Notes under the pieces: generated by a model | What the model saw: only the letters and a program-made list of their open reading frames with translations | Told to the model about the DNA's origin: nothing | Database searches by the model: none | Position numbers and translations under genes: made by a program | Shown: positions 1-64,000 of the stretch, piece after piece | Numbering within the stretch: position 1 is the first letter of the stretch | How the letters are laid out: every line of letters starts with the position of its first letter | IMG/VR virus record: IMGVR_UViG_3300029880_000008 | Span: 22,660 to 86,659 of that record | Strand: one strand, 5' to 3' | Source of the DNA: a virus | DNA length: 64,000 bases

Positions 1-274
1 TCTCCTGGATCTTCTCGAAGAGGTCGCGCAGATTGTCGTCGGTGATGTCTTCCCATAATGGCTTATGCCCAAGCATCTCTTCGAACATCCTTACAACCTT
101 AATAAGCTTCGGGTATTTCCAGATGTATGCACCATAGAACGTGTCATGCCTCCAGGCGTTGCTGTGATAATTGGCGAACCAACCCTGCTTGATGGCAGTC
201 TTGTACTTCTGCTGCTGTGTGTAGCTAAGAAGTCTCTCCCAATCTCTTGTCTTGATTCTTATTTCTTCTGTCAT
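1..274 (-). CDS. hypothetical early protein, C-terminal part cut by window edge
   Basis: The frame is open from position 1 to ATG 274-272. The start context AGAATTATG is preceded by a TAACCAAAA leader and a TATCTTTG box. N-terminus is MTEEIRIKTRDWERLLSYTQQQKY. It is missing from the ORF track because it runs off the window. The overlapping + ORF 65..322 is judged spurious. Confidence 0.55.
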   Translation of the reverse strand, partial: MTEEIRIKTRDWERLLSYTQQQKYKTAIKQGWFANYHSNAWRHDTFYGAYIWKYPKLIKVVRMFEEMLGHKPLWEDITDDNLRDLFEKIQE

Positions 275-300
275 AATTCTATAATTTTGGTTACTAGTGG

Positions 301-308
301 CAAAGATA
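301..308 (-). promoter_or_regulatory. Bacteroidota-type -7 promoter box (TATCTTTG), extended TTTTCGTATCTTTGCC
   Basis: The minus-strand sequence TTTTCGTATCTTTGCC closely matches the boxes at 15596-15603 and 50636-50643. It lies about 25 nt upstream of ATG 274 and places the predicted TSS at the TAACCAA leader. Confidence 0.5.
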
Positions 309-357
309 CGAAAAGTTTATAATATAAACCATCGTCTTTGCCGTTTTTAACGCTAAT

Positions 358-876
358 TTAACCTTCCGAAGCAGTCTGCTTCTCGACTGATACGAGTCTT
401 AGGGTAGAACCATTATGGTCATTCCACACACGCATGTAGTCTTCCGCCTCATCCAATGCATCTTTATATGATTTTGCTCGGAATACGTACGGATTCTCCT
501 TAGGAATGAAAATTCCATCATTGTAGGCAATCTTATACTTTGCAGCATAGACACCAATATAGCCGTTCAGCTCATCGTTCAGACTAGTAGCGATGTCTGC
601 AAGAAGGTCAACGGGTATATCGTCATCTGTAGCTTTTGCTTCCGGGAATTCAAACCCTATAGAAGTGCATCGGCTATGAATGATAGGGATAGCCGTATCG
701 CTGCCGCCTACCTCTACTATGTTCACCTCCCTGTTGTCGTCGGCACGTACAGGCCAATCGAACACCTTTCTGCTCACATTTTGCTCTCTCATTATCTCAC
801 GGATGGTGCATGCAAGTTCCATCTTTGCTGTTGAACGCAACTCATCAATCTTGTCTTTCAGTACTTTTCTATCCAT
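358..876 (-). CDS. hypothetical protein (172 aa)
   Basis: ORF-track 358..909 trimmed to the internal ATG (MDRKVLKD), which carries the leader TAAACCAAAATATTAAGATTATG. No family recognised. Confidence 0.6.
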   Translation of the reverse strand: MDRKVLKDKIDELRSTAKMELACTIREIMREQNVSRKVFDWPVRADDNREVNIVEVGGSDTAIPIIHSRCTSIGFEFPEAKATDDDIPVDLLADIATSLNDELNGYIGVYAAKYKIAYNDGIFIPKENPYVFRAKSYKDALDEAEDYMRVWNDHNGSTLRLVSVEKQTASEG

Positions 877-933
877 AATCTTAATATTTTGGTTTAACTT
901 GATGCCCACCGTTTTCCGGCAGGCTTGTTTGGC

Positions 934-1506
934 TTAGTCTTTTCTTTCGATATCTAGGCCCGTAAGCACGCCTTTCATATAGGCTAATGTCTCTTCCTTG
1001 CATTCCGATAGAAACTTCTGGCATCCATCAATGATAACGCCGTACTTACCGCTCGGATAATTCTGTAGAGAGCACGAGTGGTAATGCTTTCCGGATTTCT
1101 CCTCGATTTCTCCTGCGAGTCGCTTCCCTTCGTCGGTCTCATTTGGACGATTTTCTGGGTACTCATCGTAAAAATACTCGTGCCATAAATCTAGTAGCAT
1201 ATCCTTGCAATCCTCCATATCTTGCAAAATATCCGATAATTTGTATGGTGCGCCGTTAGCACCATGTCCATCCTCGCCAATCCATTTACTGGCTTCCTCG
1301 TCAGGATCGAAGTCGCTATAATATTGATACAACTTATCCATGAAGTCAGACTTATTGCCATTCTCGAACCAAATTGTGGCAATGAAATCTTGGCCTTGTG
1401 GGGAATACTTCTCTAACTCGACGCAAACCTCACCTCTTTCGTTAGGTGTATCGTCAACATTATAACTCCATCCTAAATTCTCTGCTAATTTCAAAAAATC
1501 ATTCAT
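934..1506 (-). CDS. hypothetical acidic protein (190 aa)
   Basis: ORF track. Leader TTACCAATTAAAATTAAAGATATG lies upstream. No family recognised. Confidence 0.65.
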   Translation of the reverse strand: MNDFLKLAENLGWSYNVDDTPNERGEVCVELEKYSPQGQDFIATIWFENGNKSDFMDKLYQYYSDFDPDEEASKWIGEDGHGANGAPYKLSDILQDMEDCKDMLLDLWHEYFYDEYPENRPNETDEGKRLAGEIEEKSGKHYHSCSLQNYPSGKYGVIIDGCQKFLSECKEETLAYMKGVLTGLDIERKD

Positions 1507-1554
1507 ATCTTTAATTTTAATTGGTAAAACATTGCACCCTCCGAAGAGGGCTTT

Positions 1555-1950
1555 TTAGGCTTCCTGGTAAGCGAGAATCTGTATGTGACGCATCTCGAAA
1601 TTGACGAAGATGTTAAGATATATGCCATCGTCAGTAAGGAGCGTGGTTCCGTTGTTCTCCTCGGTGATAATTTTCTTTTGTTCTGTGCCAATAAGATTAT
1701 TCACCAAATCGTTTGCAACAATAGCAAGGCGTAGATTGTTCGCACAATCCTTTATCCATGTGACATCCATCGCATTGCCATATACCTCTGCGTGACAGGC
1801 GTTAGAATAGATAAAACCGACAGCCTCGTTGCATCTGTCGTCCGTATATTTACCTTCATCGAACATCTTCTCCCACAGAGACTCATAATAGAGTTCGTTC
1901 TCCATGTTGTAATTGTCCAACTTACACACATTTACATCTACTATTTCCAT
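1555..1950 (-). CDS. hypothetical protein (131 aa)
   Basis: ORF-track 1555..1992 trimmed to the ATG (MEIVDVNV) preceded by TAACCAATTAAATAGAATGATTATG. Confidence 0.6.
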   Translation of the reverse strand: MEIVDVNVCKLDNYNMENELYYESLWEKMFDEGKYTDDRCNEAVGFIYSNACHAEVYGNAMDVTWIKDCANNLRLAIVANDLVNNLIGTEQKKIITEENNGTTLLTDDGIYLNIFVNFEMRHIQILAYQEA

Positions 1951-2016
1951 AATCATTCTATTTAATTGGTTAATGTTGGGAGCGTGAAACAATAATGTTC
2001 CACGTCTTGTTCGGTT

Positions 2017-2451
2017 TTACACCGGCAGAGACACGATGTATTCCTTCTTCTTCTTTCGTGTTCTGCTCTTCACAGTGAATCCACAAAAATCTCTCAGCCA
2101 CCCGGCAGCATTGCCGATGAAAGGCTCGTTCACCATAAGGATAGGACGGAGCATTCCGTTCTTCTTCATGAACTGATAGTCGGTGAAGTCGAACGGATCA
2201 TCCAGGTCCTCACTCTTCTTTGCCCATATGTTCACGTCGAGATAGTCGATGAAGTCTCCCTCTGGCGGGTTGTCCATCTCGATGAATCTCTTTGGAGTCA
2301 GGAGAATCGTTTCTTTCGCCTCATGGGTCATAAAGAAATTCTCTACAACCTCATTGAACTTATTCATGTCCATCTGTTTCTGGACAATGCCCTTTCTCTT
2401 CATGATGTCGGAAGCTTTGAGCATTTTTGTTCCTCTTCTTGCTGTTGCCAT
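2017..2451 (-). CDS. hypothetical protein (144 aa)
   Basis: ORF track. Leader TAACCAATTAAAATTTTGAATTATG lies upstream. Confidence 0.6.
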   Translation of the reverse strand: MATARRGTKMLKASDIMKRKGIVQKQMDMNKFNEVVENFFMTHEAKETILLTPKRFIEMDNPPEGDFIDYLDVNIWAKKSEDLDDPFDFTDYQFMKKNGMLRPILMVNEPFIGNAAGWLRDFCGFTVKSRTRKKKKEYIVSLPV

Positions 2452-2510
2452 AATTCAAAATTTTAATTGGTTAGACATAGTACCCCGTCATTCCTGACGA
2501 GGATTTTTGG

Positions 2511-3215
2511 CTAGTGTGCAAGGAATCCTACCGCCTGCCCCTTACCGATGGACCAGCATAGTCTGTCTTCCTTCAGGCACTCTGTGCAGTTTCCGGTACA
2601 CAGACGTGTTCCTTCCGGAGCAGACGTTCCGCTCTCGAAGATAGGATGCGCCTCAGGGAATCCATGGCGGTTATCCATCTTAAGACCAAGCCATCCGCTG
2701 AATAGGATATGCATGTTCTCTGGGATTACATTGCCCTCATCGAGATACTCGTTGCATACATCGAACATCTTCGTGAACGCCAGGAACTTGGTATCCTTGT
2801 GCTTGCGTGCAATATCGCACATCTTGTCAAGATACCATTTATCCTGGATATCACCACCGATATGGAATCGGAAGGCGCGAGGGAATCTGTAGTCGAGATA
2901 CCCGTCAATCTCCTTGAAGTATCGCTCGGGATCCTCATGATAGATTGCCGAGCTGATAGCTCTCGTCTTGATTACCTCCTTGTAGATAAGGTCGTTTCGC
3001 AGGTCGTAGCAGCTCTTTGCACAGATAGCGCAGTTGCCGCAGTCCATGACCGGGATGAGTGATATGGAAGGGATTGCTCCCAATTTTGTATTGCCATCGC
3101 TAATCTTGACGTGTAGGTTTTCTACGTTCTCTAATGCGTTCTCATAAGCTGCCTGTGCCTTTGACAGACGAGTCTTCATTCCTTCCTTACCTAATGTCCA
3201 GTAATTTCTACTCAT
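2511..3215 (-). CDS. Cys-rich phage protein, GP88-like (tentative)
   Basis: ORF track with a leader unit upstream. The motif GNTKLGAIPSISLIPVMDCGNCAICAKSCYD resembles the TKLG...C..C...CY signature I recall for the mycobacteriophage GP88 family. Not verified by search. Confidence 0.55.
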   Translation of the reverse strand: MSRNYWTLGKEGMKTRLSKAQAAYENALENVENLHVKISDGNTKLGAIPSISLIPVMDCGNCAICAKSCYDLRNDLIYKEVIKTRAISSAIYHEDPERYFKEIDGYLDYRFPRAFRFHIGGDIQDKWYLDKMCDIARKHKDTKFLAFTKMFDVCNEYLDEGNVIPENMHILFSGWLGLKMDNRHGFPEAHPIFESGTSAPEGTRLCTGNCTECLKEDRLCWSIGKGQAVGFLAH

Positions 3216-3349
3216 AATTCTAATTTAAAATTGGTTAAACTTGTGGAACAAAAAACCGGCGTGTCTCACGACAGACCGGCTTGAACCATTTAAACAAAAT
3301 TTAGTTATGATATGAGTAGTCAGCCGCTGCTAACGACTGACCTGTTTGA

Positions 3350-3745
3350 CTAATCTTCATCTACTTTTACATTGTAGTGAAATCTTACTGTAAGGTAATC
3401 TGTGCTCAGAAAGAATGTATAGATTAAAGGCTCAGCCTGGCGTTCGTCGAGATACTGCTTCGTATCGTAATAGTATATGCTATTTTTTGATTCGCCAGTC
3501 AGTCGTTTGACAATCTCTCTACCCCACTCTGATGTAATCCACGATCGAAGCTTCCTGATAGATAGGTAGTTTCCGTGATACTCTATCATTGTAGGTGCAC
3601 CTCCGACAAATCCCAATGAAAAAAACTTATTGGTGAGATATTGCGAATCGTCAAAGATGGTGTCTAGAAGTGATTCCTCGACGACATTCTTCCCGTCAAT
3701 AGGAGCCTTCACATACTTTCTTGTATCTACATTAATTTCCTTCAT
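3350..3745 (-). CDS. hypothetical protein (131 aa)
   Basis: ORF track. Leader TAACCAATAAAATGAAGGATTATG lies upstream. Confidence 0.6.
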   Translation of the reverse strand: MKEINVDTRKYVKAPIDGKNVVEESLLDTIFDDSQYLTNKFFSLGFVGGAPTMIEYHGNYLSIRKLRSWITSEWGREIVKRLTGESKNSIYYYDTKQYLDERQAEPLIYTFFLSTDYLTVRFHYNVKVDED

Positions 3746-3863
3746 AATCCTTCATTTTATTGGTTAGACATAGAATCGGTTACCGAATCAGTAACCGACT
3801 TTTGGCTAGAATGATCCCCGGCTGGCGCCTTACTTTAATAGTTCGATCTAGAGAGCTTTAGCT

Positions 3864-3903
3864 CGAAGGATTACCTCCAGTAGTGACTGGAGGAGATCCT
3901 TCG
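3864..3903 (-). other. extended 16-bp hairpin in a 160-nt non-coding gap
   Basis: CGAAGGAT-TA-CCTCCAGT-AGTG-ACTGGAGG-AG-ATCCTTCG, read directly. It lies between the stop of 3971..5029 and the next intergenic unit. No ORF is present in 3810-3970. Confidence 0.4.
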
Positions 3904-3970
3904 TTGAAGAAGCTCTTGTGAATTTCTGCCGAGCCACCATTCTTTAGGCGGCGAACCTTACGTCTGATGA

Positions 3971-5029
3971 TTACTTGTTCTCGCTCTTGGCTTTCTTCCA
4001 TTCAAGAATCTTGCCCTGGACGCTGATATTATTGTCCTTGATAAGCTGCTTGAGTACACCGAGCATCTTCCAACCCTCTTCATCGTAGAGCTTGGCTTTA
4101 GACTCAAGTTCCTTCAGAGAATTGGCCTCTGACATCTTTCGTCCGTTCTTCATGAATCTTGCTCCATGGAACATGATGAGGTTTCTCATCGTGTAGTAGG
4201 AACCAGACCCTTTGTAAGCATGGATGAATGCATCTGCCTGCTTGGTATCCCACGCGAGATGCTTGCGGTTCTTGTTGAACTTGCGAACGGCATCGTAGAG
4301 ATCCTTGTGGTCGTCTACAGTAGCCATCTTGTTGGCAAGGTCACGGAGAGGATTGTATACCTTTCTATCCAAGTCAGCGACAAAAATGTCCTCGTTCTGA
4401 AGACGTACGTAAGGATTGCCCTTGCAGGTATGCTTATATGTCTTCTTCTTGTTTCCATCCTTGTCCTCCTTGGTAGTGTAGATGCACTTGTCGTCAATGT
4501 AGCTTCTGAGCTTTTTGATGTAGTCAATAGCCATATCGTATGCTACACAACCGTTGAACCAGCGATATCTCGCCTTTGTGTTCTCGTAGTCCTTGTGGTC
4601 ACACATCTTCATCTGAGCGTAGAGCTCATTTTCAAGCATGCGCCACTGATACTCGTAGCCCTTGCGCTGCAACACCTCGTTGAATGACAGATAACTCTTA
4701 TCCATGTCTCGCAACATGTGGAACATCTGACTCATCACCCAACGACGGAAGAGCTTCCAGTTACTTACGTATCCACCCTCTATAATCTGCCTGCCTACCG
4801 CATCGATGGTTGCATCGTCCATATCAACAGGGACAGCCGCACCATTTTCGATTTTGATAAGCTGATCATCACCGAGAGGGAAGTACTTACTTACGTCAAC
4901 GCCTGCTGCCTTAAGAGCTTCGAGACGCATCTGCGCCTTGGTCTTCTTACCTGCACAAGCTGCATTAACCTCTACATTGTTAGCTACTACCTTAAGATTC
5001 TCACCAGTGATTGTTACAATCTGCTTCAT
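3971..5029 (-). CDS. hypothetical protein (352 aa)
   Basis: Long ORF with a leader unit upstream. No family recognised. Confidence 0.7.
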   Translation of the reverse strand: MKQIVTITGENLKVVANNVEVNAACAGKKTKAQMRLEALKAAGVDVSKYFPLGDDQLIKIENGAAVPVDMDDATIDAVGRQIIEGGYVSNWKLFRRWVMSQMFHMLRDMDKSYLSFNEVLQRKGYEYQWRMLENELYAQMKMCDHKDYENTKARYRWFNGCVAYDMAIDYIKKLRSYIDDKCIYTTKEDKDGNKKKTYKHTCKGNPYVRLQNEDIFVADLDRKVYNPLRDLANKMATVDDHKDLYDAVRKFNKNRKHLAWDTKQADAFIHAYKGSGSYYTMRNLIMFHGARFMKNGRKMSEANSLKELESKAKLYDEEGWKMLGVLKQLIKDNNISVQGKILEWKKAKSENK

Positions 5030-5088
5030 AATTCAATTAATTTTAAATTGGTTATACTAAAAATTTATTTAACTCTAGTGGATGAGGC

Positions 5089-5541
5089 TTACGCCCCACC
5101 CTTGTTTGGCTCAATCCAGTCTCTGAGGATAATCAGATCCTTGTCGTTCTCGGACTTCCAGAACCATCTTCCCCATCTGTTCTCCCATGCAAGGTTGCCT
5201 CTTAGAAGCTGAATCAGTATGTATAGCTCCAGCTTACATCTAGCTACCTCCCGTCGCTCACCATACATCATATCTTCGTCTGAGAGCTCTTTCTCTGGCA
5301 AAGCCTTGAAGTAGTAGCGGCGATGGGATTCAGAACGCTCAGACGGCACAGAATGCTTGTATGCCTTATATCTCTGTTCTATTGCGAACAGGACTACTGC
5401 ATGTGTCAGGTAAGGTGTATCTTTCGGCTTATCTTCCTCGGACATCACTATCTTGCCATTCACTCTACATGTTCTCTTCTGGAAGTTGATGGTGAACTTT
5501 GCACCATTCTCAACTGCATTGATAATCTCGTCGTATGTCAT
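5089..5541 (-). CDS. hypothetical protein (150 aa)
   Basis: ORF track. Leader TAACCAATACAATAGAATTATG lies upstream. Confidence 0.65.
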   Translation of the reverse strand: MTYDEIINAVENGAKFTINFQKRTCRVNGKIVMSEEDKPKDTPYLTHAVVLFAIEQRYKAYKHSVPSERSESHRRYYFKALPEKELSDEDMMYGERREVARCKLELYILIQLLRGNLAWENRWGRWFWKSENDKDLIILRDWIEPNKGGA

Positions 5542-5573
5542 AATTCTATTGTATTGGTTAATAGGGATAGTGC

Positions 5574-5819
5574 TTATTCTTGCACTATCAAATTGGCTTC
5601 TTCGAGTTCATCCTTACTCAGTACATCTTCGTCTTCTCCGAAGTGGATATAGAATTTGTCTCCGTTCGCCCACTCCATTGCACGCATATACAACCAGTGA
5701 GCCTCTTCGATAGAGAATCCGTCTGCGCTTACTGAATCAAGCATCTCGCCCATGCAAACTTCTGACGTTTCGTACTCTTTCTTGATTTCCTCAAGCTTCT
5801 TTAGTAATCTGCTGTTCAT
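5574..5819 (-). CDS. hypothetical acidic protein (81 aa)
   Basis: ORF track. Leader TAACCAATATTTAAGAATTATG lies upstream. Confidence 0.6.
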   Translation of the reverse strand: MNSRLLKKLEEIKKEYETSEVCMGEMLDSVSADGFSIEEAHWLYMRAMEWANGDKFYIHFGEDEDVLSKDELEEANLIVQE

Positions 5820-5869
5820 AATTCTTAAATATTGGTTAATGGGAATGCGCTCAGAGAATCTGTTGCGTA

Positions 5870-7013
5870 ACTATAAGGTCTTGATTAATACTGTATCTGA
5901 GTCCTGACGGATCCAGGTAATCACCTGGATTCTCAGGATGGTTGATACCGTATTGTACAATCTATTCTCCTTGCGCACCATATCCGGCTCGCAATAACCT
6001 AGACTTATCTCATGTATTATGTTGCATGGATATATGTTCTCGATTCGGTCCCGTGACTGGATACCTGTGCCTGCGGAGATATCGGCAGGCACAGGTATTC
6101 CACCTTACGGGATATTAAACCTCATACTCTTGATAAGTCGTGATGCAATTCACATGGTTGTTTGTAGGTACACTCATAGGTCTGTTGTCTTGCTACAGGC
6201 TGATGATTGGAACCAGCTGGGTTTACGCGGGGAGCATCGTTGCTCTAAGGATGACTCCCCGCGTTATTTACCCAGCGGGTATAAATACGCAACCTCCTTG
6301 TGTACCTCGTTTGGCAATAACGTTGTCTTCATCTGAGAGTGTGGCACGTAGCTATAGCAGCTTGATTCGAGGGCTGTTGTAAGTCGCCGGATGGCACTGG
6401 GATTCCAGTGAAGGCCGGCGGCATGTAAACAGCACTATAAATTCACTCTCCTCTGAAGACTACCCTCGTGCTAGGGTAATTCCCTGACCGGTGGCTAGGC
6501 ACAATACTTTATGTTTCTGATTTGACACAGGATTCGCCAGAATAGATGATCCAGAGGTCGTAAGTAGTATACGACGCCCTCAGGATCAACTACTCTGGTT
6601 AAGAGACCTGTTGCATAAACTTCTGCCATCCATCAGGGAGTGGTGGTGTGCGCCACCGGTGGAAGTCATACGGACTGGCACATTTCTGTACTTCGTTGAT
6701 GAGCTACGCCTTGTGCGTCATACGAAGGTCCCGAGTTATCTCAAGTCGTAGACTTGGGTAACTCGAGGCCCTTCAGTTTGAGGTCTTCGAGGCGTCGCCT
6801 GAATCTATCCGTCCTTCTCCCACGTCCGTGTGCTCGGTTACAGAGTCTGCCGGTCAGAAGATACTGCGCATAGCTATATCAGATTGATAATATCCTGGTG
6901 GAGAGGATCGCTGGACCATCTCAGATTATGAGATGCTGTCCGCGATCTTCGAGACCGGATGTTTAAAACCTTGCGTCTTCATTCCGGCAAAATCCTTGCG
7001 CTAGGATGCTCAT
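5870..7013 (-). ncRNA. candidate large (~1.1 kb) structured RNA immediately 3' of the orphan reverse transcriptase
   Basis: - The only ORFs are short, random-looking ones, and the segment is visibly more G+C-rich than its flanks.
- It is packed with long perfect or near-perfect hairpins (plus-strand coordinates): 5903-5937, 6059-6101 (14 contiguous bp), 6213-6279 (nested 9+10 bp), 6383-6422, 6548-6587, 6730-6768 and 6917-6935.
- The strand is assumed to be that of the RT. The 6730-6768 stem contains a G-U wobble only in minus sense, while the 6383-6422 stem has one only in plus sense, so the strand is not settled. Confidence 0.5.
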
Positions 7014-8279
7014 CTACAGAGTATTCACCAATGTGTTGTACGCTGCCCTGCTCGTCCGCAAGGCGTTCTGAGCACAGCCGATTGATAGATACCCCTTGAT
7101 TTCGCTCTCTGTCTTACTCCTGTTAGCTTTCACGTTCCTGCCACGGCCTCGGTCTATGCAACCTACAGCCTGAGTCTTCACGTATCCGAGACCACCGACC
7201 TTTCTCTTGCCTGTCTTGACCGCACGGATGCAGTCCATGACGAATGCGTTGAGTTTGTCGATGTCCTGTTTCACGTTTATGACTGGAAGAACCTGAGTCG
7301 ACCAGGAATAATCGCAGTACCCCTTGTAGAGATACCTGTTTACTGCATTGATGGCTTTCGTCATCGTGGTGTCACGTTTCTTTATCGTCCTCTTCTCAAT
7401 CTCCTTCTGAAAGGTCTTGATGCGTGTGGACGACAAAGAGATATTGTGACCCTTGATGGAATATCCGAGGAACTTGAACCAGTGATTAGCGTCAAGATAC
7501 TCAACCTTCTTCGGATTGAGCGTCATCTGCATCATCTCCAGCTCGCTCTTCATGATATCCATGGCTTTCTCATAGTCTTCACCGACAAACAGCGTATCAT
7601 CTGAATAGCGGACGTAATATCCGTTAAGCTTAGATAGCTTGTCGTCAAGATGATAGAGAATGACATCAGCCAGCCATGCAGCAACAGAGCACCCCTGCTT
7701 GAGGGACTGATACTTCTCACAGAGGTTATTGTCCTCATCAAAATAGATATCTGTGTGATAGTAGTCACGAATGACATCTATCAGCGCAGATTTTCCGTAC
7801 TTCTCCTCTACCTTGTCAAATGCCCAGTCGATGAACCGAATGGGCACAGAATCAAAGTACTTGGAGAAGTCACCTTTCCATCCGATGATTTTTCCCTCTG
7901 CCGAGTATATTATCCGAGACACATCTTGCACCACACGACCGCAGCCGATACCCTTTTGGTATGACGTACAGCGCGGATGCACCATCTCTGGCATCAGCTC
8001 GAACAGGAGGTCGTTTGCTATACTCAAAAGGATTCTATCTACAGGCTCATTCACATAGACAGTACGGAAATCTCCGTTGTCTTTAGGAATCTTTGCTGTG
8101 TGTGGCGGCATTATCTTGTAATTGCCGCTCTTGATCCTCTGATACATAGCCAGACGAGCCTTTGGTGTTGTCAGCTGATACATTACTGCTTTGTTCATGT
8201 CCTTGAATAAGCCTTTCTCGATAGCATACTGCCATCTGGCTTTCTCAAAGAACATTTCTAGGATTCTGTCTTCATTCAT
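7014..8279 (-). CDS. reverse transcriptase, group-II-intron-like/orphan type (421 aa), not DGR-type and not retron-type
   Basis: RT motifs seen: IPKDNGDFRTVYVNEPVDRILL (motifs 1-2), GDFSKYFDSVP (motif 3), LKQGCSVAAWLADVIL (motif 4), YVRYSDDTLFVG (motif 5, YxDD) and LNPKKVEY...FKFLGYSI (motifs 6-7). It has a basic helical C-terminus and no endonuclease domain. It carries the same hairpin plus TAACCAAAACATAAGAATTATG unit as its neighbours. Confidence 0.9.
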   Translation of the reverse strand: MNEDRILEMFFEKARWQYAIEKGLFKDMNKAVMYQLTTPKARLAMYQRIKSGNYKIMPPHTAKIPKDNGDFRTVYVNEPVDRILLSIANDLLFELMPEMVHPRCTSYQKGIGCGRVVQDVSRIIYSAEGKIIGWKGDFSKYFDSVPIRFIDWAFDKVEEKYGKSALIDVIRDYYHTDIYFDEDNNLCEKYQSLKQGCSVAAWLADVILYHLDDKLSKLNGYYVRYSDDTLFVGEDYEKAMDIMKSELEMMQMTLNPKKVEYLDANHWFKFLGYSIKGHNISLSSTRIKTFQKEIEKRTIKKRDTTMTKAINAVNRYLYKGYCDYSWSTQVLPVINVKQDIDKLNAFVMDCIRAVKTGKRKVGGLGYVKTQAVGCIDRGRGRNVKANRSKTESEIKGYLSIGCAQNALRTSRAAYNTLVNTL

Positions 8280-8302
8280 AATTCTTATGTTTTGGTTATT
8301 GT

Positions 8303-8326
8303 GCGCAGTCCTTAGCTGCGCTTTTT
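8303..8326 (-). promoter_or_regulatory. representative intergenic hairpin of the repeated unit
   Basis: GCGCAG-tcctta-CTGCGC. On the plus strand it is flanked by TTGGTTATT and TTTTTAGGC. Confidence 0.5.
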
Positions 8327-8491
8327 AGGCAATGTTATTTCATCGCAGGGGAAGCACTGGTCTATAGGCCACCAGTATTCATTATCAATTCCCGCGAATC
8401 CTCTTTCCTCTGAAACGTGAGTGACAACGTGTTCCTTTGATTGGGAATGTATGTCGCAGAATACCCTCGTTCCTACTTTGATTTTCTTCAT
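8312..8491 (-). CDS. small hypothetical protein (59 aa)
   Basis: Translated by hand: MKKIKVGTRVFCDIHSQSKEHVV...CFPCDEITLPKKRS. ATG 8491-8489 is preceded by TAACCAAAAATATTAGAGATATG. It falls below the ORF-track size cutoff. Confidence 0.45.
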   Translation of the reverse strand: MKKIKVGTRVFCDIHSQSKEHVVTHVSEERGFAGIDNEYWWPIDQCFPCDEITLPKKRS

Positions 8492-8541
8492 ATCTCTAAT
8501 ATTTTTGGTTATTGGTAGGGAGATTGCTCTCCCCGTTTGGC

Positions 8542-8769
8542 TTAGTCGATGTGCTGGAGTGCTACGCTGTCATCTTCTTCGGATTCTCTCCAGTACTCCT
8601 GATCTGGTTCGATCTCGATAACCTCACCTGAGAAATTGTCAGCGTCAAGAATAATATCGCTATTATTATAGGCATCCTGCACTTTCTGTACGGCTTCATT
8701 CTCACTCTCAGCATCAACGCTGACTACCTTGTTCAAATGTTCTGTGACTGATACGTAATATCTCTTCAT
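8542..8769 (-). CDS. hypothetical acidic protein (75 aa)
   Basis: ORF-track 8542..8889 trimmed to the ATG (MKRYYVSV) that carries the leader TAACCAAATTATTAAAGATTATG. Confidence 0.55.
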   Translation of the reverse strand: MKRYYVSVTEHLNKVVSVDAESENEAVQKVQDAYNNSDIILDADNFSGEVIEIEPDQEYWRESEEDDSVALQHID

Positions 8770-8798
8770 AATCTTTAATAATTTGGTTAATGATGTCA

Positions 8799-8814
8799 GA
8801 GGGATTGCTCCCTC
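8799..8814 (-). promoter_or_regulatory. representative intergenic hairpin of the repeated unit
   Basis: GAGGGA-ttgc-TCCCTC followed by CGTTTTTAGGCTA on the plus strand. The TTGC loop is shared with the hairpin at 8518-8533. Confidence 0.5.
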
Positions 8815-8819
8815 CGTTT

Positions 8820-9077
8820 TTAGGCTAATGCGTTCAATACTCTGTGGGCGTTGTATGCGACAGGATTGCTGTACTTTGCTTTCTCCCACTTTTTACGCTC
8901 ACAAACTTTCAGGCAATACTCATGTGCTATATTCTCTGATAGTGCATCGAACGTGTTGTGTGTAATATCTGATGGCTTACCGAAATAAACTCTGTAACCA
9001 TCCCTGTAGCATACTATACGTCTGCCCAGTCTGTAGATGGTTCTACTGCCCTTCTCTACAAATGTAATTCTTTCCAT
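8820..9077 (-). CDS. hypothetical protein (85 aa)
   Basis: ORF-track 8820..9149 trimmed to the ATG (MERITFVEKG) preceded by TAACCAAATACAGAGAATTATG. Confidence 0.55.
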   Translation of the reverse strand: MERITFVEKGSRTIYRLGRRIVCYRDGYRVYFGKPSDITHNTFDALSENIAHEYCLKVCERKKWEKAKYSNPVAYNAHRVLNALA

Positions 9078-9124
9078 AATTCTCTGTATTTGGTTATTGG
9101 CAGGTAGCCAAATGGCTACCAATT

Positions 9125-9457
9125 TTAGGCTCTGTTCCATGCTTCCCACGCTTCATTCGTGTTCTTGGTGATTGCCTCGTTCCAAAGCTTCTCCATGTTG
9201 TAGAAAATTTCCTGAAATGCTTTAGGGGTATCCTTCGGATCAATCTTCTTGCCGAAATACGGGCGTCCACATCTTCTTTCGTCGTGCTCCCAGATGCACC
9301 GTATCATTCCCGTCTCCGTTGGAGTGCATCCGAGGAATGTTCCCATTGTACCGAATGTCTTTTCTCTAAGCCACTTCGGATAAGGAACGTAGATTGTCCA
9401 CGCATCCACGCAGTCACGGAACTTCTTTCTTGTGTCGTGATAAAGTTTCAATTTCAT
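9125..9457 (-). CDS. hypothetical protein (110 aa)
   Basis: ORF-track 9125..9496 trimmed to the ATG (MKLKLYHD) preceded by TAACCAAATTACAAAGAATTATG. Confidence 0.55.
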   Translation of the reverse strand: MKLKLYHDTRKKFRDCVDAWTIYVPYPKWLREKTFGTMGTFLGCTPTETGMIRCIWEHDERRCGRPYFGKKIDPKDTPKAFQEIFYNMEKLWNEAITKNTNEAWEAWNRA

Positions 9458-9506
9458 AATTCTTTGTAATTTGGTTAATGGAAGAGGAGCATGCAAGCTC
9501 CCCTTG

Positions 9507-10328
9507 TTAGGCTGTTTCTTTTAGTTTGATTCCATTCTCTTCGAGAGCGTCTTTAATCAGCTCGTCAGAGTCCTCGTAGTACTCTCCCCAGCAGGAATCA
9601 ATCTGCTCCCAGTCGTAGTCGTCCTCCGGCTCACGACCTATTTCCGTGAAGACTTTCTTGTAATGGACTTTCTTCTCTAAGACGAACCCCTTAACATCTC
9701 CCCACATCCAAAGACCTATGCACTTAACCTCATGCTCAAATAGGTCCAAGGCTCGCTTTCTCCAGTTTTTTGTATTAGTGTCACAATACTTTGAGAAACG
9801 CTTCTTGTCGCAGTAGGCATATCCGCTGACATAATCTCCCTGGTTGTATCCAGTAGAGGACCACTCGTAGAATGCAATATCCTTACAATCGTGCAGAAGG
9901 TACGTGAAATCGTCCTCTTCGAGGATATCGCAAAGTTCCTCTCTATAGTCGAATCTCTTCAAGTCGCTCGGGCAGAACTCTTCGTGGTTATACCACTCAC
10001 CCTCGTACAGACTTTCAAGATACCACATGCGGTCACTCTTGTCATAGCGCATACGGTAATTGTCGACGTTTTCACTATTGATATAATCAATAATCTTCTT
10101 TTGTGACACGTAGTTACAAACTAGATCCTTCAATGCATCCTCCGCATTTTTAGCGTTGACTTCGCTGCTACAACCACGAGAAAGCCACCTGTTGTATCCG
10201 TAATCGGAATAGTCCCAGAAGTAAACTCCCACCAAATCCCATTCTGTGCAAGGGCATTCGGCATCCTCATCCTGGTAAATGGTGATTCTGTAATCACCAA
10301 TCTCCTTCTTTGCAAATTCGTAACTCAT
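9507..10328 (-). CDS. hypothetical protein (273 aa)
   Basis: From ORF-track 9507..10340. The second ATG (MSYEFAKK) has the usual spacing to the AACCA leader, but the first ATG at 10340 cannot be excluded. Confidence 0.65.
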   Translation of the reverse strand: MSYEFAKKEIGDYRITIYQDEDAECPCTEWDLVGVYFWDYSDYGYNRWLSRGCSSEVNAKNAEDALKDLVCNYVSQKKIIDYINSENVDNYRMRYDKSDRMWYLESLYEGEWYNHEEFCPSDLKRFDYREELCDILEEDDFTYLLHDCKDIAFYEWSSTGYNQGDYVSGYAYCDKKRFSKYCDTNTKNWRKRALDLFEHEVKCIGLWMWGDVKGFVLEKKVHYKKVFTEIGREPEDDYDWEQIDSCWGEYYEDSDELIKDALEENGIKLKETA

Positions 10329-10383
10329 ATCTAATATCATTTAAATGGTTTAACATTGAATATCCCCATGCTAGGGGATATTG

Positions 10384-10923
10384 TTAGGCTTCCTCATAAT
10401 CTTCCTCCATCATGGAGTGAACCTCTTCAAGCTCGTTCGAGAAATTGTACTTGATGTTGTACGTGCCGAAGGCCTTGAAATACCATTCTTCGAGGTACGC
10501 TCTGTCCTTGTTAGCCTGCTCGCTGTCCTCTGCGGAATCAAGTCGGGCTACCATCTGAGGATACAAATCGTAGTAATCGTCGCCATCGTAGTCTGATGCC
10601 CACCAAACACCTGTTCTGCGCTTAGGGTAGTCCTCGTACAGATTGGCAAAATTGCCATTCATGTGCTGGTCATTAAGATGTAGATATTTCTTCATTTCCT
10701 TGTTTGCCTTATGGGTAAACTCCCACGCAAGAGACTGGATATTCTTTTCGAATACATCTGCAATGTATTCTTCCAGATCTTCTGCGTCATCGAAATTTTC
10801 AAGACACTCACGATAGAGGCTCTCGATAACCGCGGCAAAACTTGCCACACCGATATAATCGGCTACTTTCTCGACAACTTCACCCTTGTTGTTCATAACA
10901 ACTTCTACAATATTCTTTTCCAT
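10384..10923 (-). CDS. hypothetical acidic protein (179 aa)
   Basis: ORF track with a leader unit upstream. Confidence 0.65.
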   Translation of the reverse strand: MEKNIVEVVMNNKGEVVEKVADYIGVASFAAVIESLYRECLENFDDAEDLEEYIADVFEKNIQSLAWEFTHKANKEMKKYLHLNDQHMNGNFANLYEDYPKRRTGVWWASDYDGDDYYDLYPQMVARLDSAEDSEQANKDRAYLEEWYFKAFGTYNIKYNFSNELEEVHSMMEEDYEEA

Positions 10924-10975
10924 AATTCATCTGTTTAATGGTTCATAATGGTTCCCCACATTATCGTGGGGAGGT

Positions 10976-11215
10976 TTAGCCACATATGGCAATGTCGCCA
11001 TAATTTCTGAAGAAATGCTTGTACGCCTCAAGACCACTGGCAGCTTTCAAGTCTTTGACCTCTAGCTTACCGGTATCCTTGCGTACCTCTGCAATAGAGT
11101 ATGTATTGTCGTGCGTCCACTTGATGAGGTCCACACGCCTAACAGGATTCTCTACTGACTCTACGATTTTACACTTCAGTAAATCGTCATTCAGGATTTT
11201 CTCTAATTCACTCAT
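10976..11215 (-). CDS. hypothetical protein (79 aa)
   Basis: ORF track. Start context is AATTATG. Confidence 0.55.
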   Translation of the reverse strand: MSELEKILNDDLLKCKIVESVENPVRRVDLIKWTHDNTYSIAEVRKDTGKLEVKDLKAASGLEAYKHFFRNYGDIAICG

Positions 11216-11224
11216 AATTATAGA

Positions 11225-11380
11225 TTAATTATAGTTACACATTATTTCTGTCTCACTGATAATTTCAGCACAATACTTGCAGCGATGGCACATTATGTAG
11301 CCTTTTGCCAGCAATTTGCTGAACTTCGGATATGGGCATTTCTCGCCCATGCCAGCTCTCGTAATCTCAATTTTCTTCAT
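11225..11380 (-). CDS. small Cys-rich protein (51 aa), zinc-ribbon-like
   Basis: Hand translation: MKKIEITRAGMGEKCPYPKFSKLLAKGYIMCHRCKYCAEIISETEIMCNYN. Leader TAACCAAACAGATTGAAATATG lies upstream. It falls below the ORF-track cutoff. Confidence 0.45.
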   Translation of the reverse strand: MKKIEITRAGMGEKCPYPKFSKLLAKGYIMCHRCKYCAEIISETEIMCNYN

Positions 11381-11437
11381 ATTTCAATCTGTTTGGTTAA
11401 TAGAAATCCACACCCGTGAGAGTGAGGATTGTTTTGG

Positions 11438-11902
11438 CTAATCACCGAAATCGCTTTCGTCCTGATCGTACCACCAGTCCTGGAATCGATTCGCAACCTC
11501 TTCCAATGCATACTTAGCAAATGTGTCGTAGATATTTCTGCTCTCGCCCTCGTTAAAAGGAGCATACAGAGCCTTGCCGATAGCATCATAGGTGACGGAT
11601 TTGTCGTCCTTGAAATTCCCGAAGCCCTTAATCATCGTGATAAGGTCTTCTCCTAAATCATCGGCAAGCTCATGCATATTCTCCATGATAGCACTCTTGT
11701 TCTCGTTCCAGAACTTGCTTGTTTGAGAATGATAACAGAATCCAGTGTACCCCTCATTGGCATTTCTGACCTTATCGAGCGTATTAAGCATTGTGTCTTC
11801 ATTAACACCGCCAAGCTGCTCTACTACGGCATATGCCATCTTTACGAATGATGGATTATCATTTTCCTTGATAAACGCATCCCATACTTTCTGTATATTC
11901 AT
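11438..11902 (-). CDS. hypothetical acidic protein (154 aa)
   Basis: ORF track. Leader CAACCAAAATACAGAAATATG lies upstream. Confidence 0.65.
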   Translation of the reverse strand: MNIQKVWDAFIKENDNPSFVKMAYAVVEQLGGVNEDTMLNTLDKVRNANEGYTGFCYHSQTSKFWNENKSAIMENMHELADDLGEDLITMIKGFGNFKDDKSVTYDAIGKALYAPFNEGESRNIYDTFAKYALEEVANRFQDWWYDQDESDFGD

Positions 11903-11962
11903 ATTTCTGTATTTTGGTTGATAATAGAAACGAGCAAGCGCACCATACGCTTACCCGTAATT

Positions 11963-12181
11963 TTAGCCGAAAACCCAGATAGCCGTAGTTCTTGCACAAA
12001 TGGCATACAGCTTTCCGCTGTGACCACGGAACAGCATTCCGTTGCATCCGTACACACCGGAAGAATAGCCTACCTGACTATATTCTTCCGGGATGGCTGC
12101 ACGGCTTGAACTGTGTGTTATATCCTTGGCAGCTCCTACTCTAACGAGTCTCTTCAACTCTTTCTGTGTCATTTTCTCCAT
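11963..12181 (-). CDS. hypothetical protein (72 aa)
   Basis: ORF track. Start context is AGAATTATG. Confidence 0.55.
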   Translation of the reverse strand: MEKMTQKELKRLVRVGAAKDITHSSSRAAIPEEYSQVGYSSGVYGCNGMLFRGHSGKLYAICARTTAIWVFG

Positions 12182-12243
12182 AATTCTTTAATTTTGATGA
12201 TTTAACATGGTTTCTGTGCAGTCTATCTGCACAGAATGTTTGG

Positions 12244-12420
12244 CTAGAACTTGCGAGGGCGCATGCACGATTGCTCAATCTCCTGAGCCTTTTTGTCTGC
12301 ACGTGCTACGCGTCTGAAATACTCGCTCTTGTCGAGATTCTTGCGTCTGCACTCCTCGCTGATAACTGCCTTGTGACTCGCTACGAGCCTGGCAAGGAAC
12401 TTTCTGTCTCCGTCTGTCAT
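12244..12420 (-). CDS. small basic protein (58 aa), ribbon-helix-helix-like (tentative)
   Basis: Hand translation: MTDGDRKFLARLVASHKAVISEECRRKNLDKSEYFRRVARADKKAQEIEQSCMRPRKF. Leader TAACCAAATCAAAATTCAGAATTATG lies upstream. The stop TAG sits in TAGCCAAAC. The ORF-track 12275..12499 is in another frame and is judged spurious. Confidence 0.45.
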   Translation of the reverse strand: MTDGDRKFLARLVASHKAVISEECRRKNLDKSEYFRRVARADKKAQEIEQSCMRPRKF

Positions 12421-12483
12421 AATTCTGAATTTTGATTTGGTTAATAATAGAAGCAGGACACAGGACGTGCCCCGCTGTTTTGG

Positions 12484-12630
12484 CTACTTGCCACCGCACG
12501 CAATACTATGAGGACAGCAATGAATCTTGCCATCCGTCAATCCGTGAAAGCAGCACCCTACACATCTCTCTGTGACTATATCCCACTCTCGCTCTATTCC
12601 GTGTCTGTCAGTTACTCTTACTGTTTCCAT
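12484..12630 (-). CDS. small Cys-rich protein (48 aa)
   Basis: The internal ATG of ORF-track 12484..12759 (METVRVTDRHG...CVGCCFHG...HCCPHSIACGGK) carries the leader TAACCAAAACATATAGAATTATG. Confidence 0.45.
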   Translation of the reverse strand: METVRVTDRHGIEREWDIVTERCVGCCFHGLTDGKIHCCPHSIACGGK

Positions 12631-12689
12631 AATTCTATATGTTTTGGTTAATAGCAGGCAGCACATTATCGTACTACCCATTTTTTTGG

Positions 12690-12959
12690 CTAGAGATTGT
12701 ACACCGGACTTTCTGAAGCACACAGAATCGTAGGACCGGTGAGGATGGAGAACGCACAAGGGTCGAAACTATCGACTTTCTTCATGCTCTCTATCTTCTT
12801 CTGTACTACATCACGTATGGATGACAGATTAAGTCTGCCGTCGATAGGCATAATAGAATCCATGCCCACCATTTCCACAACGCTCACCTCATCGGTGAAT
12901 CTCATGTTCACAAGGTCAAACTTGTTAATCTTATGATAAAACTGAATCCACTTGCTCAT
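12690..12959 (-). CDS. hypothetical protein (89 aa)
   Basis: ORF track. Leader AAACCAAAAATGTAGAATTATG lies upstream. Confidence 0.55.
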   Translation of the reverse strand: MSKWIQFYHKINKFDLVNMRFTDEVSVVEMVGMDSIMPIDGRLNLSSIRDVVQKKIESMKKVDSFDPCAFSILTGPTILCASESPVYNL

Positions 12960-13008
12960 AATTCTACATTTTTGGTTTATAGGAGAGGGAGAAATAACTC
13001 CCTCAATT

Positions 13009-13296
13009 TCAGGCTATGTACTTCTTGAGAAATTCTGCGAGCTTATTGTATTCATCGTCAATTTCCTCCTTGTTATCCACATGAAAGAAATTTGCGGTAC
13101 AGCTGTCTTTTATGTTAGCCGTGCCATCAAAAAAGACAGCAGCATGAGCAGACATAGAGCCAGTGTCGCCGTCTAATCTGACAGTAAGGCTCACACCTGG
13201 CAGATTCTCTGCCAAATCTCTCTGAATTTCCTGCAACTGCGGTAGGATGGTAGAACGTATGTACTCTACATTCTCCTTGTATTCTTCATCTATCAT
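13009..13296 (-). CDS. hypothetical protein (95 aa)
   Basis: ORF track. Leader TCACCAAAAATTATAGATTATG lies upstream. Confidence 0.55.
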   Translation of the reverse strand: MIDEEYKENVEYIRSTILPQLQEIQRDLAENLPGVSLTVRLDGDTGSMSAHAAVFFDGTANIKDSCTANFFHVDNKEEIDDEYNKLAEFLKKYIA

Positions 13297-13348
13297 AATC
13301 TATAATTTTTGGTGAATAATTGTATGCGTGACAATCGCCACGCACATT

Positions 13349-13525
13349 TCAGCTCATGCACAATACTGCAATCTCAGAGAAGCTCTTGGAAATAGCCTCC
13401 TTGCTACGATAATCTCTGTAGCCTCTGGTATTATTATTGTGCCACTGGCGTGCAGCAATCTTGATCTTCTCCATCTCATGCATAAGCGCACGCTCAAAAT
13501 TCTTCTGTGATTTTCTGTCTAACAT
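13349..13525 (-). CDS. small hypothetical protein (58 aa)
   Basis: Hand translation: MLDRKSQKNFERALMHEMEKIKIAARQWHNNNTRGYRDYRSKEAISKSFSEIAVLCMS. Leader TAACCAATTAAGCAAAAGAATTATG lies upstream. The + ORF 13328..13510 is judged spurious. Confidence 0.45.
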   Translation of the reverse strand: MLDRKSQKNFERALMHEMEKIKIAARQWHNNNTRGYRDYRSKEAISKSFSEIAVLCMS

Positions 13526-13548
13526 AATTCTTTTGCTTAATTGGTTAT

Positions 13549-13915
13549 ATTATCGTACTGCCTAGATTTCTCCAAGCAGAATTTAGCTAAATGTTTCCAA
13601 GCACAATTATCGTACTTTCCAAATCTGTCACGCTCCAGGCAGGATGAAATTCTCCAAGCGGAGCGTGGATCGCCACATCTCTCTGAAGAACCACCTGCCA
13701 ATTATCGTACTGCTCCAGAATATTCCAAGCACAATTCCCCAAAATATTCCAAGCAGAATAATGGCAATATTCGTACTTGCTAAACACAACAGAGCAGGAA
13801 CGCTCTGAATAAATCCAAGCACAATTATCGTACTTGAATAAATAATCTGTCTTGCTTTCATATCTATATTTTTTTTGGTAATTGTTCCGTAGCCACGCAC
13901 GACAATTATCGTACT
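13549..13915 (-). repeat. cluster of same-orientation CAATTATCGTACT / TCCAAGCA repeats
   Basis: - ATTATCGTACT is exact at 13549-13559, 13606-13616, 13701-13711, 13824-13834 and 13905-13915, with an outlier at 12665-12675. A variant ATATTCGTACT lies at 13767-13777.
- The 21-mer TCCAAGCACAATTATCGTACT is exact at 13596-13616 and 13814-13834.
- TCCAAGCA occurs six times in 13569-13820. Confidence 0.7.
13628..13861 (-). CDS. small membrane protein (77 aa, two predicted TM helices)
   Basis: The internal ATG of ORF-track 13628..13900 (MKARQIIYSSTIIVLGFIQSVPALLCLASTNIAIILLGIFWGIVLGIFW...) is preceded by TTACCAAAAAAAATATAGATATG. The protein is hydrophobic. Confidence 0.5.
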   Translation of the reverse strand: MKARQIIYSSTIIVLGFIQSVPALLCLASTNIAIILLGIFWGIVLGIFWSSTIIGRWFFREMWRSTLRLENFILPGA

Positions 13916-13933
13916 GGCTACAGATTTTTAGGC

Positions 13934-14068
13934 TCACGCCACGCAGAATAATGTAAGCACACCATTCTTTAGCGACCCGAATTCTACGTGACTCAAAATC
14001 TCCTGAGCATCTGCAATGATACTCTCAACCTCGCACATATCGAGGCATTTAACTCTTAGCGTACTCAT
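13934..14068 (-). CDS. small hypothetical protein (44 aa)
   Basis: Hand translation: MSTLRVKCLDMCEVESIIADAQEILSHVEFGSLKNGVLTLFCVA. Leader TAACCAAAAATATTAGAATTATG lies upstream. Confidence 0.4.
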   Translation of the reverse strand: MSTLRVKCLDMCEVESIIADAQEILSHVEFGSLKNGVLTLFCVA

Positions 14069-14117
14069 AATTCTAATATTTTTGGTTATTGTTCCCTACA
14101 CGCGTAGGGAGATTAGG

Positions 14118-14276
14118 CTACAATATATCGAAAGAAGAATATAGCTCCTCTTTCTCTTCTTCTGTTTCCGGCTCTTCTGTAATATAGGACCATCCTTTTT
14201 CGTCTTTAACATATCCAAGAAACTCCATATCTTCGTCTGAGCGGTTTGCCGTAACATAATGCTTGATAATTTTCAT
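14118..14276 (-). CDS. small acidic protein (52 aa)
   Basis: Hand translation: MKIIKHYVTANRSDEDMEFLGYVKDEKGWSYITEEPETEEEKEELYSSFDIL. Leader AAACCAAATAAAAATATAGAATTATG lies upstream. Confidence 0.4.
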   Translation of the reverse strand: MKIIKHYVTANRSDEDMEFLGYVKDEKGWSYITEEPETEEEKEELYSSFDIL

Positions 14277-14339
14277 AATTCTATATTTTTATTTGGTTTG
14301 TAATTGTAGAGCGGAGATTTCTCCCCGCCCCGTTAGCCA

Positions 14340-14975
14340 GGATGCGCATCTTTGCACCACGTTTTATCTTTATCGTCTTAACTACGTGGCTCACACCCTA
14401 CAGATTTTATGCTTCTGCCAGCAACTTGTTTATTTCTGAGGAGATAAATATCTCGCACGGATGACAAGCAACCGCTTTCAGTCAGCGTGGATAGTGTGCG
14501 CCTTGATACGCTGCAAATCGTGATTGCACACACAATTGATTCTCGGGTAACCAGCCCGACCGGACAATTCCAAACCGGTAGAATATGAATTATGATTTAT
14601 CCGTCCGTTATCTCGCTAGATAACTGCACAGCTACGGCTCTTACTCTTTCCACGTGCCTCATCTCATTCGGTATCGTGGTGGCTCTGTGCTCTCTCGCTA
14701 CCCTCGACGGGATTTCTCGCCCGCCTTTCTGTATCACTACAGATTCGTTTGCCGGATAGCTCTCTGAAATTTTGACAATAAATCCCCTGAGGGAGAATAA
14801 ATTCTCTCTCTGGAATAATACCAAAATTTCTGTTTTGTTCCCTTATGCGGCACCGACCCGCAAATGTACGCTTAAACGTGATAGGAAAAATAAGGGTACG
14901 ACGACCCGCTCCAAGTTGAAAAACCTGGAGTAAAATTTCCCACTGGCTACCGGTCAGATAGTCAGCGGGAAAAAC
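14340..14975 (-). other. ORF-free ~640-nt segment upstream of the leftward gene array (long leader or ncRNA candidate)
   Basis: No credible ORF is present, only a TTG-initiated 75-aa frame. It is more G+C-rich than the neighbouring intergenic DNA. It contains the 10-bp palindrome GATGCGCATC (14341-14350) and several 5-6 bp hairpins. It lies between terminator 14977-15002 and the first hairpin/leader unit at about 14300-14338. Confidence 0.35.
14861..14868 (-). promoter_or_regulatory. possible -7 box (TACATTTG on minus strand)
   Basis: This is the only TAnnTTTG match I found in minus sense inside the ORF-free segment. It would fire leftwards into 14340-14855 and the gene array. The motif is short and could occur by chance. 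Confidence 0.25.
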
Positions 14976-14976
14976 T

Positions 14977-15002
14977 AGATAGCTAGATTTCTCTAGCTAT
15001 CT
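14977..15002 (-). terminator. intrinsic terminator hairpin (11-bp perfect stem), possibly bidirectional
   Basis: AGATAGCTAGA-tttc-TCTAGCTATCT. In minus sense it is followed by AGTTTTTCCC, and in plus sense by GTTTTGTGTT. It sits directly after the stop of 15015..15536. Confidence 0.7.
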
Positions 15003-15014
15003 GTTTTGTGTTGC

Positions 15015-15536
15015 TTACTTTTGCGCTGCTGCAAGTTTAGCTTGCAACTCTGCAATTTGTTTCTGTAAATCTGTAATAGACTCAGATTTTTTCTTTGCTA
15101 CCTTTGCACCGCTTGAAAATGCTTGGTGCAAAGAACACAACTTTGAACCCAAACGCTGCAAACTATCTATAATAGTGGTTTGCGTATCTTTGCCGTTATC
15201 ATCAAACCACTTAAAGAAATTAGGTAGTTTATGTTTGCGGGAAAACTCGCTAACAGCAGAGCGCACACACTCAGTTTGCAAATTGCAGTAGCTTTTGTCT
15301 GAAAGTACGTAATTTGTTGCTAACTTATTGTACTTCGCGCGTGCTTTCTCTAGTTCTTTCTTTGCGCTTACTACTTCGTTATCAGTACACTCGCTTAATA
15401 GCTTTTTGCGGTAACTATTAAGTACTTCTAAACTCTGCGCTAAGACTGCGCTACCTTTGCACTCGGCTACATAACTAGCAACCTTAGTACTTACGTGCTC
15501 GTAGCCTTGAGCACCTTTTATTTCTAAATCTTTCAT
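15015..15536 (-). CDS. hypothetical coiled-coil protein (173 aa)
   Basis: ORF track. It has its own promoter box (15596-15603) and terminator (14977-15002). Confidence 0.7.
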   Translation of the reverse strand: MKDLEIKGAQGYEHVSTKVASYVAECKGSAVLAQSLEVLNSYRKKLLSECTDNEVVSAKKELEKARAKYNKLATNYVLSDKSYCNLQTECVRSAVSEFSRKHKLPNFFKWFDDNGKDTQTTIIDSLQRLGSKLCSLHQAFSSGAKVAKKKSESITDLQKQIAELQAKLAAAQK

Positions 15537-15595
15537 ATCTAAATTGTTTAAATGTTACTTATAGGATAGTGTCCTATCTCTTTCTTTTTGTACTG

Positions 15596-15603
15596 CAAAG
15601 GTA
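15596..15603 (-). promoter_or_regulatory. Bacteroidota-type -7 box (TACCTTTG), extended ATTTTCGTACCTTTGCAG
   Basis: The extended 17-mer is nearly identical to that at 50636-50643 and similar to 301-308. It lies 60 nt upstream of ATG 15536. Confidence 0.55.
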
Positions 15604-16320
15604 CGAAAATTTATTGAAAAAAGCAAATTTTTTATGTTAAAAATCGACCTTTAAAGATATTATAACATATTGATATATAGATAGTTATGGTTTTAACACT
15701 TTGTGGCAAAGTATTAATATGTTACGTTTTACTTTCGTATATCCAACTACATAATCACTAAATGTTAAGATTTTAACATTTAACCAGTGCGTTATTATGT
15801 AACATTTTTTTTGGTCAAGAAATTTGTAATAAACTTTGATGTTTCACGAAATAGTAATAATGCATATTTATGCAAGAAAATGAATATAAACAAAATCATA
15901 AAGTATTGATTATTAAGGGGTTACATAAATTTTTTATAAATATAAACCGACAATTTGAAATAATTACAAAAATATTGTTTTACGATGGTTTTCACTATAT
16001 AAACCGACACAAAATGTAATAATTTCAGAAGAAACACCCCCACACCCCCTTTATAGCTATAAATCAGCGCGGTAGTCACCTCATCTAAAAATTTTTTCTT
16101 CCGATTTTTCAGCCTTTTTGTAAAGTTTAATTACTTTCCTCCATAAAGAATAATTATGCATATTCATTCATCCGTTATTTATTAACATTTGATAGCATAA
16201 ACTCTTACTTTGCAGACCAAACCATAAATGTATACCTATCCTTCATTTAATGTATACCTAAAATGTATATTTATACCCTTTATTTACTAGGGTTTTACCG
16301 GATATTCAGGATATTATCTG
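15604..16320. other. AT-rich ORF-free divergent control region, candidate replication origin
   Basis: - About 700 nt without ORFs lie between the divergent promoters.
- Perfect inverted repeat AAATGTTAA-gatt-TTAACATTT at 15760-15781.
- About nine TAACAT/ATGTTA hexamers.
- Direct repeats TATAAACCGACA at 15941-15952 and 15998-16009.
- AATGTATA(C/T)(C/T)T three times at 16227-16270.
- The region is adjacent to the SF3 helicase gene. Confidence 0.4.
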
Positions 16321-16328
16321 TATCTTTG
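16321..16328 (+). promoter_or_regulatory. possible -7 box (TATCTTTG) for the rightward replication operon
   Basis: CTGTATCTTTGTA lies 128 nt upstream of ATG 16456. An ATTCAGGAT motif sits at 16304-16312. Confidence 0.35.
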
Positions 16329-16455
16329 TATTGTCGATATTTTATAGACGACATGTTGTAAGGACGACCTGACACGTGTTATCCTTCAGAAAGCCCCTGT
16401 TTATCGGGGGTTATCCTACACAATAACGGAAAATTAATATTATTATTGTACATAA

Positions 16456-18018
16456 ATGGAAAATGGTATTGCTATAGACACATTGCACGCTCAGCTGCTT
16501 GACCTTTCGAGGCATGACGAGTACGGCTTCGAAGAGCTCCGTTGTCAGGACTGGGGTAAGGCGAACTCTGAGAAGTACAACAAGCTGAAGTCCAATTTCA
16601 TCAGGTCCATGAGACGTCTGGCGAAGAAGGCTCCGGTGAAGTACTACAACGGTGCTTACTACATGTTTAACGGCAAGATATACGAAGCTGTTCCGAAGAT
16701 AGTCCTTGAGCAGGCTTACCAGCTGTTGCTTCTTGACCTGGCCATGGCTCCGATGCTCGGCATCAGTACGGTGATGAACAAGTCATTCATGGAGGTGATA
16801 GAGTGCTACAACATACTGAGACCTACATTCGATATCGTTGCATTCGCCAACGGAGTTGTTGACTTCGGCAGCGGGTTGAAGTATCCGAACGTTATGCCAT
16901 TCTCTCCCGAGTACCATGTCACATACTATCATCCTTACGACTACAATCCGAAGGCGAAGTGCGACAGGTGGATGAACTTCATCAAGGAGGTCCTTCCGGA
17001 CAGGACGTCAAGGATGATCCTACAGATGTTCCTTGGTCTCGGTCTCATACAGAGAGGTACTGCATACAATCCGTACGAGGGGAAGGAATCATCGAAGATT
17101 GAGCTCTGCCTTCTCCTTATAGGTACGGGAGCCAACGGAAAGAGCGTCATCTTCGACGTTGCCTGCAACATATTCGGCAAGGACAGGATAAGCAAGATGG
17201 ACTACGCTGACCTCACTGCCGACGGCGACGAGGGAATGAGGGGAAGGTATCCAATAAGGAACGCCATCTTCAACTGGTCTTCCGATTCCGACCCGAAGAA
17301 GTTCGGAAGGAAGAACACCGGTATGTTCAAGAGACTCGTGAGCGGTGAGCCCGTCCCGATGAGAAAGCTCGGCAGGGATATCCTGGAGGGGAACTCAATC
17401 CCCTACCTCATCTTCAACCTCAATGAGCTTCCGTTCCCAGACGATGCTTCGCTCGGATTCATCAGACGCTTGCAGTACGTGAGCTTCGATGTCACCATCC
17501 CTAAGGAGAGGCAGGACCCGGATCTTGCGAGCAAGATCATCCGTGAGGAGCTGAGCGGAGTGTTCAACTGGATATTCCGTGGCGCGATGGAGCTGAGGAG
17601 CAGGAAGTACAGGTTCCCGGCAGCTGAGGGCAGCAGGAGACAGCTGCTTATCTCCCTTCTCGGAAGCAATCCTATCTATGCCTGGATAAGGGCGTATGAT
17701 ATGAGGTGCAGCCAAGAGGCGAGGGGCGAGATTTCGGAATGCATGCTTGCCAAGGAGATGTACGAGAGATTCGTCGAGTTCTGCAAGGCCAACGATGTCG
17801 AGGAGAAGGATATCCCTACGATCCAGAAGTTCGGGCGTGATATGAGCGACAAGTACGGCTTCTTCAAGAAGAGGTCACAGGGCGGAATGACCTATCAGGT
17901 GTACGGCGCGCAGATGATTGACCTGAAGCAGGAGCTTCTCATCAATGACGTGAAGAATAAATTGCGTGGTGAGGAGGACATCAAGCAGCCTGAGAGCTTC
18001 ATTCAGCCTGATGATTAA
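16456..18018 (+). CDS. replicative SF3 helicase / primase-helicase, D5-P4 family
   Basis: 520 aa. The Walker A motif LLIGTGANGKSV and its surrounding context (CLLLIGTGANGKSVIFDVACNIFG) are typical of phage/plasmid primase P4-family C-terminal (D5 NTPase) domains. Confidence 0.8.
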   Translation: MENGIAIDTLHAQLLDLSRHDEYGFEELRCQDWGKANSEKYNKLKSNFIRSMRRLAKKAPVKYYNGAYYMFNGKIYEAVPKIVLEQAYQLLLLDLAMAPMLGISTVMNKSFMEVIECYNILRPTFDIVAFANGVVDFGSGLKYPNVMPFSPEYHVTYYHPYDYNPKAKCDRWMNFIKEVLPDRTSRMILQMFLGLGLIQRGTAYNPYEGKESSKIELCLLLIGTGANGKSVIFDVACNIFGKDRISKMDYADLTADGDEGMRGRYPIRNAIFNWSSDSDPKKFGRKNTGMFKRLVSGEPVPMRKLGRDILEGNSIPYLIFNLNELPFPDDASLGFIRRLQYVSFDVTIPKERQDPDLASKIIREELSGVFNWIFRGAMELRSRKYRFPAAEGSRRQLLISLLGSNPIYAWIRAYDMRCSQEARGEISECMLAKEMYERFVEFCKANDVEEKDIPTIQKFGRDMSDKYGFFKKRSQGGMTYQVYGAQMIDLKQELLINDVKNKLRGEEDIKQPESFIQPDD

Positions 18019-18038
18019 CGGTTATAAAACAGATTTCT

Positions 18039-18245
18039 ATGATAGACAAGGAATATATCAAGGAGATTATATCCCGTATCACGAAGAAGAAGGCTGATGG
18101 GAATATTGTTCCGGCCACCGCTTCGATGCAGGAGATTATGATTGCTGTCCGCGATGATGCCCTGGAGTGCATGAGGATCATGTGCAACGATAAGGAGATT
18201 GTGGTGAACAGAACGTTGAACAGTGTTTCATTCAAGTGCCTATGA
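18039..18245 (+). CDS. hypothetical protein (68 aa)
   Basis: ORF track. Its stop overlaps the next start (ATGA). Confidence 0.5.
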   Translation: MIDKEYIKEIISRITKKKADGNIVPATASMQEIMIAVRDDALECMRIMCNDKEIVVNRTLNSVSFKCL

Positions 18246-18463
18246 GAAGACATCACAATCCGAACAAGGTTCCACCGTTCAAGCCAGACCCCGAGCATTG
18301 GACTAGAAAGGTTCATTCATGGAAGGCGAAGGTCGTATACGAGACTGAGGATGATGCTTGGGAGTTTCTGAATCAGATTCCGAGGTTGAAGGCACTTGGC
18401 TGGCACCCTTACTTATGCAAGGTTTGCTCAAAGTGGCATATTGGTAGGTTACATAATAAATAG
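18242..18463 (+). CDS. small zinc-ribbon-like protein (73 aa)
   Basis: ORF-track 18236..18463 trimmed to an ATG that overlaps the upstream stop. C-terminus is HPYLCKVCSKWHIG. Confidence 0.5.
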   Translation: MRRHHNPNKVPPFKPDPEHWTRKVHSWKAKVVYETEDDAWEFLNQIPRLKALGWHPYLCKVCSKWHIGRLHNK

Positions 18464-18470
18464 TTGAGAT

Positions 18471-18932
18471 ATGGAAATTAGAGTTAACGTTTTAGGAAAG
18501 GTCTCATACATACAAGGAGAAAGTAGGGATAATAAGGCGAAAGCCGAACTATACACATCAGGAGAGGGTGTGTATGCTGTAATGGATGGAGACGATTTCG
18601 TGTGTCTAAGAGTTGTGTCTTCCAAGATTCATGATGATACAAAAGGCGATTATTATGCATGTGTAGAAGAAAACTGGACGCATGCAAAAATCGCAAACTC
18701 TATAAACGTTATAGAGCACGAAGAAAGATTGAAGGATTATATAGACAAGCGTTTCGGTGAGCTGCAATCAGCTATCGAAAACACGATGAGTAGTGCAGAT
18801 AGCATAAATGATGCAGTATGCTCTATAAAGAGTTCCATTGACAAGATAGAGAAAGATGGTGTTGGTAGTGGAAAAGGTATCAGCGAAAAGACATTGTTGT
18901 CTGCCATCGAGATTGTCTCCAAACAGAAATAG
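18471..18932 (+). CDS. hypothetical protein (153 aa)
   Basis: ORF track. The start context AAATAGTTGAGATATG is shared with the next gene. Confidence 0.6.
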   Translation: MEIRVNVLGKVSYIQGESRDNKAKAELYTSGEGVYAVMDGDDFVCLRVVSSKIHDDTKGDYYACVEENWTHAKIANSINVIEHEERLKDYIDKRFGELQSAIENTMSSADSINDAVCSIKSSIDKIEKDGVGSGKGISEKTLLSAIEIVSKQK

Positions 18933-18940
18933 TTGAGAAT

Positions 18941-19345
18941 ATGAAGAAGAAAGGATATTACGAATACGACCCTGTTATCTATCCGAGATTGTTATGTGTC
19001 GCTATTGGCATGAGCCAAGAAGACGCTAATAAGTGTTTTGAAGGTAGAGATGGCGAGGTTTTGAAGGTTGATTTCTCTAATTCTGACGCAATAACCTACG
19101 ATACAGTTAGAGAAAAGGAGAATAAGAGGCTTTGTTCATTTATTAATTTTGCAAGCAAGGATTCTATGAGAATGGGAGTTTGTTGTCATGAGGCTTCTCA
19201 CGCATGCGATGTCATCGAGGATGATATTGGTATGGAACATGGCGGCGAGCCTTCTGCCTATCTGATAGGTTGGATTGCGTCTTGCATCAACAAGGCTCGT
19301 TTGGGTATTGGTGATTTTGTTGAAATTAAAGATAAGGAGGAATAG
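18941..19345 (+). CDS. small putative zinc metallopeptidase-like protein (HExxH)
   Basis: 134 aa with the motif CCHEASHACDVIEDDIGMEHGGEPS (HEASH = HExxH plus downstream acidic residues). Family not identified. Confidence 0.5.
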   Translation: MKKKGYYEYDPVIYPRLLCVAIGMSQEDANKCFEGRDGEVLKVDFSNSDAITYDTVREKENKRLCSFINFASKDSMRMGVCCHEASHACDVIEDDIGMEHGGEPSAYLIGWIASCINKARLGIGDFVEIKDKEE

Positions 19346-19348
19346 CTT

Positions 19349-19675
19349 ATGGATAAAAACGAGAAATTAAAACTTGGTGACATTTGCCTTGCGCCAAAAG
19401 AGTTTTTTATAAATAATTCCGATGGAAAGCTAAAGCAGAAAATAGAAAGTTATGCGGAAGTCAGAAAAGATGGCATGGTTATGTGCGCGGTTGTTGAGGA
19501 TGTAAATTCAGTTTTCCCCAATGAATCATTATATACAATCGCTGTGAAACAAAAACAATTTGCACCTCCAATTAGGGTTTGTGTCAGTAAGGATTATAAC
19601 CTTGATTGTTTTGAATTGCTTTCTGAAAAAGAGATGAAAGTTGCTGGTTTACTTTGGTTTTGTTATGGTGTTTAA
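19349..19675 (+). CDS. hypothetical protein (108 aa)
   Basis: ORF track. The SD-like AAGGAGGAATAGCTTATG lies upstream. Confidence 0.6.
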   Translation: MDKNEKLKLGDICLAPKEFFINNSDGKLKQKIESYAEVRKDGMVMCAVVEDVNSVFPNESLYTIAVKQKQFAPPIRVCVSKDYNLDCFELLSEKEMKVAGLLWFCYGV

Positions 19676-19693
19676 TATAGAAGGAAATAGCTT

Positions 19694-20362
19694 ATGATTA
19701 AGAAAGAAGATATTAAGATAGGATTAGAGTTTGCTCTTCCGTTCAGAGTGAGAGAATACGAAGAAGAGGTGGAAAGATTTCGTCATTATCAAATAATGGG
19801 CGAAGACTACCCTGTATTCCCAATGTACAAAACAGATTTAGAGATTCGTGGTGGATTTAAAATCATTACAACCCCAACCCGTCCTATTTTTAAGGTTATA
19901 GATAGTCCGATTTGGTGTTTTATTCCTTCCATTGACAATTCTTGTTGTTTATTTGTAAAAGTAACTTGTGACGAGATTAAAAACGAGGTCTTCATGCTTT
20001 CAGTTAAAGATATTATGAAACGTGGAGAAATTTTGAATAAAGAAAATCTTGAACCAAAGATACACGAGTGTTCATCTGCTGAAGATGCTAAAACATTCAA
20101 GTCTATCACCGACAAGATGAGTGATACCTACAAGCGTAAGAATCACGATTATGGGAATGCTTTTTCCGAAATGTATGATGAGCTTGGTATCAACTACGGC
20201 TACGGAAAGATACGAGAGAAGGTGAATCGCATCAAGACGCTGAAGGACAATGAGGCGCAAGTTGCTAATGAACCATTGGAAGATGCTCTTCTTGACTGCG
20301 CTAACTATTGTATCTTGACATTGATGGAATATCAAAAACGTAAGGAACATGGAACAGACTGA
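19694..20362 (+). CDS. protein with C-terminal DUF1599-like (Nmad1, all-alpha NTP-pyrophosphohydrolase-like) domain
   Basis: The C-terminus KRKNHDYGNAFSEMYDELG...GKIREKVNRIKTL...EPLEDALLDCANYCILTLME matches my recollection of the DUF1599 signature (DYG..f......K..Ri..l...E...D.l.D..NY). Confidence 0.6.
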   Translation: MIKKEDIKIGLEFALPFRVREYEEEVERFRHYQIMGEDYPVFPMYKTDLEIRGGFKIITTPTRPIFKVIDSPIWCFIPSIDNSCCLFVKVTCDEIKNEVFMLSVKDIMKRGEILNKENLEPKIHECSSAEDAKTFKSITDKMSDTYKRKNHDYGNAFSEMYDELGINYGYGKIREKVNRIKTLKDNEAQVANEPLEDALLDCANYCILTLMEYQKRKEHGTD

Positions 20363-20492
20363 TTACACTTGCAAGGATTGCTTTTTCTTCAAGAATGGAG
20401 CTTGTAACCACCCTAATGAGATTAGGTTTACTTCTGAGGAGAATCCATCTTGCACAGATTTCGAGTATAAGGAAATAAAAGTTGAACTTTAA
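20349..20492 (+). CDS. small Cys-rich protein (47 aa)
   Basis: Hand translation: MEQTDYTCKDCFFFKNGACNHPNEIRFTSEENPSCTDFEYKEIKVEL. It overlaps the end of the upstream gene and falls below the ORF-track cutoff. Confidence 0.35.
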   Translation: MEQTDYTCKDCFFFKNGACNHPNEIRFTSEENPSCTDFEYKEIKVEL

Positions 20493-20504
20493 AATATTGT
20501 TATC

Positions 20505-21056
20505 ATGGCATTACCATTTGGAAAGACTATCAAGACAAGACACTTCACCGTGCTGAAGTTCAGCAAGAGCTTGTCTAAGAAAGAAGTTGCTTCACTCAGA
20601 GAGGATATTCCTGCTGAGATCAAGAAGCATTTACAGAGAGGTTCGCTGCCTTTCATTAAGATTGCTAACATTGCCGGAACATGGGGAATCGAGTACTCTA
20701 TCGGTACATCAATGTATGCTGCACTCGATGAATGTGTTCCTGTGGCTGTAGGAGACCATTATGAGTTCTCCAAGGATGATGGAAACATCATCGAGGCATT
20801 TGCCCAGCTTATGTATGCGGATACATCGTTGCCTGGCGATGCAGAATACACGGCAGGTAAGTTGAAACTCCGTGACGAATACATTTCTCGTGAGGCTGCA
20901 AGAAGAAACGCTGCTGCCGACGAGGGTAAGACAGAAGAGCAGCTTCGCAAGGAGAGCGATGAGGCCGTACAGGAAGTCATCGACCGCGATAAGCACGCCG
21001 AGACTATTCTTAAGATGGCAGAGCAGATTAAGAAGGAAGGAGGCAAGGATGAGTGA
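20505..21056 (+). CDS. hypothetical protein (183 aa)
   Basis: ORF track. No family recognised. Confidence 0.6.
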   Translation: MALPFGKTIKTRHFTVLKFSKSLSKKEVASLREDIPAEIKKHLQRGSLPFIKIANIAGTWGIEYSIGTSMYAALDECVPVAVGDHYEFSKDDGNIIEAFAQLMYADTSLPGDAEYTAGKLKLRDEYISREAARRNAAADEGKTEEQLRKESDEAVQEVIDRDKHAETILKMAEQIKKEGGKDE

Positions 21057-21240
21057 TAAATTGCTTGAGGTCGTTCAAGACCATACTTCCCTAGTACAGG
21101 CACTTCAGCTCGTTTTGGAGGCCGCAGAGACGAAGAAACTGCCATCATACGGCATTCTTCCTATGTTTAACGACCCTCTTCTTGATGATCAGGTAATAAC
21201 TGCGCTTGAGCTCATCACTGGAGAGAAGTATCCTGATTGA
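21049..21240 (+). CDS. hypothetical protein (63 aa)
   Basis: This is the internal ATG of ORF-track 20872..21240 (MSDKLLEVVQDH...), preceded by GAAGGAAGGAGGCAAGG. It overlaps the upstream stop. Confidence 0.5.
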   Translation: MSDKLLEVVQDHTSLVQALQLVLEAAETKKLPSYGILPMFNDPLLDDQVITALELITGEKYPD

Positions 21241-21269
21241 ATTTATATTTTTCTTCTACTTTCATAATA

Positions 21270-21360
21270 TAAAAGTGAGGGGTGGCATCTGTGAAGACAC
21301 CACCCCTCGTAACCAATTAAACAGAATTACGAACAGCAGAACGAATCTGTGAACGTATAT
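21270..21360 (-). ncRNA. speculative ~90-nt small RNA carrying the complement of the TAACCAA...GAATTATG leader
   Basis: A minus-strand box GTACCTTTGCA (21368-21375) lies upstream and the terminator hairpin 21277-21308 plus TTTTAT lies downstream, with no ORF between them. The plus strand reads GTAACCAATTAAACAGAATTACG (21309-21331). This could alternatively be a decayed plus-oriented leader unit. Confidence 0.25.
21277..21308 (-). terminator. intrinsic terminator of the leftward packaging operon
   Basis: GAGGGGTGG-14 nt-CCACCCCTC. In minus sense it is followed by ACTTTTATATTAT. Confidence 0.6.
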
Positions 21361-21427
21361 CTGTTTGCAAAGGTACTTGGTTTTGCAGAAATTCTAGTAA
21401 AACAAAGTTACTTTAACACGAATTTAA

Positions 21428-21973
21428 CTATTTCTTCTTCTTTTGAAAGGTCGCCTGGCCATTTTTGAAGATAATGCAGTCCTCGCAGCATCGAGGCATT
21501 GATAGAGGAATGTAGTAGTGGACCACATTATTTTCTGTATCAATTTCGTCCTGCTTAATCTTAGAGTAGTCGGCTATCATGGCAGTTGTCTTTTGCCACT
21601 CTGGAGAGCCAAACTTCTGCTTGCGCTGAGCGATAACGAGGTTTCTCAGAATCTCTTCCTTCGAGGTAGCCTTAATAAGTTCCTCCTGGGTGAGTTCATC
21701 GGCGTTCTCGTTCTTCGCTTTCTTGCCCTGAACCTCTGCTATTCTCTTCTGAACAGACTCTAAAGACTCTAGCTTGTTCATCTCTCGTTCCAGAACGTCT
21801 TTTGTCCAGTTGAATCCTTCTCCCTGGAAGGAAATCGCCCAACAATCCCTCATTGGCATACCTGAGCCACGGAGACTTGCATAGATGTAATAGCGAGGGT
21901 CTTTCATACCGAGAGCCTTCGCCTTCTTGTATGTATCGACGGATAATGTGTATCCTTTTGTTTCTTCAATCAT
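21428..21973 (-). CDS. hypothetical protein (181 aa) at the distal end of the packaging operon
   Basis: ORF-track 21428..22156 trimmed to the ATG (MIEETKGY), 4 nt after the stop of the MuF-like gene. C-terminus is Cys-rich. Function unknown. Confidence 0.6.
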   Translation of the reverse strand: MIEETKGYTLSVDTYKKAKALGMKDPRYYIYASLRGSGMPMRDCWAISFQGEGFNWTKDVLEREMNKLESLESVQKRIAEVQGKKAKNENADELTQEELIKATSKEEILRNLVIAQRKQKFGSPEWQKTTAMIADYSKIKQDEIDTENNVVHYYIPLSMPRCCEDCIIFKNGQATFQKKKK

Positions 21974-21977
21974 AGTC

Positions 21978-22754
21978 TTATTTCTTTTTATTATTCTTGA
22001 ACGCAAATACTGTGTAGCAACAACACGAAACGTGAAATGGCGGATATGGATCTTTGAAAGAGTGGATGCCAGCGTCGGCTTCATTTTGACAAATATCGCA
22101 CGGATAACTGCTCCCTCTCTTGACGTAGAACCCGATAGCCTTGTTCTCCTGCCCATACTCCTGCTCTGCCTGTCCCCATGCTAAGGCAATCACCTGAGAG
22201 GCGTTTCTTACAATGTTCTGATAGGCGTTCTTGTAGTAGCCCTTTCCGTAAGAAGGAACATCGATGTTGATATCCTTTCTCTTCGCTTTGGTGATAACTG
22301 ATGTGTGATATGGGTCCTTGTAGCCGGTTCGGATAGAAGATAGGAGCTGCTGGTCTGAATATCCCATAAGAGTACCCGCCTTGATCATCCTTACAATATC
22401 TTCAGCAAAGTTTCCGAGATAGACAGCGTTTCTTTCAGATGTCGTCTTTCCGTAGATGTCGCTGACGAGAAATGATTCTATATTCTCGCTGTCAATCCCG
22501 AGAATCTTGCACGAAGCCTTGGAGTAAGCAGAGATGTAGCTATTGATACTCTCCTCTGCATCAGCAGTAACATTCTTGGCGTAAGAGAGCAGGGCTGACT
22601 CGTTTGTGAGCCTGCCCGCACCTCTGTATCGCTTACTTGCGGCAATTATTTTCTGTGTCGATTTCCAGAGAATATCTGCAACATGGTCCTCGCAGTTTCG
22701 GATTGCCTGCAAGCGCTTCCTGCTGTAATCGACAGAACGTTTTAACTCATCCAT
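21978..22754 (-). CDS. head morphogenesis protein, SPP1 gp7 / Mu F-like
   Basis: It sits directly after the portal gene. The C-terminal signature SSYPCDICQNEADAGIHSFKDPYPPFHVSCCCY matches the conserved C..C...PP.H..C.C of the Phage_Mu_F family. Confidence 0.8.
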   Translation of the reverse strand: MDELKRSVDYSRKRLQAIRNCEDHVADILWKSTQKIIAASKRYRGAGRLTNESALLSYAKNVTADAEESINSYISAYSKASCKILGIDSENIESFLVSDIYGKTTSERNAVYLGNFAEDIVRMIKAGTLMGYSDQQLLSSIRTGYKDPYHTSVITKAKRKDINIDVPSYGKGYYKNAYQNIVRNASQVIALAWGQAEQEYGQENKAIGFYVKRGSSYPCDICQNEADAGIHSFKDPYPPFHVSCCCYTVFAFKNNKKK

Positions 22755-22760
22755 AAGCTA

Positions 22761-24488
22761 TTAATGAGTTTGATTGTATTTTTTCCAATTATTCTCTTGA
22801 GGCTTGTTTCCCCATTTATCGGTGTTCTTACCCTCACTAGGTCTTCCTGCCTTCCTGCCATTACCGGTACGAACGTTACCATTGTCTCCGTTCTGAATCC
22901 TCGCAGTAGCTTCCTGCTCCTCGATGGCATTCTCTGTCTCATTATCCGCACGCTGAATATCCATGAGTAGGTCCTGCTGATCCTCTTCCTTCTTTTCTCG
23001 TAAGATACGCTCCCACTCGGCATTCTTAGGAAAATCAGGACAACGCTCCGATGCAGTCTGCTTCGATAGGAATCCGTTCTGAACGGCAGTTGCAAGATTT
23101 GTAAGAAGTTCAGTTTTATTCTGATGAGTATAAGGCTCTATCCAAGCATTGATGTCGAGACCAACAATAGAAGCCGTCGCATTGTTTTCGTGGCCGATTC
23201 CAAACTTGGCAATTTCTACCAGCTTATCAAGGAATGGCTGCAACTTCTGGGAATCATTCATAGCTACCTCCAATGCAGGAGAATAAAGAAGCTTGATAGC
23301 TACACCAGGGAGGTCTCCTGACTTCAGCTCAGGAGGCTTTACGGTAAATGACAGCTCATAGATGAGGTCATACGACTTGTTGAGCTGGGTCGCAAAAGCT
23401 TCTGATGCATCGGTTCCATTGAGGAATCCTGCATCGTTATCCTTGCTGTTCATAGCGATAACCTTTGCAGCTCCAGTCATATCGTCGCCAGAAATGGTAA
23501 TCTCCTCACCGTCACCCTTTACGTAGAATACAGGAAAAGCATACGCTTTGTTATTCTCGCATAGGTACGAGAATGCCTCCTCGTAATCTTCGATGTTCTT
23601 CTGAACATTGGACCAGCATGGTCCCTCATCATTTCTGATGTATGCAACCGGAATTGAATTGAAGTGATGTTCTTTCTTTTCGGCAAGAGCATATCCGTTC
23701 ATTCCGAACAATCCCTTAATGAGGTTCGCTGCCTTCTTAGTTACGCTCTTTTTACCAACATCATTTCTGAACCTATAATAATAGGTATCATCCCAGACCT
23801 CAACCCACTCAATCTGAGCGTTTCCGTCTTCATCCAAGTCGTAATACTTACGGGCGAATACAGAGAGTTCTCCTGTTATTGAATCGTAATGCGGGTAGAG
23901 ATAGTCTCCATTCTTGAATGACAGGACCTTAACTCCGAACTTTCCTTTATCGATATAGCCGACTGCGGCGGTTTCTGCAACGATCATGTAAGAGCTTACC
24001 GCTTCAAAGAACGCAATCTCCATATTGTGCATAAGCCATCCCTTCTTGAAGACATTGAGGTTCTTCTGGGATTCCTCTTCCTCTTCAAGCTCATCTGTGC
24101 TGTCTGCAAGCTCGAACTGAATATCGTTTCCGGTTAGGTGCAAGGTGTGTTTTGTTGCGATAACCTGTTGGAAAGCAAATGCGCATCTTGTAATAGGCTG
24201 CAAGTAATAATGATTGCCGGTAGAAGGATCTTTCGGGTCCCAATCAGGATTCTCCTTGATTATATCCGGATACGCATTCTTGTCCCAGATTCTGTGTCCG
24301 CTTGTGAAGTACTCACGAAGGAAGTCGGACTGGGTTTTTACTCTCCATACACAAGGGTCGTAAGGCATATTCTGCATACTCCTATCACCAACCTTGTCGG
24401 AGAAAGTGCCATGACTCATGTATCCGTCAGGCTTAAGCTCGTAGAATGGCTTCTTTACGAGTATTTCTCTAAAATTTAAATTCTCCAT
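22761..24488 (-). CDS. portal protein
   Basis: 575 aa. Its start overlaps the TerL stop, it is followed by the MuF-like gene, and its C-terminus is acidic/basic. The call rests on size and synteny. Confidence 0.75.
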   Translation of the reverse strand: MENLNFREILVKKPFYELKPDGYMSHGTFSDKVGDRSMQNMPYDPCVWRVKTQSDFLREYFTSGHRIWDKNAYPDIIKENPDWDPKDPSTGNHYYLQPITRCAFAFQQVIATKHTLHLTGNDIQFELADSTDELEEEEESQKNLNVFKKGWLMHNMEIAFFEAVSSYMIVAETAAVGYIDKGKFGVKVLSFKNGDYLYPHYDSITGELSVFARKYYDLDEDGNAQIEWVEVWDDTYYYRFRNDVGKKSVTKKAANLIKGLFGMNGYALAEKKEHHFNSIPVAYIRNDEGPCWSNVQKNIEDYEEAFSYLCENNKAYAFPVFYVKGDGEEITISGDDMTGAAKVIAMNSKDNDAGFLNGTDASEAFATQLNKSYDLIYELSFTVKPPELKSGDLPGVAIKLLYSPALEVAMNDSQKLQPFLDKLVEIAKFGIGHENNATASIVGLDINAWIEPYTHQNKTELLTNLATAVQNGFLSKQTASERCPDFPKNAEWERILREKKEEDQQDLLMDIQRADNETENAIEEQEATARIQNGDNGNVRTGNGRKAGRPSEGKNTDKWGNKPQENNWKKYNQTH

Positions 24489-26113
24489 AATCCTTTTACC
24501 TTTTTATGTTTCTTTTTTGTTAAACTGAATATCATTACGTAGAACCAAGACTCAAAGAAGTCAGGCGAGTGCCCGACATATTTCTTGGCAATCTTCTTAG
24601 GTAATAGCTTGAATCCCATATCGTCGCTGTTCTCGTCGCGCCGAAGCATCTTTCTCTCCTTCTGAAGAATCTGTCTGAGAGAGACCTTGTCGAATCCGTT
24701 TCCAGAATACTTTCTTTCGAGTAGGGACGAGTCGATGGAAATCTGCTTCTCCTTTATCATCTTATAGAATAACCACGCACACTGAGACTTCAAATCCTTA
24801 TATAGGTATTTGATTCCTTCTTCTTCCTGATGATTCTGAGGTATAGGCGCTGCCTGGTTGTTAAATGGGACGGCATCCTTGAAGAATCCCTTGAAGTACT
24901 GACCTATGCCCTGCATATCGTAAGTGAAGTTACATTCCTCAACGCCCCACTCTCTCAGCTTAGCCTCAACTACAGAAACAAGTGTCTTAGGGTCCAGCCT
25001 CAGAACAACCAAGTCTTTGCAGTGCCATCCTTCCCAGAGCCACATCACGAAGTTGTCGCCGCCCGTGAATGCAACATCGGCAGAAGCTCTGCGCTTTCCG
25101 TCTCCTGTCTGTTCGGAGTTATCGAATATTTCTTCAAGGTCTTCCATTTTGATCATGTCATCGCCGGCAGCTTTCCAGTTCCAGTTGGCTTCGAGGTCTC
25201 GCATACGCTGTTCCTCGTCCTGCTGTGCAAGGTTGGCGATATACGAAGCATCGGTGGAGATGAGCTTGATGTTCTCTGATACATCGGCGCGGATGAATGT
25301 TGCCGACTTGATGAACATTTCGAGCTTTGTGTATCCAAGCTCCTCGTAGCTGTCCTTCCAAAGACTATCGATGATGCCCTTGCACTGCTCGTAAACCTCT
25401 TCTCTTGTGTCGCCCCAGTAGATTGAGTCCGGCGTATCTCCATCCATAAAGCAGTATCGGATAACTCCGTCTCGCTCCGGTATGATGTAACCATTCTCGT
25501 CAACCCACCAGTCGATGAACTTTCGTACCCATGATTCCGGGTCAGGGTTACATGTAATCCAGAAGCGGTTACGGATATGTGCTGCATTTCGGTTGTTGGT
25601 CAAGAGATACTTGAACTTCTTATATGGGCACTGAGTACCCTCATCGATGCAGACATACGCATACTGTCGCCCCTGGAATCTTGTCTTGAAATCCTGATAG
25701 GCTCCTGCATAGTATGAGAACTTAAGCCACCCTCCGTTATCGAAGTTCCAGGTCATGTCGTTTTGTGACTTATTGTAAGTTCCGAATTGGGAGAACAATT
25801 TGTAAGAGTCTGTTACTAAGGATTGTAAGTCATCTTTTTCGTTACGAAGGATAGTTGCATGAAAGTCCGGATTTTTGATATCCTTCAAAACTTCCATAAG
25901 AGAAGAGAAGGATTTTGAGCCACCTCGTGAGCCTCCAACTATCTTAATATCAGCATCAATAGATAGCATACGCTCCTGACCGCCACGCTGAGCAATAATC
26001 TTCAGCTTGTCGGGATGCTTCTTGTCGGTGTCTCGTAGAGACTGGATATACTCTTGAGTGTAAATCGGCTCTCCGTTATCCAATTTTAATCCTGAATAAA
26101 TCTCATTTTGCAT
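24476..26113 (-). CDS. terL: terminase large subunit
   Basis: 545 aa. Walker A IVGGSRGGSKSF and Walker B YAYVCIDEGTQ are present, with a C-terminal nuclease-sized domain. It is the first gene of the leftward operon. Confidence 0.9.
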   Translation of the reverse strand: MQNEIYSGLKLDNGEPIYTQEYIQSLRDTDKKHPDKLKIIAQRGGQERMLSIDADIKIVGGSRGGSKSFSSLMEVLKDIKNPDFHATILRNEKDDLQSLVTDSYKLFSQFGTYNKSQNDMTWNFDNGGWLKFSYYAGAYQDFKTRFQGRQYAYVCIDEGTQCPYKKFKYLLTNNRNAAHIRNRFWITCNPDPESWVRKFIDWWVDENGYIIPERDGVIRYCFMDGDTPDSIYWGDTREEVYEQCKGIIDSLWKDSYEELGYTKLEMFIKSATFIRADVSENIKLISTDASYIANLAQQDEEQRMRDLEANWNWKAAGDDMIKMEDLEEIFDNSEQTGDGKRRASADVAFTGGDNFVMWLWEGWHCKDLVVLRLDPKTLVSVVEAKLREWGVEECNFTYDMQGIGQYFKGFFKDAVPFNNQAAPIPQNHQEEEGIKYLYKDLKSQCAWLFYKMIKEKQISIDSSLLERKYSGNGFDKVSLRQILQKERKMLRRDENSDDMGFKLLPKKIAKKYVGHSPDFFESWFYVMIFSLTKKKHKKVKGLWRI

Positions 26114-26132
26114 AAATATACATTTAATACTG

Positions 26133-26140
26133 CAAAAATA
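26133..26140 (-). promoter_or_regulatory. possible -7 box (TATTTTTG, context GTATATTTTTGCAG) for the terL operon
   Basis: It lies 20 nt upstream of ATG 26113, in the divergent intergenic region. Confidence 0.35.
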
Positions 26141-26174
26141 TACAATTTTTCTTGGATAATTGCATATTTATTCA

Positions 26175-26182
26175 TATATTTG
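26175..26182 (+). promoter_or_regulatory. possible -7 box (TATATTTG, context TCATATATTTGCA) for the head operon
   Basis: It lies in the divergent intergenic region, 79 nt upstream of ATG 26261. Confidence 0.4.
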
Positions 26183-26260
26183 CAAAATAAAAGGTATATT
26201 TATACATTTTTTGAGGTGGAAGAACCGCTTCAGGATAACATTTTTAATCAAAAAAACAAC

Positions 26261-26962
26261 ATGACAAGAGAAGAACTCTTAGCATTGGTCAACAAGGAAC
26301 TCGGTAGTACCAAGTTGACAATTAGCGAGAAAACCATCAATGAAGAACTTGATGACGTACTCGAAGATTTTGGTGAAGACGAAGCTGCAAACGCTAAGTT
26401 GGTAACCAAGGTTACAAATCGCTTGAAACGCATGGACGGTAATCTCCATTCTGACGTTTCTCAGCAGGTTAAGGAATACAAGAAGAAGGCGAAAGAACGT
26501 CAGAAGGCAAAGGAAACTGAGCTTGACGAGGAAGAGCCGGAAAAAGACGAAATTCCTAACGAAGAGGATATGCCTGAGTGGGCAAAAAAGCTCATTGGTG
26601 AAGTCAAGAAGGAGCGTGAGGCGCGAGAGCAGAAGGAAGCAGCTGACGCGAAGAAGGCGTTGGTGAACTCCATTAAGGAAGGTCTTAAGGCTAAGTTTGA
26701 GAAGGCCAACATTCCTTTGAATTCGTTTTTCGTTAAGACAGCTTTGGATAAGCTTGAGATTCCTGAGGGTGAAGCAGACATTAAGGATCTTGTCGGTAAG
26801 GCAGAGGTTCTTTACAATGCTGACCTCAAGGAAGCTGGTATCAATCCAGACACCAAGCCTAGAAGCGGAGGTGGCGGAGCCGGAGGAACCGGAACCGTAG
26901 ACGAACACGAGTTCGATGACGTTGCAGCTATCAGATCTCGACACAAGCCAAAGGACGAATAA
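26261..26962 (+). CDS. scaffolding protein (putative)
   Basis: ORF-track 26108..26962 trimmed to the ATG (MTREELLALV). The protein is highly charged with a K/E-rich coiled-coil composition. It sits immediately upstream of the capsid genes. Confidence 0.6.
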   Translation: MTREELLALVNKELGSTKLTISEKTINEELDDVLEDFGEDEAANAKLVTKVTNRLKRMDGNLHSDVSQQVKEYKKKAKERQKAKETELDEEEPEKDEIPNEEDMPEWAKKLIGEVKKEREAREQKEAADAKKALVNSIKEGLKAKFEKANIPLNSFFVKTALDKLEIPEGEADIKDLVGKAEVLYNADLKEAGINPDTKPRSGGGGAGGTGTVDEHEFDDVAAIRSRHKPKDE

Positions 26963-26970
26963 CAATTAGT

Positions 26971-26984
26971 ATTCAGGATAACAA
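26971..26984 (+). promoter_or_regulatory. ATTCAGGATAACAA late-gene motif
   Basis: Exact copy of a motif also present at 31443-31456. It lies 16 nt upstream of ATG 27000. Confidence 0.45.
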
Positions 26985-26999
26985 AATTATTTATTGATT

Positions 27000-27752
27000 A
27001 TGGGAACAGTTTCTCCTTATTACAGTGAAAGGATGAATGGTAGCGGCTTCTTGCCAGGTCGTTCACTCATCCAGGCTCGTGGCGAAATCGGCGGTATCCG
27101 CTATGTATTCGTCAAGTTGAATGGCGCCGTAAAGGATGCTTTCCGTACTCCTACAACTGGTGGTAAGCTGCTCAACCCTTTCAAGGGTCCTGCAAAGATT
27201 TACGCCGGTGACTTCCTGGAGTATGATCCTGGCATCTATGGCAACGCAGGCGCTACTGTTAAGATTCTTAAGTCTTACCAGTGTGCAAAGAAGACCGGCG
27301 CTACTGACACAACTCTCCTTATTGTACGTGATGGCTACAAGCACATTCCGTTCATTGGAGACAATATCATGGTAGCTCCTAACGCTCTCGATGGAACAGG
27401 CACAGCAGTTACGGTTACTGGTGTTGAGAAGACAACCGAGGCTGGCGCAGACGTATGGAAGCTTACTTTGTCAGCAACACTCGGTATTGTAGCGAAGGAT
27501 GCGATACTCGTTGAGGCAGCAGCTGCCGGCGACGCCAAGAAGCCTATGGTAACCAACCCTAACGGTTATGCTCAGTGCGACTACGACTTCCTGTTCACTC
27601 CTGGTGACGATTTCGAGGATGGTTCTCGCTACTTGCTTACTCCATTCCTTGCTAACGACGACACCGTTATGTACATCGACAGGATGTCTCCAATCCCTCC
27701 TGCAATCAAGGCTCTCAACAAGAGTCGCGTTAACGGATGGTTCCATCTCTAA
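27000..27752 (+). CDS. head-associated protein (decoration/auxiliary capsid protein?), 250 aa
   Basis: ORF-track 26994..27752 trimmed to an ATG in the GATTATG context. It lies between the scaffold and major capsid genes. No family recognised. Confidence 0.55.
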   Translation: MGTVSPYYSERMNGSGFLPGRSLIQARGEIGGIRYVFVKLNGAVKDAFRTPTTGGKLLNPFKGPAKIYAGDFLEYDPGIYGNAGATVKILKSYQCAKKTGATDTTLLIVRDGYKHIPFIGDNIMVAPNALDGTGTAVTVTGVEKTTEAGADVWKLTLSATLGIVAKDAILVEAAAAGDAKKPMVTNPNGYAQCDYDFLFTPGDDFEDGSRYLLTPFLANDDTVMYIDRMSPIPPAIKALNKSRVNGWFHL

Positions 27753-27771
27753 TTATTAACCTTAAAGATTG

Positions 27772-27780
27772 ATTCAGGAT
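27772..27780 (+). promoter_or_regulatory. ATTCAGGAT motif abutting the capsid start codon
   Basis: GATTCAGGATTATGGC, read directly. Confidence 0.45.
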
Positions 27781-27781
27781 T

Positions 27782-28963
27782 ATGGCAAAATTTGATTTTA
27801 ATAATTCGCGACTTGCTAAGTTCTTCGGTTCTCAGGAGAATACGGCATATTTGCAGAGTTTCCTTGATAAAAAGGACATCTTCTTTACTAATTATGGCTG
27901 GTACAAGACACAGGGACATAACGCTTCGTTCCTGACATCTACTGACAACTATGGCTTGGCAACATTCAACGTCAAGGCGCGCAAGTTGAAGGCAGCTCCT
28001 ATGGCTGACCTCCGTGCTCCTCTCGGTGATTCTAACCAGATGGACAAGAACGGACATAAGTGGTACACCGCTTCTATCCCTGACTTCATCACTCCTGGTT
28101 ATGTTGAGACCGCAGTTGAGCGTTATGCACGCATCAAACAGTTTGAGGAGTTCGGTAACGATGCCGATATCTTGGCAGACTGGTGTGATGAGGTTCAGAC
28201 CCGTATCGACTCTGTTGATGCGACAATGAACTTTATGACCGCTCAGTTGATGTCTACCGGTAAGATCGACTACTCCGGCATTGGTCGTGGTATCTCCACT
28301 CCACTGCACAAGGCTATCGACCCTATCGAGTATGGCGACAACTTCATCAATGGTGGTGCTAAGAAGTGGAATGACCCTGCTGCTACCATCCTTACCTACA
28401 TGAAGGAGAAGGAGGCTAAGTATCGTGAGACCCGAGGCGGTTTCGACGGCGCTCTGAAGTGGCAGATGACTCGCAATACATTCTACAATGTATTCTTGAA
28501 GAACGCAGAGGTTCGCGAGCTTGTTACCAATTACCGCCAGCTGAACTACATTGCCTCTACCAAGACAATGCCTATCAGCAAGGAACAGTTCATCCAGGCA
28601 TTCGTTGACTTCGAGGGTGTATCTCCTATCGAGATTGTGACCGAGAAGGAGCGCAACCTTACTCATACAACCGATGAGTACAAGCAGGGTTGGTCTGACG
28701 ACATCGTTGTTCTCCGTCCTGCCGGTGATGCTTGTGAGTTCGAGCGCACAGACAGTCTCGATCGTAAGTTGATTGAGTATGCTGGTAACAAGGCTATCTC
28801 TACCGTGTTCGGTACAACTAACGATGGTCTCGGTCTGCTCATGAACTCAGTAGTTCCTAACGGTAAGTACATGGAGTGGCACACAGACATCATGTTCTCT
28901 GCTTGCCCAGCTCTCATCGACTTCCCAGACCATTGCATTATGGACATTACCAAGACTGATTAA
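27782..28963 (+). CDS. major capsid protein (putative)
   Basis: 393 aa, positioned after the scaffold gene and before the connector genes. The call rests on size and synteny. The long antisense ORF 27749..28666 is rejected. Confidence 0.65.
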   Translation: MAKFDFNNSRLAKFFGSQENTAYLQSFLDKKDIFFTNYGWYKTQGHNASFLTSTDNYGLATFNVKARKLKAAPMADLRAPLGDSNQMDKNGHKWYTASIPDFITPGYVETAVERYARIKQFEEFGNDADILADWCDEVQTRIDSVDATMNFMTAQLMSTGKIDYSGIGRGISTPLHKAIDPIEYGDNFINGGAKKWNDPAATILTYMKEKEAKYRETRGGFDGALKWQMTRNTFYNVFLKNAEVRELVTNYRQLNYIASTKTMPISKEQFIQAFVDFEGVSPIEIVTEKERNLTHTTDEYKQGWSDDIVVLRPAGDACEFERTDSLDRKLIEYAGNKAISTVFGTTNDGLGLLMNSVVPNGKYMEWHTDIMFSACPALIDFPDHCIMDITKTD

Positions 28964-28998
28964 TTTCGGTCTTGGAACTATTAACGTAACTAGATTGT

Positions 28999-29433
28999 AT
29001 GACTATGGATTCGGAGATGAACATTTACACTGTGAACGACTACCTTATTAATAAGGTGAAGTTCGAGATGCCGATGAAGGCTCTGTTGGGCATCATGCAC
29101 GACAGGGAGCTTGAAAATGGCATTGACCTCGAAGCCTGCGACAAGGACAAGGTTAGACTTGCCTATGCCGACATGCTGAAATGGTTTATTCTTGGTCCGA
29201 GCAAGGTGAACAACACCTCCGATTCCGATAACGGATGGACTCATTCGGGAGGTGGCTATGACATGTCGGACAACGACAGGAGCGAGATGAAGGCAGAGGC
29301 TAACGCTATCTATGCGGAGCTGGAGCCTGATTCGATGCTCAAGAAGAAATCCACCTTCCGGGTGACCTCCCACGGAGTAAAGAGGGCGAATTATTCTCCT
29401 TGGGGAGAACCTCTCCCTCACATCATCAAATAA
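28999..29433 (+). CDS. head-tail connector/adaptor protein (putative)
   Basis: 144 aa. Called by position between the capsid and tail genes. Confidence 0.45.
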   Translation: MTMDSEMNIYTVNDYLINKVKFEMPMKALLGIMHDRELENGIDLEACDKDKVRLAYADMLKWFILGPSKVNNTSDSDNGWTHSGGGYDMSDNDRSEMKAEANAIYAELEPDSMLKKKSTFRVTSHGVKRANYSPWGEPLPHIIK

Positions 29434-29438
29434 GGCGT

Positions 29439-29816
29439 ATGGAAAAGGAAAACATCAGAAACCCAAGATATCCTCACATCATCAAGATCGTGAGGAAGGT
29501 CGTCGGAAAAGCCGACCCTGATGACCCGTTTGCCGATGATGATGCTCCGGTTGGTGAGGACAAGGAAATCATTCTCTACTATGGCGAAGGCCGAAGCTAT
29601 ACCGATACCACTACAGAGGGAGACAAGAACGTCGATCAGAACAAGAGGAAGGCATCGATTCCTGTCAGATATGACGAATGGGATGCTGACAGATGTCCTC
29701 TTGACGGCGACACCATCTACTCCACTGTCGGCAACAACACCGAGGTAGGTATGGTTAAGGACTGCGAGCCGGATAATAACAGGACTGTTGTATATTGGAA
29801 TTTGACAAGGGTTTAG
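29439..29816 (+). CDS. head-tail joining protein (putative)
   Basis: ORF-track 29400..29816 trimmed to the ATG (MEKENIRNP). Called by synteny. Confidence 0.45.
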   Translation: MEKENIRNPRYPHIIKIVRKVVGKADPDDPFADDDAPVGEDKEIILYYGEGRSYTDTTTEGDKNVDQNKRKASIPVRYDEWDADRCPLDGDTIYSTVGNNTEVGMVKDCEPDNNRTVVYWNLTRV

Positions 29817-29819
29817 ATT

Positions 29820-30353
29820 ATGACAAGTTTATCAGGTCAGTTTTTACAGGTCGAGAAGAAAATTCGTCAGATGGCTGTAGAAAAGATGCAGCAGAAGATG
29901 GATCATGCGGCTGAAATGACAATGAAGGCTGCCGACAAGTCTCGCAACTATGATGACGTAACCGGTAACTTGTACAAGTCAACCGCCATCGGTACATATT
30001 ACAACGGCTCATTGCAGTCAATTCATTATGCTCCTGGTCCAGAGCCAACCCGAGTAACCCTTGCTGCTGGAGAGAGATACAACCTCGAAAAGTATTATCG
30101 CAGTTCGTTCTCCTTCAAAGACAGCGGACGGAGACCTTTCAAGGGTGAATATGGAGAAGGTGGCGAATATGGTCCGAACGCTGCGTGGGATGAACTTGTT
30201 TCAAGGGAACACAACAAAGGAAAGTACGATGCTACATGGCAGATGCTTCTAGTTGCCGGCGTGGATTACGCTAAGTTTGTCGAGGTAAAGAGAGGTCACG
30301 ACGTAATTACCTCTCTCAGAGAATATTTGGTTAGATACTTTAGATCGATGTAA
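29820..30353 (+). CDS. HK97 gp10-like head-tail/tail completion protein (tentative)
   Basis: 177 aa. Called by synteny. The N-terminal helical region with ...VTGNLYKSTAI... is reminiscent of the gp10 family. Confidence 0.45.
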   Translation: MTSLSGQFLQVEKKIRQMAVEKMQQKMDHAAEMTMKAADKSRNYDDVTGNLYKSTAIGTYYNGSLQSIHYAPGPEPTRVTLAAGERYNLEKYYRSSFSFKDSGRRPFKGEYGEGGEYGPNAAWDELVSREHNKGKYDATWQMLLVAGVDYAKFVEVKRGHDVITSLREYLVRYFRSM

Positions 30354-30356
30354 GAT

Positions 30357-30764
30357 ATGGTTAGTATTAAGACTCTATATTTCGATGTCGGTAATGCAAT
30401 GAAGGGGATTTGCGACAAGCTCTACTCCCGGAGCCGACCAAAAGCAGTTGATACGAAAATCAACAGCTACATCGTGGTATACTTTCCATCTAGTATCTAC
30501 AATAACGAGATGAACTCAAGTGGAGTTTACAATGATTTCACCACTATAGCTCAAATCGAATTGTATGTGCGCGATAAGAATTCGGCAAGCAACCCGCACA
30601 CACTTGATGTATCTAGCGTTGACGAGAAAGTCCAGGAGATTATGGACAGATTTCCAATCTCCACAAAAAATCTCATTGTTTCAAATCCTCGTATAACACT
30701 ACAGACAGACGACGGAGCAGGTTTTTCCGTGACGATCATACAAGGAAGGTTACGTACTAAATAA
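30357..30764 (+). CDS. tail terminator/completion protein (putative)
   Basis: 135 aa. It is the last gene before the major tail protein. Confidence 0.4.
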   Translation: MVSIKTLYFDVGNAMKGICDKLYSRSRPKAVDTKINSYIVVYFPSSIYNNEMNSSGVYNDFTTIAQIELYVRDKNSASNPHTLDVSSVDEKVQEIMDRFPISTKNLIVSNPRITLQTDDGAGFSVTIIQGRLRTK

Positions 30765-30766
30765 GT

Positions 30767-30780
30767 ATTCAGGTATAACA
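30767..30780 (+). promoter_or_regulatory. ATTCAGGTATAACA late-gene motif variant
   Basis: It lies 20 nt upstream of ATG 30800. Confidence 0.4.
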
Positions 30781-30799
30781 ATTTAAAATATTTTAGATT

Positions 30800-31411
30800 A
30801 TGGCTATGACAACTATTGACAAGATGAAGGACATTTTCAATGGTCCTAAAACTCTGCTCTACTCAAAGGCTATTACCGATTTGAACAAGGCTACAGTTGA
30901 CATTACCCCAGATGTTGAGCTTCCGGTTACCGTTGACTCGCTGAAGGCGACTATGGATGACCCAACCATCAACCACTACAAGGTTATCGGTCTTGCAGGC
31001 GACTGGGCAACTACAGCAGAGCTCGGCGACTTCAATGTAGAGTTCGTTGTTCCATCAAAGGCAAAGGACCTGCTGAAAATTATGTTCGGCGAGGATGCAA
31101 TCACAGAGCTAACCAAGGTTACACTGAAGGGTACAGGTGACGCCACCCTCGACGCTTCTACCGGCTTTACAGGTATCGCTGTTGAGCCTAAGAAGTTCAA
31201 GATCAAGGGTACTATCGTTATCGTTGACGATGAGAAGGAAAACCTCATGGTTATCACCAACATCGCTCTCTACGCTACCTTGCAGTGGGATAACTCTGGT
31301 ACTGAGCCTGTCGCGTTCAAGTTCTCTGGTTCTATCGAGGGTGCAGGTAAGCGTAGCATCGCTTGGCTTACTAAGGCTCCAGTTGGTGTGGGACCAGGCA
31401 TTGGCGGTTAA
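30800..31411 (+). CDS. major tail protein (putative)
   Basis: 203 aa. It sits directly upstream of the chaperone pair and the tape measure, and is followed by a strong hairpin (31460-31497). Confidence 0.55.
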   Translation: MAMTTIDKMKDIFNGPKTLLYSKAITDLNKATVDITPDVELPVTVDSLKATMDDPTINHYKVIGLAGDWATTAELGDFNVEFVVPSKAKDLLKIMFGEDAITELTKVTLKGTGDATLDASTGFTGIAVEPKKFKIKGTIVIVDDEKENLMVITNIALYATLQWDNSGTEPVAFKFSGSIEGAGKRSIAWLTKAPVGVGPGIGG

Positions 31412-31442
31412 TCAAGAGAAAAAAGCTTCTTTAGGTAATTAT

Positions 31443-31456
31443 ATTCAGGATAACAA
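31443..31456 (+). promoter_or_regulatory. ATTCAGGATAACAA late-gene motif
   Basis: Exact copy of the motif at 26971-26984. It lies just 5' of hairpin 31460-31497. Confidence 0.45.
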
Positions 31457-31459
31457 ACC

Positions 31460-31497
31460 GTAGGGCGGCAGGCTAATCAACAGCCGTGCCGCCCTAC
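31460..31497 (+). terminator. strong hairpin (11-bp stem) after the major tail gene; attenuator/terminator candidate
   Basis: GTAGGGCGGCA-(GGCT..AGCC)-TGCCGCCCTAC followed by TTCATTT. Confidence 0.5.
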
Positions 31498-31518
31498 TTC
31501 ATTTAATAGCATACAATC

Positions 31519-31977
31519 ATGGCAGAAGAAAAGAAAATAGAGCAGCCTTCGGTGGATTTGCAGGAGTTGCTAGACAGCGTGCTGCACGACGAGCCTACCG
31601 AGTTCGTGTTCCGTGGCAAGAAGCACAAGCTCGGTTGGCTTCGCAAGGGAACCATGAGCAAGTGTTCCCACATCAGGGCAAAGGAGAAGAATGAATGGAA
31701 ACGCAACGTCAAGATTTGTGTCTGCATTCTCCTCAACAACATCTGGAAGATTCGATTCCTGTATTGGATCTACTGGCGCTGGCTCTACTACATCAAGGAT
31801 GTGGACGTGGCCGAGGTGCTGAGGGTCCTCGATGTTTCTAAAAAAAAAATTCCATCGAACGCATTCTCACTGGCTACCATATTAGCGACCGGGATTACGG
31901 ACGTGATGATGACGATGACGAGGAGCGAAGTAGAAGCTATCCAAGCAGAACCAGCTGGGGAGCAGCCTTCTCACTAG
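31519..31977 (+). CDS. tail assembly chaperone (G-like, zero-frame product)
   Basis: 152 aa. It sits immediately upstream of the tape measure and contains the A10 slippery run. Confidence 0.65.
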   Translation: MAEEKKIEQPSVDLQELLDSVLHDEPTEFVFRGKKHKLGWLRKGTMSKCSHIRAKEKNEWKRNVKICVCILLNNIWKIRFLYWIYWRWLYYIKDVDVAEVLRVLDVSKKKIPSNAFSLATILATGITDVMMTMTRSEVEAIQAEPAGEQPSH

Positions 31978-32246
31978 CGGAGAAGTTCGGTTTCCTCTTT
32001 CAGCGCAAGTACTTTATCGCGGCCTACGACTACTGGTGGGGCTATTCATCGGCACAGATTGACCTTATGGTTGCTGACCAGCCTCTTGTCGTCTATCCTA
32101 AGACGAAGAAGGAAGGTGGTCCGAAGAAGCACACCAAGAAGGAGATGGATGACCTCTACGACAGGTGGATGGAGAAAAAGAAGAAAGAAGGAAGTCTTGT
32201 CGGCGAGAAAATAAATCTTGCTGATTACTTAAACAATAAACTCTAA
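31519..32246 (+). CDS. tail assembly chaperone, -1 frameshift fusion product (GT-like)
   Basis: The -1 frame is open from the A10 run to TAA 32244-32246 (hand translation ...KKNSIERILTGYHISDRDYGRDDDDDEERSRSYPSRTSWGAAFSLAEKFGFLFQRKYF...DYLNNKL). That frame has no ATG-initiated ORF of its own. The arrangement is the canonical one upstream of a tape measure gene. Confidence 0.6.
31840..31849 (+). promoter_or_regulatory. programmed -1 ribosomal frameshift site (A10 homopolymer)
   Basis: gtt tct AAA AAA AAA Att in the zero frame. The frame change from codon phase 1 to phase 0 (mod 3) equals -1. Confidence 0.55.
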
Positions 32247-32255
32247 TTTTAAAAT

Positions 32256-32264
32256 ATTCAGGAT
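32256..32264 (+). promoter_or_regulatory. ATTCAGGAT motif abutting the tape-measure start codon
   Basis: AATATTCAGGATATGGCA, read directly. Confidence 0.45.
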
Positions 32265-35200
32265 ATGGCAGGTGGAAATATGGGAGACCTCAGTTTCTCG
32301 CTCACTCTTAAATCGAGAATTGAAGAGGAAACCAAAAAGATTACCAAAGAATTAAACAAGATTGATGCTACTGGTAAGCAGGCACAGAATGCTTTGGAAG
32401 CAATATCCGAAGCAACAAAAGGTATTGGAGATAAGGGAGGTCGTAGTTTTGAAAAGCTAAACAACTTCGTTAAAGAATTACGTCGTAACATTGGTGTATT
32501 TTCAAGCGAAGATTTCTTTAGTCCGAAAAAACTCCAGCAGTTGGAGTCTGTCCAGGACGGGTTGTATAAAATAGGTCGCATACTCGGAGAGGTGTCTAAG
32601 GAAGGTGCTGGATTCAACATATTCCCTAACAGCGTTGCAACTGAGGCAAACAGGGCAGAGAGAGAACTTTATAAGTTATCTTCTATTATTGACGAAATCA
32701 ACAAACGCCATGGTGAAGGCATACAGATGTTTGGAGTCGATTCAACGAACAACATACGTCAGTCGTTGTCAGAGCTGTCTAAATACAGAACTGAGTTAGA
32801 ACAGATCAGGAATAACAGAGGTATTCATCCTATCACAGGACTCACAGCAACTGATGTCGTAAAGAGTTCCGGGTATCTTAATGCTATAGATAAAGCAAAT
32901 ACTTATGCAAAGGTTATAAAGGACGCAGCACGCGAGGCAAAAGAGGCAGAGAGGCAACGCCAGAATGATTTGAAGAACACGGAGCGTCGGTATGATTCTC
33001 TCGGAAATAAGGTTCGCCAGCTTCGCTCGGAATACAGCAGGGGCATCTCTATCGGTGCAGATGTGAGCAAGGCTGAAGCCGAGATTAACAGACTTCTTTC
33101 TTTAATGAGAGCCCTTATAAATATTAAGGGAAGACTTAATTCAGAAAACTGGAAGGATAGCCTCGGTTTGCTTGGTAATATTGGTAGTGGCCACGATACC
33201 ACATTGGCTTCGAGAGTCCTTCAAGATCAGAAAGCAGTAAACCGAGAGGTTCAAAGAGGCATTGAGCTGGAGCAGAAGCGTCAGCAGGAGATTGCTCAGA
33301 CGGCTGCAAAGGTTCAGTCTGATTTGGTCCGCGGCTTCGAGAGAGCCAACAGTCATGCAGGAAAGCTGAATTCAACCGTGCAGGATTTGAAGTCACTTTT
33401 CTTGCAGGGAGGTCTTGTGTTCGGCGCACAGCAGTTCGCTATGAGCATCATCACTACTGGTGGTGAGATGGAGAAGCAGCATATTGCTCTCCAGTCAATC
33501 CTTGGCGATATGCAGAATGCGAATACAATGTTCAATCAGATTAAGGAACTCGCTCTTAATTCGCCATTTACATTCTCTGAATTGAACCGAGATGTTAAGC
33601 AGTTGGCTGCGTATGGCGTAGAATACGACCAGCTTTACGATACAACCAAGAGGCTTGCTGATATGTCTTCCGGTCTTGGTGTTAGCTTTGACCGTATCGC
33701 ATTGGCATTTGGTCAGGTTCAGGCTCGTGGCTGGCTCGATGGTAAGGAACTCCGCCAGATTGCTTATGCAGGTATTCCTCTGCTTGAAAAGTTATCTGAG
33801 TTCTACTCTAAGCAAGAGGGTCGAAATGTCTCTACATCAGAGATTAAGACTCGTATATCAAGCAGAGACGTAAGTTTTGATGATGTGAAGTCTATCTTCT
33901 GGCAGATGACTGATGCAGGTGGTCAGTTCTATAATATGCAGCAGGTTCTGAGTGAAACTCTGCTCGGACGCTACAATAAACTGAAGGATGCCTGGGAAAT
34001 CATGCTTGCCGACTTTGCTAATGGCAAGAATGTTATAGGTGGAACTTTCAAGGGTATTCTTGATGTTGTCACCAATCTCGTGCAGCAGATTCACGTCTTG
34101 GGTCCTGCTATGGTTGCGGCATTCGCAGGTCCAGCCCTTATGCGTGGAGTTAAGACCCTGGAAGGCGGCATAGGAAAGAGGATACTGAACTCTAAGGGAA
34201 ATATTGCGAAAGAAGCAGAACTTAAGCTTTTGCGTGGAGAGAAAATAACTCCTGTAGAGAAACAGATTCTTCAGTACAAAAATCAGATTCGGATTCAGGA
34301 TATTCAGGCACTCGCGAAGGCGAATGCGATAACAAAAGCCGAGCTCAGGCGATTGTATGTTACCGGTCAGATAACCAAGGAGATGTACAAGCAAGGTATG
34401 GCTCTCACCAAACAGGAGGGTCAGGTAAACAGAATCTCCCTTGGTGGAGTACTGAAGGGATTGGCTAGCCCTAGCAAATGGGAAGCAGCAGGAGGTTTGC
34501 TTCTCGGAGGATTGAAATCAGGATTCAGTTCTATCATCGGTTTTCTTGGTGGTCTTCCAGGAATAGCTATATCTGCCGGATCTGCAATCTTTGCATACTA
34601 CTGGGAGAAGCATCAGCAGTTGAAACAGGATATGGAGACTACGGCTGACGAACTGAAAGACAGGTACACTCAGATTGGCGAGTTCCTTCGCGATAACGAT
34701 GCAGATAAAGCCATTAAGGACGGCGATGAGAAAGAGATAGAAAACCTCATTGACGCATATAAGGAAAAGCTTAAGGAGATTGCTCCAGAAAAGGAGAATG
34801 CTTTCACTATGAGCCTTCTTGAAAAGAAATCGAATGAGGACAGACTTAAGTATCTCAAAGAACAGCTCATTCTTCTCAAGCAGGTTGAGGAGAGTACTCA
34901 GAAATCTCTTTCGGACGAGGGTACATACAAGGGATTCGACGAGAAACTGTCTTCTGCAAAGGAGATAGCAGAAGCATTCTCTTCAGCATCCGCAAAGGCG
35001 AATATGATTAATGCCACCCAATCCGACTTCGCTAGCTTCAACTCCTGGGAGGAAAAGTATAAGGATGAGGTGAAAGCCATGCGCGATTATCTCATTGATG
35101 AGCTTGGAGATATTAGCAACAGCCCGAAGTTGCAGGGTAAGGCTAACCAGATTCTTTCGTCATTCTTTGCAAAGCAGGGATGGAACCAGGATGTTTCTGA

Positions 35201-38200
35201 TCAGTTCCGTGCTGACGTTCTTAATGCGATGGGTGTTGAAACTGGCTTCTACGAGAACAAATTCAAGGATGCTCTCGATAACGCAGTAAACACTTCGTTT
35301 CCCTGGATTGGTGACAAGATTCGCAACAACCAGGAATTGACAGATGCAGAGAAGGTACAGGTTTCAAACATGATGAAGGATGCTGCGGCTCAGGTTCAGA
35401 AAGACTATCCTTTTGCATCAGACGCATTGAAGCGAATGCTTGCGGCTGATAGATTCGAGGCTGTCATTCATCTCGTATTCAGGAACGATGACTCGGATCT
35501 CACTCAGCAGCTCGAAAAGAATCTCAAGGGTAGTGGTTACGACTACCATGAGAAGAACAAGTACGTCAAGAGCTGGGGAAAGGATGCCGGATACGACTAC
35601 GATAAAGCAAAGAGCAACGCAGAGTCGGACATTACTTCTGCAAAAAAGGAACTCAACACCAGAAAGAAGATGCTTGCGCTGGGCAATCTTTCTCTCGATG
35701 AGTTTACACAGAAGCAGAAGGAGTACGAACTTAAGATGCAGGCTTATCATGATAACTGGGGCGAATGGTTTACTGGTGACGACAAGAAGAAAAACAAGAA
35801 AACCGGTGGCCGTAGGTCAACAGGCGCGCAGACAGATAAGGCTCTTGAAGATTTGAGGAAGCGCATCGACTTATACAAGAAGATGTATGCTGAAATCAAG
35901 AAGTTTAAGGAGCTTTATGGAGAAGGTGCTCTTGGTCAGCTTGCTAATGACGGAGAGTTTGAGGCTATATTCAATGATAAAAAGAGATTCCCTATCTCCG
36001 ACTACACCAATTATGAGACCTCTATTAAAGAACTCTTGAAGACTCTCCCGGCCTCAACAAGGGAGAGATTGGACTATGCTGCAAACGAGAAGGCTGGCAT
36101 TCAAACTGAAAACCGAAAACTTCTCGAAGACCAGCGCAGAGACGAACTGAATGTACTCAATAAGCAACTTGATACTATATCTGAGCAGTATGAGACATAC
36201 AAGAAGATATATGAGCTGACAGGAAACAAGAAGGGTTCAGAAAACATAGCTTTCGGAGGAACTGTCCAGTTTGATACATACAAGAGGTTCCTGGAGGAGC
36301 AGCTCGATATTGCGGTAAAGCACGACAACGTTCAGTCCGGCCTTAACTTGACTACGGACGAGGTTAAGGGAATGAGTCTTGAAAATGTCAAGGATAAATA
36401 TGGCGATGAGACTCGTGTTTACGATATCCGCAAGAAACTGGAAGATGAGAACAACAAGATCAAGAAGGAGACCATCGACCTGATGACTAGTCTTATTGAA
36501 AAGAATGCAACCATCGCCCAACAGATTGAGGATGAAAACCGTAAATACGAGAGACAGCTTGAACTCATCAAGGGCATCGAAGACCCACAGATGAGAGACA
36601 GAGCCAAGGCCGGAGCCACAAAGACTCACGATGAGAATGTGGCAAAGCTTCAGTTCGAGCAGTTTAAACAGGAATCTGATTGGTTTTCCATCTTTGATGA
36701 CCTCGACAGGGTGGCTTCCGCTACAATAGACTCAATGATTGAGAAGATTGACCAGTTCTCAATGACTACCGGTTTGTCTGTAGAATCTATCAAACAGTTG
36801 AGGGACGCTTTGGATAAGCTCAGAAATGAGCAGATTAGCAGAAACCCGTTCGGCTTCATCTTCGGAGGGGTGAATCGCGGTAAGGCTATCGGAAAGTTCA
36901 TAAATGAGCGTCTTGGCGGTATGGACGATACTGCGAAGATATTCATCAGCAAGGAGGATGCTTCGAGACTTGGAATAGCTGGCGGCGTAAGAACCAAGGC
37001 GAGTCTGAAGAATGATCAGCAGTCAGCATACGCCGACTCGTCTAAGGCCATCTCTGAACTTGCGACAAAGATGCAGGCGCTCAATACGGTTCTTGCCCCG
37101 GTAATCAATCTGTTCAAGGCTATGGGTGAAGAGGATTCAATCCTTGGTCAAATTGTAGGTGGAGCATCAGGCGCATTCTCTTCGGCAGCAAGTACAGCCG
37201 GGGCTTTTGATACCCTCGGCAAAATGGAGGGTCTCGGGTTCCTCAAAGGTGCTGGTCCATACGCAGCAGCCGCTTCCGCAGCGTTGAGCATTGGCGGCTC
37301 GCTCATCAAGGCGTTCGGTGCAGACTACAGCAGCTACAACAAGGCGAAGGCTGAGTACGACAACCTGACCTCAATTTGGGATTCTCTCATCTCCAAGAAG
37401 ACTGAGTACATGAACATTCATTGGGGTACAGAGGCTACAGAGGCATCCAAGGAAGCTCAGGAAATGCTTAAGGCGGAGATTGAGCAGACCAAGGTTATCG
37501 CCCAGAAGAGGCTCAATTCTGGTGCTTCTGCCGGATCTCATTCTATTTGGTATCGAATGTGGAAGGGTTCGTACAAGTACAATGGTCAGAATTGGCGTGA
37601 TGTAGCAGGAGAAATTTCTTCAAAGTACGGAGTTCAGTTCAATGGAATGGAGGATATGCTCAATATGGACGCCGATACTCTTTCAAAGATAAAAAAGGAT
37701 TATACCGGTCTTTGGGCTAGTATGGACTCTGAGTTCAGGGATTACCTGGAAAAGCTCATTCAGTACGGAGAGAAGGCTGATGATATGATTGAGTCTCTTA
37801 CAGAGAAGCTTACCGGCAACAAGTTCTCCGACCTAGTGTCTTCTTGGGGAGATGCTATGGCTACGATGGCAAACACGTCAGACAATCTCGTTGACCATTT
37901 CGAGGAAAATCTGAAGAAGACCATCTTGAATTCAATGATTGAGAATAAATATGGAGACAAGATTAAGGCTCTTTTGAAGAAGACTCAGGGGTACGCAGAT
38001 AATGGTGACAAGATTAAGGATTCCAACGGAAATGTAATTTCAGAATACACAGGAGCCGAGTATGCCGACGTAAAGAACAGTACAGATGAGCTCTCAAAGC
38101 AAATCGAGGCAACGAGAGATTACCTTAAGAAAACTTACGGATGGTCAGATAATAGCAGTTCTTCTTCTAGAAATTCCATTAAGAGTATCACTGAAGAGAC

Positions 38201-38447
38201 TGGTGACCTTATCGCCAGTTACCTCAATGAAATCAGGGCTGATTGTGCAGTAATGAGAGCCGAGCAGGCAAAGTACTATCCGGAGATGAGTGAGATTGCG
38301 AAGTCACAACTGACGCAGCTCAATGTGATTGCTCAGAATACTCTTCGCAATGCTGATGCAGCCGAGAGGATTGAACGCATATTCGTGGAGTACAACGACA
38401 ACTTCAACAGAGTTCTCAACGGAACAAAATCTTTAAAGATGAAGTAA
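32265..38447 (+). CDS. tail tape measure protein (2060 aa)
   Basis: A very long helical, coiled-coil-rich ORF after the chaperone pair. A hydrophobic/Gly-rich central segment is present (GGLLLGGLKSGFSSIIGFLGGLPGIAISAGSAIFAYYW). Confidence 0.9.
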   Translation: MAGGNMGDLSFSLTLKSRIEEETKKITKELNKIDATGKQAQNALEAISEATKGIGDKGGRSFEKLNNFVKELRRNIGVFSSEDFFSPKKLQQLESVQDGLYKIGRILGEVSKEGAGFNIFPNSVATEANRAERELYKLSSIIDEINKRHGEGIQMFGVDSTNNIRQSLSELSKYRTELEQIRNNRGIHPITGLTATDVVKSSGYLNAIDKANTYAKVIKDAAREAKEAERQRQNDLKNTERRYDSLGNKVRQLRSEYSRGISIGADVSKAEAEINRLLSLMRALINIKGRLNSENWKDSLGLLGNIGSGHDTTLASRVLQDQKAVNREVQRGIELEQKRQQEIAQTAAKVQSDLVRGFERANSHAGKLNSTVQDLKSLFLQGGLVFGAQQFAMSIITTGGEMEKQHIALQSILGDMQNANTMFNQIKELALNSPFTFSELNRDVKQLAAYGVEYDQLYDTTKRLADMSSGLGVSFDRIALAFGQVQARGWLDGKELRQIAYAGIPLLEKLSEFYSKQEGRNVSTSEIKTRISSRDVSFDDVKSIFWQMTDAGGQFYNMQQVLSETLLGRYNKLKDAWEIMLADFANGKNVIGGTFKGILDVVTNLVQQIHVLGPAMVAAFAGPALMRGVKTLEGGIGKRILNSKGNIAKEAELKLLRGEKITPVEKQILQYKNQIRIQDIQALAKANAITKAELRRLYVTGQITKEMYKQGMALTKQEGQVNRISLGGVLKGLASPSKWEAAGGLLLGGLKSGFSSIIGFLGGLPGIAISAGSAIFAYYWEKHQQLKQDMETTADELKDRYTQIGEFLRDNDADKAIKDGDEKEIENLIDAYKEKLKEIAPEKENAFTMSLLEKKSNEDRLKYLKEQLILLKQVEESTQKSLSDEGTYKGFDEKLSSAKEIAEAFSSASAKANMINATQSDFASFNSWEEKYKDEVKAMRDYLIDELGDISNSPKLQGKANQILSSFFAKQGWNQDVSDQFRADVLNAMGVETGFYENKFKDALDNAVNTSFPWIGDKIRNNQELTDAEKVQVSNMMKDAAAQVQKDYPFASDALKRMLAADRFEAVIHLVFRNDDSDLTQQLEKNLKGSGYDYHEKNKYVKSWGKDAGYDYDKAKSNAESDITSAKKELNTRKKMLALGNLSLDEFTQKQKEYELKMQAYHDNWGEWFTGDDKKKNKKTGGRRSTGAQTDKALEDLRKRIDLYKKMYAEIKKFKELYGEGALGQLANDGEFEAIFNDKKRFPISDYTNYETSIKELLKTLPASTRERLDYAANEKAGIQTENRKLLEDQRRDELNVLNKQLDTISEQYETYKKIYELTGNKKGSENIAFGGTVQFDTYKRFLEEQLDIAVKHDNVQSGLNLTTDEVKGMSLENVKDKYGDETRVYDIRKKLEDENNKIKKETIDLMTSLIEKNATIAQQIEDENRKYERQLELIKGIEDPQMRDRAKAGATKTHDENVAKLQFEQFKQESDWFSIFDDLDRVASATIDSMIEKIDQFSMTTGLSVESIKQLRDALDKLRNEQISRNPFGFIFGGVNRGKAIGKFINERLGGMDDTAKIFISKEDASRLGIAGGVRTKASLKNDQQSAYADSSKAISELATKMQALNTVLAPVINLFKAMGEEDSILGQIVGGASGAFSSAASTAGAFDTLGKMEGLGFLKGAGPYAAAASAALSIGGSLIKAFGADYSSYNKAKAEYDNLTSIWDSLISKKTEYMNIHWGTEATEASKEAQEMLKAEIEQTKVIAQKRLNSGASAGSHSIWYRMWKGSYKYNGQNWRDVAGEISSKYGVQFNGMEDMLNMDADTLSKIKKDYTGLWASMDSEFRDYLEKLIQYGEKADDMIESLTEKLTGNKFSDLVSSWGDAMATMANTSDNLVDHFEENLKKTILNSMIENKYGDKIKALLKKTQGYADNGDKIKDSNGNVISEYTGAEYADVKNSTDELSKQIEATRDYLKKTYGWSDNSSSSSRNSIKSITEETGDLIASYLNEIRADCAVMRAEQAKYYPEMSEIAKSQLTQLNVIAQNTLRNADAAERIERIFVEYNDNFNRVLNGTKSLKMK

Positions 38448-38454
38448 TAATCGG

Positions 38455-38484
38455 GGGCGCAGATCTATATCTGCGCCCTCTTTT
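38455..38484 (+). terminator. intrinsic terminator after the tape measure gene
   Basis: GGGCGCAGAT-ctat-ATCTGCGCCC followed by TCTTTTG. Confidence 0.75.
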
Positions 38485-38538
38485 GTATATTTATGCATTT
38501 TTAATCGGATATTTCTTGTATATTTATTCTATTTTTTG

Positions 38539-38546
38539 TATATTTG
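38539..38546 (+). promoter_or_regulatory. possible -7 box (TATATTTG, context TTGTATATTTGCA)
   Basis: It lies between terminator 38455-38484 and ATG 38572. Confidence 0.45.
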
Positions 38547-38571
38547 CAATTATAAAAAGTTGAATTAAGGT

Positions 38572-39060
38572 ATGAAAGATTATTTCAGGATATACATGCA
38601 GAAGGAAGGCGATGGGAACGAGGTGAAGGACTCCATCGCCGACTTCGGTATGTACGTCAGCGAGAGTCCGTTCAAGCCTTGTGATTCTGTCAAGGAACCA
38701 CCGAAAAGGGAGTGGCACGATGAGCATGGTGATGACGAATATATCGGAAAGGATGGACTTTATATGGCAGCATACGAGAATAAGGTTAAGTTTATGTTCC
38801 ACGGCGAGGCTTTCGGCGCTAACGAGAAATGTAAGGCTTTTATTGATTACATCCGCAAGTCAGGCATGATGAAGATGTATTGCGACTTCAATAGAATCGG
38901 AAGACAGCATGTAAGACTTAAGGATATTGATCCAAACCTATATAGGGATCCGGATAACGAGGACTTGCTAGTCCTCTCTATTACTTTCAAGTTTAACGAC
39001 CCTGTTACTGATATTAAGCCGATTAAGGATACACAGGGCAATATTTCAAATTTAGTATAG
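38572..39060 (+). CDS. distal tail protein (Dit-like, putative)
   Basis: 162 aa. It is the first gene after the tape measure. Confidence 0.5.
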   Translation: MKDYFRIYMQKEGDGNEVKDSIADFGMYVSESPFKPCDSVKEPPKREWHDEHGDDEYIGKDGLYMAAYENKVKFMFHGEAFGANEKCKAFIDYIRKSGMMKMYCDFNRIGRQHVRLKDIDPNLYRDPDNEDLLVLSITFKFNDPVTDIKPIKDTQGNISNLV

Positions 39061-39067
39061 CATACAG

Positions 39068-42000
39068 ATGAGCACTTGGAATATTTATCATAAGGATGGC
39101 TCGAAGCTGACAGACGTTAACGAAGAGCAGATAACCGTTCATGGATTGGAATACTCCGATTCTTGGATGGGTGAGTGCTTCGTGAATATCAATTTCAAGC
39201 ATGAAGTGCCTATCAACTTCCAGATAGGCGACTATATTGTCTATCGTGGCGAGCGATTCGAGCTCAACTACGAGCCGGGCAAAGATAAGCAGGCAAGACC
39301 TGACACCTACGGTGAGGGCTTCGTGTATGACAGCGTAAAGTTCAACGCATTGCAGGACGAGCTTGCCAGGGCAGAGTTCCTCGATGTGGTATTGAATGAT
39401 AATGAACTTCACTACACTGCCCTACCGAAATTCCCATTCTATGTACAGACTTTGGATGATCTACTAGACAGGATCCAGGCGAACCTCGATGAGCAGATTG
39501 GTGCAGGTCTTTGGAAGATTTACTCTAGAAACATGGAACGTTCCGTGCAGCGTGGATGCCTCGCGAGCGACTGGCTGTCAATGTACGGCGAAGGAACAAG
39601 AGATAACGTCATCGAATCGATGTCTATCACAGTGGATTCACAGACCTGTTGGCAGGCCCTTGCGCTTGTGAACGAGAAGTGGGACATAAACTTCATAGTC
39701 AGAGGAAGAAACATCTATGTCGGTACTACCGGAATACAGGCAAACCATATCTTTAAGTACGGACTCGGCAATGGACTCTATGAGATTGTTCAGAACGCTG
39801 ATTCCGACCAGAGTGTCGTTACAAGACTAAGAGCCTATGGTTCCGAGAAGAACCTTCCTTCTCATTACTATGCGGACCTCGGTGTCAAGTACGTGGCGAA
39901 TATCACGAAAGTGGTTACAGCTAGCACAAATGTTGAGCTTGAACTGGATATCGATTATATCGAGACGTATTTCAAGAATCCGAGAAAGTATATTGTTTCT
40001 GGAGAAACTGGCGAGCAGTCTTCCGGTTGGGTACTTAAGGTTACATTTGATTTCAAGACTGAGATTACCGGTTATGTAACAAAGAAATACAATACCAATA
40101 AGTGTAGATTCTATTCGGAATACAAGGGAACGCAGGTAGATAGCGGTGATGAAGAGTCAAGGGAAAACCTTAACACTTTCATCGCTCAGGTTAAGGCAGG
40201 AAACACGAAGATGTATATCACATCCGGCCTCAACAATAAAAATGTTCCTTCGTCCATGAAGGAATATGCAGAGAATCTCCCGAACAATATGTCAATCAAC
40301 AGGCTTATGCTGCCTGGATTTCCCCATGTATCGCTGAGTGACTTCTATGATTCACTCACGGATGAGGAGAAGAAGTACGTGAACCCTACCGGAAAACAAC
40401 ACAGATTCTCTACTGACCCGCATAGGCCATACATCGATTCCATCAACATCGATCAGATTGGTCTTCGTTCGGCATCGCAGTTCTTCGATACCGATGATAA
40501 GACGAATGGAGTCGTAGAAATCTACCCTACCATCGAAGAAATGGTTATCGGTGGCGTACGTGTTGATGAGATTGATGAGGGTGTGGCTCCTGATGATGAC
40601 GGAAGATTTGGCGATAATGAAACCGTAAAGAATGTTGATATCTATCTTAAAAAGGCTATCGACTTTGATATCAACGACTTAAAGGATGACGACTTCTCCA
40701 TCTCGATGAAGGATGGTATGTGTGGTGGTCGAACGTTCAAGGTAGCATCCTCAACCAAGGTCGATGGGAGATGGAGGCTCACTATCGAGCGAATCAAGGA
40801 CGACGCTCTTGAGCTTTGGTTTCCATACAAGGACTACCCTATCAAGAAAGGAGACCATTTCGTTCTTACCGGCATCACACTTCCTGATTCGTATGTCAAT
40901 GCTGCGTCTCTGAAGCTCCTTAAATATGCCATAGCATTCATTGACAAGAACGACTACACAAGGTACGTCTATCAGCCTAAGGTTGATGAGATTTTCATGG
41001 CAAGACAGCATGATCTTGCTGAAAATGATACTACAGGAGGTATCAAGAGTCTTCATGATACGCTCAAAGCCGGAGACTTGATGGAGTTTGAGGATACTGA
41101 CCTCAGAATTGGCGGTGTAATATCCATAGATCAGCTCACAATCAAGGAAGAAGATGGTAAGATTCCTACCTACGATATAACTCTTCGCGAGGATAAGGAG
41201 GTTGGAACTATCCAGAAGATCCAACAGCAGATATCGTCGCTCCAAAGTGGAAATGGCGGAACAGGTGCAGGCTTGACAACTACACAAGTCAAGGGCCAGA
41301 TTGCGACAGAGGGAAGCAAGCACTTCATCTCAAAGATAAACGATGACATCGCAAAAGGTACAGTCACCTGGGAGAAGGTGCAGAAGTTCGTGCAAGGATT
41401 GTTCTTTGGCAACGGAAACGACTTTAGCATAGACGGAAGTGGCAACGCTATCCTATCTAATGTGTTGGTGAATCTATTGAAATCACTCGACTTTAACGAA
41501 GCAGAGCAGAGAGGATTTGCAATCAAGCAGAGAAGCGATGGTAAGTTTCAAATGTTGCTCACGGACTTGATAGTATGGGGAAAGGCGATTTTCAATACAT
41601 TGCTCATCCGAGAACTTAGCTACGTTGGTGGTAATATCGTCCTCTCACCTGCTGCTGGTAAGATAAGCTACATCAAGGAAGTTTTCAGCGAGACAACGAA
41701 TGAAATGATTGGATGGAAGTGCTATCTCCTCGCTGATGATGGAACGACCGCCACTATCAACTCATTCAAGGTGGATGACCAAGTTAGGTGCAAGACGTTC
41801 AACATCAAGGCTGGTGTCTATGAGAACGTCAGCAACAAAGATTACTGGAGACTTGTCACAAAGGTATCAGCCGAGAACGAGGCAATCACCGATTCAGAAG
41901 GTCACGAACTCTATGACGGAAAGAAGTTCGCTTGGATTCAGATTGCGAAGGACAACTGCATGGAAGGCTCGGATAACCCTGCTGTAGGAGATACCATCGT

Positions 42001-42697
42001 CCTCATGGGTAACAGAAGCGACAGAAGCCGACAGCACCTTCTGATGATGGAGACCGAAGGAGATTCCGCACCTACGTTCACCATGTACCGAGGTATCAAC
42101 TCCTACTCCCTCAAAGGTAAATCCATCTTCGATGTAGGATTCAACGGCATCAACATCGTGTCAAAGTACTACCACATAACCACAGTTGACGGAGAGAAGA
42201 TTTGGATTCCCGTCTATCGTGGTGATTGGAAGGAAGGTACGGAATACAGCTACTATGATGAGGTTACATGGCTTGGCACAAGATGGCTCTGTATCTCTCC
42301 AGAAGGACAGACCACGACCGATGAACCGTCTGAGGATTCACCTTATTGGAAGGCGACTACGAATATATACAAGCCGCAAGTTATCCTATATACCGATATT
42401 GTTTACAGCGGTATCTCTATAGGCGAGACACACAACATTACTTGCAAGCTAATGCTTGGTGATAAGGATGTATCAAACGGAGTAGCGTCATGGAAGGTGA
42501 CACGCAAGACCAATGATTCTGTAGATGATGCTGCTTGGGCGACTAAGGATAAGGTTAAGAACTTCAATGGCTCAATAGATATTGTCTGGTCTAATGATGG
42601 AACAGAAGACGATTTGGGCAAGGGTGATACTGCGAAATTTGTATTCACAGCAACGACCACAACAGGAAAAATTCATCAAGAATATATTAAAGTTTAA
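39068..42697 (+). CDS. tail-associated/baseplate hub protein (Tal-like, 1209 aa)
   Basis: A large ORF in second position after the tape measure. No enzymatic motif recognised. Confidence 0.6.
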   Translation: MSTWNIYHKDGSKLTDVNEEQITVHGLEYSDSWMGECFVNINFKHEVPINFQIGDYIVYRGERFELNYEPGKDKQARPDTYGEGFVYDSVKFNALQDELARAEFLDVVLNDNELHYTALPKFPFYVQTLDDLLDRIQANLDEQIGAGLWKIYSRNMERSVQRGCLASDWLSMYGEGTRDNVIESMSITVDSQTCWQALALVNEKWDINFIVRGRNIYVGTTGIQANHIFKYGLGNGLYEIVQNADSDQSVVTRLRAYGSEKNLPSHYYADLGVKYVANITKVVTASTNVELELDIDYIETYFKNPRKYIVSGETGEQSSGWVLKVTFDFKTEITGYVTKKYNTNKCRFYSEYKGTQVDSGDEESRENLNTFIAQVKAGNTKMYITSGLNNKNVPSSMKEYAENLPNNMSINRLMLPGFPHVSLSDFYDSLTDEEKKYVNPTGKQHRFSTDPHRPYIDSINIDQIGLRSASQFFDTDDKTNGVVEIYPTIEEMVIGGVRVDEIDEGVAPDDDGRFGDNETVKNVDIYLKKAIDFDINDLKDDDFSISMKDGMCGGRTFKVASSTKVDGRWRLTIERIKDDALELWFPYKDYPIKKGDHFVLTGITLPDSYVNAASLKLLKYAIAFIDKNDYTRYVYQPKVDEIFMARQHDLAENDTTGGIKSLHDTLKAGDLMEFEDTDLRIGGVISIDQLTIKEEDGKIPTYDITLREDKEVGTIQKIQQQISSLQSGNGGTGAGLTTTQVKGQIATEGSKHFISKINDDIAKGTVTWEKVQKFVQGLFFGNGNDFSIDGSGNAILSNVLVNLLKSLDFNEAEQRGFAIKQRSDGKFQMLLTDLIVWGKAIFNTLLIRELSYVGGNIVLSPAAGKISYIKEVFSETTNEMIGWKCYLLADDGTTATINSFKVDDQVRCKTFNIKAGVYENVSNKDYWRLVTKVSAENEAITDSEGHELYDGKKFAWIQIAKDNCMEGSDNPAVGDTIVLMGNRSDRSRQHLLMMETEGDSAPTFTMYRGINSYSLKGKSIFDVGFNGINIVSKYYHITTVDGEKIWIPVYRGDWKEGTEYSYYDEVTWLGTRWLCISPEGQTTTDEPSEDSPYWKATTNIYKPQVILYTDIVYSGISIGETHNITCKLMLGDKDVSNGVASWKVTRKTNDSVDDAAWATKDKVKNFNGSIDIVWSNDGTEDDLGKGDTAKFVFTATTTTGKIHQEYIKV

Positions 42698-42716
42698 AAA
42701 ATAGGAGATTAAAAAT

Positions 42717-43796
42717 ATGGGAAAAGAAATTCATCTTTCGGCAACCGCAGCAGTCAGACGAACATTGAAGGGTGACACATTATCCCTCAGTCTGCAAACA
42801 AATGGCGTACCGCTCTTTCAGGGATTGAACCCTGATACGTTTACCGTATCGCCAAAATGGAGCGAGAGCGGAACGCATCCTATCATTACTCCATCTGTTG
42901 GCTCTGCACGTAAAAACAACGTAACACTGACAAATCACGCATGGGCTTACAACGGAAAAAATTTAGGATTCAGCTCTAGCGGTACTGGATGGGAGACCTC
43001 GACTGTTGATAATAGATTCAAACTAAATCATGCTAATGGTTCTCTCTCTATTATCGGAGACCTCGCATCTAAGGTCAATCAAGATTCCGATACTCTTACC
43101 TATTCGGGTGATGCCGTATTGGGAGCTAGCATATATCCAATGCAGAAAAGCATTGATATATTGGTATCTATGTTGGGCGGCTCATCTTATTTCGGAGGTG
43201 TTTCTGCTGATACTACTGTGTTAAGCAAGGGACAGACAGAAGCTACCCTCAGACCTTGGTTATTCAACTCCGCAGGTGGAGAGGTTTCTACCTATTCTAT
43301 TAATCTGTATCGTGGCAGCGGAACAGACCTTGCAGGAACTTACACAAATCCGGAAAGCGGTATCACTATACACAGAGATAAGACGGGAGAATCGGACAAA
43401 CTCTATGTAGATAGTCATCAGCTCTTCGTCCTTGAGTTCGTTGTTGATGGTGCTGCCGTGTATAGAACAGGTATCAGCATTGATGATATTTCTGATATTT
43501 ATCAGATTGCCCTTAATTCGGTAGGACAGGTTGATGAAGATAGTAATCAGACGTTCAGATGTATCGTTACCAACTGCGAGACAGGACTAGTGCCGAAGAG
43601 TATAACTGGCAATGTCACCTTCGTTATCTATACTGATAGCAATGGTAACATCGAGAATAAACGCTCGGAGACAATGACTTGGGCAAAGAACGTCAGTGAT
43701 GGATTCGTTGTGAGGGATGCTGATACGATTGACGAAAACAAAAATATCATCGGTGTATCGGTGTCAGCAGATGCTTATTTAACACTTGATGATTAG
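42717..43796 (+). CDS. tail fibre/baseplate-associated structural protein (putative)
   Basis: 359 aa with S/T/G-rich, beta-type composition. Called by synteny. Confidence 0.45.
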   Translation: MGKEIHLSATAAVRRTLKGDTLSLSLQTNGVPLFQGLNPDTFTVSPKWSESGTHPIITPSVGSARKNNVTLTNHAWAYNGKNLGFSSSGTGWETSTVDNRFKLNHANGSLSIIGDLASKVNQDSDTLTYSGDAVLGASIYPMQKSIDILVSMLGGSSYFGGVSADTTVLSKGQTEATLRPWLFNSAGGEVSTYSINLYRGSGTDLAGTYTNPESGITIHRDKTGESDKLYVDSHQLFVLEFVVDGAAVYRTGISIDDISDIYQIALNSVGQVDEDSNQTFRCIVTNCETGLVPKSITGNVTFVIYTDSNGNIENKRSETMTWAKNVSDGFVVRDADTIDENKNIIGVSVSADAYLTLDD

Positions 43797-43807
43797 GAGG
43801 AACGCTT

Positions 43808-45031
43808 ATGCCAATAGTTAGTAATAAGGCGAATAGAAAATTCGCCCCTTTGGACGTTTCTGTATCAGTAGTGTGCGCATCGCCTAAGTCTCCATTCATG
43901 CAGACTATGGCTGGCGATAAATTCTTCCCAGACAGAACACAGAGCGGCTTTGAGTGTATTGCCTACCCGAGTATCAATGCTACGGCAAAGGATGATTCAT
44001 GGGATAGCAAGCAGTCGAATATGTCTCTTGCCAATATGGTATGGAAGGTTTCTACGGGCACGGAATGGAAGAACATATCTAAAATTAATTCTTGGAGCGG
44101 TAATTATAGCATTGATACAAGCAATACATCTAATCGTGGTTCGCTTACTATCAAGAGGAATCTTTCAAGTAATGATAAGCAGCAGTTGCAATTCGAAGCT
44201 GACCTGTATGATTATAGAACGAATTCTATATTGCATATCACCGCTGACCCTATTACTCTGTATACGGCAGATAAGGGTGCAGATACCTATGGTATGGGTA
44301 TTCGGGAAGATACCGATATATCCTATAACCCATTCCTTGATAAGCTGGCTCTCTACGAGTATAAGGTTGCTAATAACATCATATCGGCATCTACGGAAGC
44401 AAGAAACGCTTGCTTTGACGGCAATCAGTATGAATGTCACATTCCGATTGATGTATATAAGTCTAAGGATAGAATTACAAGCGGATTCTCTATTGAGCTG
44501 TATCGAGGAACGACTAAGATGTCTGCTTCTTCTGCTGCAAGCCCTAACGAGATTATATCTATCTCCACATCTGAGATTGTGCTTGACCTTAGACTTGTAG
44601 AGAAGAATAATTATACCATCAAGGCGGTAATAAACGGCAAGGCTGTTGCTCAGTTCCAATTTTCCGCTTCTAGGTTCTATCCTTCTTTCAATCAGCCTAA
44701 GTTCATGGTATGCAATGATATTGAATGGGGTAAGATATACAGAAGCAACAAGGCTATTTTGGAGTACAACGGAAGGGTTGTTGAATACCCTAACCGCATC
44801 GTAGAATTGCAATGGCATACCGAAGCAACTAACGGTAATATCGTCACAAGTAAGTCTTGGCAAGAGGGAGATTCATGCTACTTCTCAATCAAGGAATCTG
44901 GTCTTGGCGATGTTGAGAGCGATTATCTTGAAGAACAGATAGAATACGGACAGAGACCTGCCAACGACTATCTCCTTGACGAAGGTGACAATTACTTGCT
45001 TGATGAGAATGGCAATCCGTTGATAGATTAG
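43808..45031 (+). CDS. tail fibre/baseplate-associated structural protein (putative)
   Basis: 407 aa. SD TAGGAGGAACGCTTATG lies upstream. Called by synteny. Confidence 0.45.
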   Translation: MPIVSNKANRKFAPLDVSVSVVCASPKSPFMQTMAGDKFFPDRTQSGFECIAYPSINATAKDDSWDSKQSNMSLANMVWKVSTGTEWKNISKINSWSGNYSIDTSNTSNRGSLTIKRNLSSNDKQQLQFEADLYDYRTNSILHITADPITLYTADKGADTYGMGIREDTDISYNPFLDKLALYEYKVANNIISASTEARNACFDGNQYECHIPIDVYKSKDRITSGFSIELYRGTTKMSASSAASPNEIISISTSEIVLDLRLVEKNNYTIKAVINGKAVAQFQFSASRFYPSFNQPKFMVCNDIEWGKIYRSNKAILEYNGRVVEYPNRIVELQWHTEATNGNIVTSKSWQEGDSCYFSIKESGLGDVESDYLEEQIEYGQRPANDYLLDEGDNYLLDENGNPLID

Positions 45032-45053
45032 TAACATTTAAAATATAATATAT

Positions 45054-46277
45054 ATGGGTGTAAAATTAACAGAGAAACAAGTCGTGTCGGCAATGAATGC
45101 CGACCAGACCTTTCTGATTGTTGCCGATGGTGCTCTTCGTAGATTAAGCCTCGGTGACCTTCAGAAGATGATGGGTAATAATATCTTCTACCCTACAATC
45201 ACTTTGGAGCAGTCTTCAAATCCGAAGTTTGATTTACCTACACCATTTATGGCTAGCATGTATCAGAGAGCGATGGGTGGATATATGATGAAGGTAGTTA
45301 ACGGTAAGGTGTATGCTGCAAAGCTAAACCCTAGTAACTGGGAGTTCTTTGCTGACGGAACACAGGTGGATGATGCCTCTAAGTATGAGACGATGGTTCA
45401 TCTTCCCGATTGCCATTTCAAGGCTGATAATAAGACTTTGCAATTCGGTGGTCTATTCCCTATCTCAGGTGGCAAAACCTTCGATTCTCCTAATTGGGTA
45501 GGTGCTTACGAAATGTATGTAGATGGTAATAGTGTAGGACATTCCATACCAAACGTTTCGCCATCGCATTCTAGGACTATGAGTAGCTTTTGGTCTTGCG
45601 CACAAAAGCTTGGTTCTAAATTCGGTCTTGCTAACTACGGATTTCAATGCCTTATAGAAGCACTGTATCAGGTAAGTTTTGGCAATCTCAATAGCTCAGC
45701 CGTTATAGGTTCGGGATTCCAAAGCTCATCGTGGGAAGCATGTCGTGATGTACCGATGGGTAAGTGTATATCTCTCGGTGATGGTAGCGGTAAGGTGCTC
45801 TATAACGATGCTACTCTCGGTAATCAATACCCTGTCAAATTATTTGGCTTTGAGGATTTATGGGGTAAGCTTTGGGAGTTCCGTCCAGGAATACGTTTCT
45901 ACATGGATGGAGATACCAGATACGCTGTTGTCTATAGCGGTAATCAGGTAAGTAATACGGAAAATGGGCGAAAATTTACCATTCCGTCATCAGCTAATGG
46001 AGAGTTTATTACACGAAAGACACTGGGTGCATATTGGGATGCGTTTCCGCAAGCAGTAGGAGGCGGTGATAGCACGTACTACTGCGATGGATTCTGGGCT
46101 TCGATAAATGGCGAGCTGCTGTACGTTGGGGGTTACGCTAACGCCGGGTCGCGATGCGGTCTTTCGTCTGCGTCCTCGAACGACGGTTTCTCGCTCTCGT
46201 GGCCGAGCATCGGCGCTCGCTTGGCTTTCTACGGAAACCCGACAATCGTGAGCGGTTCGGAGCTCATGGCGATGTGA
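45054..46277 (+). CDS. DGR target protein: receptor-binding tail fibre with C-terminal CLec/FGE-type variable domain
   Basis: 407 aa. The C-terminus GELLYVGGYANAGSRCGLSSASSNDGFSLSWPSIGARLAFYG contains the VR and ends in an IGARLA (GFR-like) motif typical of DGR CLec-fold targets. Confidence 0.85.
   Translation: MGVKLTEKQVVSAMNADQTFLIVADGALRRLSLGDLQKMMGNNIFYPTITLEQSSNPKFDLPTPFMASMYQRAMGGYMMKVVNGKVYAAKLNPSNWEFFADGTQVDDASKYETMVHLPDCHFKADNKTLQFGGLFPISGGKTFDSPNWVGAYEMYVDGNSVGHSIPNVSPSHSRTMSSFWSCAQKLGSKFGLANYGFQCLIEALYQVSFGNLNSSAVIGSGFQSSSWEACRDVPMGKCISLGDGSGKVLYNDATLGNQYPVKLFGFEDLWGKLWEFRPGIRFYMDGDTRYAVVYSGNQVSNTENGRKFTIPSSANGEFITRKTLGAYWDAFPQAVGGGDSTYYCDGFWASINGELLYVGGYANAGSRCGLSSASSNDGFSLSWPSIGARLAFYGNPTIVSGSELMAM
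46113..46232 (+). repeat. DGR variable repeat (VR)
   Basis: It aligns without gaps over 120 nt to 46488-46607. There are 18 mismatches and every one is at an adenine of the TR. It starts in frame at a codon boundary of the target gene. Confidence 0.95.
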
Positions 46278-46279
46278 GA

Positions 46280-46294
46280 CAACGCCTAGCGTTG
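46280..46294 (+). other. short hairpin just after the target stop codon
   Basis: CAACGC-cta-GCGTTG. DGR targets often carry a hairpin 3' of the VR. Confidence 0.35.
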
Positions 46295-46487
46295 GCTGCA
46301 CATCTGCCAGTGAGCTAGACAGAAATAGAGAATTAATAAAAATAATGTAAAACGCAAGATTGAAACTGCAAAGTTGAAATCTCCTTATAATAGGATTCGC
46401 AGAAGCACAAAAATATAAACAACCCATTTCCGTGCGATAAGATTTTCTACAACCATGGAGTGGGTGAAGAAAAGGTGATACATCATG

Positions 46488-46607
46488 GAGCTGCTGAACG
46501 TTGGGGGTAACGCTAACAACAGGTCGCAATGCGGTCTTTCGTATGCGAACTCGAACAACGGTTTCTCGAACTCGAGGACGAACATCGGCGCTCGCTTGAA
46601 TTACTAC
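46488..46607 (+). repeat. DGR template repeat (TR)
   Basis: It would encode ELLNVGGNANNRSQCGLSYANSNNGFSNSRTNIGARLNYY, which is rich in AAC/Asn codons. It lies in non-coding DNA between the target and the RT. Confidence 0.95.
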
Positions 46608-46910
46608 ACAAGATTTCTATTATTAGAATGACGATATAATTTTCACTGTTCCTCGCAAGTCGTAAAGCTACGAGATAGTTTGGACGAGAGAGCACATGAT
46701 TGAACCTGTCTCAATGGAAGGATATTTATCCCGACAGAGCAAAGATTAAAGGCGTTGGGTATGAGTAGTTGGGTATGTCCTACTTGCAACAGAGTCCCCT
46801 CTCGCAAGTAAGTGATACAGTTGTACGTATGTGCCGAAAGCCAGTGAGCCGATAGTGTAGAAAGCCTATTGATAAGGAAAGCGATTTTTGAAATATTGGT
46901 TGATATAGAA
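46608..46910 (+). ncRNA. DGR spacer region of the TR-containing RNA
   Basis: About 300 nt without ORFs lie between the TR and the RT start. Small hairpins are present (for example TCGTA-aagc-TACGA). It is analogous to the Sp region of characterised DGR RNAs. Confidence 0.5.
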
Positions 46911-48281
46911 ATGACGGACACACAAGAGCTGGCGTATAAGCGAAAGGCTAAACTTCGCAAGAAGCATAGAAAGGTCAGAGTAGAGCTTGTCAGTGATATG
47001 ACTAACCTCAATATTGCGGTAAGGAAATCACGCAAGGGTAAGGAAGGCAAGAAGGGAGTTGTGATATTCGATAAAGACTATAATGGTAATCTTTTGAGAT
47101 TACAGAGAAGTCTTATAGATGGAACTTACAAGACCAGCGAAGGGCACGATTGTATGAGACGATGCCCTTGCGGTAAGGTAAGAAAGCTCCATAAGCTTCC
47201 GTACTTCCCAGACCACGTTGAGCAGCATGCCTTGATGCAAGTTCTGATGCCGCACCTTATAAGAGCTCTCTATATAGAGAGTGGGGCAAGTGTAAAAGGC
47301 AGAGGAATGATTTATGCGAAGCGCAGAACAGAACGATGGATAGACGAGAATAAGTCATGTGGAAGATTGTACTATTGCAAACTTGACTTCGTTAAATTCT
47401 ATGAGAACGTAGACCAGCAGGAGATATACAAATCTCTGTGTGATTTCTTTACTGATAAAGGCGTTAGAAGGCTTTTGCATGAAGTTATCTTTGCCTTACC
47501 GAAAGGTCTAGGTATTGGTCTATATCCTATTCAGACCCTTACCAATTTCTACATGAGTATCTTATGTAGATTAGTATGTAGGAAATTTGATGTTAAGGTA
47601 GAAATATATTGTGATGATGTCATTATATTGGGTAAAAACAAGAAGGAAGTATGGAAAGCCATCAACTTCATATTGGAATATGCTAATAAAGTGATGCACC
47701 AGCAGTTGCACGATAATATCGGAATGCAGATAATTGATGATACGCATTTCCTTGATTTCGTAGGATACCGTTTCTACTTCAACCATACAATGTTAAGAAA
47801 GCGCATGAAAGAGAAATTCAAAAAGAAGATGCACAACCTTAAAAATCCTATGAGGAGATACCAAGTAGCTATGAGCTACAAGGGTTGGTTGATGCACTGC
47901 GATGGTTTTAATCTTTGGAAAATGATAACAAAAATGAATAGTTTTGATGATTTTAAGATGCCGCAGATTGAGGACAGAGATGCCAACGGCAAGAGAATGT
48001 TTGAAGGTCAGAGGATGAGCGCAAGCTACTTTTCCGAGAGACCTATCGTTTTCCTTGATGTTGAATTTGACGTAAACAGCAAGGTTCATAAATCGGGGAA
48101 GAGCAATGTTGTCAGCGTTGAGGAGAACGGACAGAAGTTTAAGTTCTTCACTAACAACAAGAAACTCGTAGAGCAGTTGAAATGGTGCTCAGACAATGAT
48201 AAATTCCCGTTCCTGGGAAAGTTGCGTAGAATGAATCAGAGTGGAAACCCTGATTTCAGAATTGTAGGAACAAAAGCATAA
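46911..48281 (+). CDS. DGR reverse transcriptase
   Basis: Motifs: LPYFPDHVEQHALMQVL, YYCKLDFVKFYENV, LGIGLYPIQTLTNFYM (the DGR-type IGxxxSQ-like motif 4) and YCDDVIILG (YxDD). ORF-track 46869 (TTG) is trimmed to the first ATG, so the start is uncertain. Confidence 0.9.
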   Translation: MTDTQELAYKRKAKLRKKHRKVRVELVSDMTNLNIAVRKSRKGKEGKKGVVIFDKDYNGNLLRLQRSLIDGTYKTSEGHDCMRRCPCGKVRKLHKLPYFPDHVEQHALMQVLMPHLIRALYIESGASVKGRGMIYAKRRTERWIDENKSCGRLYYCKLDFVKFYENVDQQEIYKSLCDFFTDKGVRRLLHEVIFALPKGLGIGLYPIQTLTNFYMSILCRLVCRKFDVKVEIYCDDVIILGKNKKEVWKAINFILEYANKVMHQQLHDNIGMQIIDDTHFLDFVGYRFYFNHTMLRKRMKEKFKKKMHNLKNPMRRYQVAMSYKGWLMHCDGFNLWKMITKMNSFDDFKMPQIEDRDANGKRMFEGQRMSASYFSERPIVFLDVEFDVNSKVHKSGKSNVVSVEENGQKFKFFTNNKKLVEQLKWCSDNDKFPFLGKLRRMNQSGNPDFRIVGTKA

Positions 48282-48313
48282 AAGTATAATATTTAAAAAG
48301 AAAGGATATTATC

Positions 48314-48724
48314 ATGGAAATTAGAAAGTCTACATTTGATTACTCACCTAGTCTGATTGAGTATGAGGGTAATTTTATTCGCATCAATTTCGATGTTGAG
48401 CAGGTTGAGTTGGAAAATAATATGGGTAGCAGCGAAGGCAAAAAAACTACCCGAATGGCTTATGCCGCACACGTTGTCCGTATTGAGCAGCCTTTGGAGC
48501 GAGGTAAGATAGTTGATGCAATCGTCTCATCCGCTTATCCGACCGACAAGATGCAAGCTATCATCAACAACCATTTCGCCAATCTTGCCAAAATTGCGGA
48601 TGGCAAGAAGCTTGATGCCGATGATAAGGAGCATGAAGCAGAGTATGAAGCTATGCAATCATGGCGCACGAAGGCGAAGGCTGTAGCTACGGATGTTATA
48701 GACAATTATATCAGCACTCATTAA
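48314..48724 (+). CDS. hypothetical protein (136 aa)
   Basis: ORF track. The protein is acidic and not Avd-like. Confidence 0.6.
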   Translation: MEIRKSTFDYSPSLIEYEGNFIRINFDVEQVELENNMGSSEGKKTTRMAYAAHVVRIEQPLERGKIVDAIVSSAYPTDKMQAIINNHFANLAKIADGKKLDADDKEHEAEYEAMQSWRTKAKAVATDVIDNYISTH

Positions 48725-48741
48725 AAGGAGGATAATAGCCT

Positions 48742-49884
48742 ATGAAAAAGGTAGTACATCTTTTTGCCTCGCAGCGTGTCAACCGCAAGGCACGTACTGA
48801 CAATGAAGAGGTATTCAGGGAGAAAGTTACGCTCATTACCAACAAGGAGATGAGTATCGGTCAGCTTGCAGACTTTTCTCAGTTGGTTAAGGATTTGGCT
48901 GCGGCTGGTATTGTTATTAGCGGAAATCAAGTTGCTATTAAGGGCGATAAGGTAACTATATACAATAAAGATAAAGCTACTCTCTTTGCCGAAGATGGCA
49001 AGCTCAATGCTAGCCTTATTAATGCAGAGACTATCAATGTGAACCATGTTTATGCAAGGAGTTCGGAAGGTGCAAGTATCATAGGCCATTTTGGTAACTT
49101 CGATAAAGCCGATGCTGTAGTAGGTAGTGATAAGTGTCCGCTTTGGCTTGGTGCAGCATTGGCAAAGGATGCGCCATTCAGAGTAACGAAAGATGGTTAT
49201 ATATATGCGTATAAGGGTATATTCGCAGGAGAACTGAAGAGTGTGACAGGCTCTTTTTACAGATTGACTGCTGTTAGTTCTGATGGAAATAAAATCGCTG
49301 GTTCAATATATTTTGATGGTTCTGGCCGTATAACATTTGATGCAGATATTTATAATCAAGGATATAATTCTGCGGCGAAAAGGGGTTGGCGTTTCTATGC
49401 TAGTAATGTATGGTGTCGTTCAGCCTTTGGGCATCGACAGAGTACATTGGCAGTAGTATCTGGGGATGTTATGCAAGTTTATCCTGACGGATACGATAGC
49501 GAAAGAATACCTGTGCCTCTAGAGCGTGTTTCTTATGACAATAAAACCGTATACAAAATTCCATTGTATAGTCCTAATGAAAATTTGTCCGGATGTCCTA
49601 TTGATATAGTAGTATTCAGTCCTCTTAGAGCAATTGCTACATATTATTACGAGTTTGTACCTGGAGGAACAGGTAAGCGTTGGATGGCAATAAATGCCAA
49701 TGACAGTAATAATGGAATATATTTCTGTGATGTCGGTGGATGGCATCAACTTCATGGTGGAGAAACAATAAATCTTGTATATATAAACCCAGAATTACTT
49801 ATTCCTAGCCAGGAGGATAAGACCTATTTCGGTCGTGGTATCTTCTGGAGCGGAGTAAATGACTTGAATTGGTCGGATAGATAA
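48742..49884 (+). CDS. tail fibre-like structural protein (putative)
   Basis: 380 aa. SD AAGGAGGATAATAGCCTATG lies upstream. Called on composition and position. Confidence 0.45.
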   Translation: MKKVVHLFASQRVNRKARTDNEEVFREKVTLITNKEMSIGQLADFSQLVKDLAAAGIVISGNQVAIKGDKVTIYNKDKATLFAEDGKLNASLINAETINVNHVYARSSEGASIIGHFGNFDKADAVVGSDKCPLWLGAALAKDAPFRVTKDGYIYAYKGIFAGELKSVTGSFYRLTAVSSDGNKIAGSIYFDGSGRITFDADIYNQGYNSAAKRGWRFYASNVWCRSAFGHRQSTLAVVSGDVMQVYPDGYDSERIPVPLERVSYDNKTVYKIPLYSPNENLSGCPIDIVVFSPLRAIATYYYEFVPGGTGKRWMAINANDSNNGIYFCDVGGWHQLHGGETINLVYINPELLIPSQEDKTYFGRGIFWSGVNDLNWSDR

Positions 49885-49904
49885 TCATAAAAGCAAAAAT
49901 TAAT

Positions 49905-50231
49905 ATGAAAAAGAATTTTAATGTACCTTTCAAGAATTGGAAGGGTGAGGTGATAGTATCACCAGTAAAGAACGAGAACGGAGAGGAAACCTACAAGCCA
50001 CAAATTATGGGCGATATTGTAGGTAAGGTGCTCTTCGAGGTGATAGACAATCAGAGTATTCAGCTATCGGGCGAAGAAAAGCTACGTGCTTATCGGGTAG
50101 CCTGCAAGATAGGCAAGGATGCCGAAAACGTGGACCTCGAAGCCGAGGATATTATTCTTATCAAGAAGATACTCTGTCCTGTGATGGCTGTAGGTGGTTA
50201 TGGTCAGATTGTTGATTTACTAGAAGGATAG
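49905..50231 (+). CDS. hypothetical protein (108 aa)
   Basis: ORF track. Confidence 0.55.
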   Translation: MKKNFNVPFKNWKGEVIVSPVKNENGEETYKPQIMGDIVGKVLFEVIDNQSIQLSGEEKLRAYRVACKIGKDAENVDLEAEDIILIKKILCPVMAVGGYGQIVDLLEG

Positions 50232-50239
50232 GAACAGAT

Positions 50240-50277
50240 AAGGCGGTTCTTCACATGGTGACCGCCTTATTCTTTTC
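50240..50277 (+). terminator. intrinsic terminator ending the rightward structural operon
   Basis: AAGGCGGT-13 nt-ACCGCCTT followed by ATTCTTTTCTC. It overlaps the 3' end of the convergent gene 50251..50610. Confidence 0.6.
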
Positions 50278-50610
50278 TCGTCCGTCAGGGAAGTGTGTTG
50301 CATCGAATTTTTCGATAGGCTCTGTTATCATGTCAGCGAAATATGGAGCATCAGAGCCACCGAAAGATGGAATTAAATCACTAAGATAGCCATATCTACC
50401 TTTCCTTCGTTCCTCCTCTGCTTGCGTTACAAGACCTTTCTGCATTCTAACAGCGAAAGGAAGTTTGTTGAAATCATAGATACCATCTATCCAGTCGTTA
50501 GGGTGCGGATTACACTTGTGCTCCAACTCTCGCTCTCCAGGAGTTGATGGCAACCTACTGCCACCTACCAGGTACATCATTTGATTTTCGTATGGTTCTA
50601 ATTTTTTCAT
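50251..50610 (-). CDS. hypothetical protein (119 aa)
   Basis: ORF track. It has its own promoter box and the leader AAATCAAAATATTAAGATTATG. Confidence 0.65.
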   Translation of the reverse strand: MKKLEPYENQMMYLVGGSRLPSTPGERELEHKCNPHPNDWIDGIYDFNKLPFAVRMQKGLVTQAEEERRKGRYGYLSDLIPSFGGSDAPYFADMITEPIEKFDATHFPDGREKNKAVTM

Positions 50611-50635
50611 AATCTTAATATTTTGATTTCTGCTG

Positions 50636-50643
50636 CAAAGTTA
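50636..50643 (-). promoter_or_regulatory. Bacteroidota-type -7 box (TAACTTTG), extended ATTTTCGTAACTTTGCAG
   Basis: It is nearly identical to the box at 15596-15603 and lies 26 nt upstream of ATG 50610. Confidence 0.55.
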
Positions 50644-50792
50644 CGAAAATAAACTGAAAGCGCAATGTTTCTGTTACCATTTTCTTCAATTTTGGTAACA
50701 AAAAATCGGTAACAAAACTTTCAGATTATTACTTTTTTATGAAGTTTAACACAAAAATATTCTCATTTTCGTTGATTTTGCGCAAAAAAGTG

Positions 50793-50800
50793 TATCTTTG
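50793..50800 (+). promoter_or_regulatory. possible -7 box (TATCTTTG, context GTGTATCTTTGCA)
   Basis: It lies 46 nt upstream of ATG 50846. Confidence 0.45.
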
Positions 50801-50845
50801 CACAATAATTTAATTTAATTTAAATCAACCTAAAAAAAAGAGATT

Positions 50846-51352
50846 ATGACTAAAGAAGACGAAGACAACCTATTAAGGTGGTTGCAAGACAAGGACATCA
50901 GTGAGGTGATGGATTTACTGATGAAGCATTGTAACAGGTATTCAAGGAGGATTTTGAAGTTCTTCCGATGGTTCTGCAAGTACGTTCCGATTACGCTTAT
51001 GTTATTCCACGCTTATGGAATGTGGGATTTCTCGCAGCATCCACGAGACATGTTCATCCCATACGCAGAAAATACGCCTTGCTATCTCTACATATATTTT
51101 ATGGTATACATTCTACCTATGGTTCTTATACTGGCAAGCCGATTTTTCTTCTTGTGCTGGAGATACCGCATTCCCTTCTTCTACTTTGCAAGCATCAATG
51201 CGGCTCACATTGTTGAATGGAGCTGGTATACCACCAAAGATATGATAGATTCCTGCTTCACTATCATGGTAGTAACGGCAATATTCTATCTGTACTCTTT
51301 TGTGGATTTGTTTATAAGTCGAAGTAAGTTAGGACGTAAAATCTGTGCATAA
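50846..51352 (+). CDS. integral membrane protein (168 aa, about 4 TM)
   Basis: ORF track. Several long hydrophobic segments are present. Confidence 0.65.
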   Translation: MTKEDEDNLLRWLQDKDISEVMDLLMKHCNRYSRRILKFFRWFCKYVPITLMLFHAYGMWDFSQHPRDMFIPYAENTPCYLYIYFMVYILPMVLILASRFFFLCWRYRIPFFYFASINAAHIVEWSWYTTKDMIDSCFTIMVVTAIFYLYSFVDLFISRSKLGRKICA

Positions 51353-51693
51353 TGGGAAAGATATTGAATTATAAGTTGCTCGGCACGGCTTTTAAGTCGT
51401 TGAGTGATGCTTGCTTTAAAGCAGACGAGCAACAGAGAAATGGAGAGAAGGTCACCGCTTGCGGAATGAGCGATGATGATTTGGATAGATTATGTGACAT
51501 CATCCCCGATATGCTCAATCCGATGCTATCTACCGAGGAAGTCAAGGAGAAGCTTCACGTTTCTGATGCTACCCTTAACAGAATGGTGGCTAGGGGCGAT
51601 TTGCCCAATGGCGAGTGCAAGAAGCGAGGTCACACCCGATATTGGAAGAAGTGGGATATACTGCACTTCATTAAGAGTAAGAGAGGTAAGTGA
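51352..51693 (+). CDS. helix-turn-helix DNA-binding protein (AlpA/excisionase-like HTH)
   Basis: The C-terminus LHVSDATLNRMVARGDLPNGECKKRGHTRYWKKWDILHFIK resembles the MerR/Xis-type winged HTH. Its start overlaps the upstream stop. Confidence 0.55.
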   Translation: MGKILNYKLLGTAFKSLSDACFKADEQQRNGEKVTACGMSDDDLDRLCDIIPDMLNPMLSTEEVKEKLHVSDATLNRMVARGDLPNGECKKRGHTRYWKKWDILHFIKSKRGK

Positions 51694-51709
51694 TTGCCTC
51701 TCTTTTTTA
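51680..51709 (+). terminator. intrinsic terminator
   Basis: AGAGAGG-10 nt-CCTCTCT followed by TTTTTATTT. Confidence 0.7.
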
Positions 51710-52001
51710 TTTGGTACAATATAATAGACAAAAACACACATATTTCCCAGAAAAATATACGCACTTTTTTCCTTAAATTATACATAACGATTATACTATT
51801 AGTGTGGTATAGGTGATTTTTGTTTTAATTCCAAATTTCGATGCTTTTTAAAATACAATATTTCGAGGAAATTATATACAATATTTCTTCAAAAATATAT
51901 ATTCGTTTAAAATGACATTACCCGCTATCACCTTAAATCTCTGATAATCAACCACTAAAAGAAAGTGTGATAGAGTTATATTTGCTCTTCCCTATTCTTC
52001 G

Positions 52002-52009
52002 TACCTTTG
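52002..52009 (+). promoter_or_regulatory. possible -7 box (TACCTTTG, context TTCGTACCTTTGTA)
   Basis: It lies 58 nt upstream of ATG 52067. A second box, TATATTTG, is at 51977-51984. Confidence 0.45.
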
Positions 52010-52066
52010 TATCCGTAATCGATTACATAGTGTTAGTTAATATTAAGGATTTCAAAAGATTGTATT

Positions 52067-52777
52067 ATGGAAATGACAGATGCAAAAGTAGTAGAGAAGA
52101 AAATCTACGAAGATGGTAAGAAGGAGTATGCCAGCAAGGGTTTGGCAGGAACAGCCCTCGGAATTGGCATCGGTGGCTTGGCTTTAGCTTTGCTTAACGG
52201 CAATGGTCGTGGTGTATTCGGTTCTCTCGGTGGCGGCAATATGCCCGAGAACGTGAACATCAACACTTACGGAGCTAACTCAAGCTCAAATCAGCCAACC
52301 GCCTTGCAGGTAATGGAGAAGGAATGCGATGATGAGGTAAAGTTGCTTACCTACATGTTCGGTATGAAGCTCGACACCGCTAACAAGTTCTATGCTATGC
52401 GTGAGACTGACATCGCAGAGAAGTTCTCTATGTATAAGGGTGCTAACGATGCTATCAACGCTGAGAACCGCCGTGCAATGCAGGCTGAGTTCGGTCTTTA
52501 CAAGTCTCAGATTGATGCGGACTTCGGTCTGTACAAGAATCAGAGAGACCAGTATGACGCACTACAGGCTAAGTATAGCGACCTTGACAAGAAGGTAGCC
52601 GTTATGGAAGCCCTCACTCCTTACAAGGAGAAGCTGATGATGGCTTACGTTAACGAGAAGTGTTGCCGCAAGATTGATGGTGTCCTCGGACTCCAGAGCA
52701 CTCCTACAGTTACAGTTCTCCCATCTGCAAGCATTTGCGGATGTGCAGCAGCTTCCACTCCCACTACAGGAGCGTAA
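52067..52777 (+). CDS. membrane-anchored coiled-coil protein (236 aa)
   Basis: Features: a glycine-zipper TM segment (GLAGTALGIGIGGLALALLNG), a central coiled coil, and a Cys-containing C-terminus. Confidence 0.6.
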   Translation: MEMTDAKVVEKKIYEDGKKEYASKGLAGTALGIGIGGLALALLNGNGRGVFGSLGGGNMPENVNINTYGANSSSNQPTALQVMEKECDDEVKLLTYMFGMKLDTANKFYAMRETDIAEKFSMYKGANDAINAENRRAMQAEFGLYKSQIDADFGLYKNQRDQYDALQAKYSDLDKKVAVMEALTPYKEKLMMAYVNEKCCRKIDGVLGLQSTPTVTVLPSASICGCAAASTPTTGA

Positions 52778-52901
52778 CAGAGCAGTAAGGAAGTCGGTTA
52801 GACGGACTAAGAAAAAATGAGTTGGTGAGGGGTGTTTGCCCTCGTTGGTGGATGCCATCTCACCTCTCTATAATATATCACCAACTTTAAAGATATTGAT
52901 T

Positions 52902-53393
52902 ATGATGAATTTCGGGAACAGCCCATTATTGGATATGGGTACAAATCAGCAACAGCCGCCAACGATGGATGCCGAACTGCAAAAGGTGTATGAGGCTATA
53001 CAACAGAAGCGAGCATCTATCAATATGCAAGCGCAGCAATCCGCCACCCCACTTTGGGATGAGATTGATAAGATTGAGGACAATCTTACAGGTGCACAAC
53101 GTCAGTACTTGATGCAAAATCAAGAATACGTCAATAGCTTGCAGTATGTGTCTAAGTTAGTGCAAGACGAGGAATTGCGCATCATACGTCCTCGCATCGA
53201 AAGCACTCAGCAAGGACAGGAGGCATTGAAGAAACATCTATCTTTGATGCAGCGTTTGAGAAAAGAAGTAGCGCAAGCCGAGGAACAAAAATCAGCAATG
53301 CTCAACGACTATATGACTAACCATAGTGATAAGACTTGGCAAGAATATCTTGTTTGGTACAATAAAACACATAAAGGAGAAACTAAGAAATGA
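52902..53393 (+). CDS. hypothetical coiled-coil protein (163 aa)
   Basis: ORF-track 52836..53393 trimmed to an ATG in the GATTATG context. Confidence 0.55.
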   Translation: MMNFGNSPLLDMGTNQQQPPTMDAELQKVYEAIQQKRASINMQAQQSATPLWDEIDKIEDNLTGAQRQYLMQNQEYVNSLQYVSKLVQDEELRIIRPRIESTQQGQEALKKHLSLMQRLRKEVAQAEEQKSAMLNDYMTNHSDKTWQEYLVWYNKTHKGETKK

Positions 53394-53824
53394 ATGTAAC
53401 TGAACTGAAAGAAAAGCTGCTTACATCTTTGGATTTGTGGGCAGACGCAAGAATTAGCGATATGGTGAAGGTAAACCCTGCATTAGCTATTCCTTCCGTG
53501 TACATGAAGCGAGCTTCGCACAACATCATCGCAAAGAACAAAGATAGTTGGGGCAAGAGTATTGATAACGCTACCCTATTCATCGCCGATGAGGACGGAA
53601 ACATTGATGCTGATACCATATTCTCAGACCTCATGCAGATGTTGGAGAATATAAGCAACTATGAGTTTGATCTCGGAGTTATTAAAGGTCGCATTGACGG
53701 CGGTGCTTTGGTTATTGATTTGCCCGACAACATCATAACGACTATCCTCTTTGGCAGCAAAAAGAGTATCAGCTTTACCAAAAATGATTTTGAAGAGTTG
53801 AGAAGTCTGATAACATCAGAATAA
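53390..53824 (+). CDS. hypothetical protein (144 aa)
   Basis: ORF track. Its start overlaps the upstream stop (ATGA). Confidence 0.6.
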   Translation: MNVTELKEKLLTSLDLWADARISDMVKVNPALAIPSVYMKRASHNIIAKNKDSWGKSIDNATLFIADEDGNIDADTIFSDLMQMLENISNYEFDLGVIKGRIDGGALVIDLPDNIITTILFGSKKSISFTKNDFEELRSLITSE

Positions 53825-53845
53825 TAATCATAAAAATAAAATAAT

Positions 53846-54352
53846 ATGGAAGCAAAAGAGATTATGAGTAAGTTTGATGAGCTGTATGGGATGATGGCAT
53901 CATCAGCAAACGTAAAGTATATGCACGTATTCGGTAATACGATGCGTTGCATGATGAAGGATATGGCATCCAAGCACCCAGAGTTGGCACAAGAGTATCT
54001 TGATAAGCTTTGCGCTATCAGGTGGAAGAACTATCTTACCAAGAAGGAGGCTTCTGAGATTGTAAACGGTATGAATCCACCAGTAACCTGGGATATGCAG
54101 ACATGGATCAATGCTATGACCGGTCTCGGACTTGCAACAGAGGAGAAACCTTATTACAACGATTACGCTTTGTACGTTGCGATGAATCAGGTTGTAAGCG
54201 ACCACGGATGCACCATTGCTAAGATACTCGGCAAGGAAGATGTTAAGGACATTGATACAGAACATCTGGTTAAGTATGCCCACAGCCTTGCGCTCGATTT
54301 GTTGAAAGACAAGGATGGTGTATACAACATAAGAGAGTATTTTCTGAAGTAA
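53846..54352 (+). CDS. hypothetical protein (168 aa)
   Basis: ORF track. Confidence 0.6.
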   Translation: MEAKEIMSKFDELYGMMASSANVKYMHVFGNTMRCMMKDMASKHPELAQEYLDKLCAIRWKNYLTKKEASEIVNGMNPPVTWDMQTWINAMTGLGLATEEKPYYNDYALYVAMNQVVSDHGCTIAKILGKEDVKDIDTEHLVKYAHSLALDLLKDKDGVYNIREYFLK

Positions 54353-54370
54353 CATCAAAAATATACGGTT

Positions 54371-54799
54371 ATGAAAAAGGTATTCGAAGACATTATAGCT
54401 AGCAATGATATGCAGGCTATCAAGAACTGTGTTACGATCATGGCAGATTGTTGCGAAGTTGGAATGAATGACAGCGTAATGCTTGATATGATGAAGCAGG
54501 TTAAGGGAGAGATTGGCGCGTGTCATTATGACGAAGAAATGGCAGATATGCATCTTTGTCTCATAGGCCAGCTTCACACTAAAGATGTAGCCAAGGACTA
54601 TTGGCATGAGGTTAAGAACGACAACATCAATCTCGAAGACTGGTGCGTTCTCTGGGGAGAAATGGTAAAGCGTAACGACGCAAAGATAAAGAAATGGTTC
54701 CCGAAGATCAACACGTACAACTACGAGCAAAAGATTTTCGATGAATGTATTTCCTTCATCGAAAGTGGCAGACTTCCATATTACGACTTGAATGTATAA
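54371..54799 (+). CDS. hypothetical protein (142 aa)
   Basis: ORF track. Confidence 0.6.
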   Translation: MKKVFEDIIASNDMQAIKNCVTIMADCCEVGMNDSVMLDMMKQVKGEIGACHYDEEMADMHLCLIGQLHTKDVAKDYWHEVKNDNINLEDWCVLWGEMVKRNDAKIKKWFPKINTYNYEQKIFDECISFIESGRLPYYDLNV

Positions 54800-54839
54800 A
54801 GTTTTTCGTTATTCTGAATGAAGTTTCGGTTTTTTTTGC

Positions 54840-54847
54840 TATATTTG
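54840..54847 (+). promoter_or_regulatory. possible -7 box (TATATTTG, context GCTATATTTGCA) for the lysis cassette
   Basis: It lies within the loop of the 10-bp inverted repeat AAGTTTCGGT (54821-54830) / ACCGAAACTT (54857-54866). Confidence 0.4.
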
Positions 54848-54880
54848 CATCAAGAGACCGAAACTTTATTTTTATTTATT

Positions 54881-54894
54881 ATTCAGGATAACAG
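54881..54894 (+). promoter_or_regulatory. ATTCAGGATAACAG late-gene motif
   Basis: It lies 4 nt upstream of ATG 54898. Confidence 0.45.
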
Positions 54895-54897
54895 ATT

Positions 54898-55413
54898 ATG
54901 ATAGATTTATTAGATTCATCACAGATTCGGCAGATAGTGGTTACAATTTCCTCTGCTATACTTGCCTTTGCAACGCCAACTGAAGGTTTCGTGCTGGCGC
55001 TAGTAATTGCTTTCGGCTTCAACATCTTTTGTGGTATGAGGGCTGATGGAGTTAGTGTTGTACGATGCAAAAACTTTTCGGCATCAAAGTTTGTAAACGC
55101 CATACTTGAAATCTCGCTCTATCTTACCATTGACTATGTGATATATGGTATCATGATAGGCTGTAATGACGGAAATGAGGCTTTGTTTGTAATAAAAATG
55201 CTTACATACATTTTCTGCTATGTGTATCTATGCAACGCGTTCAAAAACCTCATCAAGGCATACCCTAAGAATGTTGCATTCAGAGTTATTTACTACATTT
55301 TGAGATTCGAGTTTGCAAAGGCATTGCCTAGTTATTGGAAACCGATATTGGAGAGATTGAATCAGGAGTTTGATAAAAAAGAGGAGGAAAACAAAAATGG
55401 AAGTACTAATTGA
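54898..55413 (+). CDS. holin-like membrane protein (putative)
   Basis: 171 aa with about 4 TM segments and a charged C-terminus. It sits directly upstream of the putative lysin. Confidence 0.45.
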   Translation: MIDLLDSSQIRQIVVTISSAILAFATPTEGFVLALVIAFGFNIFCGMRADGVSVVRCKNFSASKFVNAILEISLYLTIDYVIYGIMIGCNDGNEALFVIKMLTYIFCYVYLCNAFKNLIKAYPKNVAFRVIYYILRFEFAKALPSYWKPILERLNQEFDKKEEENKNGSTN

Positions 55414-55831
55414 TAGAGCTTGGAGAAAGGATGGATATACTATTAGCCGTCTGTACGTGAATGGAAATTTGTTCGGATGCAATACTCTTGAAGATACAGA
55501 CAGAGGATTGAATCAAAAAATGGATTTGAACGAAATCAAAAACAAAAAGGTATATGGGCAGACTGCAATACCAATCGGCAGCTATGAATGCGTATATACC
55601 TACTCTAACAGATTCAAGAAAATGCTTCCATTATTGAAGGATGTGCCAGGGTTCGATGGTATCCGTATTCATTCCGGTAACTCTGCAAAAGACACAGAGG
55701 GGTGTATCCTTATCGGTAAAAACGATAAGAAAGGATGGGTTAGCGATTCTCGATTATGGACTAGCAAGCTCATTCAGACTATGAAGACAGCTTGGGATAA
55801 AAAGGAAAAAGTAACGATTGTAATTCAGTAG
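55397..55831 (+). CDS. DUF5675-like protein, possible L,D-peptidase-type endolysin (YkuD-like H..G...GC motif)
   Basis: ORF-track 55370..55831 trimmed to the ATG after GAGGAGGAAAACAAAA. The motif GFDGIRIHSGNSAKDTEGCILIG resembles the YkuD catalytic His/Cys arrangement. It lies between the holin-like and spanin-like genes. Confidence 0.45.
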   Translation: MEVLIDRAWRKDGYTISRLYVNGNLFGCNTLEDTDRGLNQKMDLNEIKNKKVYGQTAIPIGSYECVYTYSNRFKKMLPLLKDVPGFDGIRIHSGNSAKDTEGCILIGKNDKKGWVSDSRLWTSKLIQTMKTAWDKKEKVTIVIQ

Positions 55832-55834
55832 CTT

Positions 55835-56431
55835 ATGAAACTGATTGATAAGATAACAAGGGTTGTAATTGCCATTGCAGTAGCAATGCTGATTCTATCA
55901 ATGTTCTGTAGATGTAAGGCGAAAGAACGTGTGATAGAAAAACAGTCATACATCACAGATAAACGTAACGAGGCTAAGTGGGATTCACTCTTCAACGCAA
56001 GGCTTGTAAAGGAGCTGGAATCATACAGAGCATCGCACAAGGAATCCATGAAGTCAACTACGAAAGAGAAGACACATATCAAGGATAGTACAGCTTCGAA
56101 GTATGACGCGAACGGCAACAAGGTTGGTGAGGATAAATTTCACTACGAATATCACGAAATATCGCAAGAGGACGTGCAGATACTAAGAGACAGTATTTCG
56201 AGCCTCAAGGAATACAAGGATAGTACGGCGATATATCATAGCAAGTGTGATTCATTAATCTCAACGATAAGCGAAATATCGAAAGATAAAGTATATGTAG
56301 AGAAGCAACTATCAAAGACAGATAAAGCTTTCTTGAATATAGGTAAGATATCTTCAGTTTGTCTTTTCATAGGCATTCTCGCATTTTTAGGTTGGATATA
56401 CTGGAAATTAAAGCTACACAAACGTTCTTAG
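55835..56431 (+). CDS. spanin-like membrane coiled-coil protein (putative)
   Basis: 198 aa. Features: an N-terminal TM/lipobox-like segment (AMLILSMFCRC), a central coiled coil, and a C-terminal TM segment (VCLFIGILAFLGWIYW). Confidence 0.4.
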   Translation: MKLIDKITRVVIAIAVAMLILSMFCRCKAKERVIEKQSYITDKRNEAKWDSLFNARLVKELESYRASHKESMKSTTKEKTHIKDSTASKYDANGNKVGEDKFHYEYHEISQEDVQILRDSISSLKEYKDSTAIYHSKCDSLISTISEISKDKVYVEKQLSKTDKAFLNIGKISSVCLFIGILAFLGWIYWKLKLHKRS

Positions 56432-56469
56432 TTTTTTTCTAATGTTTTTATTTGGTTATTAATTGATTT

Positions 56470-56512
56470 ACAAACAAAAAGGGGTGACCGCACGCGATGT
56501 GTAGCCACCCCT
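56470..56512 (-). terminator. intrinsic terminator of gene 56537..57166
   Basis: In minus sense: AGGGGTG-19 nt-CACCCCT followed by TTTTGTTTGT. An orphan TAATAACCAAATAAAAAC leader-like sequence follows, with no gene after it. Confidence 0.6.
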
Positions 56513-56536
56513 AAACATATAGATAATGCACAGAAA

Positions 56537-57166
56537 TTATTCTTCAGCTCCCTGGAGGAACTTGATACCATACTTCGTCTCGTAGTGTTTCTGCTGCTCT
56601 TCTGTCAACATTTTGGTTTCGCTGTCGTAGAACACGGTAAGCAGCTCTCCGTAATCTTTGTCGTAGAAGTAGTTGTATTTATTGCAGAGATAGTTCCTTG
56701 CACAGAGACATCTGCTCGGAATGGTCTTGAACTTGCGTCGTGTCTTCTGTTTTATTCCATTCGTTGCTCTGTACCTGTCAAGCCTCAGCGTCTTTTTTAG
56801 AGATTCAGAACGTTTAGCTATTATCTCCGGTCTTATTATTGCCTGTGCACATTTCAACCGAAGTCTTTCTTCCGTTTCCTGGGTATGAGTAACGCCAAGC
56901 GACTTTGCTATGCTTGTTACACATGACTTTGTTATCCCAAGCTCTTTGGAAATTTCGGAAGAAGAGTAATCCGGATACAGCTTACGGACAGATTCCCTAA
57001 TCTTCTCTCTTTGCTCTTTTCTTGCGTCCTTGAACGAATCCCCATGCAGCCTATGTAGCCACCAGTAAACAGTCTGTACTGCGCAACCGAAGCTCTTGGC
57101 CATTGCGTAAGGAGATTCGTAAGGGTGTTCCTTTATATATGTTTTCTGTTCATCTGTGATATTCAT
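56537..57166 (-). CDS. DNA-binding protein with two HTH-like segments (putative regulator)
   Basis: 209 aa. Two segments resemble HTH motifs: SPYAMAKSFGCAVQTVYWWLHR and SSSEISKELGITKSCVTSIAKSLG. Confidence 0.55.
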   Translation of the reverse strand: MNITDEQKTYIKEHPYESPYAMAKSFGCAVQTVYWWLHRLHGDSFKDARKEQREKIRESVRKLYPDYSSSEISKELGITKSCVTSIAKSLGVTHTQETEERLRLKCAQAIIRPEIIAKRSESLKKTLRLDRYRATNGIKQKTRRKFKTIPSRCLCARNYLCNKYNYFYDKDYGELLTVFYDSETKMLTEEQQKHYETKYGIKFLQGAEE

Positions 57167-57202
57167 GTATTTTCACAAACTTTTTTTATAAGCATAAGCT
57201 AT

Positions 57203-57574
57203 CTATCTAAAATCACCACTACCATCAATCTTGCCTCTCTCCTTTCGGGAAGCAAGCTTATCAAGATTTTCCTGGCAGATAGAATTTGCATTCCATCCAA
57301 ATACCGAACAGATTCCGTTCAGTTGCCAAAAGCAATCTCCGAGCTCGGCACGAATTGCCTTGATCTCCTCCTCCGTTACATCCTCGTGAACCACCAGCTT
57401 ACTATTCTCGATATGAGCCTTTCCTTTTCGGATAAGTTTACCAATCTTCGAAGTAAACTCTCCAAGTTCACCCATAAGATTAAGAGTCATGTAGCTAAAG
57501 TTCTCACAACTAGGCATACAAGTAGTCATTGCAGCCTTCTGATACTCATTAAGTGTCAATTCTTTATTTTCCAT
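57203..57574 (-). CDS. mazG: MazG-like nucleoside triphosphate pyrophosphohydrolase
   Basis: 123 aa. Motifs LNEYQKAAMTT...LMGELGEFTSKIGKLIRKG...ELGDCFWQL...NLDKLASRKERGKIDGSGD match the canonical phage MazG signature (EhGE..., ELGD.LW, KL..R...G). Confidence 0.85.
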   Translation of the reverse strand: MENKELTLNEYQKAAMTTCMPSCENFSYMTLNLMGELGEFTSKIGKLIRKGKAHIENSKLVVHEDVTEEEIKAIRAELGDCFWQLNGICSVFGWNANSICQENLDKLASRKERGKIDGSGDFR

Positions 57575-57589
57575 TTAAATATTTAAAGT

Positions 57590-57955
57590 TTAAAATTCAT
57601 GTTTCTTGCAAACCTTATCACAAGATGTTTCGCAATCTTTTTTGTAGCACCATCCATTGCCTAAGATGTCTTCGCATCCCATCCAAAGGCAGTTACCACA
57701 ACATCTTTCTTCTTTTTCCATATTACTATGTTTTATCACTTCCAAATACTTCAATTTTGCGAATCGGTATGAGTGATATATGTCACAAAGATTTTTCACT
57801 TTTGAAGTGAAGCACAGAATGCAGCCTGTATAATCATCAAATCCTAAGATAATATACTTTTCCTCTACATAACCTGCTACGTGTGCCCCGATGTCCTTAC
57901 CTTTATAAAGAACTCGCTCACCCATATGAGCATTGAAAAATTCCTCGTTTGTCAT
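57590..57955 (-). CDS. hypothetical protein with Cys-rich C-terminus (121 aa)
   Basis: ORF track. Contains CCGNCLWMGCED...CYKKDCETSCDKVC. Confidence 0.55.
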   Translation of the reverse strand: MTNEEFFNAHMGERVLYKGKDIGAHVAGYVEEKYIILGFDDYTGCILCFTSKVKNLCDIYHSYRFAKLKYLEVIKHSNMEKEERCCGNCLWMGCEDILGNGWCYKKDCETSCDKVCKKHEF

Positions 57956-57958
57956 ACG

Positions 57959-58351
57959 CTACTTGAATTTAATGATAAAAAACTCGGTATCAAGCCACTT
58001 GTCTGGGCATAAGCCTTTCTTTGGCTTGCCGATGGTGATACTCTCAATCTCCTTCTCAATTCGTGGACTATCTTTGCGGTAGCCGTTGATAAAGAGAACG
58101 TGGGTGTATGGTTTGTATTCCAGCTCGCCTATCACGCGACAATAACCGCCAAACTCATCGAAAAGCACCTCACCGCTTTCGGCTTGTTGGTTCACCAGTC
58201 GGGAAGCCCAATATGGCTTTATTTCCCGATACTCCTCATTCTTTTCGCCCGACACTATCATATCGAACCATTCCTTGCTGACTGCGAGGGTAAGAACCTT
58301 CTTCTTTGCTTCTGATAAATACTTATCCATTACTTTAGTTAATCTTTCCAT
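57959..58351 (-). CDS. ASCH domain protein (putative)
   Basis: 130 aa. VSKEWFDMIVSGEKNEEYREIKPYW...HVLFINGYRKDSP fits the ASCH beta-barrel signature as I recall it. Confidence 0.55.
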   Translation of the reverse strand: MERLTKVMDKYLSEAKKKVLTLAVSKEWFDMIVSGEKNEEYREIKPYWASRLVNQQAESGEVLFDEFGGYCRVIGELEYKPYTHVLFINGYRKDSPRIEKEIESITIGKPKKGLCPDKWLDTEFFIIKFK

Positions 58352-58359
58352 AAGCTAAC

Positions 58360-58671
58360 TTATTTTCTCTCTGTTGCTACTACAAAGAAATCGTCACCAA
58401 TGTCTTTTCTTCTGTTCAACTCTTCGCAAAGAACAGATGTATCAGCAAGATTGATATGCTGAATTACATACTTCTCCTTATCTGTGAAGGTAAGAAGAGT
58501 TTCGTCGGGGTTATTTACTTCCATTATATTCTCTGCACTTTCCGAAAGAAATTTGATTTCTCCATGGATAAAGTCATACACATTTTTATCGATAACTTTC
58601 TGTCTTGTCAGAGTTTCGACTGCTGTTTGAATCTTTAAGATTGATTTTTGCATTTCTTGTTTCATAATCAT
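58360..58671 (-). CDS. hypothetical protein (103 aa)
   Basis: ORF track. Confidence 0.55.
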   Translation of the reverse strand: MIMKQEMQKSILKIQTAVETLTRQKVIDKNVYDFIHGEIKFLSESAENIMEVNNPDETLLTFTDKEKYVIQHINLADTSVLCEELNRRKDIGDDFFVVATERK

Positions 58672-58976
58672 ATTTTTTTTAGTTTATTTGAACTACCTAA
58701 TATATCTCCAATCTCGAAAGGAGTTTTGCCTGCCAACCTAGTAAGGCAATTCATTAGCTTGCGGGAATATCTTGCAGCAATCTTTTCTGCCTTTACAATA
58801 CGATGGTCGAACTTGTTGCGGTATTTACACTTGCTCGAATCTTCACAGAACGTAACACACCCATACTCGTTATAAGCTTCCTTAAACTTCGCTTTCCAGT
58901 AAGGTGAAGGATGCTTACTTGGATAATCAGCATAAGTGTCTGCTTTCATTATCTTCTTTGCCAACCTAATCTTCAT
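58668..58976 (-). CDS. hypothetical basic protein (102 aa)
   Basis: ORF track. It overlaps the downstream start by 4 nt. Confidence 0.55.
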   Translation of the reverse strand: MKIRLAKKIMKADTYADYPSKHPSPYWKAKFKEAYNEYGCVTFCEDSSKCKYRNKFDHRIVKAEKIAARYSRKLMNCLTRLAGKTPFEIGDILGSSNKLKKI

Positions 58977-58979
58977 AAT

Positions 58980-59147
58980 CTATAATTGTTTTAACTTATT
59001 GAATATTTTGACGAAGCGGCGCATGTAATCAAAGTTTTCATTTTCGCTATGCTCACACACCATTCTATTGTATAGCCAACGTAGATGCTCCGCATCCTCG
59101 TGGAACTCTTTAATATCTTGTTCGTCTAAGATTATTTGTTTCTTCAT
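58980..59147 (-). CDS. small hypothetical protein (55 aa)
   Basis: Hand translation: MKKQIILDEQDIKEFHEDAEHLRWLYNRMVCEHSENENFDYMRRFVKIFNKLKQL. Confidence 0.4.
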   Translation of the reverse strand: MKKQIILDEQDIKEFHEDAEHLRWLYNRMVCEHSENENFDYMRRFVKIFNKLKQL

Positions 59148-59156
59148 ATGCTACAA

Positions 59157-59357
59157 TTATTTAAGTTCTACTGGTTCATCGCTCCAAGACAATTCTCTTC
59201 CGATGAGCTTCTTGATACTTCCATGAGGTATAAGAACACAACCACCGATACCAGAATATGTAGGATTCCAATATCCATATTCTCCACGTCCACTTCTGTA
59301 TGGTTTCTTTTCAAAAAGAAATTCCTTACCATTTCCATTAGTTGCTACCCATGCCAT
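59157..59357 (-). CDS. hypothetical protein (66 aa)
   Basis: ORF track. SD GTGGAGGGATAGTTATG lies upstream. Confidence 0.55.
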   Translation of the reverse strand: MAWVATNGNGKEFLFEKKPYRSGRGEYGYWNPTYSGIGGCVLIPHGSIKKLIGRELSWSDEPVELK

Positions 59358-59359
59358 AA

Positions 59360-59776
59360 CTATCCCTCCACTTTTACGCCGAATGGAGTGCCATCTGCAA
59401 ATTTTATTTTAAACAAATCAGTAGCAGTGACAAATCCAATCACACCATTATTTCTATCACCAATAACAAGCCCTTCATTATCTATAAGTATGATTAAGCT
59501 GTTAACCTCACCAATTTGGGATTTCACCCACCCAAACGGCTGATGTTTTAGCATTTCTGCCCAGCACTCTTTTGCATCCTTGAATGGACGGCACTTTGGT
59601 TCTTGCTTAACACGGTATTCTATATCATCCCAGTACCCTATTTCATTTATTTCCGTCCAATCATTCGGAACACTTGTGCCTTTTACGGCACTTGGTTTTG
59701 TCCTACACTCAATTGCCTTTCCGTCAGCAAAAGCTTGCAAGAAAGGATAAAATTCTTTAGCTTCTTCTCTTGTCAT
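59360..59776 (-). CDS. hypothetical protein (138 aa)
   Basis: ORF-track 59360..59782 (TTG) trimmed to the ATG after TTGGAGGATTGAGT. Confidence 0.55.
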   Translation of the reverse strand: MTREEAKEFYPFLQAFADGKAIECRTKPSAVKGTSVPNDWTEINEIGYWDDIEYRVKQEPKCRPFKDAKECWAEMLKHQPFGWVKSQIGEVNSLIILIDNEGLVIGDRNNGVIGFVTATDLFKIKFADGTPFGVKVEG

Positions 59777-59778
59777 AC

Positions 59779-59946
59779 TCAATCCTCCAATTTTATATTA
59801 TGTTCATCTGCGAAATAATCTTCTACCTCTTCGCAAAACTGACCTTCGCAAAGTGATTCTGGGAGTGCTCTGCTAGTATAATACTCTCGGTGGCATAACT
59901 CACAGATTTCTTTTTCGTAATTATTTCTTAACTCTTCTCTAGTCAT
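59779..59946 (-). CDS. small Cys-containing protein (55 aa)
   Basis: Hand translation: MTREELRNNYEKEICELCHREYYTSRALPESLCEGQFCEEVEDYFADEHNIKLED. SD AAAGGAGGGTGAATAATG lies upstream. Confidence 0.45.
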   Translation of the reverse strand: MTREELRNNYEKEICELCHREYYTSRALPESLCEGQFCEEVEDYFADEHNIKLED

Positions 59947-60101
59947 TATTCACCCTCCTTTCTGACTAAATAGTCATACATTGGCTTGCGGTTTCTACGA
60001 TATTTATTACATATCTTTTCTGCCTCTTCCTCTGTATCGCAAGTTGCAACAACACCATCGGGATATGTGTCCCAATATCTAACTACCTTAAATTTTGTCA
60101 T
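59946..60101 (-). CDS. small hypothetical protein (51 aa)
   Basis: Hand translation: MTKFKVVRYWDTYPDGVVATCDTEEEAEKICNKYRRNRKPMYDYLVRKEGE. It shows ATGA/TAATG overlaps with both neighbours. Confidence 0.4.
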   Translation of the reverse strand: MTKFKVVRYWDTYPDGVVATCDTEEEAEKICNKYRRNRKPMYDYLVRKEGE

Positions 60102-60436
60102 ACTTCTAATTCTTTTAAAATCTTTTTTACCAAGTGATAATTATCACCATCCCAGCCTTCATCATACTCTTTGCCATCAGAAGATACGTGATGCTCGTTG
60201 ACGTAATCAAGGATAGCTTCGTGAAAGAAATCGTCACTTGTTCCGTATTCATCTTCATCGTAAAAGCCTTCGTATCTTAGGAGTTCGACGCATTCCTTGT
60301 GTATACAGATTGCTGACCTATACTCTGGAGTAAACTGGCGAATATATTTCTGCCCTGCTTCTATTGTACAACCACACATATAGCATCTGTGAGGTTTACG
60401 TGCCTTACGCTCTGTATCTATACTATCCATAATCAT
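60098..60436 (-). CDS. zinc-finger-like protein (112 aa)
   Basis: ORF track. Contains HRCYMCGCTIEAG...CIHKEC. Confidence 0.55.
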   Translation of the reverse strand: MIMDSIDTERKARKPHRCYMCGCTIEAGQKYIRQFTPEYRSAICIHKECVELLRYEGFYDEDEYGTSDDFFHEAILDYVNEHHVSSDGKEYDEGWDGDNYHLVKKILKELEV

Positions 60437-60801
60437 TTATCTTTTGGGTCAACGAATGGTAGCCAGTACTCTACATCAGGAATATTCCATCCGTTGTAGT
60501 CTTTGGCTATCTTTTTATCTACTATATGTCCGAAACTAATTCTTCCGATTGTAGTAAGGACAATAACTTCTTTATCTACTGGTGGTAGCTCATCCTTGAC
60601 AGATACCCATACTGGAGAAACATTTTTAGGCTTGCGGTCTTGTAGAGTAGCAGTATAGTTAAAGGTAAAAAAATCTACAGGATATTTTTGCCAATGGTTT
60701 TCTTCTATTGCCTTATTGATTGCTTCTCTTTTTGAGTTTGCTTCAACCATAACATATTTTGAATTAGATGTTTTGAAATAATCAACTCTATATATTGTCA
60801 T
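60433..60801 (-). CDS. hypothetical protein with DUF551-like C-terminal half (tentative)
   Basis: 122 aa. SD GTTGGAGGACTAAGCAATG lies upstream. VWVSVKDELPPVDKEVIVL...VEYWLPF resembles DUF551. Confidence 0.5.
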   Translation of the reverse strand: MTIYRVDYFKTSNSKYVMVEANSKREAINKAIEENHWQKYPVDFFTFNYTATLQDRKPKNVSPVWVSVKDELPPVDKEVIVLTTIGRISFGHIVDKKIAKDYNGWNIPDVEYWLPFVDPKDK

Positions 60802-60933
60802 TGCTTAGTCCTCCAACTCTTTAAGTGCTAAGACTAACTCATTTTGAATATGAATTGTAGTACCTTCACTTATTTTTTTCTTTTAGTTCCTAATATCTTA
60901 GAAACATTATTGATATGAATTATCGCTTTTTCT

Positions 60934-61068
60934 TTACTCATTGCTTATCCTCCTTTTTCTGTTTCTTTCTATATGCTTTAGTTGCGTAATACTTATATTG
61001 CCATATTGTTTATACACACCTTGGAGATATGCAATATAGCTAGCTAATGTTATTTTATCTGCATTCAT
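60934..61068 (-). CDS. possible small protein (44 aa)
   Basis: Hand translation: MNADKITLASYIAYLQGVYKQYGNISITQLKHIERNRKRRISNE. Its ATG overlaps the upstream TGA and is preceded by the duplicated 20-nt sequence GGTAAAAAGAAGAGAATATG. Confidence 0.3.
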   Translation of the reverse strand: MNADKITLASYIAYLQGVYKQYGNISITQLKHIERNRKRRISNE

Positions 61069-61496
61069 ATTCTCTTCTTTTTACCACCTGCGAATACTTG
61101 TGTCATGTTTATCGCAGATTTAATATCTTTGTACCTGACACCACAAACTGTTGCCACATCTTTAATTGCCTCATCCATTTTGAATTGCATTGCCAAAAAC
61201 TGATTGTTCTTTATCAAGTTGACGATTTCTTCTTTCGTATGAATGCCTTTCCAAAATAGTTCGGTATGTGAGCCTCCTCTTTCATCATCTACAGAGAACG
61301 GAACACCATAATTAGTATAAACCTCTCCGTGATGCTTGATGAGATGGCGACCAGGATTCTTTCGGATATTATCTATCCAAGTTTCATTATCGCATTCGCG
61401 CCATATCTCATACTCTGCCGAGGTCAGCACTTTGTCGATGCCGATAGGATAATGACCGGAACACCCATTTGTTCCAAAGTAAATAATCTCTGCCAT
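61065..61496 (-). CDS. hypothetical protein (143 aa)
   Basis: ORF track. Confidence 0.6.
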   Translation of the reverse strand: MAEIIYFGTNGCSGHYPIGIDKVLTSAEYEIWRECDNETWIDNIRKNPGRHLIKHHGEVYTNYGVPFSVDDERGGSHTELFWKGIHTKEEIVNLIKNNQFLAMQFKMDEAIKDVATVCGVRYKDIKSAINMTQVFAGGKKKRI

Positions 61497-61511
61497 ATTC
61501 TCTTCTTTTTA

Positions 61512-61537
61512 CCCTCTCCTTGTCGACAAGGAGAGGG
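61512..61537 (-). other. perfect 26-bp palindrome/hairpin between two genes
   Basis: CCCTCTCCTTG-TCGA-CAAGGAGAGGG, read directly. Confidence 0.6.
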
Positions 61538-61544
61538 CGGTTAG

Positions 61545-62033
61545 TTACTCAGTTACAACCTCCCAATCTTCCGCAAATACATCAGATACGGAAGGAACCC
61601 AAGAATCTGCTCTTCCATCTGGATTGATGATAAGCATCTGATTAGTATAGTCAATGTGAGGATTCTCACGGTTCATCAAGATGATCTTGGCAGACTGAGG
61701 GAGTGACTGCATATTAGGAATGATGTCACCTGTGATATGAGAAGGAACCTGCTTAACGATAAACAATCCCTTGCCATTCCATCCCTTGCGTCTTACCGCA
61801 AGACCTGCCTTCAATAAGTCAATAGCACCACCGAAGTTAACAGAGCCTACTTCACGATAGGCTTCCTCAAACACACTCTTAGGAGACCAAGACTTATATC
61901 CGTCCTTGTAGTCTACTAAGTAGCCATCTTCCTCAACGGTTGCTGGCTTAATTTCTCTACCAAGCACTATCTGTGCTTCTGTCATAGTCATAGGCTCTGC
62001 CATAATGACCTTTGTACCAATAAACTTTTTCAT
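61545..62033 (-). CDS. DUF2829-domain protein (Tad2-like candidate)
   Basis: ORF-track 61545..62057 trimmed to the ATG (MKKFIGTK). The C-terminal half FGGAIDLLKAGLAVRRKGWNGKGLFIV...SWVPSVSDVFAEDWEVV matches the DUF2829 signature (A...lk.G..v.R.gWnGkg....W.ps..D.lA.DW). Confidence 0.7.
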   Translation of the reverse strand: MKKFIGTKVIMAEPMTMTEAQIVLGREIKPATVEEDGYLVDYKDGYKSWSPKSVFEEAYREVGSVNFGGAIDLLKAGLAVRRKGWNGKGLFIVKQVPSHITGDIIPNMQSLPQSAKIILMNRENPHIDYTNQMLIINPDGRADSWVPSVSDVFAEDWEVVTE

Positions 62034-62075
62034 AATTACTTTATATTTATATCCCATTAGGGATGGTTAGTTTTA

Positions 62076-62291
62076 CTAAAGCTCATCAAACTCTTTCTGA
62101 AATCTCTGTTTTGTTTCATTCAGAAGCTGCTTGAATTTAGTATCAAATTCCATATCAAGCAGTGATAATTTCCGAATAGCATCTGCAAGTTCACCACTGC
62201 TTACTTTTGGAGACATACTTAAGAGTACATCTACTTTAGGAATTAAACTCTTTGCTAAGATATTTCCTCTTTCTAATTTTTCTGTATTCAT
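62076..62291 (-). CDS. hypothetical protein (71 aa)
   Basis: ORF track. Confidence 0.5.
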   Translation of the reverse strand: MNTEKLERGNILAKSLIPKVDVLLSMSPKVSSGELADAIRKLSLLDMEFDTKFKQLLNETKQRFQKEFDEL

Positions 62292-62323
62292 ATTACTATC
62301 TATTTATATCCTTTGCAGGATGG

Positions 62324-62476
62324 TTAATAAATCACAACACAATCATCAAATACTGATATACTATCAACATTCATGGGGTTCCCATTCTCTTGTGTACCAT
62401 GAGAATATGGGAAGTTGACTTCCATAGTCTTATCCTCTACCTTTGATAATTCGTTAATTAATTCTTCTACTGTCAT
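62324..62476 (-). CDS. small acidic protein (50 aa)
   Basis: Hand translation: MTVEELINELSKVEDKTMEVNFPYSHGTQENGNPMNVDSISVFDDCVVIY. Confidence 0.4.
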   Translation of the reverse strand: MTVEELINELSKVEDKTMEVNFPYSHGTQENGNPMNVDSISVFDDCVVIY

Positions 62477-62508
62477 ATTCTATCTTTTATGCCCGAAGGC
62501 GTTATAAA

Positions 62509-62775
62509 CTAATGTAAAAAAATATTTTTATCACCTAAATCTTTTAATGCTATATCCTTACACTTTTGGCAAAGAAATTTGTTTCCCATGCCTTTGTCAA
62601 AACATGCTAAAGAAATAAAATCTTCTGGTTGGAATTTGTGACCACAGCAAAAGCAAGTCTTTTGTACTGACAAATTAGAACTCTCACGCAACTCTTTAAA
62701 ATGTGCAAACGTCCCAAAGTAGTGTCCTTTTTCACACCCTACAGCTTTGTAGACTTTCTTAATTATTACTTCCAT
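62509..62775 (-). CDS. zinc-ribbon protein (88 aa)
   Basis: ORF track. SD GGAGGTGTAGGTATG lies upstream. Contains CEKGH...CFCCGH...CQKCKD. Confidence 0.55.
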   Translation of the reverse strand: MEVIIKKVYKAVGCEKGHYFGTFAHFKELRESSNLSVQKTCFCCGHKFQPEDFISLACFDKGMGNKFLCQKCKDIALKDLGDKNIFLH

Positions 62776-62777
62776 AC

Positions 62778-63227
62778 CTACACCTCCATTTCGTGTTTGA
62801 TGCCTATCCCGAATAGAAGGTGCTGGAGTTCATGAACATACTTAATGTATGCAATTTGTGTACATACATTGTTGTATGTAAACGGATATACATCAAACTC
62901 TTTACCGATACCTTTTTCTATGTAGATAGGGAAATATCCATATTCTTCAATATCGGGTTTTGTATATACCAAATGACTATTCTTTATTCCTCTGCTCATC
63001 ACTTTTCTCTCCCATCCATTCTTCTCTAGAATCTCTGGAGTGATAGGAATCGGACGAATAGCATTATTACTAATAGAGTATGTTGTACTACTATCGTTTA
63101 ACATGACTACCTTAAGAAAGCCACCACTCAATGAAGATATTACTTTGAATATTTTATCTTTAGCAAATTGAAGTGCTGACTCCTTTACCATCACCAAATC
63201 ACCTGGTATATATTCTAACTTATTCAT
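62778..63227 (-). CDS. hypothetical protein (149 aa)
   Basis: ORF track. Confidence 0.6.
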   Translation of the reverse strand: MNKLEYIPGDLVMVKESALQFAKDKIFKVISSLSGGFLKVVMLNDSSTTYSISNNAIRPIPITPEILEKNGWERKVMSRGIKNSHLVYTKPDIEEYGYFPIYIEKGIGKEFDVYPFTYNNVCTQIAYIKYVHELQHLLFGIGIKHEMEV

Positions 63228-63232
63228 ACACT

Positions 63233-63463
63233 TTACTTTTTACGATGATTATACTTTTTGATAGCATCCTTCTTAGAAGCTGCCATAATTTTAACACCCT
63301 TGATAGTGAACTCATGCTGCGCTTTTGTCTGACACTTCTGTTTGTCGGATGGAATGTTGCCTTTCGGAACATTAAATCTAACACGTGGAAGACAAGAAGG
63401 AAAATCACCCATCTGATAATCTATTTCTGTTTTTATTCCAATCATTGATAATAATCCATTCAT
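63233..63463 (-). CDS. hypothetical basic protein (76 aa)
   Basis: ORF track. SD AAAGGAGTAAAAATATG lies upstream. Confidence 0.5.
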   Translation of the reverse strand: MNGLLSMIGIKTEIDYQMGDFPSCLPRVRFNVPKGNIPSDKQKCQTKAQHEFTIKGVKIMAASKKDAIKKYNHRKK

Positions 63464-63490
63464 ATTTTTACTCCTTTACTTCTTTAAAGA

Positions 63491-63643
63491 TTACATTCTT
63501 GTGGTCTGAGCGTTCTTTGATGCTACAATGGTATTGCTGCCATACTTCGCAAAACTTTTTGCTATCAAAGAAACAACCTTTACAAGATTCTTTATCAGTC
63601 TCGGTAACTTCAAGAATAACTCTCCAACTTTAAGTTCTTTCAT
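63491..63643 (-). CDS. possible small protein (50 aa)
   Basis: Hand translation: MKELKVGELFLKLPRLIKNLVKVVSLIAKSFAKYGSNTIVASKNAQTTRM. Its ATG lies 1 nt after the upstream stop. The composition is unconvincing. Confidence 0.25.
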   Translation of the reverse strand: MKELKVGELFLKLPRLIKNLVKVVSLIAKSFAKYGSNTIVASKNAQTTRM

Positions 63644-63644
63644 A

Positions 63645-63806
63645 TCAAAACGCAATTCTAAAATCCTTACCTTTCAAAGTAGGTCTCTTTTGGAGGACAA
63701 ACTTCTCTAATTCTTCAAAATCTATCGGAAAGAGCGCACAATATTTATACTTTAATGTGCAGATGAATCTTCCGTTGAGCATTATATCAAATACAAATGT
63801 TTTCAT
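63645..63806 (-). CDS. small hypothetical protein (53 aa)
   Basis: Hand translation: MKTFVFDIMLNGRFICTLKYKYCALFPIDFEELEKFVLQKRPTLKGKDFRIAF. A strong SD GGAAGGAGGCGAACAATG lies upstream. Confidence 0.45.
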   Translation of the reverse strand: MKTFVFDIMLNGRFICTLKYKYCALFPIDFEELEKFVLQKRPTLKGKDFRIAF

Positions 63807-64000
63807 TGTTCGCCTCCTTCCTTTGGGAATAAATCATCAATATAAAGCCAACGAATAATACCATAATATTCAACAGCTTTATTCCAATAAGAACTTCTAA
63901 AGAAGCTAGTTTTAATAATTTGATATCCTTCCCTATCTCTACCATCAAATAATATTGGACTTGTATTAGCAATTGGCTCTTCATTAGCAGGATGCTATAA

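Follow-up and report, generated by a model that had tools for sequence, protein, structure and literature searches.

A UG27 reverse transcriptase of a gut phage and its array of RNA units

The 64,000-nt stretch of viral DNA analyzed here (the window; positions 22,660 to 86,659 of the IMG/VR record IMGVR_UViG_3300029880_000008) encodes a reverse transcriptase (RT) that is directly followed, on the minus strand, by 1144 nt (5870-7013) in which no credible protein-coding gene is apparent. The question raised by this locus is to which class the RT belongs and whether the adjacent segment is an RNA on which it acts. An initial annotation made from the sequence alone treated the RT as an orphan, the segment as a single structured RNA of ~1.1 kb, an order of magnitude larger than the known RT-associated RNAs, and the combination as a possibly undescribed system. 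The analysis described below shows that the locus is a typical, complete UG27 system that consists of the RT, both accessory genes and the RNA units (Table 1).

The reverse transcriptase belongs to the UG27 family

Judging by its sequence, the RT is a full-length member of UG27, a class 2 family of UG/Abi RTs from gut phages. A search against the PADLOC profiles identified RT_UG27 as the best match (752 bits, E = 4.2e-227, profile positions 2-420 of 420), with a score ~7 times that of any other profile, the second-ranked being RT_UG26 with 112 bits. Pfam recognizes RVT_1 alone (residues 64-275) and reports no maturase or endonuclease domain. The YSDD active site is conserved, with D227 and D228 invariant in all 45 diverse RTs compared, and both this motif and the protein length agree with those of the UG27 RTs (380-450 aa with a YSDD motif; bioRxiv 10.64898/2026.09.22.753630). 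The UG27 family was described by Mestre et al. (2022, NAR) as a class 2 UG/Abi RT that occurs in gut phages of Bacteroidetes/Firmicutes together with two accessory clusters and a putative ncRNA that is long and intergenic (PMC9226505).

The initial annotation thus identified correctly the minus-strand RT gene with its YVRYSDD motif and its distinctness from the DGR, retron and group II types, which is borne out by the UG27 profile match and by RVT_1 being the only Pfam domain. The proposal of an undescribed system fails on a ground that the annotation itself had named: the RT falls, by the PADLOC profiles, within a known family, and the known partner RNA of that family maps to the segment in question. 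The system is already known, the RT from the 2022 description (PMC9226505) and the array together with its cDNAs from a September 2026 preprint (bioRxiv 10.64898/2026.09.22.753630), which reports 14,708 UG27 loci. UG27 is one of the most frequent RT systems in human-gut phages; the 90% cluster of the present RT comprises 6,526 member sequences.

Organization of the locus and accessory genes

Reading along the minus strand, the RT gene is followed by a seven-unit ncRNA array, a variable gene for an 81-aa protein, the small (sORF) and large (bORF) accessory genes and a solo RNA unit. Accordingly, the RT is no orphan, two conserved genes being located beyond the array. In almost every complete locus with an RT at least 50% identical, tblastn detects a homolog of the sORF product adjoining the RT gene; bORF is always a neighbor of sORF, and among 80 genome loci both are retained with the RT in the complete ones. 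In the loci of Alistipes putredinis DSM 17216 (L158) and Phocaeicola coprophilus DSM 18228 (L110), two of the systems assayed experimentally (bioRxiv 10.64898/2026.09.22.753630), the sORF protein is 52% and 46% identical to that of the present locus, respectively, and the bORF protein is 40% identical in both, with RT identity of 67-68%. Both accessory genes are assigned here by tblastn homology. The 81-aa gene between the array and sORF is missing in about one quarter of the close relatives.

No Pfam domain was found in either accessory protein, in line with the description of the UG27 accessory proteins as lacking known domains (bioRxiv 10.64898/2026.09.22.753630). The same holds for all 822 homologs of bORF, of which the few named in their source are called 'hypothetical protein'. 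The AF2 model of bORF is mostly helical (pLDDT 60); neither Foldseek against the PDB (E <= 0.001) nor a profile search of PDB sequences returned a match.

Table 1. Components of the UG27 locus in window coordinates, with the predicted RNA elements of each unit (z, folding z-score of the central hairpin; R1 and R2, E-values of the respective models)
Feature	Coordinates	Strand	Length	Basal hairpin, loop	3' element	Predicted cDNA template (length)	z	R1	R2	Remarks
UG27 reverse transcriptase	7014-8279	minus	421 aa							active site YVRYSDD
Tandem array, seven UG27 ncRNA units	5863-7013	minus								begins immediately past the RT stop codon
Unit 1	6866-7013	minus	148 nt	7008-6991, AGCGCA	UGCGC	6967-6886 (82 nt)	-5.2		7e-4	
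Unit 2	6678-6865	minus	188 nt	6839-6824, AGCACA	UGUGC	6803-6698 (106 nt)	-4.6	missed	missed	longest unit
Unit 3	6499-6677	minus	179 nt	6658-6642, CGCACA	UGUGC	6619-6519 (101 nt)	-7.1	1e-4	6e-8	
Unit 4	6344-6498	minus	155 nt	6478-6461, AGCACG	CGUGC	6441-6364 (78 nt)	-5.0		1.3e-4	
Unit 5	6185-6343	minus	159 nt	6324-6307, AUUGCC	GACAA (one mismatch)	6285-6205 (81 nt)	-6.7	0.15	2.3	slightly degenerate
Unit 6	6022-6184	minus	163 nt	6155-6138, AUUGCA	UGCAA	6119-6042 (78 nt)	-7.8		9e-9	
Unit 7	5863-6021	minus	159 nt	6001-5984, AUUGCG	CGCAA	5960-5883 (78 nt)	-5.4	4e-10	1.4e-7	array end
sORF, small accessory protein	5089-5541	minus	150 aa							tblastn homologs beside RT
bORF, large accessory protein	3971-5029	minus	352 aa							co-occurs with RT and sORF
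Unit 8, solo	3825-3970	minus				3922-3845 (78 nt)	-6.6	5e-4	5e-3 (model positions 58-175 only)	directly after bORF stop; exact AUCGAACUAUUAAAG at 3847-3833; UUCA

The intergenic segment is a tandem array of RNA units

As originally noted, the segment lacks a credible ORF, the longest on the sense strand being 73 aa (with a GTG start) and the chance ORFs on the plus strand 105 and 80 aa. The claimed elevation of G+C holds with respect to part of the surroundings (0.47-0.52 over 6150-7050 against 0.41-0.45 at 5400-5850 and 8100-8850) and is only partly distinctive, given the equally high G+C of the RT gene toward its 3' end. The 'at least seven long stems' correspond to exactly seven central hairpins, with z-scores from -4.6 to -7.8 and none of 200 shuffles folding as well. 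What had been taken for one large RNA is in fact a series of seven units of ~160 nt, comparable in size to other RT-associated ncRNAs. The initial annotation overlooked this periodicity, the eighth unit and both accessory genes further downstream.

The repeat is marked by the motif AUC-N7-UANAG, which recurs every 155-188 nt along the array: five exact copies are present on one strand of the 1.1 kb, where ~0.1 is expected, along with two that have one mismatch. Located 3' of the central hairpin, the AUCNNNNNNNUANAG motif is exact in units 1, 2, 3, 4, 7 and 8 and deviates by a single base in units 5 (UGUAG) and 6 (UAUAU). On the 5' side of the hairpin lies UUYA, in the form of UUUA or UUCA in units 1-6 and 8, with UUGUA in unit 7. 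The distance from UUYA to AUC is bimodal (~75-78 and 92-101 nt), in agreement with the unit classes of 149 and 167 nt that have been published. With unit lengths of 148-188 nt, the intergenic array resembles the published UG27 arrays, with units of ~135-167 nt (bioRxiv 10.64898/2026.09.22.753630), some units being slightly above the published modes.

For the solo unit 8, a basal hairpin or pseudoknot was not clearly found, a feature shared with the published pseudoknot-less class of UG27 units; the motif occupies the same position after bORF in many related loci. No terminator-like site was detected on the sense strand between the RT and the array; the accompanying promoter scan used a sigma-70-type consensus, which is uninformative for a phage of Bacteroidota.

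Conserved structure of the RNA units

Alignment of whole units with MAFFT followed by RNAalifold gave poor alignments and no consensus structure, and the fold was analyzed instead with motif-anchored 'mini-units' and covariance models. In units 1-7, a 4-bp hairpin carries a hexaloop whose nucleotides 2-6 form a pseudoknot with positions +4 to +8 downstream of UANAG. From the text of the preprint, we infer that these helices are its 'basal hairpin' and 'pseudoknot'. Already within the array, the loop and 3' element of unit 4 covary relative to units 2 and 3 (A:U to G:C).

The structure of the unit is strongly backed by covariation. In the pseudoknot helix, 92.7% of the cells are paired and every pair has changed on both sides (e.g., AU in 48 versus GC in 40). 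For the pseudoknot and the central stem base combined, the covariation score is 0.538 compared to 0.224 for shuffled alignments (0 of 500 as high), and sliding the partner lowers it to 0.24 or less. The basal hairpin is paired in 71-90% of the cases against 36-48% in shuffles, and among 21 orthologs of the unit 6 central hairpin, compensatory changes are found in 15 of the 22 pairs. For 125 units of distant loci, in an alignment fitted to the model, 92.7% of the cells are paired compared to 57% after shuffling, and all 27 pairs covary. A covariance model, R2, derived from 41 distant-locus units with no window-like sequence included, retrieved five of the seven array units at E < 0.001 and six of all eight at E < 0.01; the remainder of the 64 kb gives no E-value under 0.15. 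Combined with the synteny of RT and array, which persists to ~55% RT identity, the covariation upholds the view that the segment is a structured ncRNA functionally tied to the RT.

Other searches were less informative. A complement search comparing the unit's own with permuted 5' and 3' elements did not discriminate between them, owing to the conservation of these elements. The AUGUGCC element at the 5' end of the unit could also pair with a GCACA-like element (E2), but this second helix was inseparable from the pairing of the hexaloop with the 3' element and was dropped. No Rfam 15 family matched at the gathering threshold on the whole window or credibly at E <= 1 on 3600-8500, where the sole match, mir-3913 (E = 0.37), is on the wrong strand and attributable to chance.

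Predicted synthesis of DNA hairpins

We consider it very probable that the present locus is a complete, phage- or prophage-borne UG27 system that works as follows. The array would be transcribed along with the RT or from just downstream of it. In each unit, the hexaloop of the 4-bp hairpin would pair with the five nucleotides 3' of UANAG, closing the unit by a pseudoknot around a long interrupted central hairpin that is preceded by UUYA and followed by AUC-N7-UANAG. A complex of the RT with the sORF and bORF proteins would then start reverse transcription at AUC and end it after UUYA, yielding one single-stranded DNA hairpin per unit. The predicted templates (78-106 nt), considered as DNA, fold into hairpins with z-scores from -5 to -8.9.

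This scheme follows the homologous systems, in which arrays of ~150-nt units with the AUCNNNNNNNUANAG and UUYA motifs, a basal hairpin and a pseudoknot were described, each central hairpin is copied to a 50-100-nt ssDNA and all three proteins are needed (bioRxiv 10.64898/2026.09.22.753630). By analogy, we infer that the present locus makes cDNAs from its units, and among the roles suggested in the initial annotation, that of a template for cDNA synthesis appears to be the best supported.

It is very unlikely that this UG27 system functions through the array RNA as such, in the role of scaffold, sponge or regulator, with the cDNA being a by-product of heterologous overexpression. Such a reading would accommodate the demonstration of cDNA in E. 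coli with a T7 promoter and not in the native host, the reported absence of complementarity between the cDNAs and phage or host genomes (bioRxiv 10.64898/2026.09.22.753630), and the high conservation of the structured scaffolds. Against it stand the invariance of the two YSDD aspartates, the location of the cDNA ends at the two most conserved motifs in five of five assayed systems (bioRxiv 10.64898/2026.09.22.753630) and the fact that the copied part, not the scaffold, varies between phages.

Relationship to other reverse transcriptase systems

Still less probable, to the point of being hardly credible, is that the RT is a retron, group II intron, DGR or DRT2/DRT9-type enzyme and the RNA the partner typical of the class in question (msr/msd, ribozyme, TR, or concatemer/homopolymer template). 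There are similarities that point in this direction, namely the weak secondary PADLOC matches (UG26, Drt9 as the third-best with 97 bits, Drt2 with 44 bits, UG17, and retron RTs with at most 42.6 bits), the closest solved structures, which are group II intron RTs and one DRT9-like RT, and the short ssDNA hairpins that are expected as they are for retrons. However, none of these scores approaches that for UG27, and each class conflicts with other features of the locus. The retron assignment was rejected given the profile score, the absence of an Rfam match and the downstream, multi-unit RNA; the group II intron assignment, given that the Rfam intron families are unmatched even at E <= 1 and RVT_1 is the only Pfam domain; the DGR assignment, given that the sole TR/VR pair adjoins a second RT 38 kb away; and DRT2/DRT9, given the profile scores, the downstream position of the array and the small ORFs upstream of the RT.

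The weakest reading, in which the 1.1 kb is a decayed protein gene or an unconstrained spacer with incidental hairpins, could draw on the chance ORFs of 73-105 aa that overlap the region and on its divergence being faster than that of the RT gene (84% versus 95% nucleotide identity to relatives), but is refuted by the covariation of the pseudoknot, basal hairpin and central stem, as well as being contradicted by the periodic motifs, the synteny retained down to ~55% RT identity and scaffold parts that, at 0.86-0.96, exceed the fourfold-degenerate sites of the RT gene (0.84) in conservation, and we give it practically no credence.

As a UG27 system, the locus shares with the published ones the family, length and YSDD motif of the RT, a pair of domain-less accessory proteins, an extended intergenic array with units of roughly 150-190 nt, both bracketing motifs, the basal hairpin and pseudoknot, an extra unit in a neighboring intergenic region, array length polymorphism, residence in a gut Bacteroidota phage or prophage and a separate DGR with its own RT on the same phage. 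There is no substantial difference, apart from the 81-aa gene after the array and single-base motif variants in three units. DRT2 (UG2), DRT9 (UG28) and DRT3 (UG3+UG8) are likewise UG/Abi RTs templated by a dedicated structured ncRNA, and UG2 and UG28 also belong to class 2. However, these are host defense systems located in defense islands, with a single ncRNA (upstream of the RT in DRT2 and DRT9, whereas the present array is downstream) and without sORF/bORF partners; UG27 is not enriched in defense islands (PMC9226505), and other class 2 UG RTs reportedly produce long or concatemeric cDNAs and no discrete hairpins (bioRxiv 10.64898/2026.09.22.753630). Retrons resemble the proposed UG27 activity in that a hairpin-forming part of a structured ncRNA serves the RT as the template for an abundant, short ssDNA hairpin, but they belong to another RT clade, employ other effector proteins and possess one msr/msd unit upstream of the RT, with 2'-OH priming at a branching G and an RNA-DNA hybrid, as opposed to a multi-unit array.

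Phage context

The carrier is a temperate phage or prophage of Segatella (Prevotella) copri, consistent with the association of UG27 with phages and prophages of gut Bacteroidota or Bacillota. The window encodes TerL and a capsid-like protein (the capsid match being under the Pfam cut-off), 411 relatives were found in IMG/VR, and loci with RTs 94-98% identical to the present one are present in genomes of S. copri, among them the complete HDD04 chromosome; a megablast search of GenBank phages with 3800-8300 returned no match. The RT was originally described as an ordinary phage gene within an early-gene array with a common leader, and this stands: TAACCAA-N8-16-ATG has 21 matches compared to 1.4 expected, 19 of them on the minus strand between 272 and 14088, including the leader of the RT (8298-8277) and those of the small ORFs upstream of it. 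The separate DGR also noted there is present, with the only TR/VR pair in the window that shows adenine-specific differences (46113-46232 and 46488-46607) and the second RT at 46911-48281.

Variation of the predicted hairpin templates and its possible meaning

Among phages with RT proteins at least 94% identical, sequence identity is only 63-72% in the apical parts of the unit 2-6 central hairpins, compared to 81-96% for the unit scaffolds and 84% for the fourfold-degenerate sites of the RT gene. Between near-identical phages, the templated hairpins differ more than synonymous sites do; for unit 3 alone, 43 distinct orthologous hairpins are found among close relatives. The stems are maintained through compensatory changes, the array length is polymorphic even among close relatives, and the last array unit, unit 7, is conserved in sequence with the last units of distant loci.

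As a working guess, the variable hairpin DNAs could act as the effectors that carry specificity in a phage-host or phage-phage conflict, serving as protein-binding decoys or else as structure-specific ligands. A more specific version, which we regard as possible but rather doubtful, is that the copied hairpins are fast-evolving specificity cassettes and the array an exchangeable phage library of ssDNA ligands shaped by diversifying selection or cassette exchange, with a separate, constant role for the terminal unit.

The locus is no discovery in itself; its value is that of an annotated example with exact coordinates of eight predicted cDNA templates, in a prophage that is also present in a cultured, fully sequenced strain of S. 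copri (HDD04). The lead it offers on the role of the cDNAs is that the templated hairpins, not the scaffolds, vary fast among near-identical phages, the terminal unit excepted. If the cassette interpretation is true, the ssDNA ligands would be aimed at variable proteins of the host or of rival phages.

A UG27 reverse transcriptase and its accessory genes

The 421-aa reverse transcriptase (RT) contains a single Pfam domain, RVT_1 (residues 64-275), and in a PADLOC-DB search it matched the RT_UG27 profile over its full length (E = 4.2e-227, 752 bits, profile positions 2-420 of 420); lower-ranked profiles were RT_UG26 (112 bits), Drt9 (97 bits) and RT_UG17 (85 bits), and the top retron RT profile scored 43 bits. 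UG27 was defined as a class 2 UG/Abi RT by Mestre et al. 2022 (PMC9226505), who found it to be frequent among predicted viruses of Bacteroidetes and Firmicutes from the human gut, to show no enrichment in defence islands, and to be accompanied by two protein clusters of unknown function and a long intergenic stretch in which a structured ncRNA was proposed. A preprint (bioRxiv 10.64898/2026.09.22.753630, 24 Sept 2026) describes this region as a variable array of ~150-nt units (length modes of 149 and 167 nt; units of a further, 135-nt class have no pseudoknot), in which a basal hairpin and a pseudoknot accompany a main hairpin broken by an asymmetric internal loop. In E. coli, RT-dependent ssDNAs of 50-100 nt were obtained from five cloned UG27 systems; the cDNA starts at the AUC of the AUCNNNNNNNUANAG motif and ends after UUYA across the central hairpin, and its synthesis requires the RT and both accessory proteins, sORF and bORF. 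The initial annotation proposed an undescribed system and called for placement of the RT among the RT classes; that placement is in a known family, for which the ncRNA array and the cDNA output have already been published, and the locus is a typical, already described UG27 system.

A PDB sequence search with the RT found no UG27 RT among the solved structures, and the closest sequences were group II intron RTs (E = 1e-11), a DRT9-like RT and DRT2. Assignment of the RT to a diversity-generating retroelement (DGR) was rejected given that the only TR/VR pair in the window goes with a second RT, 38 kb away; a group II intron is ruled out by the absence of both a maturase and an endonuclease domain in the Pfam search.

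For comparison, 80 IMG/VR loci (RT 97-99% identical) and 80 genome loci (RT 50-98% identical) were collected, the latter including Segatella copri genomes (RT 94-98% identical), Phocaeicola coprophilus DSM 18228 (locus L110) and Alistipes putredinis DSM 17216 (locus L158); UG27 systems from the last two species were among those cloned (10.64898/2026.09.22.753630). Using tblastn, we detected sORF and bORF together with the RT in nearly all complete loci, down to ~50% RT identity, most often arranged as RT, array, sORF, bORF. Searches of Pfam and PHROG gave no domain and no significant match, respectively, for either protein, and the low-confidence AF2 model of bORF gave no structural match. The 81-aa ORF, likewise without Pfam or PHROG matches, is absent or replaced in about one quarter of the close, otherwise near-identical loci and hence is not a component of the UG27 system but variable cargo within its locus.

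Features of the UG27 locus and of the surrounding phage genome
Feature	Coordinates	Strand	Remarks
RT ORF, 421 aa	7014-8279	-	motif YVRYSDD
One-mismatch ATCN7TANAG copies	6207-6193; 6044-6030	-	fill gaps in the array
Last array unit	5863-6021	-	L158: 8270-8431; L110: 7937-8105
81-aa ORF	5574-5819	-	between array and sORF; own TAACCAA leader
sORF, 150 aa	5089-5541	-	tblastn homologues beside RT
bORF, 352 aa	3971-5029	-	tblastn homologues beside RT
Solo eighth UG27 unit	3825-3970	-	directly 3' of bORF stop; no clear basal hairpin or pseudoknot
Eighth exact ATCN7TANAG copy	3847-3833	-	directly 3' of bORF
D5_N/DUF5906 primase-helicase-like protein	16456-18018	+	
Terminase large subunit	24476-26113	-	
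Major capsid protein E	27782-28963	+	weak match
DGR, complete	45054-48281	+	target ORF, VR, TR, second RT
DGR target ORF	45054-46277	+	VR at 46113-46232
DGR TR	46488-46607	+	
DGR second RT, 456 aa	46911-48281	+	RVT_1

Structure of the ncRNA array

The description of an RT gene followed by 1144 nt without a credible ORF (7013-5870) is accurate, the longest sense-strand ORF being 73 aa; the G+C content of this segment does exceed that of the flanks (0.47-0.52 vs 0.41-0.45), but the RT gene is just as G+C-rich towards its 3' end. The Rfam search of the UG27 RNA region proposed initially matched no family. Counting both strands, the 64-kb window has 14 copies of the motif ATCN7TANAG, approximately the number expected by chance, and 5 of the 14 copies lie on the minus strand within 5871-6888; with two one-mismatch copies, the array contains seven such motifs, spaced 155-188 nt apart. 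In all eight units, UUUA or UUCA (UUGUA in unit 7) is located 75-103 nt ahead of the motif, and the intervening sequence is predicted to form one long interrupted hairpin (8 of 8 units, z = -4.6 to -7.8), with none of 200 shuffles folding as well. The predicted complementary DNAs (78-106 nt) fold equally well (z = -5 to -8.9). Among 327 units, the distance from UUYA to AUC is bimodal (~75-78 and 92-101 nt), which fits the two published unit-length classes.

Because whole-unit MAFFT alignments were unusable, we adopted motif-anchored mini-units, each a fusion of two segments, one from the 5' domain to 12 nt past UUYA and the other from 12 nt ahead of AUC to 12 nt past UANAG (n = 92; 7 units of the window plus 85 diverse ones). 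In this alignment, a pseudoknot joins five hexaloop nucleotides (loop consensus A-G-C-A-C-R) to positions +4 to +8 past UANAG, with 92.7% of the cells paired and both-side changes in 5 of 5 pairs (e.g., AU 48 and GC 40 at one pair; GC 47, AU 17 and UA 12 at another). The covariation score of this pseudoknot together with the central-stem base is 0.538; shuffles gave 0.224, none of 500 reaching the observed score, and sliding the partners gave no more than 0.24. The 4-bp basal hairpin that closes the hexaloop is 71-90% paired vs 36-48% in shuffles. From the text of the preprint alone, we take this hairpin and the loop-tail pairing to be its 'hairpin at the base' and 'pseudoknot'. The two pairing elements covary even within the single array of the window.

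Pairing elements of the units and their E-values with covariance model R2
Unit	Hexaloop	3' element	R2 E-value
1	AGCGCA	UGCGC	7e-4
2	AGCACA	UGUGC	
3	CGCACA	UGUGC	6e-8
4	AGCACG	CGUGC	1.3e-4
5	AUUGCC	GACAA (one mismatch)	2.3
6	AUUGCA	UGCAA	9e-9
7	AUUGCG	CGCAA	1.4e-7
8			5e-3

A covariance model built from 12 last units of distant loci (R1) recovered unit 7 (E = 4e-10), unit 3 (E = 1e-4) and unit 8 (E = 5e-4) with boundaries exactly as predicted, and gathered 125 units across 61 distant loci; in the resulting alignment, which is fitted to R1, 92.7% of the cells are paired vs 57% in shuffles, with double changes in 27 of 27 pairs. A second model (R2), built from 41 of these 125 units with the window and its close relatives excluded, did not find unit 2 on the minus strand of the window and, across the 64 kb, gave no match outside the units below E = 0.15.

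Conservation and turnover of the units

Among 85 close relatives (L001-L085; RT protein at least 94% identical), the array corresponding to 5820-7013 of the window, measured from the RT to the next gene, is between 510 nt (L059) and 1724 nt long, and most relatives have eight units vs seven in the window. Compared with the window, these loci show nucleotide identities of 95% (RT), 92% (sORF), 87% (bORF) and 84% (array). Between orthologous units, mean pairwise identity is 0.86-0.94 in the 5' domain and 0.81-0.96 from AUC to the 3' element, compared with 0.84 at fourfold-degenerate RT sites. For the apical portion of the central hairpin, it is 0.63-0.72 in units 2-6 (within 6042-6803, minus strand) and 0.89 in unit 7. 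Distinct variants number 31-37 for each of units 2-4, and distinct hairpins number 43 in unit 3 and 34 in unit 6; all distinct hairpins of units 3 and 6 still fold, and the orthologues of unit 6 show compensatory changes in 15 of 22 pairs. The covariation among homologous phages that the initial annotation had asked for is found in the pseudoknot, the basal hairpin and the unit 6 central hairpin; together with scaffolds more conserved than synonymous sites, it excludes a decayed protein gene. The comparison of hairpins with synonymous sites, which is rough in that hairpin gaps are counted and no phylogeny is used, suggests that the templated part changes faster than neutral sites; this low apical identity and the compensated stems point to diversifying selection or cassette exchange in units 2-6.

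The sequence of the last unit (e.g., ACAGUAUU...CCAGGYGAUUACCUGG...ACUGUAUU) is conserved between loci with RTs 65-68% identical, and the other units are highly variable. At the position of the solo unit, many related loci also carry a motif (e.g., at 10344 in L158 and 9832 in L110), so that unit 8 seems to represent a distinct class that is conserved.

Genomic setting

TAACCAA-N8-16-ATG, often as ...GAATTATG, precedes nineteen small genes on the minus strand (272-14088), with 21 matches in the window vs 1.4 expected. Short G+C-rich hairpins lie just upstream of several of these leaders (e.g., 8303-8321 and 8518-8533), in agreement with the leader unit originally noted for the neighbours of the RT. 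The leader probably serves the early region as a phage-specific promoter or translation-initiation unit. The separate complete DGR, with its own RT, was confirmed; its repeat core has 23 mismatches, every one of them TR-A to VR-N. GenBank phages yielded nothing close to the UG27 locus, and accordingly metagenomes and prophages seem to be the only sources from which this lineage is known.

Implications for UG27 function

The biological role of UG27 is described as unknown by the authors of the preprint (10.64898/2026.09.22.753630). For the array RNA, the best-supported role is that of a cDNA template, which agrees with one of the guesses made initially. Among the close relatives, bORF diverges much faster than the RT, with protein identities of 71-95% vs 94-99%. 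This divergence hints at a possible variable partner of bORF, as of the hairpins.

Follow-up and report, generated by a model that had tools for sequence, protein, structure and literature searches.

A tandem array of predicted template-RNA modules beside a UG27 reverse transcriptase in a Segatella copri (pro)phage

The window analysed here is a 64,000-nucleotide stretch of viral DNA (IMG/VR record IMGVR_UViG_3300029880_000008, positions 22,660 to 86,659), and positions below are counted from its first letter. A 1.1-kb structured region on its minus strand is a tandem array of seven RNA modules of ~140–165 nt each, a single large RNA being disfavoured, and based on homology we have high confidence that this region (5861-7009) is an array of template RNAs for a UG27 reverse transcriptase (RT) system carried by a phage, with predicted synthesis of cDNA hairpins. 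The carrier of the system is a Segatella copri (pro)phage. Systems of this kind are already known, in outline since 2022 and in detail from a September 2026 preprint, and the locus represents no new kind of system: Mestre et al. (NAR 2022, PMC9226505) were the first to predict the UG27 ncRNA and saw no association of UG27 with defence islands, and the UG27 RT with its variable ncRNA array is the subject of Li et al. (bioRxiv 10.64898/2026.09.22.753630, Sept 2026), which covers the array architecture, the motifs, the cDNA boundaries and the requirement for all three proteins. The operon runs along the minus strand in the following order:

7014-8279, minus strand: UG27 RT, 421 aa (PADLOC RT_UG27, E 4.2e-227, 752 bits)
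5861-7009, minus strand: seven tandem ncRNA units
5089-5541, minus strand: sORF, small accessory protein of 150 aa, Mestre cluster 346 (PADLOC RTas346, full length, E 1.9e-61)
3971-5029, minus strand: bORF, large accessory protein of 352 aa, Mestre cluster 337 (PADLOC RTas337, E 2.2e-112)
3823-3945, minus strand: eighth, solitary ncRNA unit
3774-3800, minus strand: 12-bp hairpin directly after the solitary unit

An unrelated 81-aa gene lies between the array and sORF.

Residues 3–421 of the RT aligned to positions 2–420 of the 420-position RT_UG27 profile of PADLOC, the next-best matches there being to RT_UG26 (E 5e-33), Drt9 and RT_UG17, and the protein also matched Pfam RVT_1 (E 5.9e-18). 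Its translation places the active site YSDD within YVRYSDDTLFV; in the preprint, YSDD is the motif that was mutated to YSAA. Both accessory proteins are kept beside the RT in Bacteroides phage BS-TP1 and MT835776 (46% identity for sORF, 40% for bORF). For bORF we found no match in Pfam, in PHROG or in a profile search of the PDB, and an AlphaFold2 model built from a shallow alignment reached a pLDDT of 52.9. The window also encodes the phage hallmarks TerL, portal, major head, tape measure and primase, and an RT 98% identical to this one is present in the chromosome of S. copri HDD04. The minus strand from the RT to sORF, a stretch that includes the array, showed no terminator-like site, and the array may well be co-transcribed with the RT; a scan for sigma-70 promoters gave 7 sites where 7.0 were expected, an uninformative outcome of the kind to be anticipated in Bacteroidota.

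The first-pass annotation had drawn attention to a density of perfect stems in this region, and an inverted-repeat scan recovered all of those it listed, including the GGTGG-tgtgcg-CCACC stem near 6645, which is present at 6642-6657. The longer repeats have their arms at:

5911-5918 and 5923-5930: inverted-repeat arms
6061-6077 and 6082-6098: inverted-repeat arms
6225-6234 and 6255-6264: inverted-repeat arms
6385-6400 and 6405-6420: inverted-repeat arms
6537-6561 and 6574-6598: inverted-repeat arms
6727-6738 and 6759-6770: inverted-repeat arms
6903-6911 and 6942-6950: inverted-repeat arms

These stems recur every 155–188 nt, and each is the central hairpin of one module. The suspected excess of folding stability was borne out on both strands (z = -12.45 on the minus and -12.76 on the plus strand): the 1000 nt at 5871-6870 folded on the minus strand at -376 kcal/mol, vs -289 ± 7 for shuffled sequences, and a control of 1000 nt inside the RT gene gave z = -5.78. 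The region has a G+C content of 0.48–0.51 vs 0.42–0.44 in its flanks, and the sign of the GC skew flips. Three ORFs of 73–105 aa that lie inside it carry frameshifts or stops in most of 16 aligned relatives, in keeping with the proposal of a structured, non-coding RNA, and the array lies on the same strand as the upstream RT, to which the annotation had tied it. An alignment of relatives showed that the stems are kept through compensatory change (71 double-sided pair changes, 0 of 500 shuffles; see below); excess stability and compensated stems were thus both found, where folding energies no different from shuffled controls or uncompensated disruption would speak against a structured RNA.

Each module has the same order of parts, i.e., a small base hairpin, a purine-rich linker, UUYA, a long central hairpin, AUC-N7-UANAG and a 5-nt pseudoknot partner, which starts three nucleotides past UANAG and pairs with the loop of the base hairpin. 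Folding of the units is local and their scaffold is conserved. The seven units are as follows, where R1 is the covariance model described below and helix numbers are those of the covariation analysis:

6864-7009, minus strand: Unit 1; base hairpin 7007-6992, loop AGCGCA; UUUA 6967-6964; AUC at 6888; UAUAG; partner UGCGC 6870-6866; R1 38.1 bits, E 6e-8; helices 1–4
6676-6841, minus strand: Unit 2; base hairpin 6837-6826, loop AGCACA; UUCA 6803-6800; 106-nt template; AUC at 6700; partner UGUGC 6682-6678; R1 40.3 bits, E 2e-8; helices 5–9
6497-6659, minus strand: Unit 3; base hairpin 6657-6642 (GGUGG-CGCACA-CCACC); UUUA 6619-6616; AUC at 6521; partner UGUGC 6503-6499; R1 26.0 bits, E 2e-5; helices 10–15
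6342-6479, minus strand: Unit 4; base hairpin 6479-6460, loop AGCACG; UUUA 6441-6438; AUC at 6366; partner CGUGC 6348-6344; R1 35.5 bits, E 2e-7; helices 16–21
6183-6325, minus strand: Unit 5, degraded; base hairpin 6322-6308, loop AUUGCCA; UUUA 6285-6282; AUC at 6207, then UGUAG for UANAG; partner GACAA 6189-6185, forming 4 of 5 pairs only; not detected by R1
6020-6156, minus strand: Unit 6; base hairpin 6154-6139, loop AUUGCA; UUUA 6119-6116; AUC at 6044, then UAUAU for UANAG; partner UGCAA 6026-6022; R1 25.5 bits, E 3e-5; helices 26–30
5861-6002, minus strand: Unit 7; base hairpin 5999-5986, loop AUUGCG; UUGUA 5960-5956 in place of UUYA; AUC at 5885; partner CGCAA 5867-5863; R1 26.9 bits, E 1.5e-5; helices 31–34; hairpin apex CCAGGUGAUUACCUGG

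Seven minus-strand copies of AUC-N7-UANAG (five exact, two with one mismatch) are thus spaced 155–188 nt apart, and UUYA is present in six of the seven units. Within the 64-kb window, the array's seven were the only such sites with a neighbour 120–210 nt away, and the exact motif together with this neighbour rule was specific. With one mismatch allowed, AUC-N7-UANAG alone was not enriched in the window (220 matches vs 246 expected), so its weight comes from spacing, strand and linked features, and a scan of the window for motif plus pseudoknot at the same tolerance was unspecific (22 matches vs 12–27 in shuffles). At the position of Unit 5, most relatives in the alignment of orthologous arrays (A2) have UAGAG or UAUAG, plus GGCAA. 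The preprint describes a lower stem and an asymmetric internal loop in UG27 units; in the array neither the lower stem of the main hairpin nor this loop was established, the candidate pairings (linker with N7-UANAG, UUYA with the AA before UC) being either unit-specific or invariant.

The heptamer CCTTGCG (CGCAAGG in the sense of the RT) lies at 5969, 6969 and 6994, as had been noted, and occurs 16 times in the window vs 4.7 expected. Its suggested role as an end-marking priming or RT-binding site found no support; what the units conserve is the pseudoknot together with UUYA and AUC-N7-UANAG. Of the three copies, one (7000-6994) comprises the loop and 3' arm of the Unit 1 base hairpin, and the others fall in linkers: the copy at 5975-5969 in that of the last unit, and the copy at 6975-6969 in a linker where relatives do not keep it (A2). 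A direct repeat, GTCATACG, was likewise found (at 6665 and 6717); with four copies in the window vs 1.3 expected, a count reached by 5 of 100 shuffles, it is barely above chance, and it has no counterpart in the other units.

In the array, 34 of 35 possible pseudoknot pairs form, and they do so via five different 5-mers. A perfect complement was present in 17 of 20 units from three arrays, vs 16 of 336 mismatched pairings (4.8%) and 8.8% of shuffles. Arrays were found in 29 of 31 bacterial-genome loci with RTs 58–98% identical to this one, with the pseudoknot in 130 of 180 units. A MAFFT alignment of the seven paralogous units matched up the 3' motif only, so orthologous arrays (A2) and a model of distant units (A4/R1) were used instead. 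Among 17 colinear arrays, 86.5% of alignment cells were paired, vs ~36% with partners slid, and there were 71 double-sided pair changes vs 16–28 with partners slid and 43.7 ± 3.4 in shuffles (none of 500 reaching 71); in Unit 6 alone, 11 of 20 distal pairs had changed on both sides. G-U pairs were rare (8 of 266 pairs in the row of the window). Model R1 was trained on 74 units, all from loci with RTs of at most 70% identity and none from the window, and it recovered Units 1–4, 6 and 7 at full length (137–166 nt, E 2e-8 to 3e-5) as well as the solitary unit, with nothing else in the window above 11 bits.

No part of the locus varies more than the central hairpins (pi 0.245 for the templates vs 0.108 for the scaffold), which change at about the rate of synonymous sites yet keep their Watson-Crick pairing. 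This variability did not amount to demonstrable diversifying selection, four-fold degenerate sites of the three genes having a pi of 0.167–0.304. Conservation of whole templates across distant arrays was essentially absent, and the templates were no more complementary to the remainder of the phage genome than expected by chance.

The solitary unit downstream of bORF has a base hairpin GCCGCC-UAAAGAAU-GGUGGC, UUCA at 3922-3919, AUC at 3847-3845 and UAAAG at 3837-3833, i.e., an exact AUC-N7-UANAG motif, and R1 detected it with 20.7 bits (E 3e-4). Its 78-nt hairpin template folds with z = -6.64, and the unit adjoins bORF, with compensatory changes, in every one of the 79 relatives with a match to the query region. 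No complement for a pseudoknot was found in it, and variation among these relatives gives no support to a pseudoknot or to pairing of N7; the unit may correspond to the pseudoknot-less class of the preprint. The 12-bp hairpin that follows (z = -4.08) is almost invariant in relatives and may be where the transcription unit ends, although it lacks a U tract.

Unit number varies among close relatives, and we therefore regard the units as modules rather than parts of one fold: 75 such loci have arrays of eight (53 loci), seven (20), six (1) or three units (1), and this range of 8, 7, 6 or 3 is seen among phages whose RTs are 97–99% identical. A matching geometry was found in Alistipes putredinis DSM 17216, with seven units and the first AUC 136 nt past the RT stop; of the five systems tested in the preprint, one has this species as its host. 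Bacteroides phage BS-TP1 has N8 where the units of the window have N7.

GOLLD and ROOL often occur in phages, and the phage location and very stable structure of this 1.1-kb region (z -12.45) would suit the view of the first-pass annotation, an ornate fold of the size of GOLLD, ROOL or OLE, and with it a reading as one structural or catalytic RNA. Its dense, structured ncRNA stands, but the single fold does not: 368 of the 377 pairs of the MFE structure are local, with nine that span >200 nt and join the base-hairpin regions of Units 1 and 7; a module with the same motifs repeats seven times; a single-unit model recognises six units separately; whole units are gained or lost among near-identical phages; and Rfam (15, without the covariance models of the UG27 authors) gave no relevant match at gathering score or at E up to 10. 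One globally folded RNA is on these grounds most unlikely. We consider a retron-like element, whose msr/msd RNA would give branched msDNA primed from the 2'-OH of a conserved guanosine, to be very unlikely, since the RT scored 752 bits for UG27 vs at most 42.6 bits for retron models (St85 cutoff 235), its ncRNA lies downstream of the RT in 7+1 units, no Rfam retron family was matched, and homologues need two dedicated accessory proteins according to the preprint; this is despite an RT that adjoins a structured ncRNA, weak matches to retron RT profiles (RT_Ec107-like, E 1e-11; retron St85, 42.5 bits), and published products of homologous systems that are short single-stranded DNA hairpins resembling msDNA stems.

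The variability of the central hairpins, the use of a diversity-generating retroelement (DGR) by the phage elsewhere in the window and the resemblance of the RT to those of group II introns (TIGR04416, 100.9 bits) could also be taken to indicate a DGR template or an intron remnant belonging to this RT. The TIGR04416 score is, however, far below the cutoff of 300, no intron RNA domains were found with Rfam, no copy of a template exists elsewhere in the window (best match 13 nt, E 0.056), and the true DGR of the window has its own RT, TR and VR, which leaves such an origin exceedingly improbable. DGR-like adenine mutagenesis of the templates was rejected, as the four bases vary equally (0.60–0.66) and there is thus no adenine bias.

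Taking the region as the template array of a UG27 system, homology with five tested systems (bioRxiv 10.64898/2026.09.22.753630) predicts that the RT, together with both accessory proteins, would begin reverse transcription at each unit's AUC, copy the central hairpin and halt after UUYA, releasing one short single-stranded DNA hairpin per unit. In that study the tested systems gave RT-dependent, discrete cDNA hairpins of 50–100 nt mapping from AUC to UUYA, and both accessory proteins were required. We suggest that the base hairpin and pseudoknot may together be the platform to which protein binds, positioning AUC in the active site. The predicted products, of 78–106 nt, fold as DNA hairpins with z of -4.95 to -8.94:

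6886-6967, plus-strand sequence: predicted cDNA of Unit 1
6698-6803, plus-strand sequence: predicted cDNA of Unit 2
6519-6619, plus-strand sequence: predicted cDNA of Unit 3
6364-6441, plus-strand sequence: predicted cDNA of Unit 4
6205-6285, plus-strand sequence: predicted cDNA of Unit 5, probably weak because the unit is degraded
6042-6119, plus-strand sequence: predicted cDNA of Unit 6
5883-5960, plus-strand sequence: predicted cDNA of Unit 7
3845-3922, plus-strand sequence: predicted cDNA of the solitary unit

As to what such hairpins would be for, we speculate, while holding it to be unlikely, that the array is a modular, fast-turnover library of DNA decoys or aptamers with double-stranded stems, directed against nucleic-acid-sensing or restriction systems of the host. 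Hints in this direction are that templates drift at roughly the synonymous rate, not clearly above neutral sites, with stems that stay near-perfectly Watson-Crick, so that with few G-U pairs both the RNA and its DNA copy would fold; that near-identical phages differ by the gain or loss of entire units; and that a CCWGG...CCWGG hairpin apex persists in the last unit of arrays with RTs only ~68% identical (14 of the 18 arrays possessing such an apex have it in the last unit; the loci are not independent). CCWGG is a Dcm/EcoRII-type site.

UG27 RTs are among the most abundant of human-gut phages; the cluster containing this RT has 6,526 member sequences, and 411 IMG/VR contigs carry a gene for a relative of it. 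The value of the locus is as a cleanly annotated S. copri phage example with exact predicted cDNA intervals, and a convenient test case in which the degraded Unit 5 can serve as an internal negative control, alongside a pseudoknot-less solitary unit and a co-resident DGR. It also illustrates that reading of raw sequence alone can flag such arrays, "one big RNA" having become an array of modules.

Among known systems, DGRs share with this locus a phage RT acting on a short non-coding template, and a separate, genuine DGR is located at 46.1-48.3 kb of the same window; in a DGR, a single template repeat is matched by a variable repeat within a target gene and mutagenesis is specific to adenines, whereas the array has neither a partner copy nor an adenine bias. 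GOLLD, ROOL and OLE share its size class and high predicted stability, and GOLLD and ROOL its association with prophages, but each of them is one RNA with a global fold and no RT, whereas this region is modular, repeated, a predicted RT template and unmatched in Rfam. Retrons likewise pair an RT with a structured ncRNA next to it, a defined part of which is reverse-transcribed into a single-stranded DNA that is short and folds as a hairpin; the same is predicted here. In a retron the single ncRNA precedes the RT, synthesis is primed from a branching guanosine, and the system includes effector proteins and serves in host defence; the window has 7+1 units downstream of the RT and two unrelated accessory proteins, and its system is phage-encoded. 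DRT2 and DRT9, which function in host defence with a single upstream ncRNA, belong to the same RT class (class 2 UG/Abi) and share ncRNA-templated DNA synthesis, predicted for the window. Other class 2 UG RTs make long, concatemeric cDNA, in contrast to the discrete 50–100-nt hairpins that UG27 makes from many units, according to Li et al. (bioRxiv 10.64898/2026.09.22.753630). UG27 systems are encoded by phages and prophages of gut Bacteroidota or Bacillota. We see nothing essential that differs between them and the window, the local features being the 81-aa gene, the degraded Unit 5 and a solitary unit without a detectable pseudoknot. Shared are the RT group, both accessory proteins and the location in a (pro)phage of gut Bacteroidota; a long intergenic array directly past the RT, with units of ~135–167 nt; AUC-N7-UANAG and UUYA around a central hairpin, with base hairpin and pseudoknot; units that are diverse in sequence, conserved in shape and gained or lost between close relatives; and an extra unit in a neighbouring intergenic region.

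The stop codon of a 421-residue minus-strand ORF (7014-8279) and an 81-residue ORF (5574-5819) flank the region 5870-7013, which is clearly structured and non-coding. The first-pass annotation had listed a series of stems here, together with three copies of CCTTGCG and two of GTCATACG, and every one of them is present. G+C content rises in the region from 0.42–0.44 to 0.48–0.51 and the GC skew flips sign; a 1000-nt stretch also folded more stably than shuffled sequences on both strands (z = -12.45 for the minus and -12.76 for the plus strand, against -5.78 for a control within the RT gene). In most relatives, frameshifts and stop codons break up the ORFs of 73–105 residues that lie within the region.

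The protein encoded upstream is a reverse transcriptase (Pfam RVT_1, E-value 6e-18) that matched the PADLOC RT_UG27 profile over its full length (4e-227), with YSDD as the active site in its translation. Downstream of the structured region are genes of two accessory families, RTas346 (sORF) and RTas337 (bORF), which were tied to UG27 by Mestre et al. 2022 (PMC9226505) and whose homologs adjoin the RT in Bacteroides phage BS-TP1 and in MT835776 too. Mestre et al. also predicted a conserved ncRNA for the UG27 intergenic region, and a preprint of 24 Sept 2026 (10.64898/2026.09.22.753630) describes "variable arrays" of ~150-nt units, each with a central hairpin between UUYA and AUCNNNNNNNUANAG, plus a base hairpin and a pseudoknot. 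According to the preprint, five systems were expressed heterologously, and RT, sORF and bORF together copied the central hairpins, from AUC to UUYA, into ssDNA hairpins of 50–100 nt. The feature in our window is a UG27 template-RNA array; we refer to the central hairpin of a unit as its template and to the remainder as scaffold.

Features of the UG27 locus
7014-8279 (-), UG27 reverse transcriptase
5861-7009 (-), array of seven tandem units, U1-U7
5089-5541, RTas346, 150 aa
3971-5029, RTas337, 352 aa
3823-3945 (-), solitary eighth unit
6888, 6700, 6521, 6366 and 5885 (-), exact AUC-N7-UANAG
6207 and 6044 (-), AUC-N7-UANAG with one mismatch each
U1 pseudoknot, loop GCGCA, 3' partner UGCGC, 5/5 pairs
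U2 and U3 pseudoknots, loop GCACA, 3' partner UGUGC, 5/5 pairs
U4 pseudoknot, loop GCACG, 3' partner CGUGC, 5/5 pairs
U5 pseudoknot, loop UUGCC, 3' partner GACAA, 4/5 pairs
U6 pseudoknot, loop UUGCA, 3' partner UGCAA, 5/5 pairs
U7 pseudoknot, loop UUGCG, 3' partner CGCAA, 5/5 pairs

The AUC-N7-UANAG motifs are spaced 155–188 nt apart on the minus strand, and among all exact matches in the window only those of the array have a neighbor at unit distance. In every unit the 5-mer beginning 3 nt past UANAG complements the loop of a base hairpin 104–133 nt upstream of AUC. Across three arrays this complement was perfect in 17 of 20 units, compared to 4.8% of mismatched pairings, and it was present in 130 of 180 units that follow UG27 RTs at 29 bacterial-genome loci (RT 58–98% identical), including Alistipes putredinis DSM 17216; one of the five systems tested has A. 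putredinis as its host species. In BS-TP1 (PQ571274.1) the RT, at 79351-80613 of the record, is annotated as a tail protein, and the unannotated 1.35-kb gap after it contains eight units with the variant motif AUC-N8-UANAG, the spacer being N8.

The structured feature had been read as a single large, ornate RNA, and while its reality and coordinates stand, the single fold does not: unit number varies, nearly all pairs are local, and a covariance model matches six of the seven units individually. Among 75 close relatives, 53 arrays have eight units, 20 have seven as in the window, and one each has six and three, the added unit of eight-unit arrays lying between U6 and U7. Only 9 of 377 MFE pairs are long-range. 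The covariance model (R1), built from 74 units taken exclusively from loci with RT ≤70% identical, detected U1-U4, U6 and U7 separately and at full length (2e-8 to 3e-5). The array is thus a set of modules; the stems noted earlier are apices of central hairpins, one unit each, and GGTGG-tgtgcg-CCACC is the base hairpin of U3. Nor does CCTTGCG (CGCAAGG in RNA sense) mark the array ends, as had been suggested: its copies fall in the loop and 3' arm of the U1 base hairpin (7000-6994), a non-conserved linker stretch (6975-6969) and the purine-rich linker of U7 (5975-5969), and the heptamer is over-represented window-wide. The two copies of GTCATACG (RNA sense CGUAUGAC), at 6665-6672 and 6717-6724 (+), 52 nt apart, lie in the 3' arm of the U2 template and immediately 5' of the U3 base hairpin. 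Nothing equivalent occurs in the other units, and the number of copies hardly exceeds chance.

RT proteins are 97–99% identical in eighty IMG/VR contigs, but their array DNA is only 76–92% identical. We tested the unit-wise structure (base hairpins, central hairpins and pseudoknots) on 17 colinear arrays, in which 86.5% of cells were paired, compared to ~36% with slid partners. The compensatory changes for which the first-pass annotation had proposed a test were present, with 71 pairs changed on both sides (16–28 when slid; 0/500 shuffles equaled 71). In the same phages pi was 0.056 for the RT gene, 0.108 for the scaffold and 0.245 for the templates (0.35–0.41 at hairpin apices). Since four-fold degenerate sites of the three genes gave 0.167–0.304, template sequence can drift essentially freely provided pairing is kept, and this comparison supports no claim of positive selection. 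Mutagenesis of the DGR type was rejected, as all four bases are equally variable, and the templates have no matches elsewhere in the window. Paired cells of the alignment included 244 G-U versus 181 A-C, and in the alignment row of the window G-U accounts for only 8 of 266 pairs. So few G-U pairs fit stems required to form in RNA and DNA copy alike, and they account for the equal z-scores observed on the two strands.

In the window U5 (6183-6325 (-)), which R1 failed to detect, is degraded by its sequence: UGUAG replaces UANAG and GACAA replaces GGCAA, at the cost of one pseudoknot pair, where most relatives in the alignment are canonical at both. For cDNA synthesis it would offer a naturally occurring negative control. 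R1 also matched (3e-4) the solitary unit, outside 5870-7013 and directly past bORF, which has an exact AUC-N7-UAAAG, UUCA, a base hairpin with no detectable pseudoknot partner, and a 78-nt template hairpin (z = -6.64). It adjoins bORF in 79/79 relatives matching the query region, with compensatory changes, and is followed by an almost invariant 12-bp hairpin (3774-3800 (-)) without a U tract. The U7 apex (5911-5930 (+)) is a CCWGG-N4-8-CCWGG hairpin, CCWGG being a Dcm/EcoRII-type site. Such apices also occur at other UG27 loci (L110 5851-5891, L082 7942-7957, and others); of the 18 mutually related arrays having one, 14 carry it in their last unit, some with RT only ~68% identical.

The architecture, conservation and covariation of the array come from the present analysis; by homology with the tested systems, every unit would be copied into cDNA from its AUC to its UUYA, yielding eight predicted DNA hairpins of 78–106 nt. 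The seven array products have predicted DNA-hairpin folds with z of -4.95 to -8.94. We infer that the pseudoknotted base hairpin and AUC...UANAG segment may form the recognition platform, and that array and RT probably share one transcript; the interval between the two showed no minus-strand terminator.

The window, a tailed-phage genome, encodes TerL, portal, major head, tape measure and primase, and the Segatella copri HDD04 chromosome carries an RT 98% identical. The 81-residue ORF (5574-5819 (-)), acidic and without a family match, sits between array and sORF; its homolog in MT835776 is upstream of the RT instead, none was found within the 13-kb stretch searched in BS-TP1, and the ORF probably does not belong to the UG27 system. 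Another ORF, at 8542-8889 (-) and two genes upstream of the RT, matched a DpnD/PcfM-like protein (PF14207, 5e-18). A classical diversity-generating retroelement (DGR) occupies 45054-48281 (+) in the tail-gene block, so the phage has two RT systems, unrelated to each other.

Features of the diversity-generating retroelement
46113-46232 (+), VR, in a 407-aa ORF (45054-46277), at its 3' end
46488-46607 (+), TR
46869-48281 (+), DGR RT, 470 aa, phrog_1423, 9e-61

Its 120-nt repeats are 85% identical, with 18/18 differences coinciding with adenines in the downstream copy; six are A to T, six A to G and six A to C.

As the UG27 array system is already described, the novelty of this array is low. The preprint (10.64898/2026.09.22.753630) describes additional units in adjacent intergenic regions and a unit class without a pseudoknot, and the solitary unit, without a detectable pseudoknot partner and in a neighboring intergenic region, resembles these systems in both respects.

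Follow-up and report, generated by a model that had tools for sequence, protein, structure and literature searches.

The diversity-generating retroelement (DGR) of Bordetella phage BPP-1, arranged mtd-avd-TR-brt, rewrites the CLec domain at the C-terminus of a tail protein by a TR-to-VR transfer in which only adenines change. The locus described here, found in a 64,000-nt stretch of viral DNA (the window), resembles it in this respect. Avd is encoded in ~74% of DGRs and is therefore common, not universal. An Avd-less, Bacteroides-associated Lineage 3/3A with architecture E (CH1) and C-terminal RT extensions was described by Wu et al. 2018, who found the acidic CH1 proteins to be 160-169 aa long with a pI of 4.7. 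The window locus agrees with this lineage in having TR followed by RT, with no avd, HRDC, or MSL gene in the scanned ORFs.

A second point of comparison is the DGR of Hankyphage (Bacteroides phage p00), which is similarly arranged (target/VR, short gap, TR, spacer of ~200-300 nt, RT, small acidic ORF), has no annotated Avd homologue, and encodes an RT that is 32% identical to that of the window, C-terminal extension included. All that Benler et al. mention near this RT is a small ORF resembling Avd in size and charge. Hankyphage differs in being a Mu-like transposable phage, whereas the window phage is LoVEphage-like, in having a target of >2,200 aa (407 aa here), and in a spacer without a match to the RNA model described below.

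The closest phages overall are LoVEphage and 'Quimbyvirus', prophages of Bacteroides and Phocaeicola; the terminase (TerL) of the window phage is 59% identical to that of LoVEphage. The LoVEphage target, a 'tail collar fiber protein', is 30% identical to the window target over its full length, sits in the same tail-gene synteny, and has the RT downstream. In Quimbyvirus, 22 adenine sites carry substitutions among VR alleles of nearly identical genomes. The RTs of both phages are split over several reading frames, whereas that of the window is a single uninterrupted ORF. In contrast to the single VR of the window, there are two in Quimbyvirus, one of which lies in a defence island, and the spacer RNA model that fits the window matches nothing in LoVEphage. 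Host labels of the MAGs conflict; the hosts of the closest cultured phages are Bacteroides and Phocaeicola. Among solved structures, TaqVP (PDB 5vf4), the variable protein of a Thermus aquaticus prophage DGR, is the best relative of the C-terminal 278 aa of the target. The prophage-borne Bacteroides 'domain group 2' DGR targets most resemble TaqVP, and Macadangdang et al. suggest that such targets are the receptor-binding parts of tail fibres.

An Avd-less DGR behind the tail genes

The locus is a genuine DGR and a member of the already known Avd-less kind (Table 1). A repeat finder recovered a 120-nt ungapped VR/TR pair, 85% identical, at the same coordinates as the initial annotation, and direct comparison of the two copies reproduced its claim that every one of the 18 mismatches is a TR adenine, read as T, G, or C in the VR. 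With 30 adenines in the 120-nt TR, the probability that 18 random mismatches would all fall on A is ~8e-14 (hypergeometric). All 18 are at codon positions 1 or 2 of ORF 45054-46277; the earlier count of 14 altered codons agrees with ours, and the TR and VR translations given with it were both exact. The view that all of these differences arose by mutagenesis holds for 15 of them, which lie in the mutable tract at substituted positions among its 26 TR adenines. The remaining three (46224, 46225, and 46228) are constant across 24 VR alleles, except 46224 in one allele, and are fixed VR/TR boundary differences of the IMH/IMH* type that did not come from mutagenesis, which is why the mutable tract is placed at 46114-46209. 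No stop codon can be reached from the TR by adenine mutagenesis, and its theoretical repertoire is 4.5e15 DNA variants and 4.4e14 protein variants. A second VR was absent from both strands of the 64,000-nt window.

Table 1. Features of the DGR and adjoining sequence, in window coordinates
Feature	Coordinates	Strand	Evidence or remarks
Target gene, 407-aa tail-module protein; VR at residues 354-393, near C-terminus	45054-46277	+	ORF, profile matches
VR (mutable tract 46114-46209)	46113-46232	+	Repeat finder, direct comparison, 24-allele diversity
GC-rich box TCGGCGCTCGCTTG, common to VR and TR (TR copy 46585-46598)	46210-46223	+	Near-invariant across related loci
VR-specific flank GGCTTTCTAC, IMH-like	46223-46232	+	Constant VR differences; complement of 46857-46866
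Long imperfect cruciform-capable hairpin across target stop codon, 28 nt after VR	46261-46316	+	DNA fold
Hairpin upstream of TR, apical loop UUUUCUAC at 46443-46450	46423-46464	+	Loop pairing
TR, 30 adenines	46488-46607	+	Repeat finder, direct comparison, related copies
TR flank GAATTACTAC, IMH*-like	46598-46607	+	TR counterpart of VR flank
Conserved structured RNA, 221 nt, in TR-RT spacer; counterpart of BPP-1 'Sp'	46647-46867	+	Covariation, covariance model
GUAGAAAGCC, last 10 nt of spacer RNA region; putative cis-priming/IMH-pairing segment	46857-46866	+	Complementarity, covariation
DGR RT, 456 aa, intact ORF	46911-48281	+	Pfam RVT_1, family profile, AlphaFold2, Foldseek
Acidic 136-aa ORF, candidate accessory gene (CH1-like)	48314-48724	+	pI 5.2; PHROG 11557, function unknown

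Counting downstream from the tape-measure protein gene (32265-38447), the target gene comes fifth, in one co-oriented tail block, and portal, terminase, and capsid genes are also present. The proposed setting in a tail-gene cluster is borne out, as the tape-measure and large tail genes immediately precede the cassette. The target protein, which had no Pfam match, matched PHROG 5302 'tail protein' (1.7e-32). In profile searches, its C-terminal 278 aa matched TaqVP with an E-value of 3.5e-20, the window VR aligning to the variable C-terminal segment of that protein (a match by sequence profile only), and matched Mtd weakly (E 0.013), aligned at the VR. These matches support homology of the target C-terminus to TaqVP and Mtd, both variable proteins of DGRs, and from them a CLec fold is predicted. 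Thus, the CLec-like C-terminus proposed initially stands as a profile-based homology, whereas fold prediction itself yielded an unusable AlphaFold2 model (pLDDT 30). The same C-terminal module was also found on very different N-termini, including LRR, Big_2, and CBM domains.

Reverse transcriptase, spacer RNA and candidate accessory parts

The RT consists of the RT and thumb regions (~residues 1-340) followed by an extra C-terminal domain of ~110 aa (~residues 345-456, 47943-48278). The nearest solved relative is BPP-1 bRT (8ub7), which was the best PDB match of the RT family profile (E 4.9e-27, compared with 1e-8 for group II intron and retron RTs) and ranked first in a Foldseek search with the AlphaFold2 model (pLDDT 86, target-normalised TM 0.86). 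Both sequence and fold therefore agree with the DGR-type RT of the initial annotation, at an identity to bRT of only ~23%. The catalytic residues D159, D235, and D236 are conserved, as are the counterparts of the template-contacting bRT residues R74, I181, G182, and Q187; motif 4 reads IGLYPIQ here and IGSLTSQ in bRT. Inactivating mutations had been named as the sign of a dead element, and the ORF proved intact with its catalytic residues present.

Unlike the BPP-1 element, the window DGR shows no avd gene among the scanned ORFs and has the extra RT domain and an acidic post-RT ORF. No Avd-like Pfam match was obtained among the 27 small or neighbouring ORFs scanned, and the 210-nt gap between the target stop codon and the TR accommodates no ORF. 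Because no Avd gene was found, the locus is the 'complete' DGR that had been claimed solely in the sense of an Avd-less architecture, and a mechanism identical to that of BPP-1 cannot be assumed. Three features are conserved in the family, namely the RT C-terminal domain, the acidic post-RT ORF, and the 221-nt RNA between TR and RT, and each is a candidate for the role of Avd. An acidic ORF lies directly 3' of the RT in 21/21 related loci examined (pI 4.5-5.5, 125-229 aa), and similarity to the window ORF was traced by tblastn to loci whose RTs are 50% identical. Comparison with the 161-aa post-RT ORF of Hankyphage gave an hhalign probability of 4% and only two collinear motif resemblances.

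The TR-RT spacer of the window is 303 nt long and contains the 221-nt conserved RNA, whereas 144 nt separate TR from brt in BPP-1. Across the aligned loci, 97.9% of cells are paired on the proposed structure of this RNA and 14 pairs have changed on both sides, a level of covariation that 0/500 shuffles reached. The covariance model built for it (R1) scored 222.9 bits in the window and 194-211 bits in four loci outside model building. Rfam was searched over 44000-49000 at E <= 1 and, with gathering scores, along the entire window, and neither search returned a hit; this large conserved RNA is new in that it has no Rfam family. The hairpin upstream of the TR is probably the 5' part of the DGR RNA. 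Its loop motif (46443-46450) pairs with 46857-46864, again with 97.9% of cells paired, and three pairs have changed on both sides. Sequences upstream and downstream of the TR likewise pair with one another in BPP-1, where they form the 'cPRT Stop' duplex.

A further-reaching reading, which we offer tentatively and to which we give somewhat less than even weight, is that this RT subfamily carries out Avd-independent mutagenic retrohoming, in which a hairpin-clamped 221-nt RNA, a beta-rich RT domain, and an acidic partner replace the Avd pentamer. The job so replaced would be that of organising the template-primer complex. Under this reading, the natural covariation linking the upstream loop, the 3' decamer of the RNA, and the VR flank would be comparative evidence for RNA-DNA pairing at the IMH as the step that determines which way homing runs.

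Diversity among related genomes and alternative readings

The window and 22 related viral contigs supplied 24 VR alleles for an assessment of diversity. At the 26 mutable TR-adenine sites nucleotide diversity was 0.584, compared with 0.008 in the rest of the VR, a contrast that is partly guaranteed because the related contigs were fetched with a pattern fixing the non-A positions; it was 0.107 in the gene upstream in the same comparison. This bias is mitigated by 10 loci that were found via the TR alone and still show 0-2 non-A VR changes, the exception being L005, which has a drifted TR and nine non-A changes. The non-A sites of the TR were invariant (diversity 0.000 in the 23 TR copies compared). 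A copy identical at all non-A sites is carried by 24 viral contigs that are 85-95% identical to the window across the region, and the VRs of these contigs differ from one another at TR-adenine sites. Among 119 homologous 407-aa proteins, entropy peaks at the AAC-templated residues, each of which takes up to 16 amino acids. In addition, ~70 loci with RTs 50-100% identical to the window RT keep the order target/VR, TR, spacer, RT, and adenine-dominated VR/TR mismatches are seen in almost all of them. The A-site-restricted variation that the initial annotation had suggested looking for in populations is thus present across related genomes. From the difference between the two classes of VR site we conclude that the element has been active in its lineage; this evidence compares related genomes rather than reads, so it is neither within-population nor specific to this copy.

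Plain duplication of a segment, followed by divergence through point mutation or selection and with an RT close by only by chance, would account for the direct repeat and for nothing further. It is refuted by the adenine-only mismatches, by the same asymmetry in the ~70 independent loci, and by a degree of conservation at VR non-A sites that far exceeds that of the surrounding gene, and we assign it practically no weight. An inert copy is a more serious proposition: the DGR would have been active in the ancestry of the phage group, and the VR would preserve its last event. In its favour, the TRs of some relatives have lost adenines (12 in L005 and seven each in L011 and L021), which shows that cassettes of this group can decay. 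Against this stand an intact RT ORF that retains all family-invariant residues, a TR with 30/30 adenines, a VR without a non-A mismatch, and a spacer RNA that scores at full length against the family model. Moreover, the VR is different in nearly every related contig, which implies frequent recent events. We therefore consider it improbable that this copy is a fossil.

The role of the diversified protein is a separate matter. In a real DGR the target could be a virion-surface lectin for another ligand, such as mucin or capsular glycans, that holds the phage near its hosts, and the payoff would then not be strict tropism switching. 'Tail protein' and 'tail collar fiber' are names taken from annotation alone, the C-terminal module is shared among proteins with varied N-termini, a mucus-adherence role has been suggested in the literature for the Hankyphage target, and the related Quimbyvirus diversifies a non-structural protein too. 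We hold this minority view to be unlikely but worth keeping in mind. The place of the target in the tail block, kept in LoVEphage, and the receptor-binding role of Mtd in BPP-1 argue instead for a receptor-binding fibre. To our knowledge, BPP-1 Mtd is the only tested case, and it is a receptor-binding protein. On the basis of synteny and the annotation of relatives, we infer that the target is a tail fibre that binds a host receptor and that its diversification may switch host-receptor tropism.

Putative homing signals and a model of transfer

As in BPP-1, a GC-rich box is followed by VR- and TR-specific flanks, and a hairpin follows the VR, so that all of the directional elements of a DGR are present, in putative roles. 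The box, bordered by the last mutable A on one side and the fixed VR/TR differences on the other, is the counterpart of the BPP-1 (GC)14 element. Over all 10 nt, the VR flank is complementary to 46857-46866, a 10-mer that occurs once in the window. In 88/91 loci in which the VR end was found, this segment is complementary to the VR flank over 8-10 contiguous nt, whereas its match to the TR flank is interrupted in every locus examined; a Y/R position covaries, and 0/2000 shuffles reach the match to the VR flank. In BPP-1, too, a spacer segment after the TR is a better pairing partner for the VR flank than for the TR flank, and this pairing has already been proposed as the basis of directionality there (PMC5703328). 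From the complementarity and by analogy with BPP-1 Sp 48-56, GUAGAAAGCC is probably a cis-priming and IMH-pairing segment.

The hairpin after the VR was seen in a DNA fold of the 105-nt stretch 46226-46330 (-27.1 kcal/mol; -22.9 for the centroid of the hairpin alone; z = -5.8). Of 18 diverged loci, most form a hairpin at the same position, with differing sequences, and in 14 it is long and unbroken.

In the mechanism we propose, a transcript would span the hairpin upstream of the TR and the TR and continue into the 221-nt structured spacer. The RT would copy the TR to cDNA, misincorporating opposite adenines, and the cDNA would replace the VR at the C-terminus of a TaqVP/Mtd-type C-type-lectin domain of the tail-module protein. 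Up to 16 codons could be rewritten in this way, giving ~4e14 possible protein variants, all of them free of stop codons. By analogy with BPP-1, segment 46857-46866 would prime cDNA synthesis beside the GC box, at about TR position 46597, so that the three TR adenines lying further 3' would never be copied. Still attached to the cDNA, the segment would then pair perfectly with the VR-specific flank and not with the TR flank, from which one-way transfer would follow, and the post-VR hairpin would aid strand invasion. We consider it very likely that the locus is a functional DGR of a LoVEphage/Quimby-like tailed phage that operates by such retrohoming, a reading grounded in the observed anatomy, homologies, adenine-restricted population diversity, and RNA covariation.

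The DGR itself is ordinary for a phage of the gut Bacteroidales type; what is confirmed is that a widespread phage group keeps re-targeting a predicted tail lectin. The published analysis of RNA conservation is confined to DGRs with Avd, and the homing mechanism is called poorly understood in the literature; therefore, this family gives concrete coordinates for both questions. It is a large natural experiment on the Avd-less DGR, with >90 loci, an RNA that is deeply conserved and backed by covariation, a candidate priming segment that tracks the VR-specific flank, and two candidate protein substitutes for Avd. One RT cluster holds 2,797 sequences, and the search found 1,486 target-protein clusters.

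Adenine-restricted variation between the repeats

A repeat finder detected a direct repeat in the window, and its two copies, the variable repeat (VR) within the target gene and the downstream template repeat (TR), align over 120 nt without gaps at 85% identity. No further VR-like copy is present on either strand of the window. When the copies were compared base by base, each of their 18 mismatches had A in the TR and T, G or C in the VR; the TR contains 30 adenines in 120 nt, and the probability that 18 random mismatches would all fall on A is ~8e-14. All 18 affect the first or second base of a codon in the target ORF and together alter 14 codons. The initial annotation had claimed this repeat pair, its adenine-only differences and the 14 changed codons, each of which is upheld here, and the two peptide strings that it quoted for the TR and VR are both exact.

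Features of the retroelement cassette and of other regions of the window
Feature	Position	Strand	Remark
Leftward genes with a shared start motif	3210-12994	-	motif of 31-39 nt
Segment beside the RT_UG27 ORF	5820-7013		about 1.2 kb, raised GC
UG27 start motifs	5885-6888	-	5 motifs
Second RT (RT_UG27)	7014-8279	-	421 aa
Upstream neighbour of target	43808-45031		407 aa
Target gene	45054-46277		
VR	46113-46232		
VR flank	46223-46232		GGCTTTCTAC
Hairpin over target stop codon	46261-46316		long; z = -5.8
Hairpin upstream of TR	46423-46464	+	loop presents UUUUCUAC
TR	46488-46607		
Spacer RNA (model R1)	46647-46867		222.9 bits
RNA 3' decamer	46857-46866		GUAGAAAGCC
RT	46911-48281		intact 456-aa ORF, RVT_1 domain
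Acidic ORF	48314-48724	+	pI 5.2, directly 3' of RT
Tad2-like ORF	61545-62057	-	170 aa, Pfam E 1.4e-18

The earlier reading of all 18 differences as mutagenic holds for the 15 at mutable adenines and fails for the other 3. The TR adenines opposite VR positions 46224, 46225, 46228 and 46231, the last four, are essentially invariant among VRs, and because of this the 3 differences between the VR flank and the TR flank GAATTACTAC (46224, 46225 and 46228) are fixed VR/TR differences. They correspond to the relation in the BPP-1 diversity-generating retroelement (DGR) between the VR-specific and TR-specific 3' flanks (IMH and IMH*, respectively). In the window, 15 of the 26 mutable adenines are substituted. 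The computed coding capacity of the TR is ~4.5e15 DNA and 4.4e14 protein variants, with no reachable stop codon.

When IMG/VR was searched with the TR after every A had been replaced by N, 24 viral contigs were retrieved that share 85-95% identity with the window over the interval 42-51 kb. Among them the TRs hardly vary, while the VRs all differ among themselves at TR-adenine positions. The adenine-restricted polymorphism, whose absence the initial annotation had named as part of a refutation, was found across these related genomes: nucleotide diversity was 0.584 at the 26 TR-adenine sites (46114-46209), 0.008 at other VR sites, 0.107 in the target gene just upstream of the VR and 0.000 at TR non-A sites, a contrast between site classes that is inflated because the search pattern held non-A sites fixed. 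Ten loci captured via the TR only have VRs with just 0-2 non-A changes, the exception being contig L005, whose TR has drifted and whose VR has 9.

Database proteins independently give the same picture of VR hypervariability. There are 1,486 target-related clusters, and an alignment of 119 full-length homologues is most variable at the AAC-templated residues 357, 361, 363, 364, 374, 376, 377, 381 and 385, where up to 16 amino acids occur per column. Unlike the target, the RT sequences fall into few clusters, one of which has 2,797 members.

The TRs of some relatives are short of adenines: 12 are lost in L005 (TR at 3631-3750), a cluster of 7 in contigs L011 (TR at 8582-8701) and L021, and 1-3 in many others, with L020 also among the adenine-losing TRs. 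Non-A sites are changed in none of these TRs, a pattern that points either to mutagenised cDNA having occasionally homed into the TR by error or to gene conversion from VR to TR, and either one would freeze positions progressively. The L011 VR was rewritten after the TR change, because it has the same altered bases; unlike it, the L005 VR is without the altered bases of its TR.

Spacer RNA and candidate priming sequences

Among loci with RTs of only 50-75% identity, the spacer between TR and RT retains long invariant blocks, broken up by hairpins that vary in length. Its structure is visible only by comparison of sequences, as a single-sequence fold of TR plus spacer was no better than shuffles (z = +0.5). 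A blind covariation scan was swamped by clade-wise co-inheritance, and a hand-built structure of six helices was instead tested with controls on 31 sequences. In this structure 97.9% of the cells are paired and 14 pairs change on both sides; 0 of 500 shuffles reached the observed value, and slid controls gave 0-3. An alternative pairing predicted on the spacer alignment A4, GGUAU (columns 163-167) with AUACC (columns 249-253), was not adopted because it clashes with helices P3 and P4 and varies on one side only.

The covariance model of this RNA (R1) found exactly one site in the window and one in each of four loci outside its training, upstream of the RT (194-211 bits). It found no counterpart in the Hankyphage and LoVEphage spacers, and the spacer RNA has no Rfam match. 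The loop of the hairpin upstream of the TR can pair with GUAGAAAG at the 3' end of the spacer RNA, and across 18 hand-assembled sequence pairs this interaction is 97.9% paired with three covarying pairs. It resembles the BPP-1 duplex in which sequences on either side of the TR pair; the published RNA-conservation analysis covers Avd-containing DGRs only (Avd, accessory variability determinant).

The 3' decamer of the RNA and the VR flank are perfectly complementary. Both 10-mers occur only once in the window, and the match was reached by 0 of 2000 shuffles. Among 95 loci examined, the VR end was locatable in 91, and in 88 of these 91 the decamer has 8-10 contiguous nucleotides complementary to the VR flank; its complementarity to the TR flank is interrupted in every locus. 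A synonymous T/C difference in the VR is matched by a covarying A/G in the RNA. In BPP-1 (L111 2743-2886, - strand), spacer (Sp) nucleotides 48-56, AGGUGGUCA, which end at the priming nucleotide A56, form a 9-nt perfect complement of the VR IMH and match only 5 nt of the TR IMH* (12 of 2000 shuffles), a result that reproduces the observation of Naorem et al. (PMC5703328). For Hankyphage (7 nt, 474 of 2000 shuffles) and LoVEphage (6 nt, 1395 of 2000) this test did not reach significance.

Naorem et al. proposed that directionality arises when the RNA primer, still linked to the cDNA, pairs with the IMH, and that a hairpin downstream aids strand invasion. By analogy with BPP-1, we infer that priming and the direction of homing would both be set by the decamer. 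In such a mechanism cDNA synthesis would begin beside the GC box, near TR position 46597. Such a start would account for 46209 being the last mutable site and for the three flank differences persisting without being overwritten. The hairpin over the target stop codon recurs at the equivalent position, with differing sequences, in most of 18 diverged loci.

Proteins, classification and context of the cassette

The downstream RT of the initial annotation is an intact ORF, and we took the ATG at 46911 as its start, not the upstream TTG, because homologues begin at the same ATG. A profile of 76 family members matched the BPP-1 DGR RT (PDB 8ub7) at 4.9e-27 and group II intron and retron RTs at about 1e-8; 8ub7 was also the best fold match of the AlphaFold2 model (pLDDT 86; target-normalised TM 0.86). 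Conservation extends to the catalytic aspartates and to the residues equivalent to bRT R74, I181, G182 and Q187. Beyond the end of bRT, ~110 further residues make up a basic domain rich in beta structure, which the family conserves and which is also found in the Hankyphage RT; C-terminal extensions occur in ~20% of DGR RTs (Wu et al. 2018). The LoVEphage RT (MW660583; L104:7822-9365) is annotated as a 271-aa ORF, with a thumb-like continuation in a separate 194-aa ORF further on, unlike the single ORF of the window. This split agrees with a report of an RT in several frames in Quimbyvirus.

A search of 27 small or neighbouring ORFs gave no Avd-like protein, and no ORF fits in the gap between the target stop codon and the TR. 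According to Wu et al. (2018), avd is lacking in 26% of DGRs, Lineage 3 is Avd-less with 3A confined to Bacteroides and relatives, and the acidic accessory protein CH1 is found only in Avd-less cassettes. An acidic ORF directly follows the RT in the window and in 21 of the 21 related loci examined, with similarity to the window ORF detectable down to loci whose RTs are 50% identical; other RT-flanking genes are not kept in this way. The window ORF has no PDB relative and no PADLOC match. Hankyphage has the same order of parts, with an acidic 161-aa ORF after its RT, and homology of the two ORFs is unproven by sequence comparison.

The target has no Pfam match even at E <= 10, a shallow profile gave no match in the PDB, and an AlphaFold2 prediction with 42 close homologues reached pLDDT 30. 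Its C-terminal 278 aa form a module that ends 951 representative protein clusters with varied N-termini. Among these sequence searches only the deep profile of this module (A3) gave matches, to the Thermus DGR variable protein TaqVP (3.5e-20) and, weakly and exactly at the VR, to Mtd. The target is of the TaqVP-like kind described for DGRs of Bacteroides prophages. It matches a PHROG labelled 'tail protein', its gene lies after those for the tape measure and other tail proteins, and along its entire length it shares 30% identity with the LoVEphage 'tail collar fiber protein', whose gene has the same synteny. The TerL of this phage shares 59% identity with those of LoVEphage and of related prophages of Bacteroides and Phocaeicola.

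The element is a member of the DGR family that appears to work like the BPP-1 DGR, and it belongs to the Avd-less, phage-borne type known from Hankyphage and LoVEphage/Quimbyvirus. Three features appear to lie beyond published work: a structured RNA found in no catalogue, an acidic partner conserved beside the RT, and support by comparison, from a lineage that lacks Avd, for pairing between primer and IMH.

With the cassette as query, megablast gave no match among 50,697 phage records, and its relatives were obtained solely via protein searches and IMG/VR. A scan of species genomes for this DGR family returned only four contigs of metagenome-assembled genomes (L107-L110), with RTs 63-79% identical. 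Their bin labels (Lachnospiraceae, Candidatus Melainabacteria, Oscillospiraceae and 'bacterium') conflict and were rejected as a host assignment; this mutual inconsistency suggests that they are mis-binned phage contigs. The Bacteroides-type promoter motif TAnnTTTG is absent from 46200-46950, and a sigma-70 promoter scan was uninformative.

Other features of the window

The upstream neighbour of the target is likewise exactly 407 aa. It was rejected as a target paralogue, having no similarity to the target, and it has no family match. It is 38% identical to a LoVEphage protein whose gene lies nearby in the tail block, not adjacent.

A second, unrelated RT matches PADLOC RT_UG27 end to end (E 4e-227), and the segment beside it is without a convincing ORF. 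The UG27 system is already known; it is carried by phages and comprises two accessory proteins plus an array of ~150-nt ncRNA units that are copied into short cDNAs. Of the 5 copies of the published UG27 start motif (AUC-N7-UANAG) in this region, four are at 155-188 nt spacings, and 5 more copies occur in the rest of the window's - strand.

The ORF whose domain resembles Tad2 (Thoeris anti-defence 2) probably serves the phage in counter-defence. The motif TCATAATTCT...TTGGTTAAT, which reads ATTAACCAA...AGAATTATGA on the coding strand, recurs at the starts of many leftward genes and resembles a promoter or translation-start region common to a block of early or middle genes.
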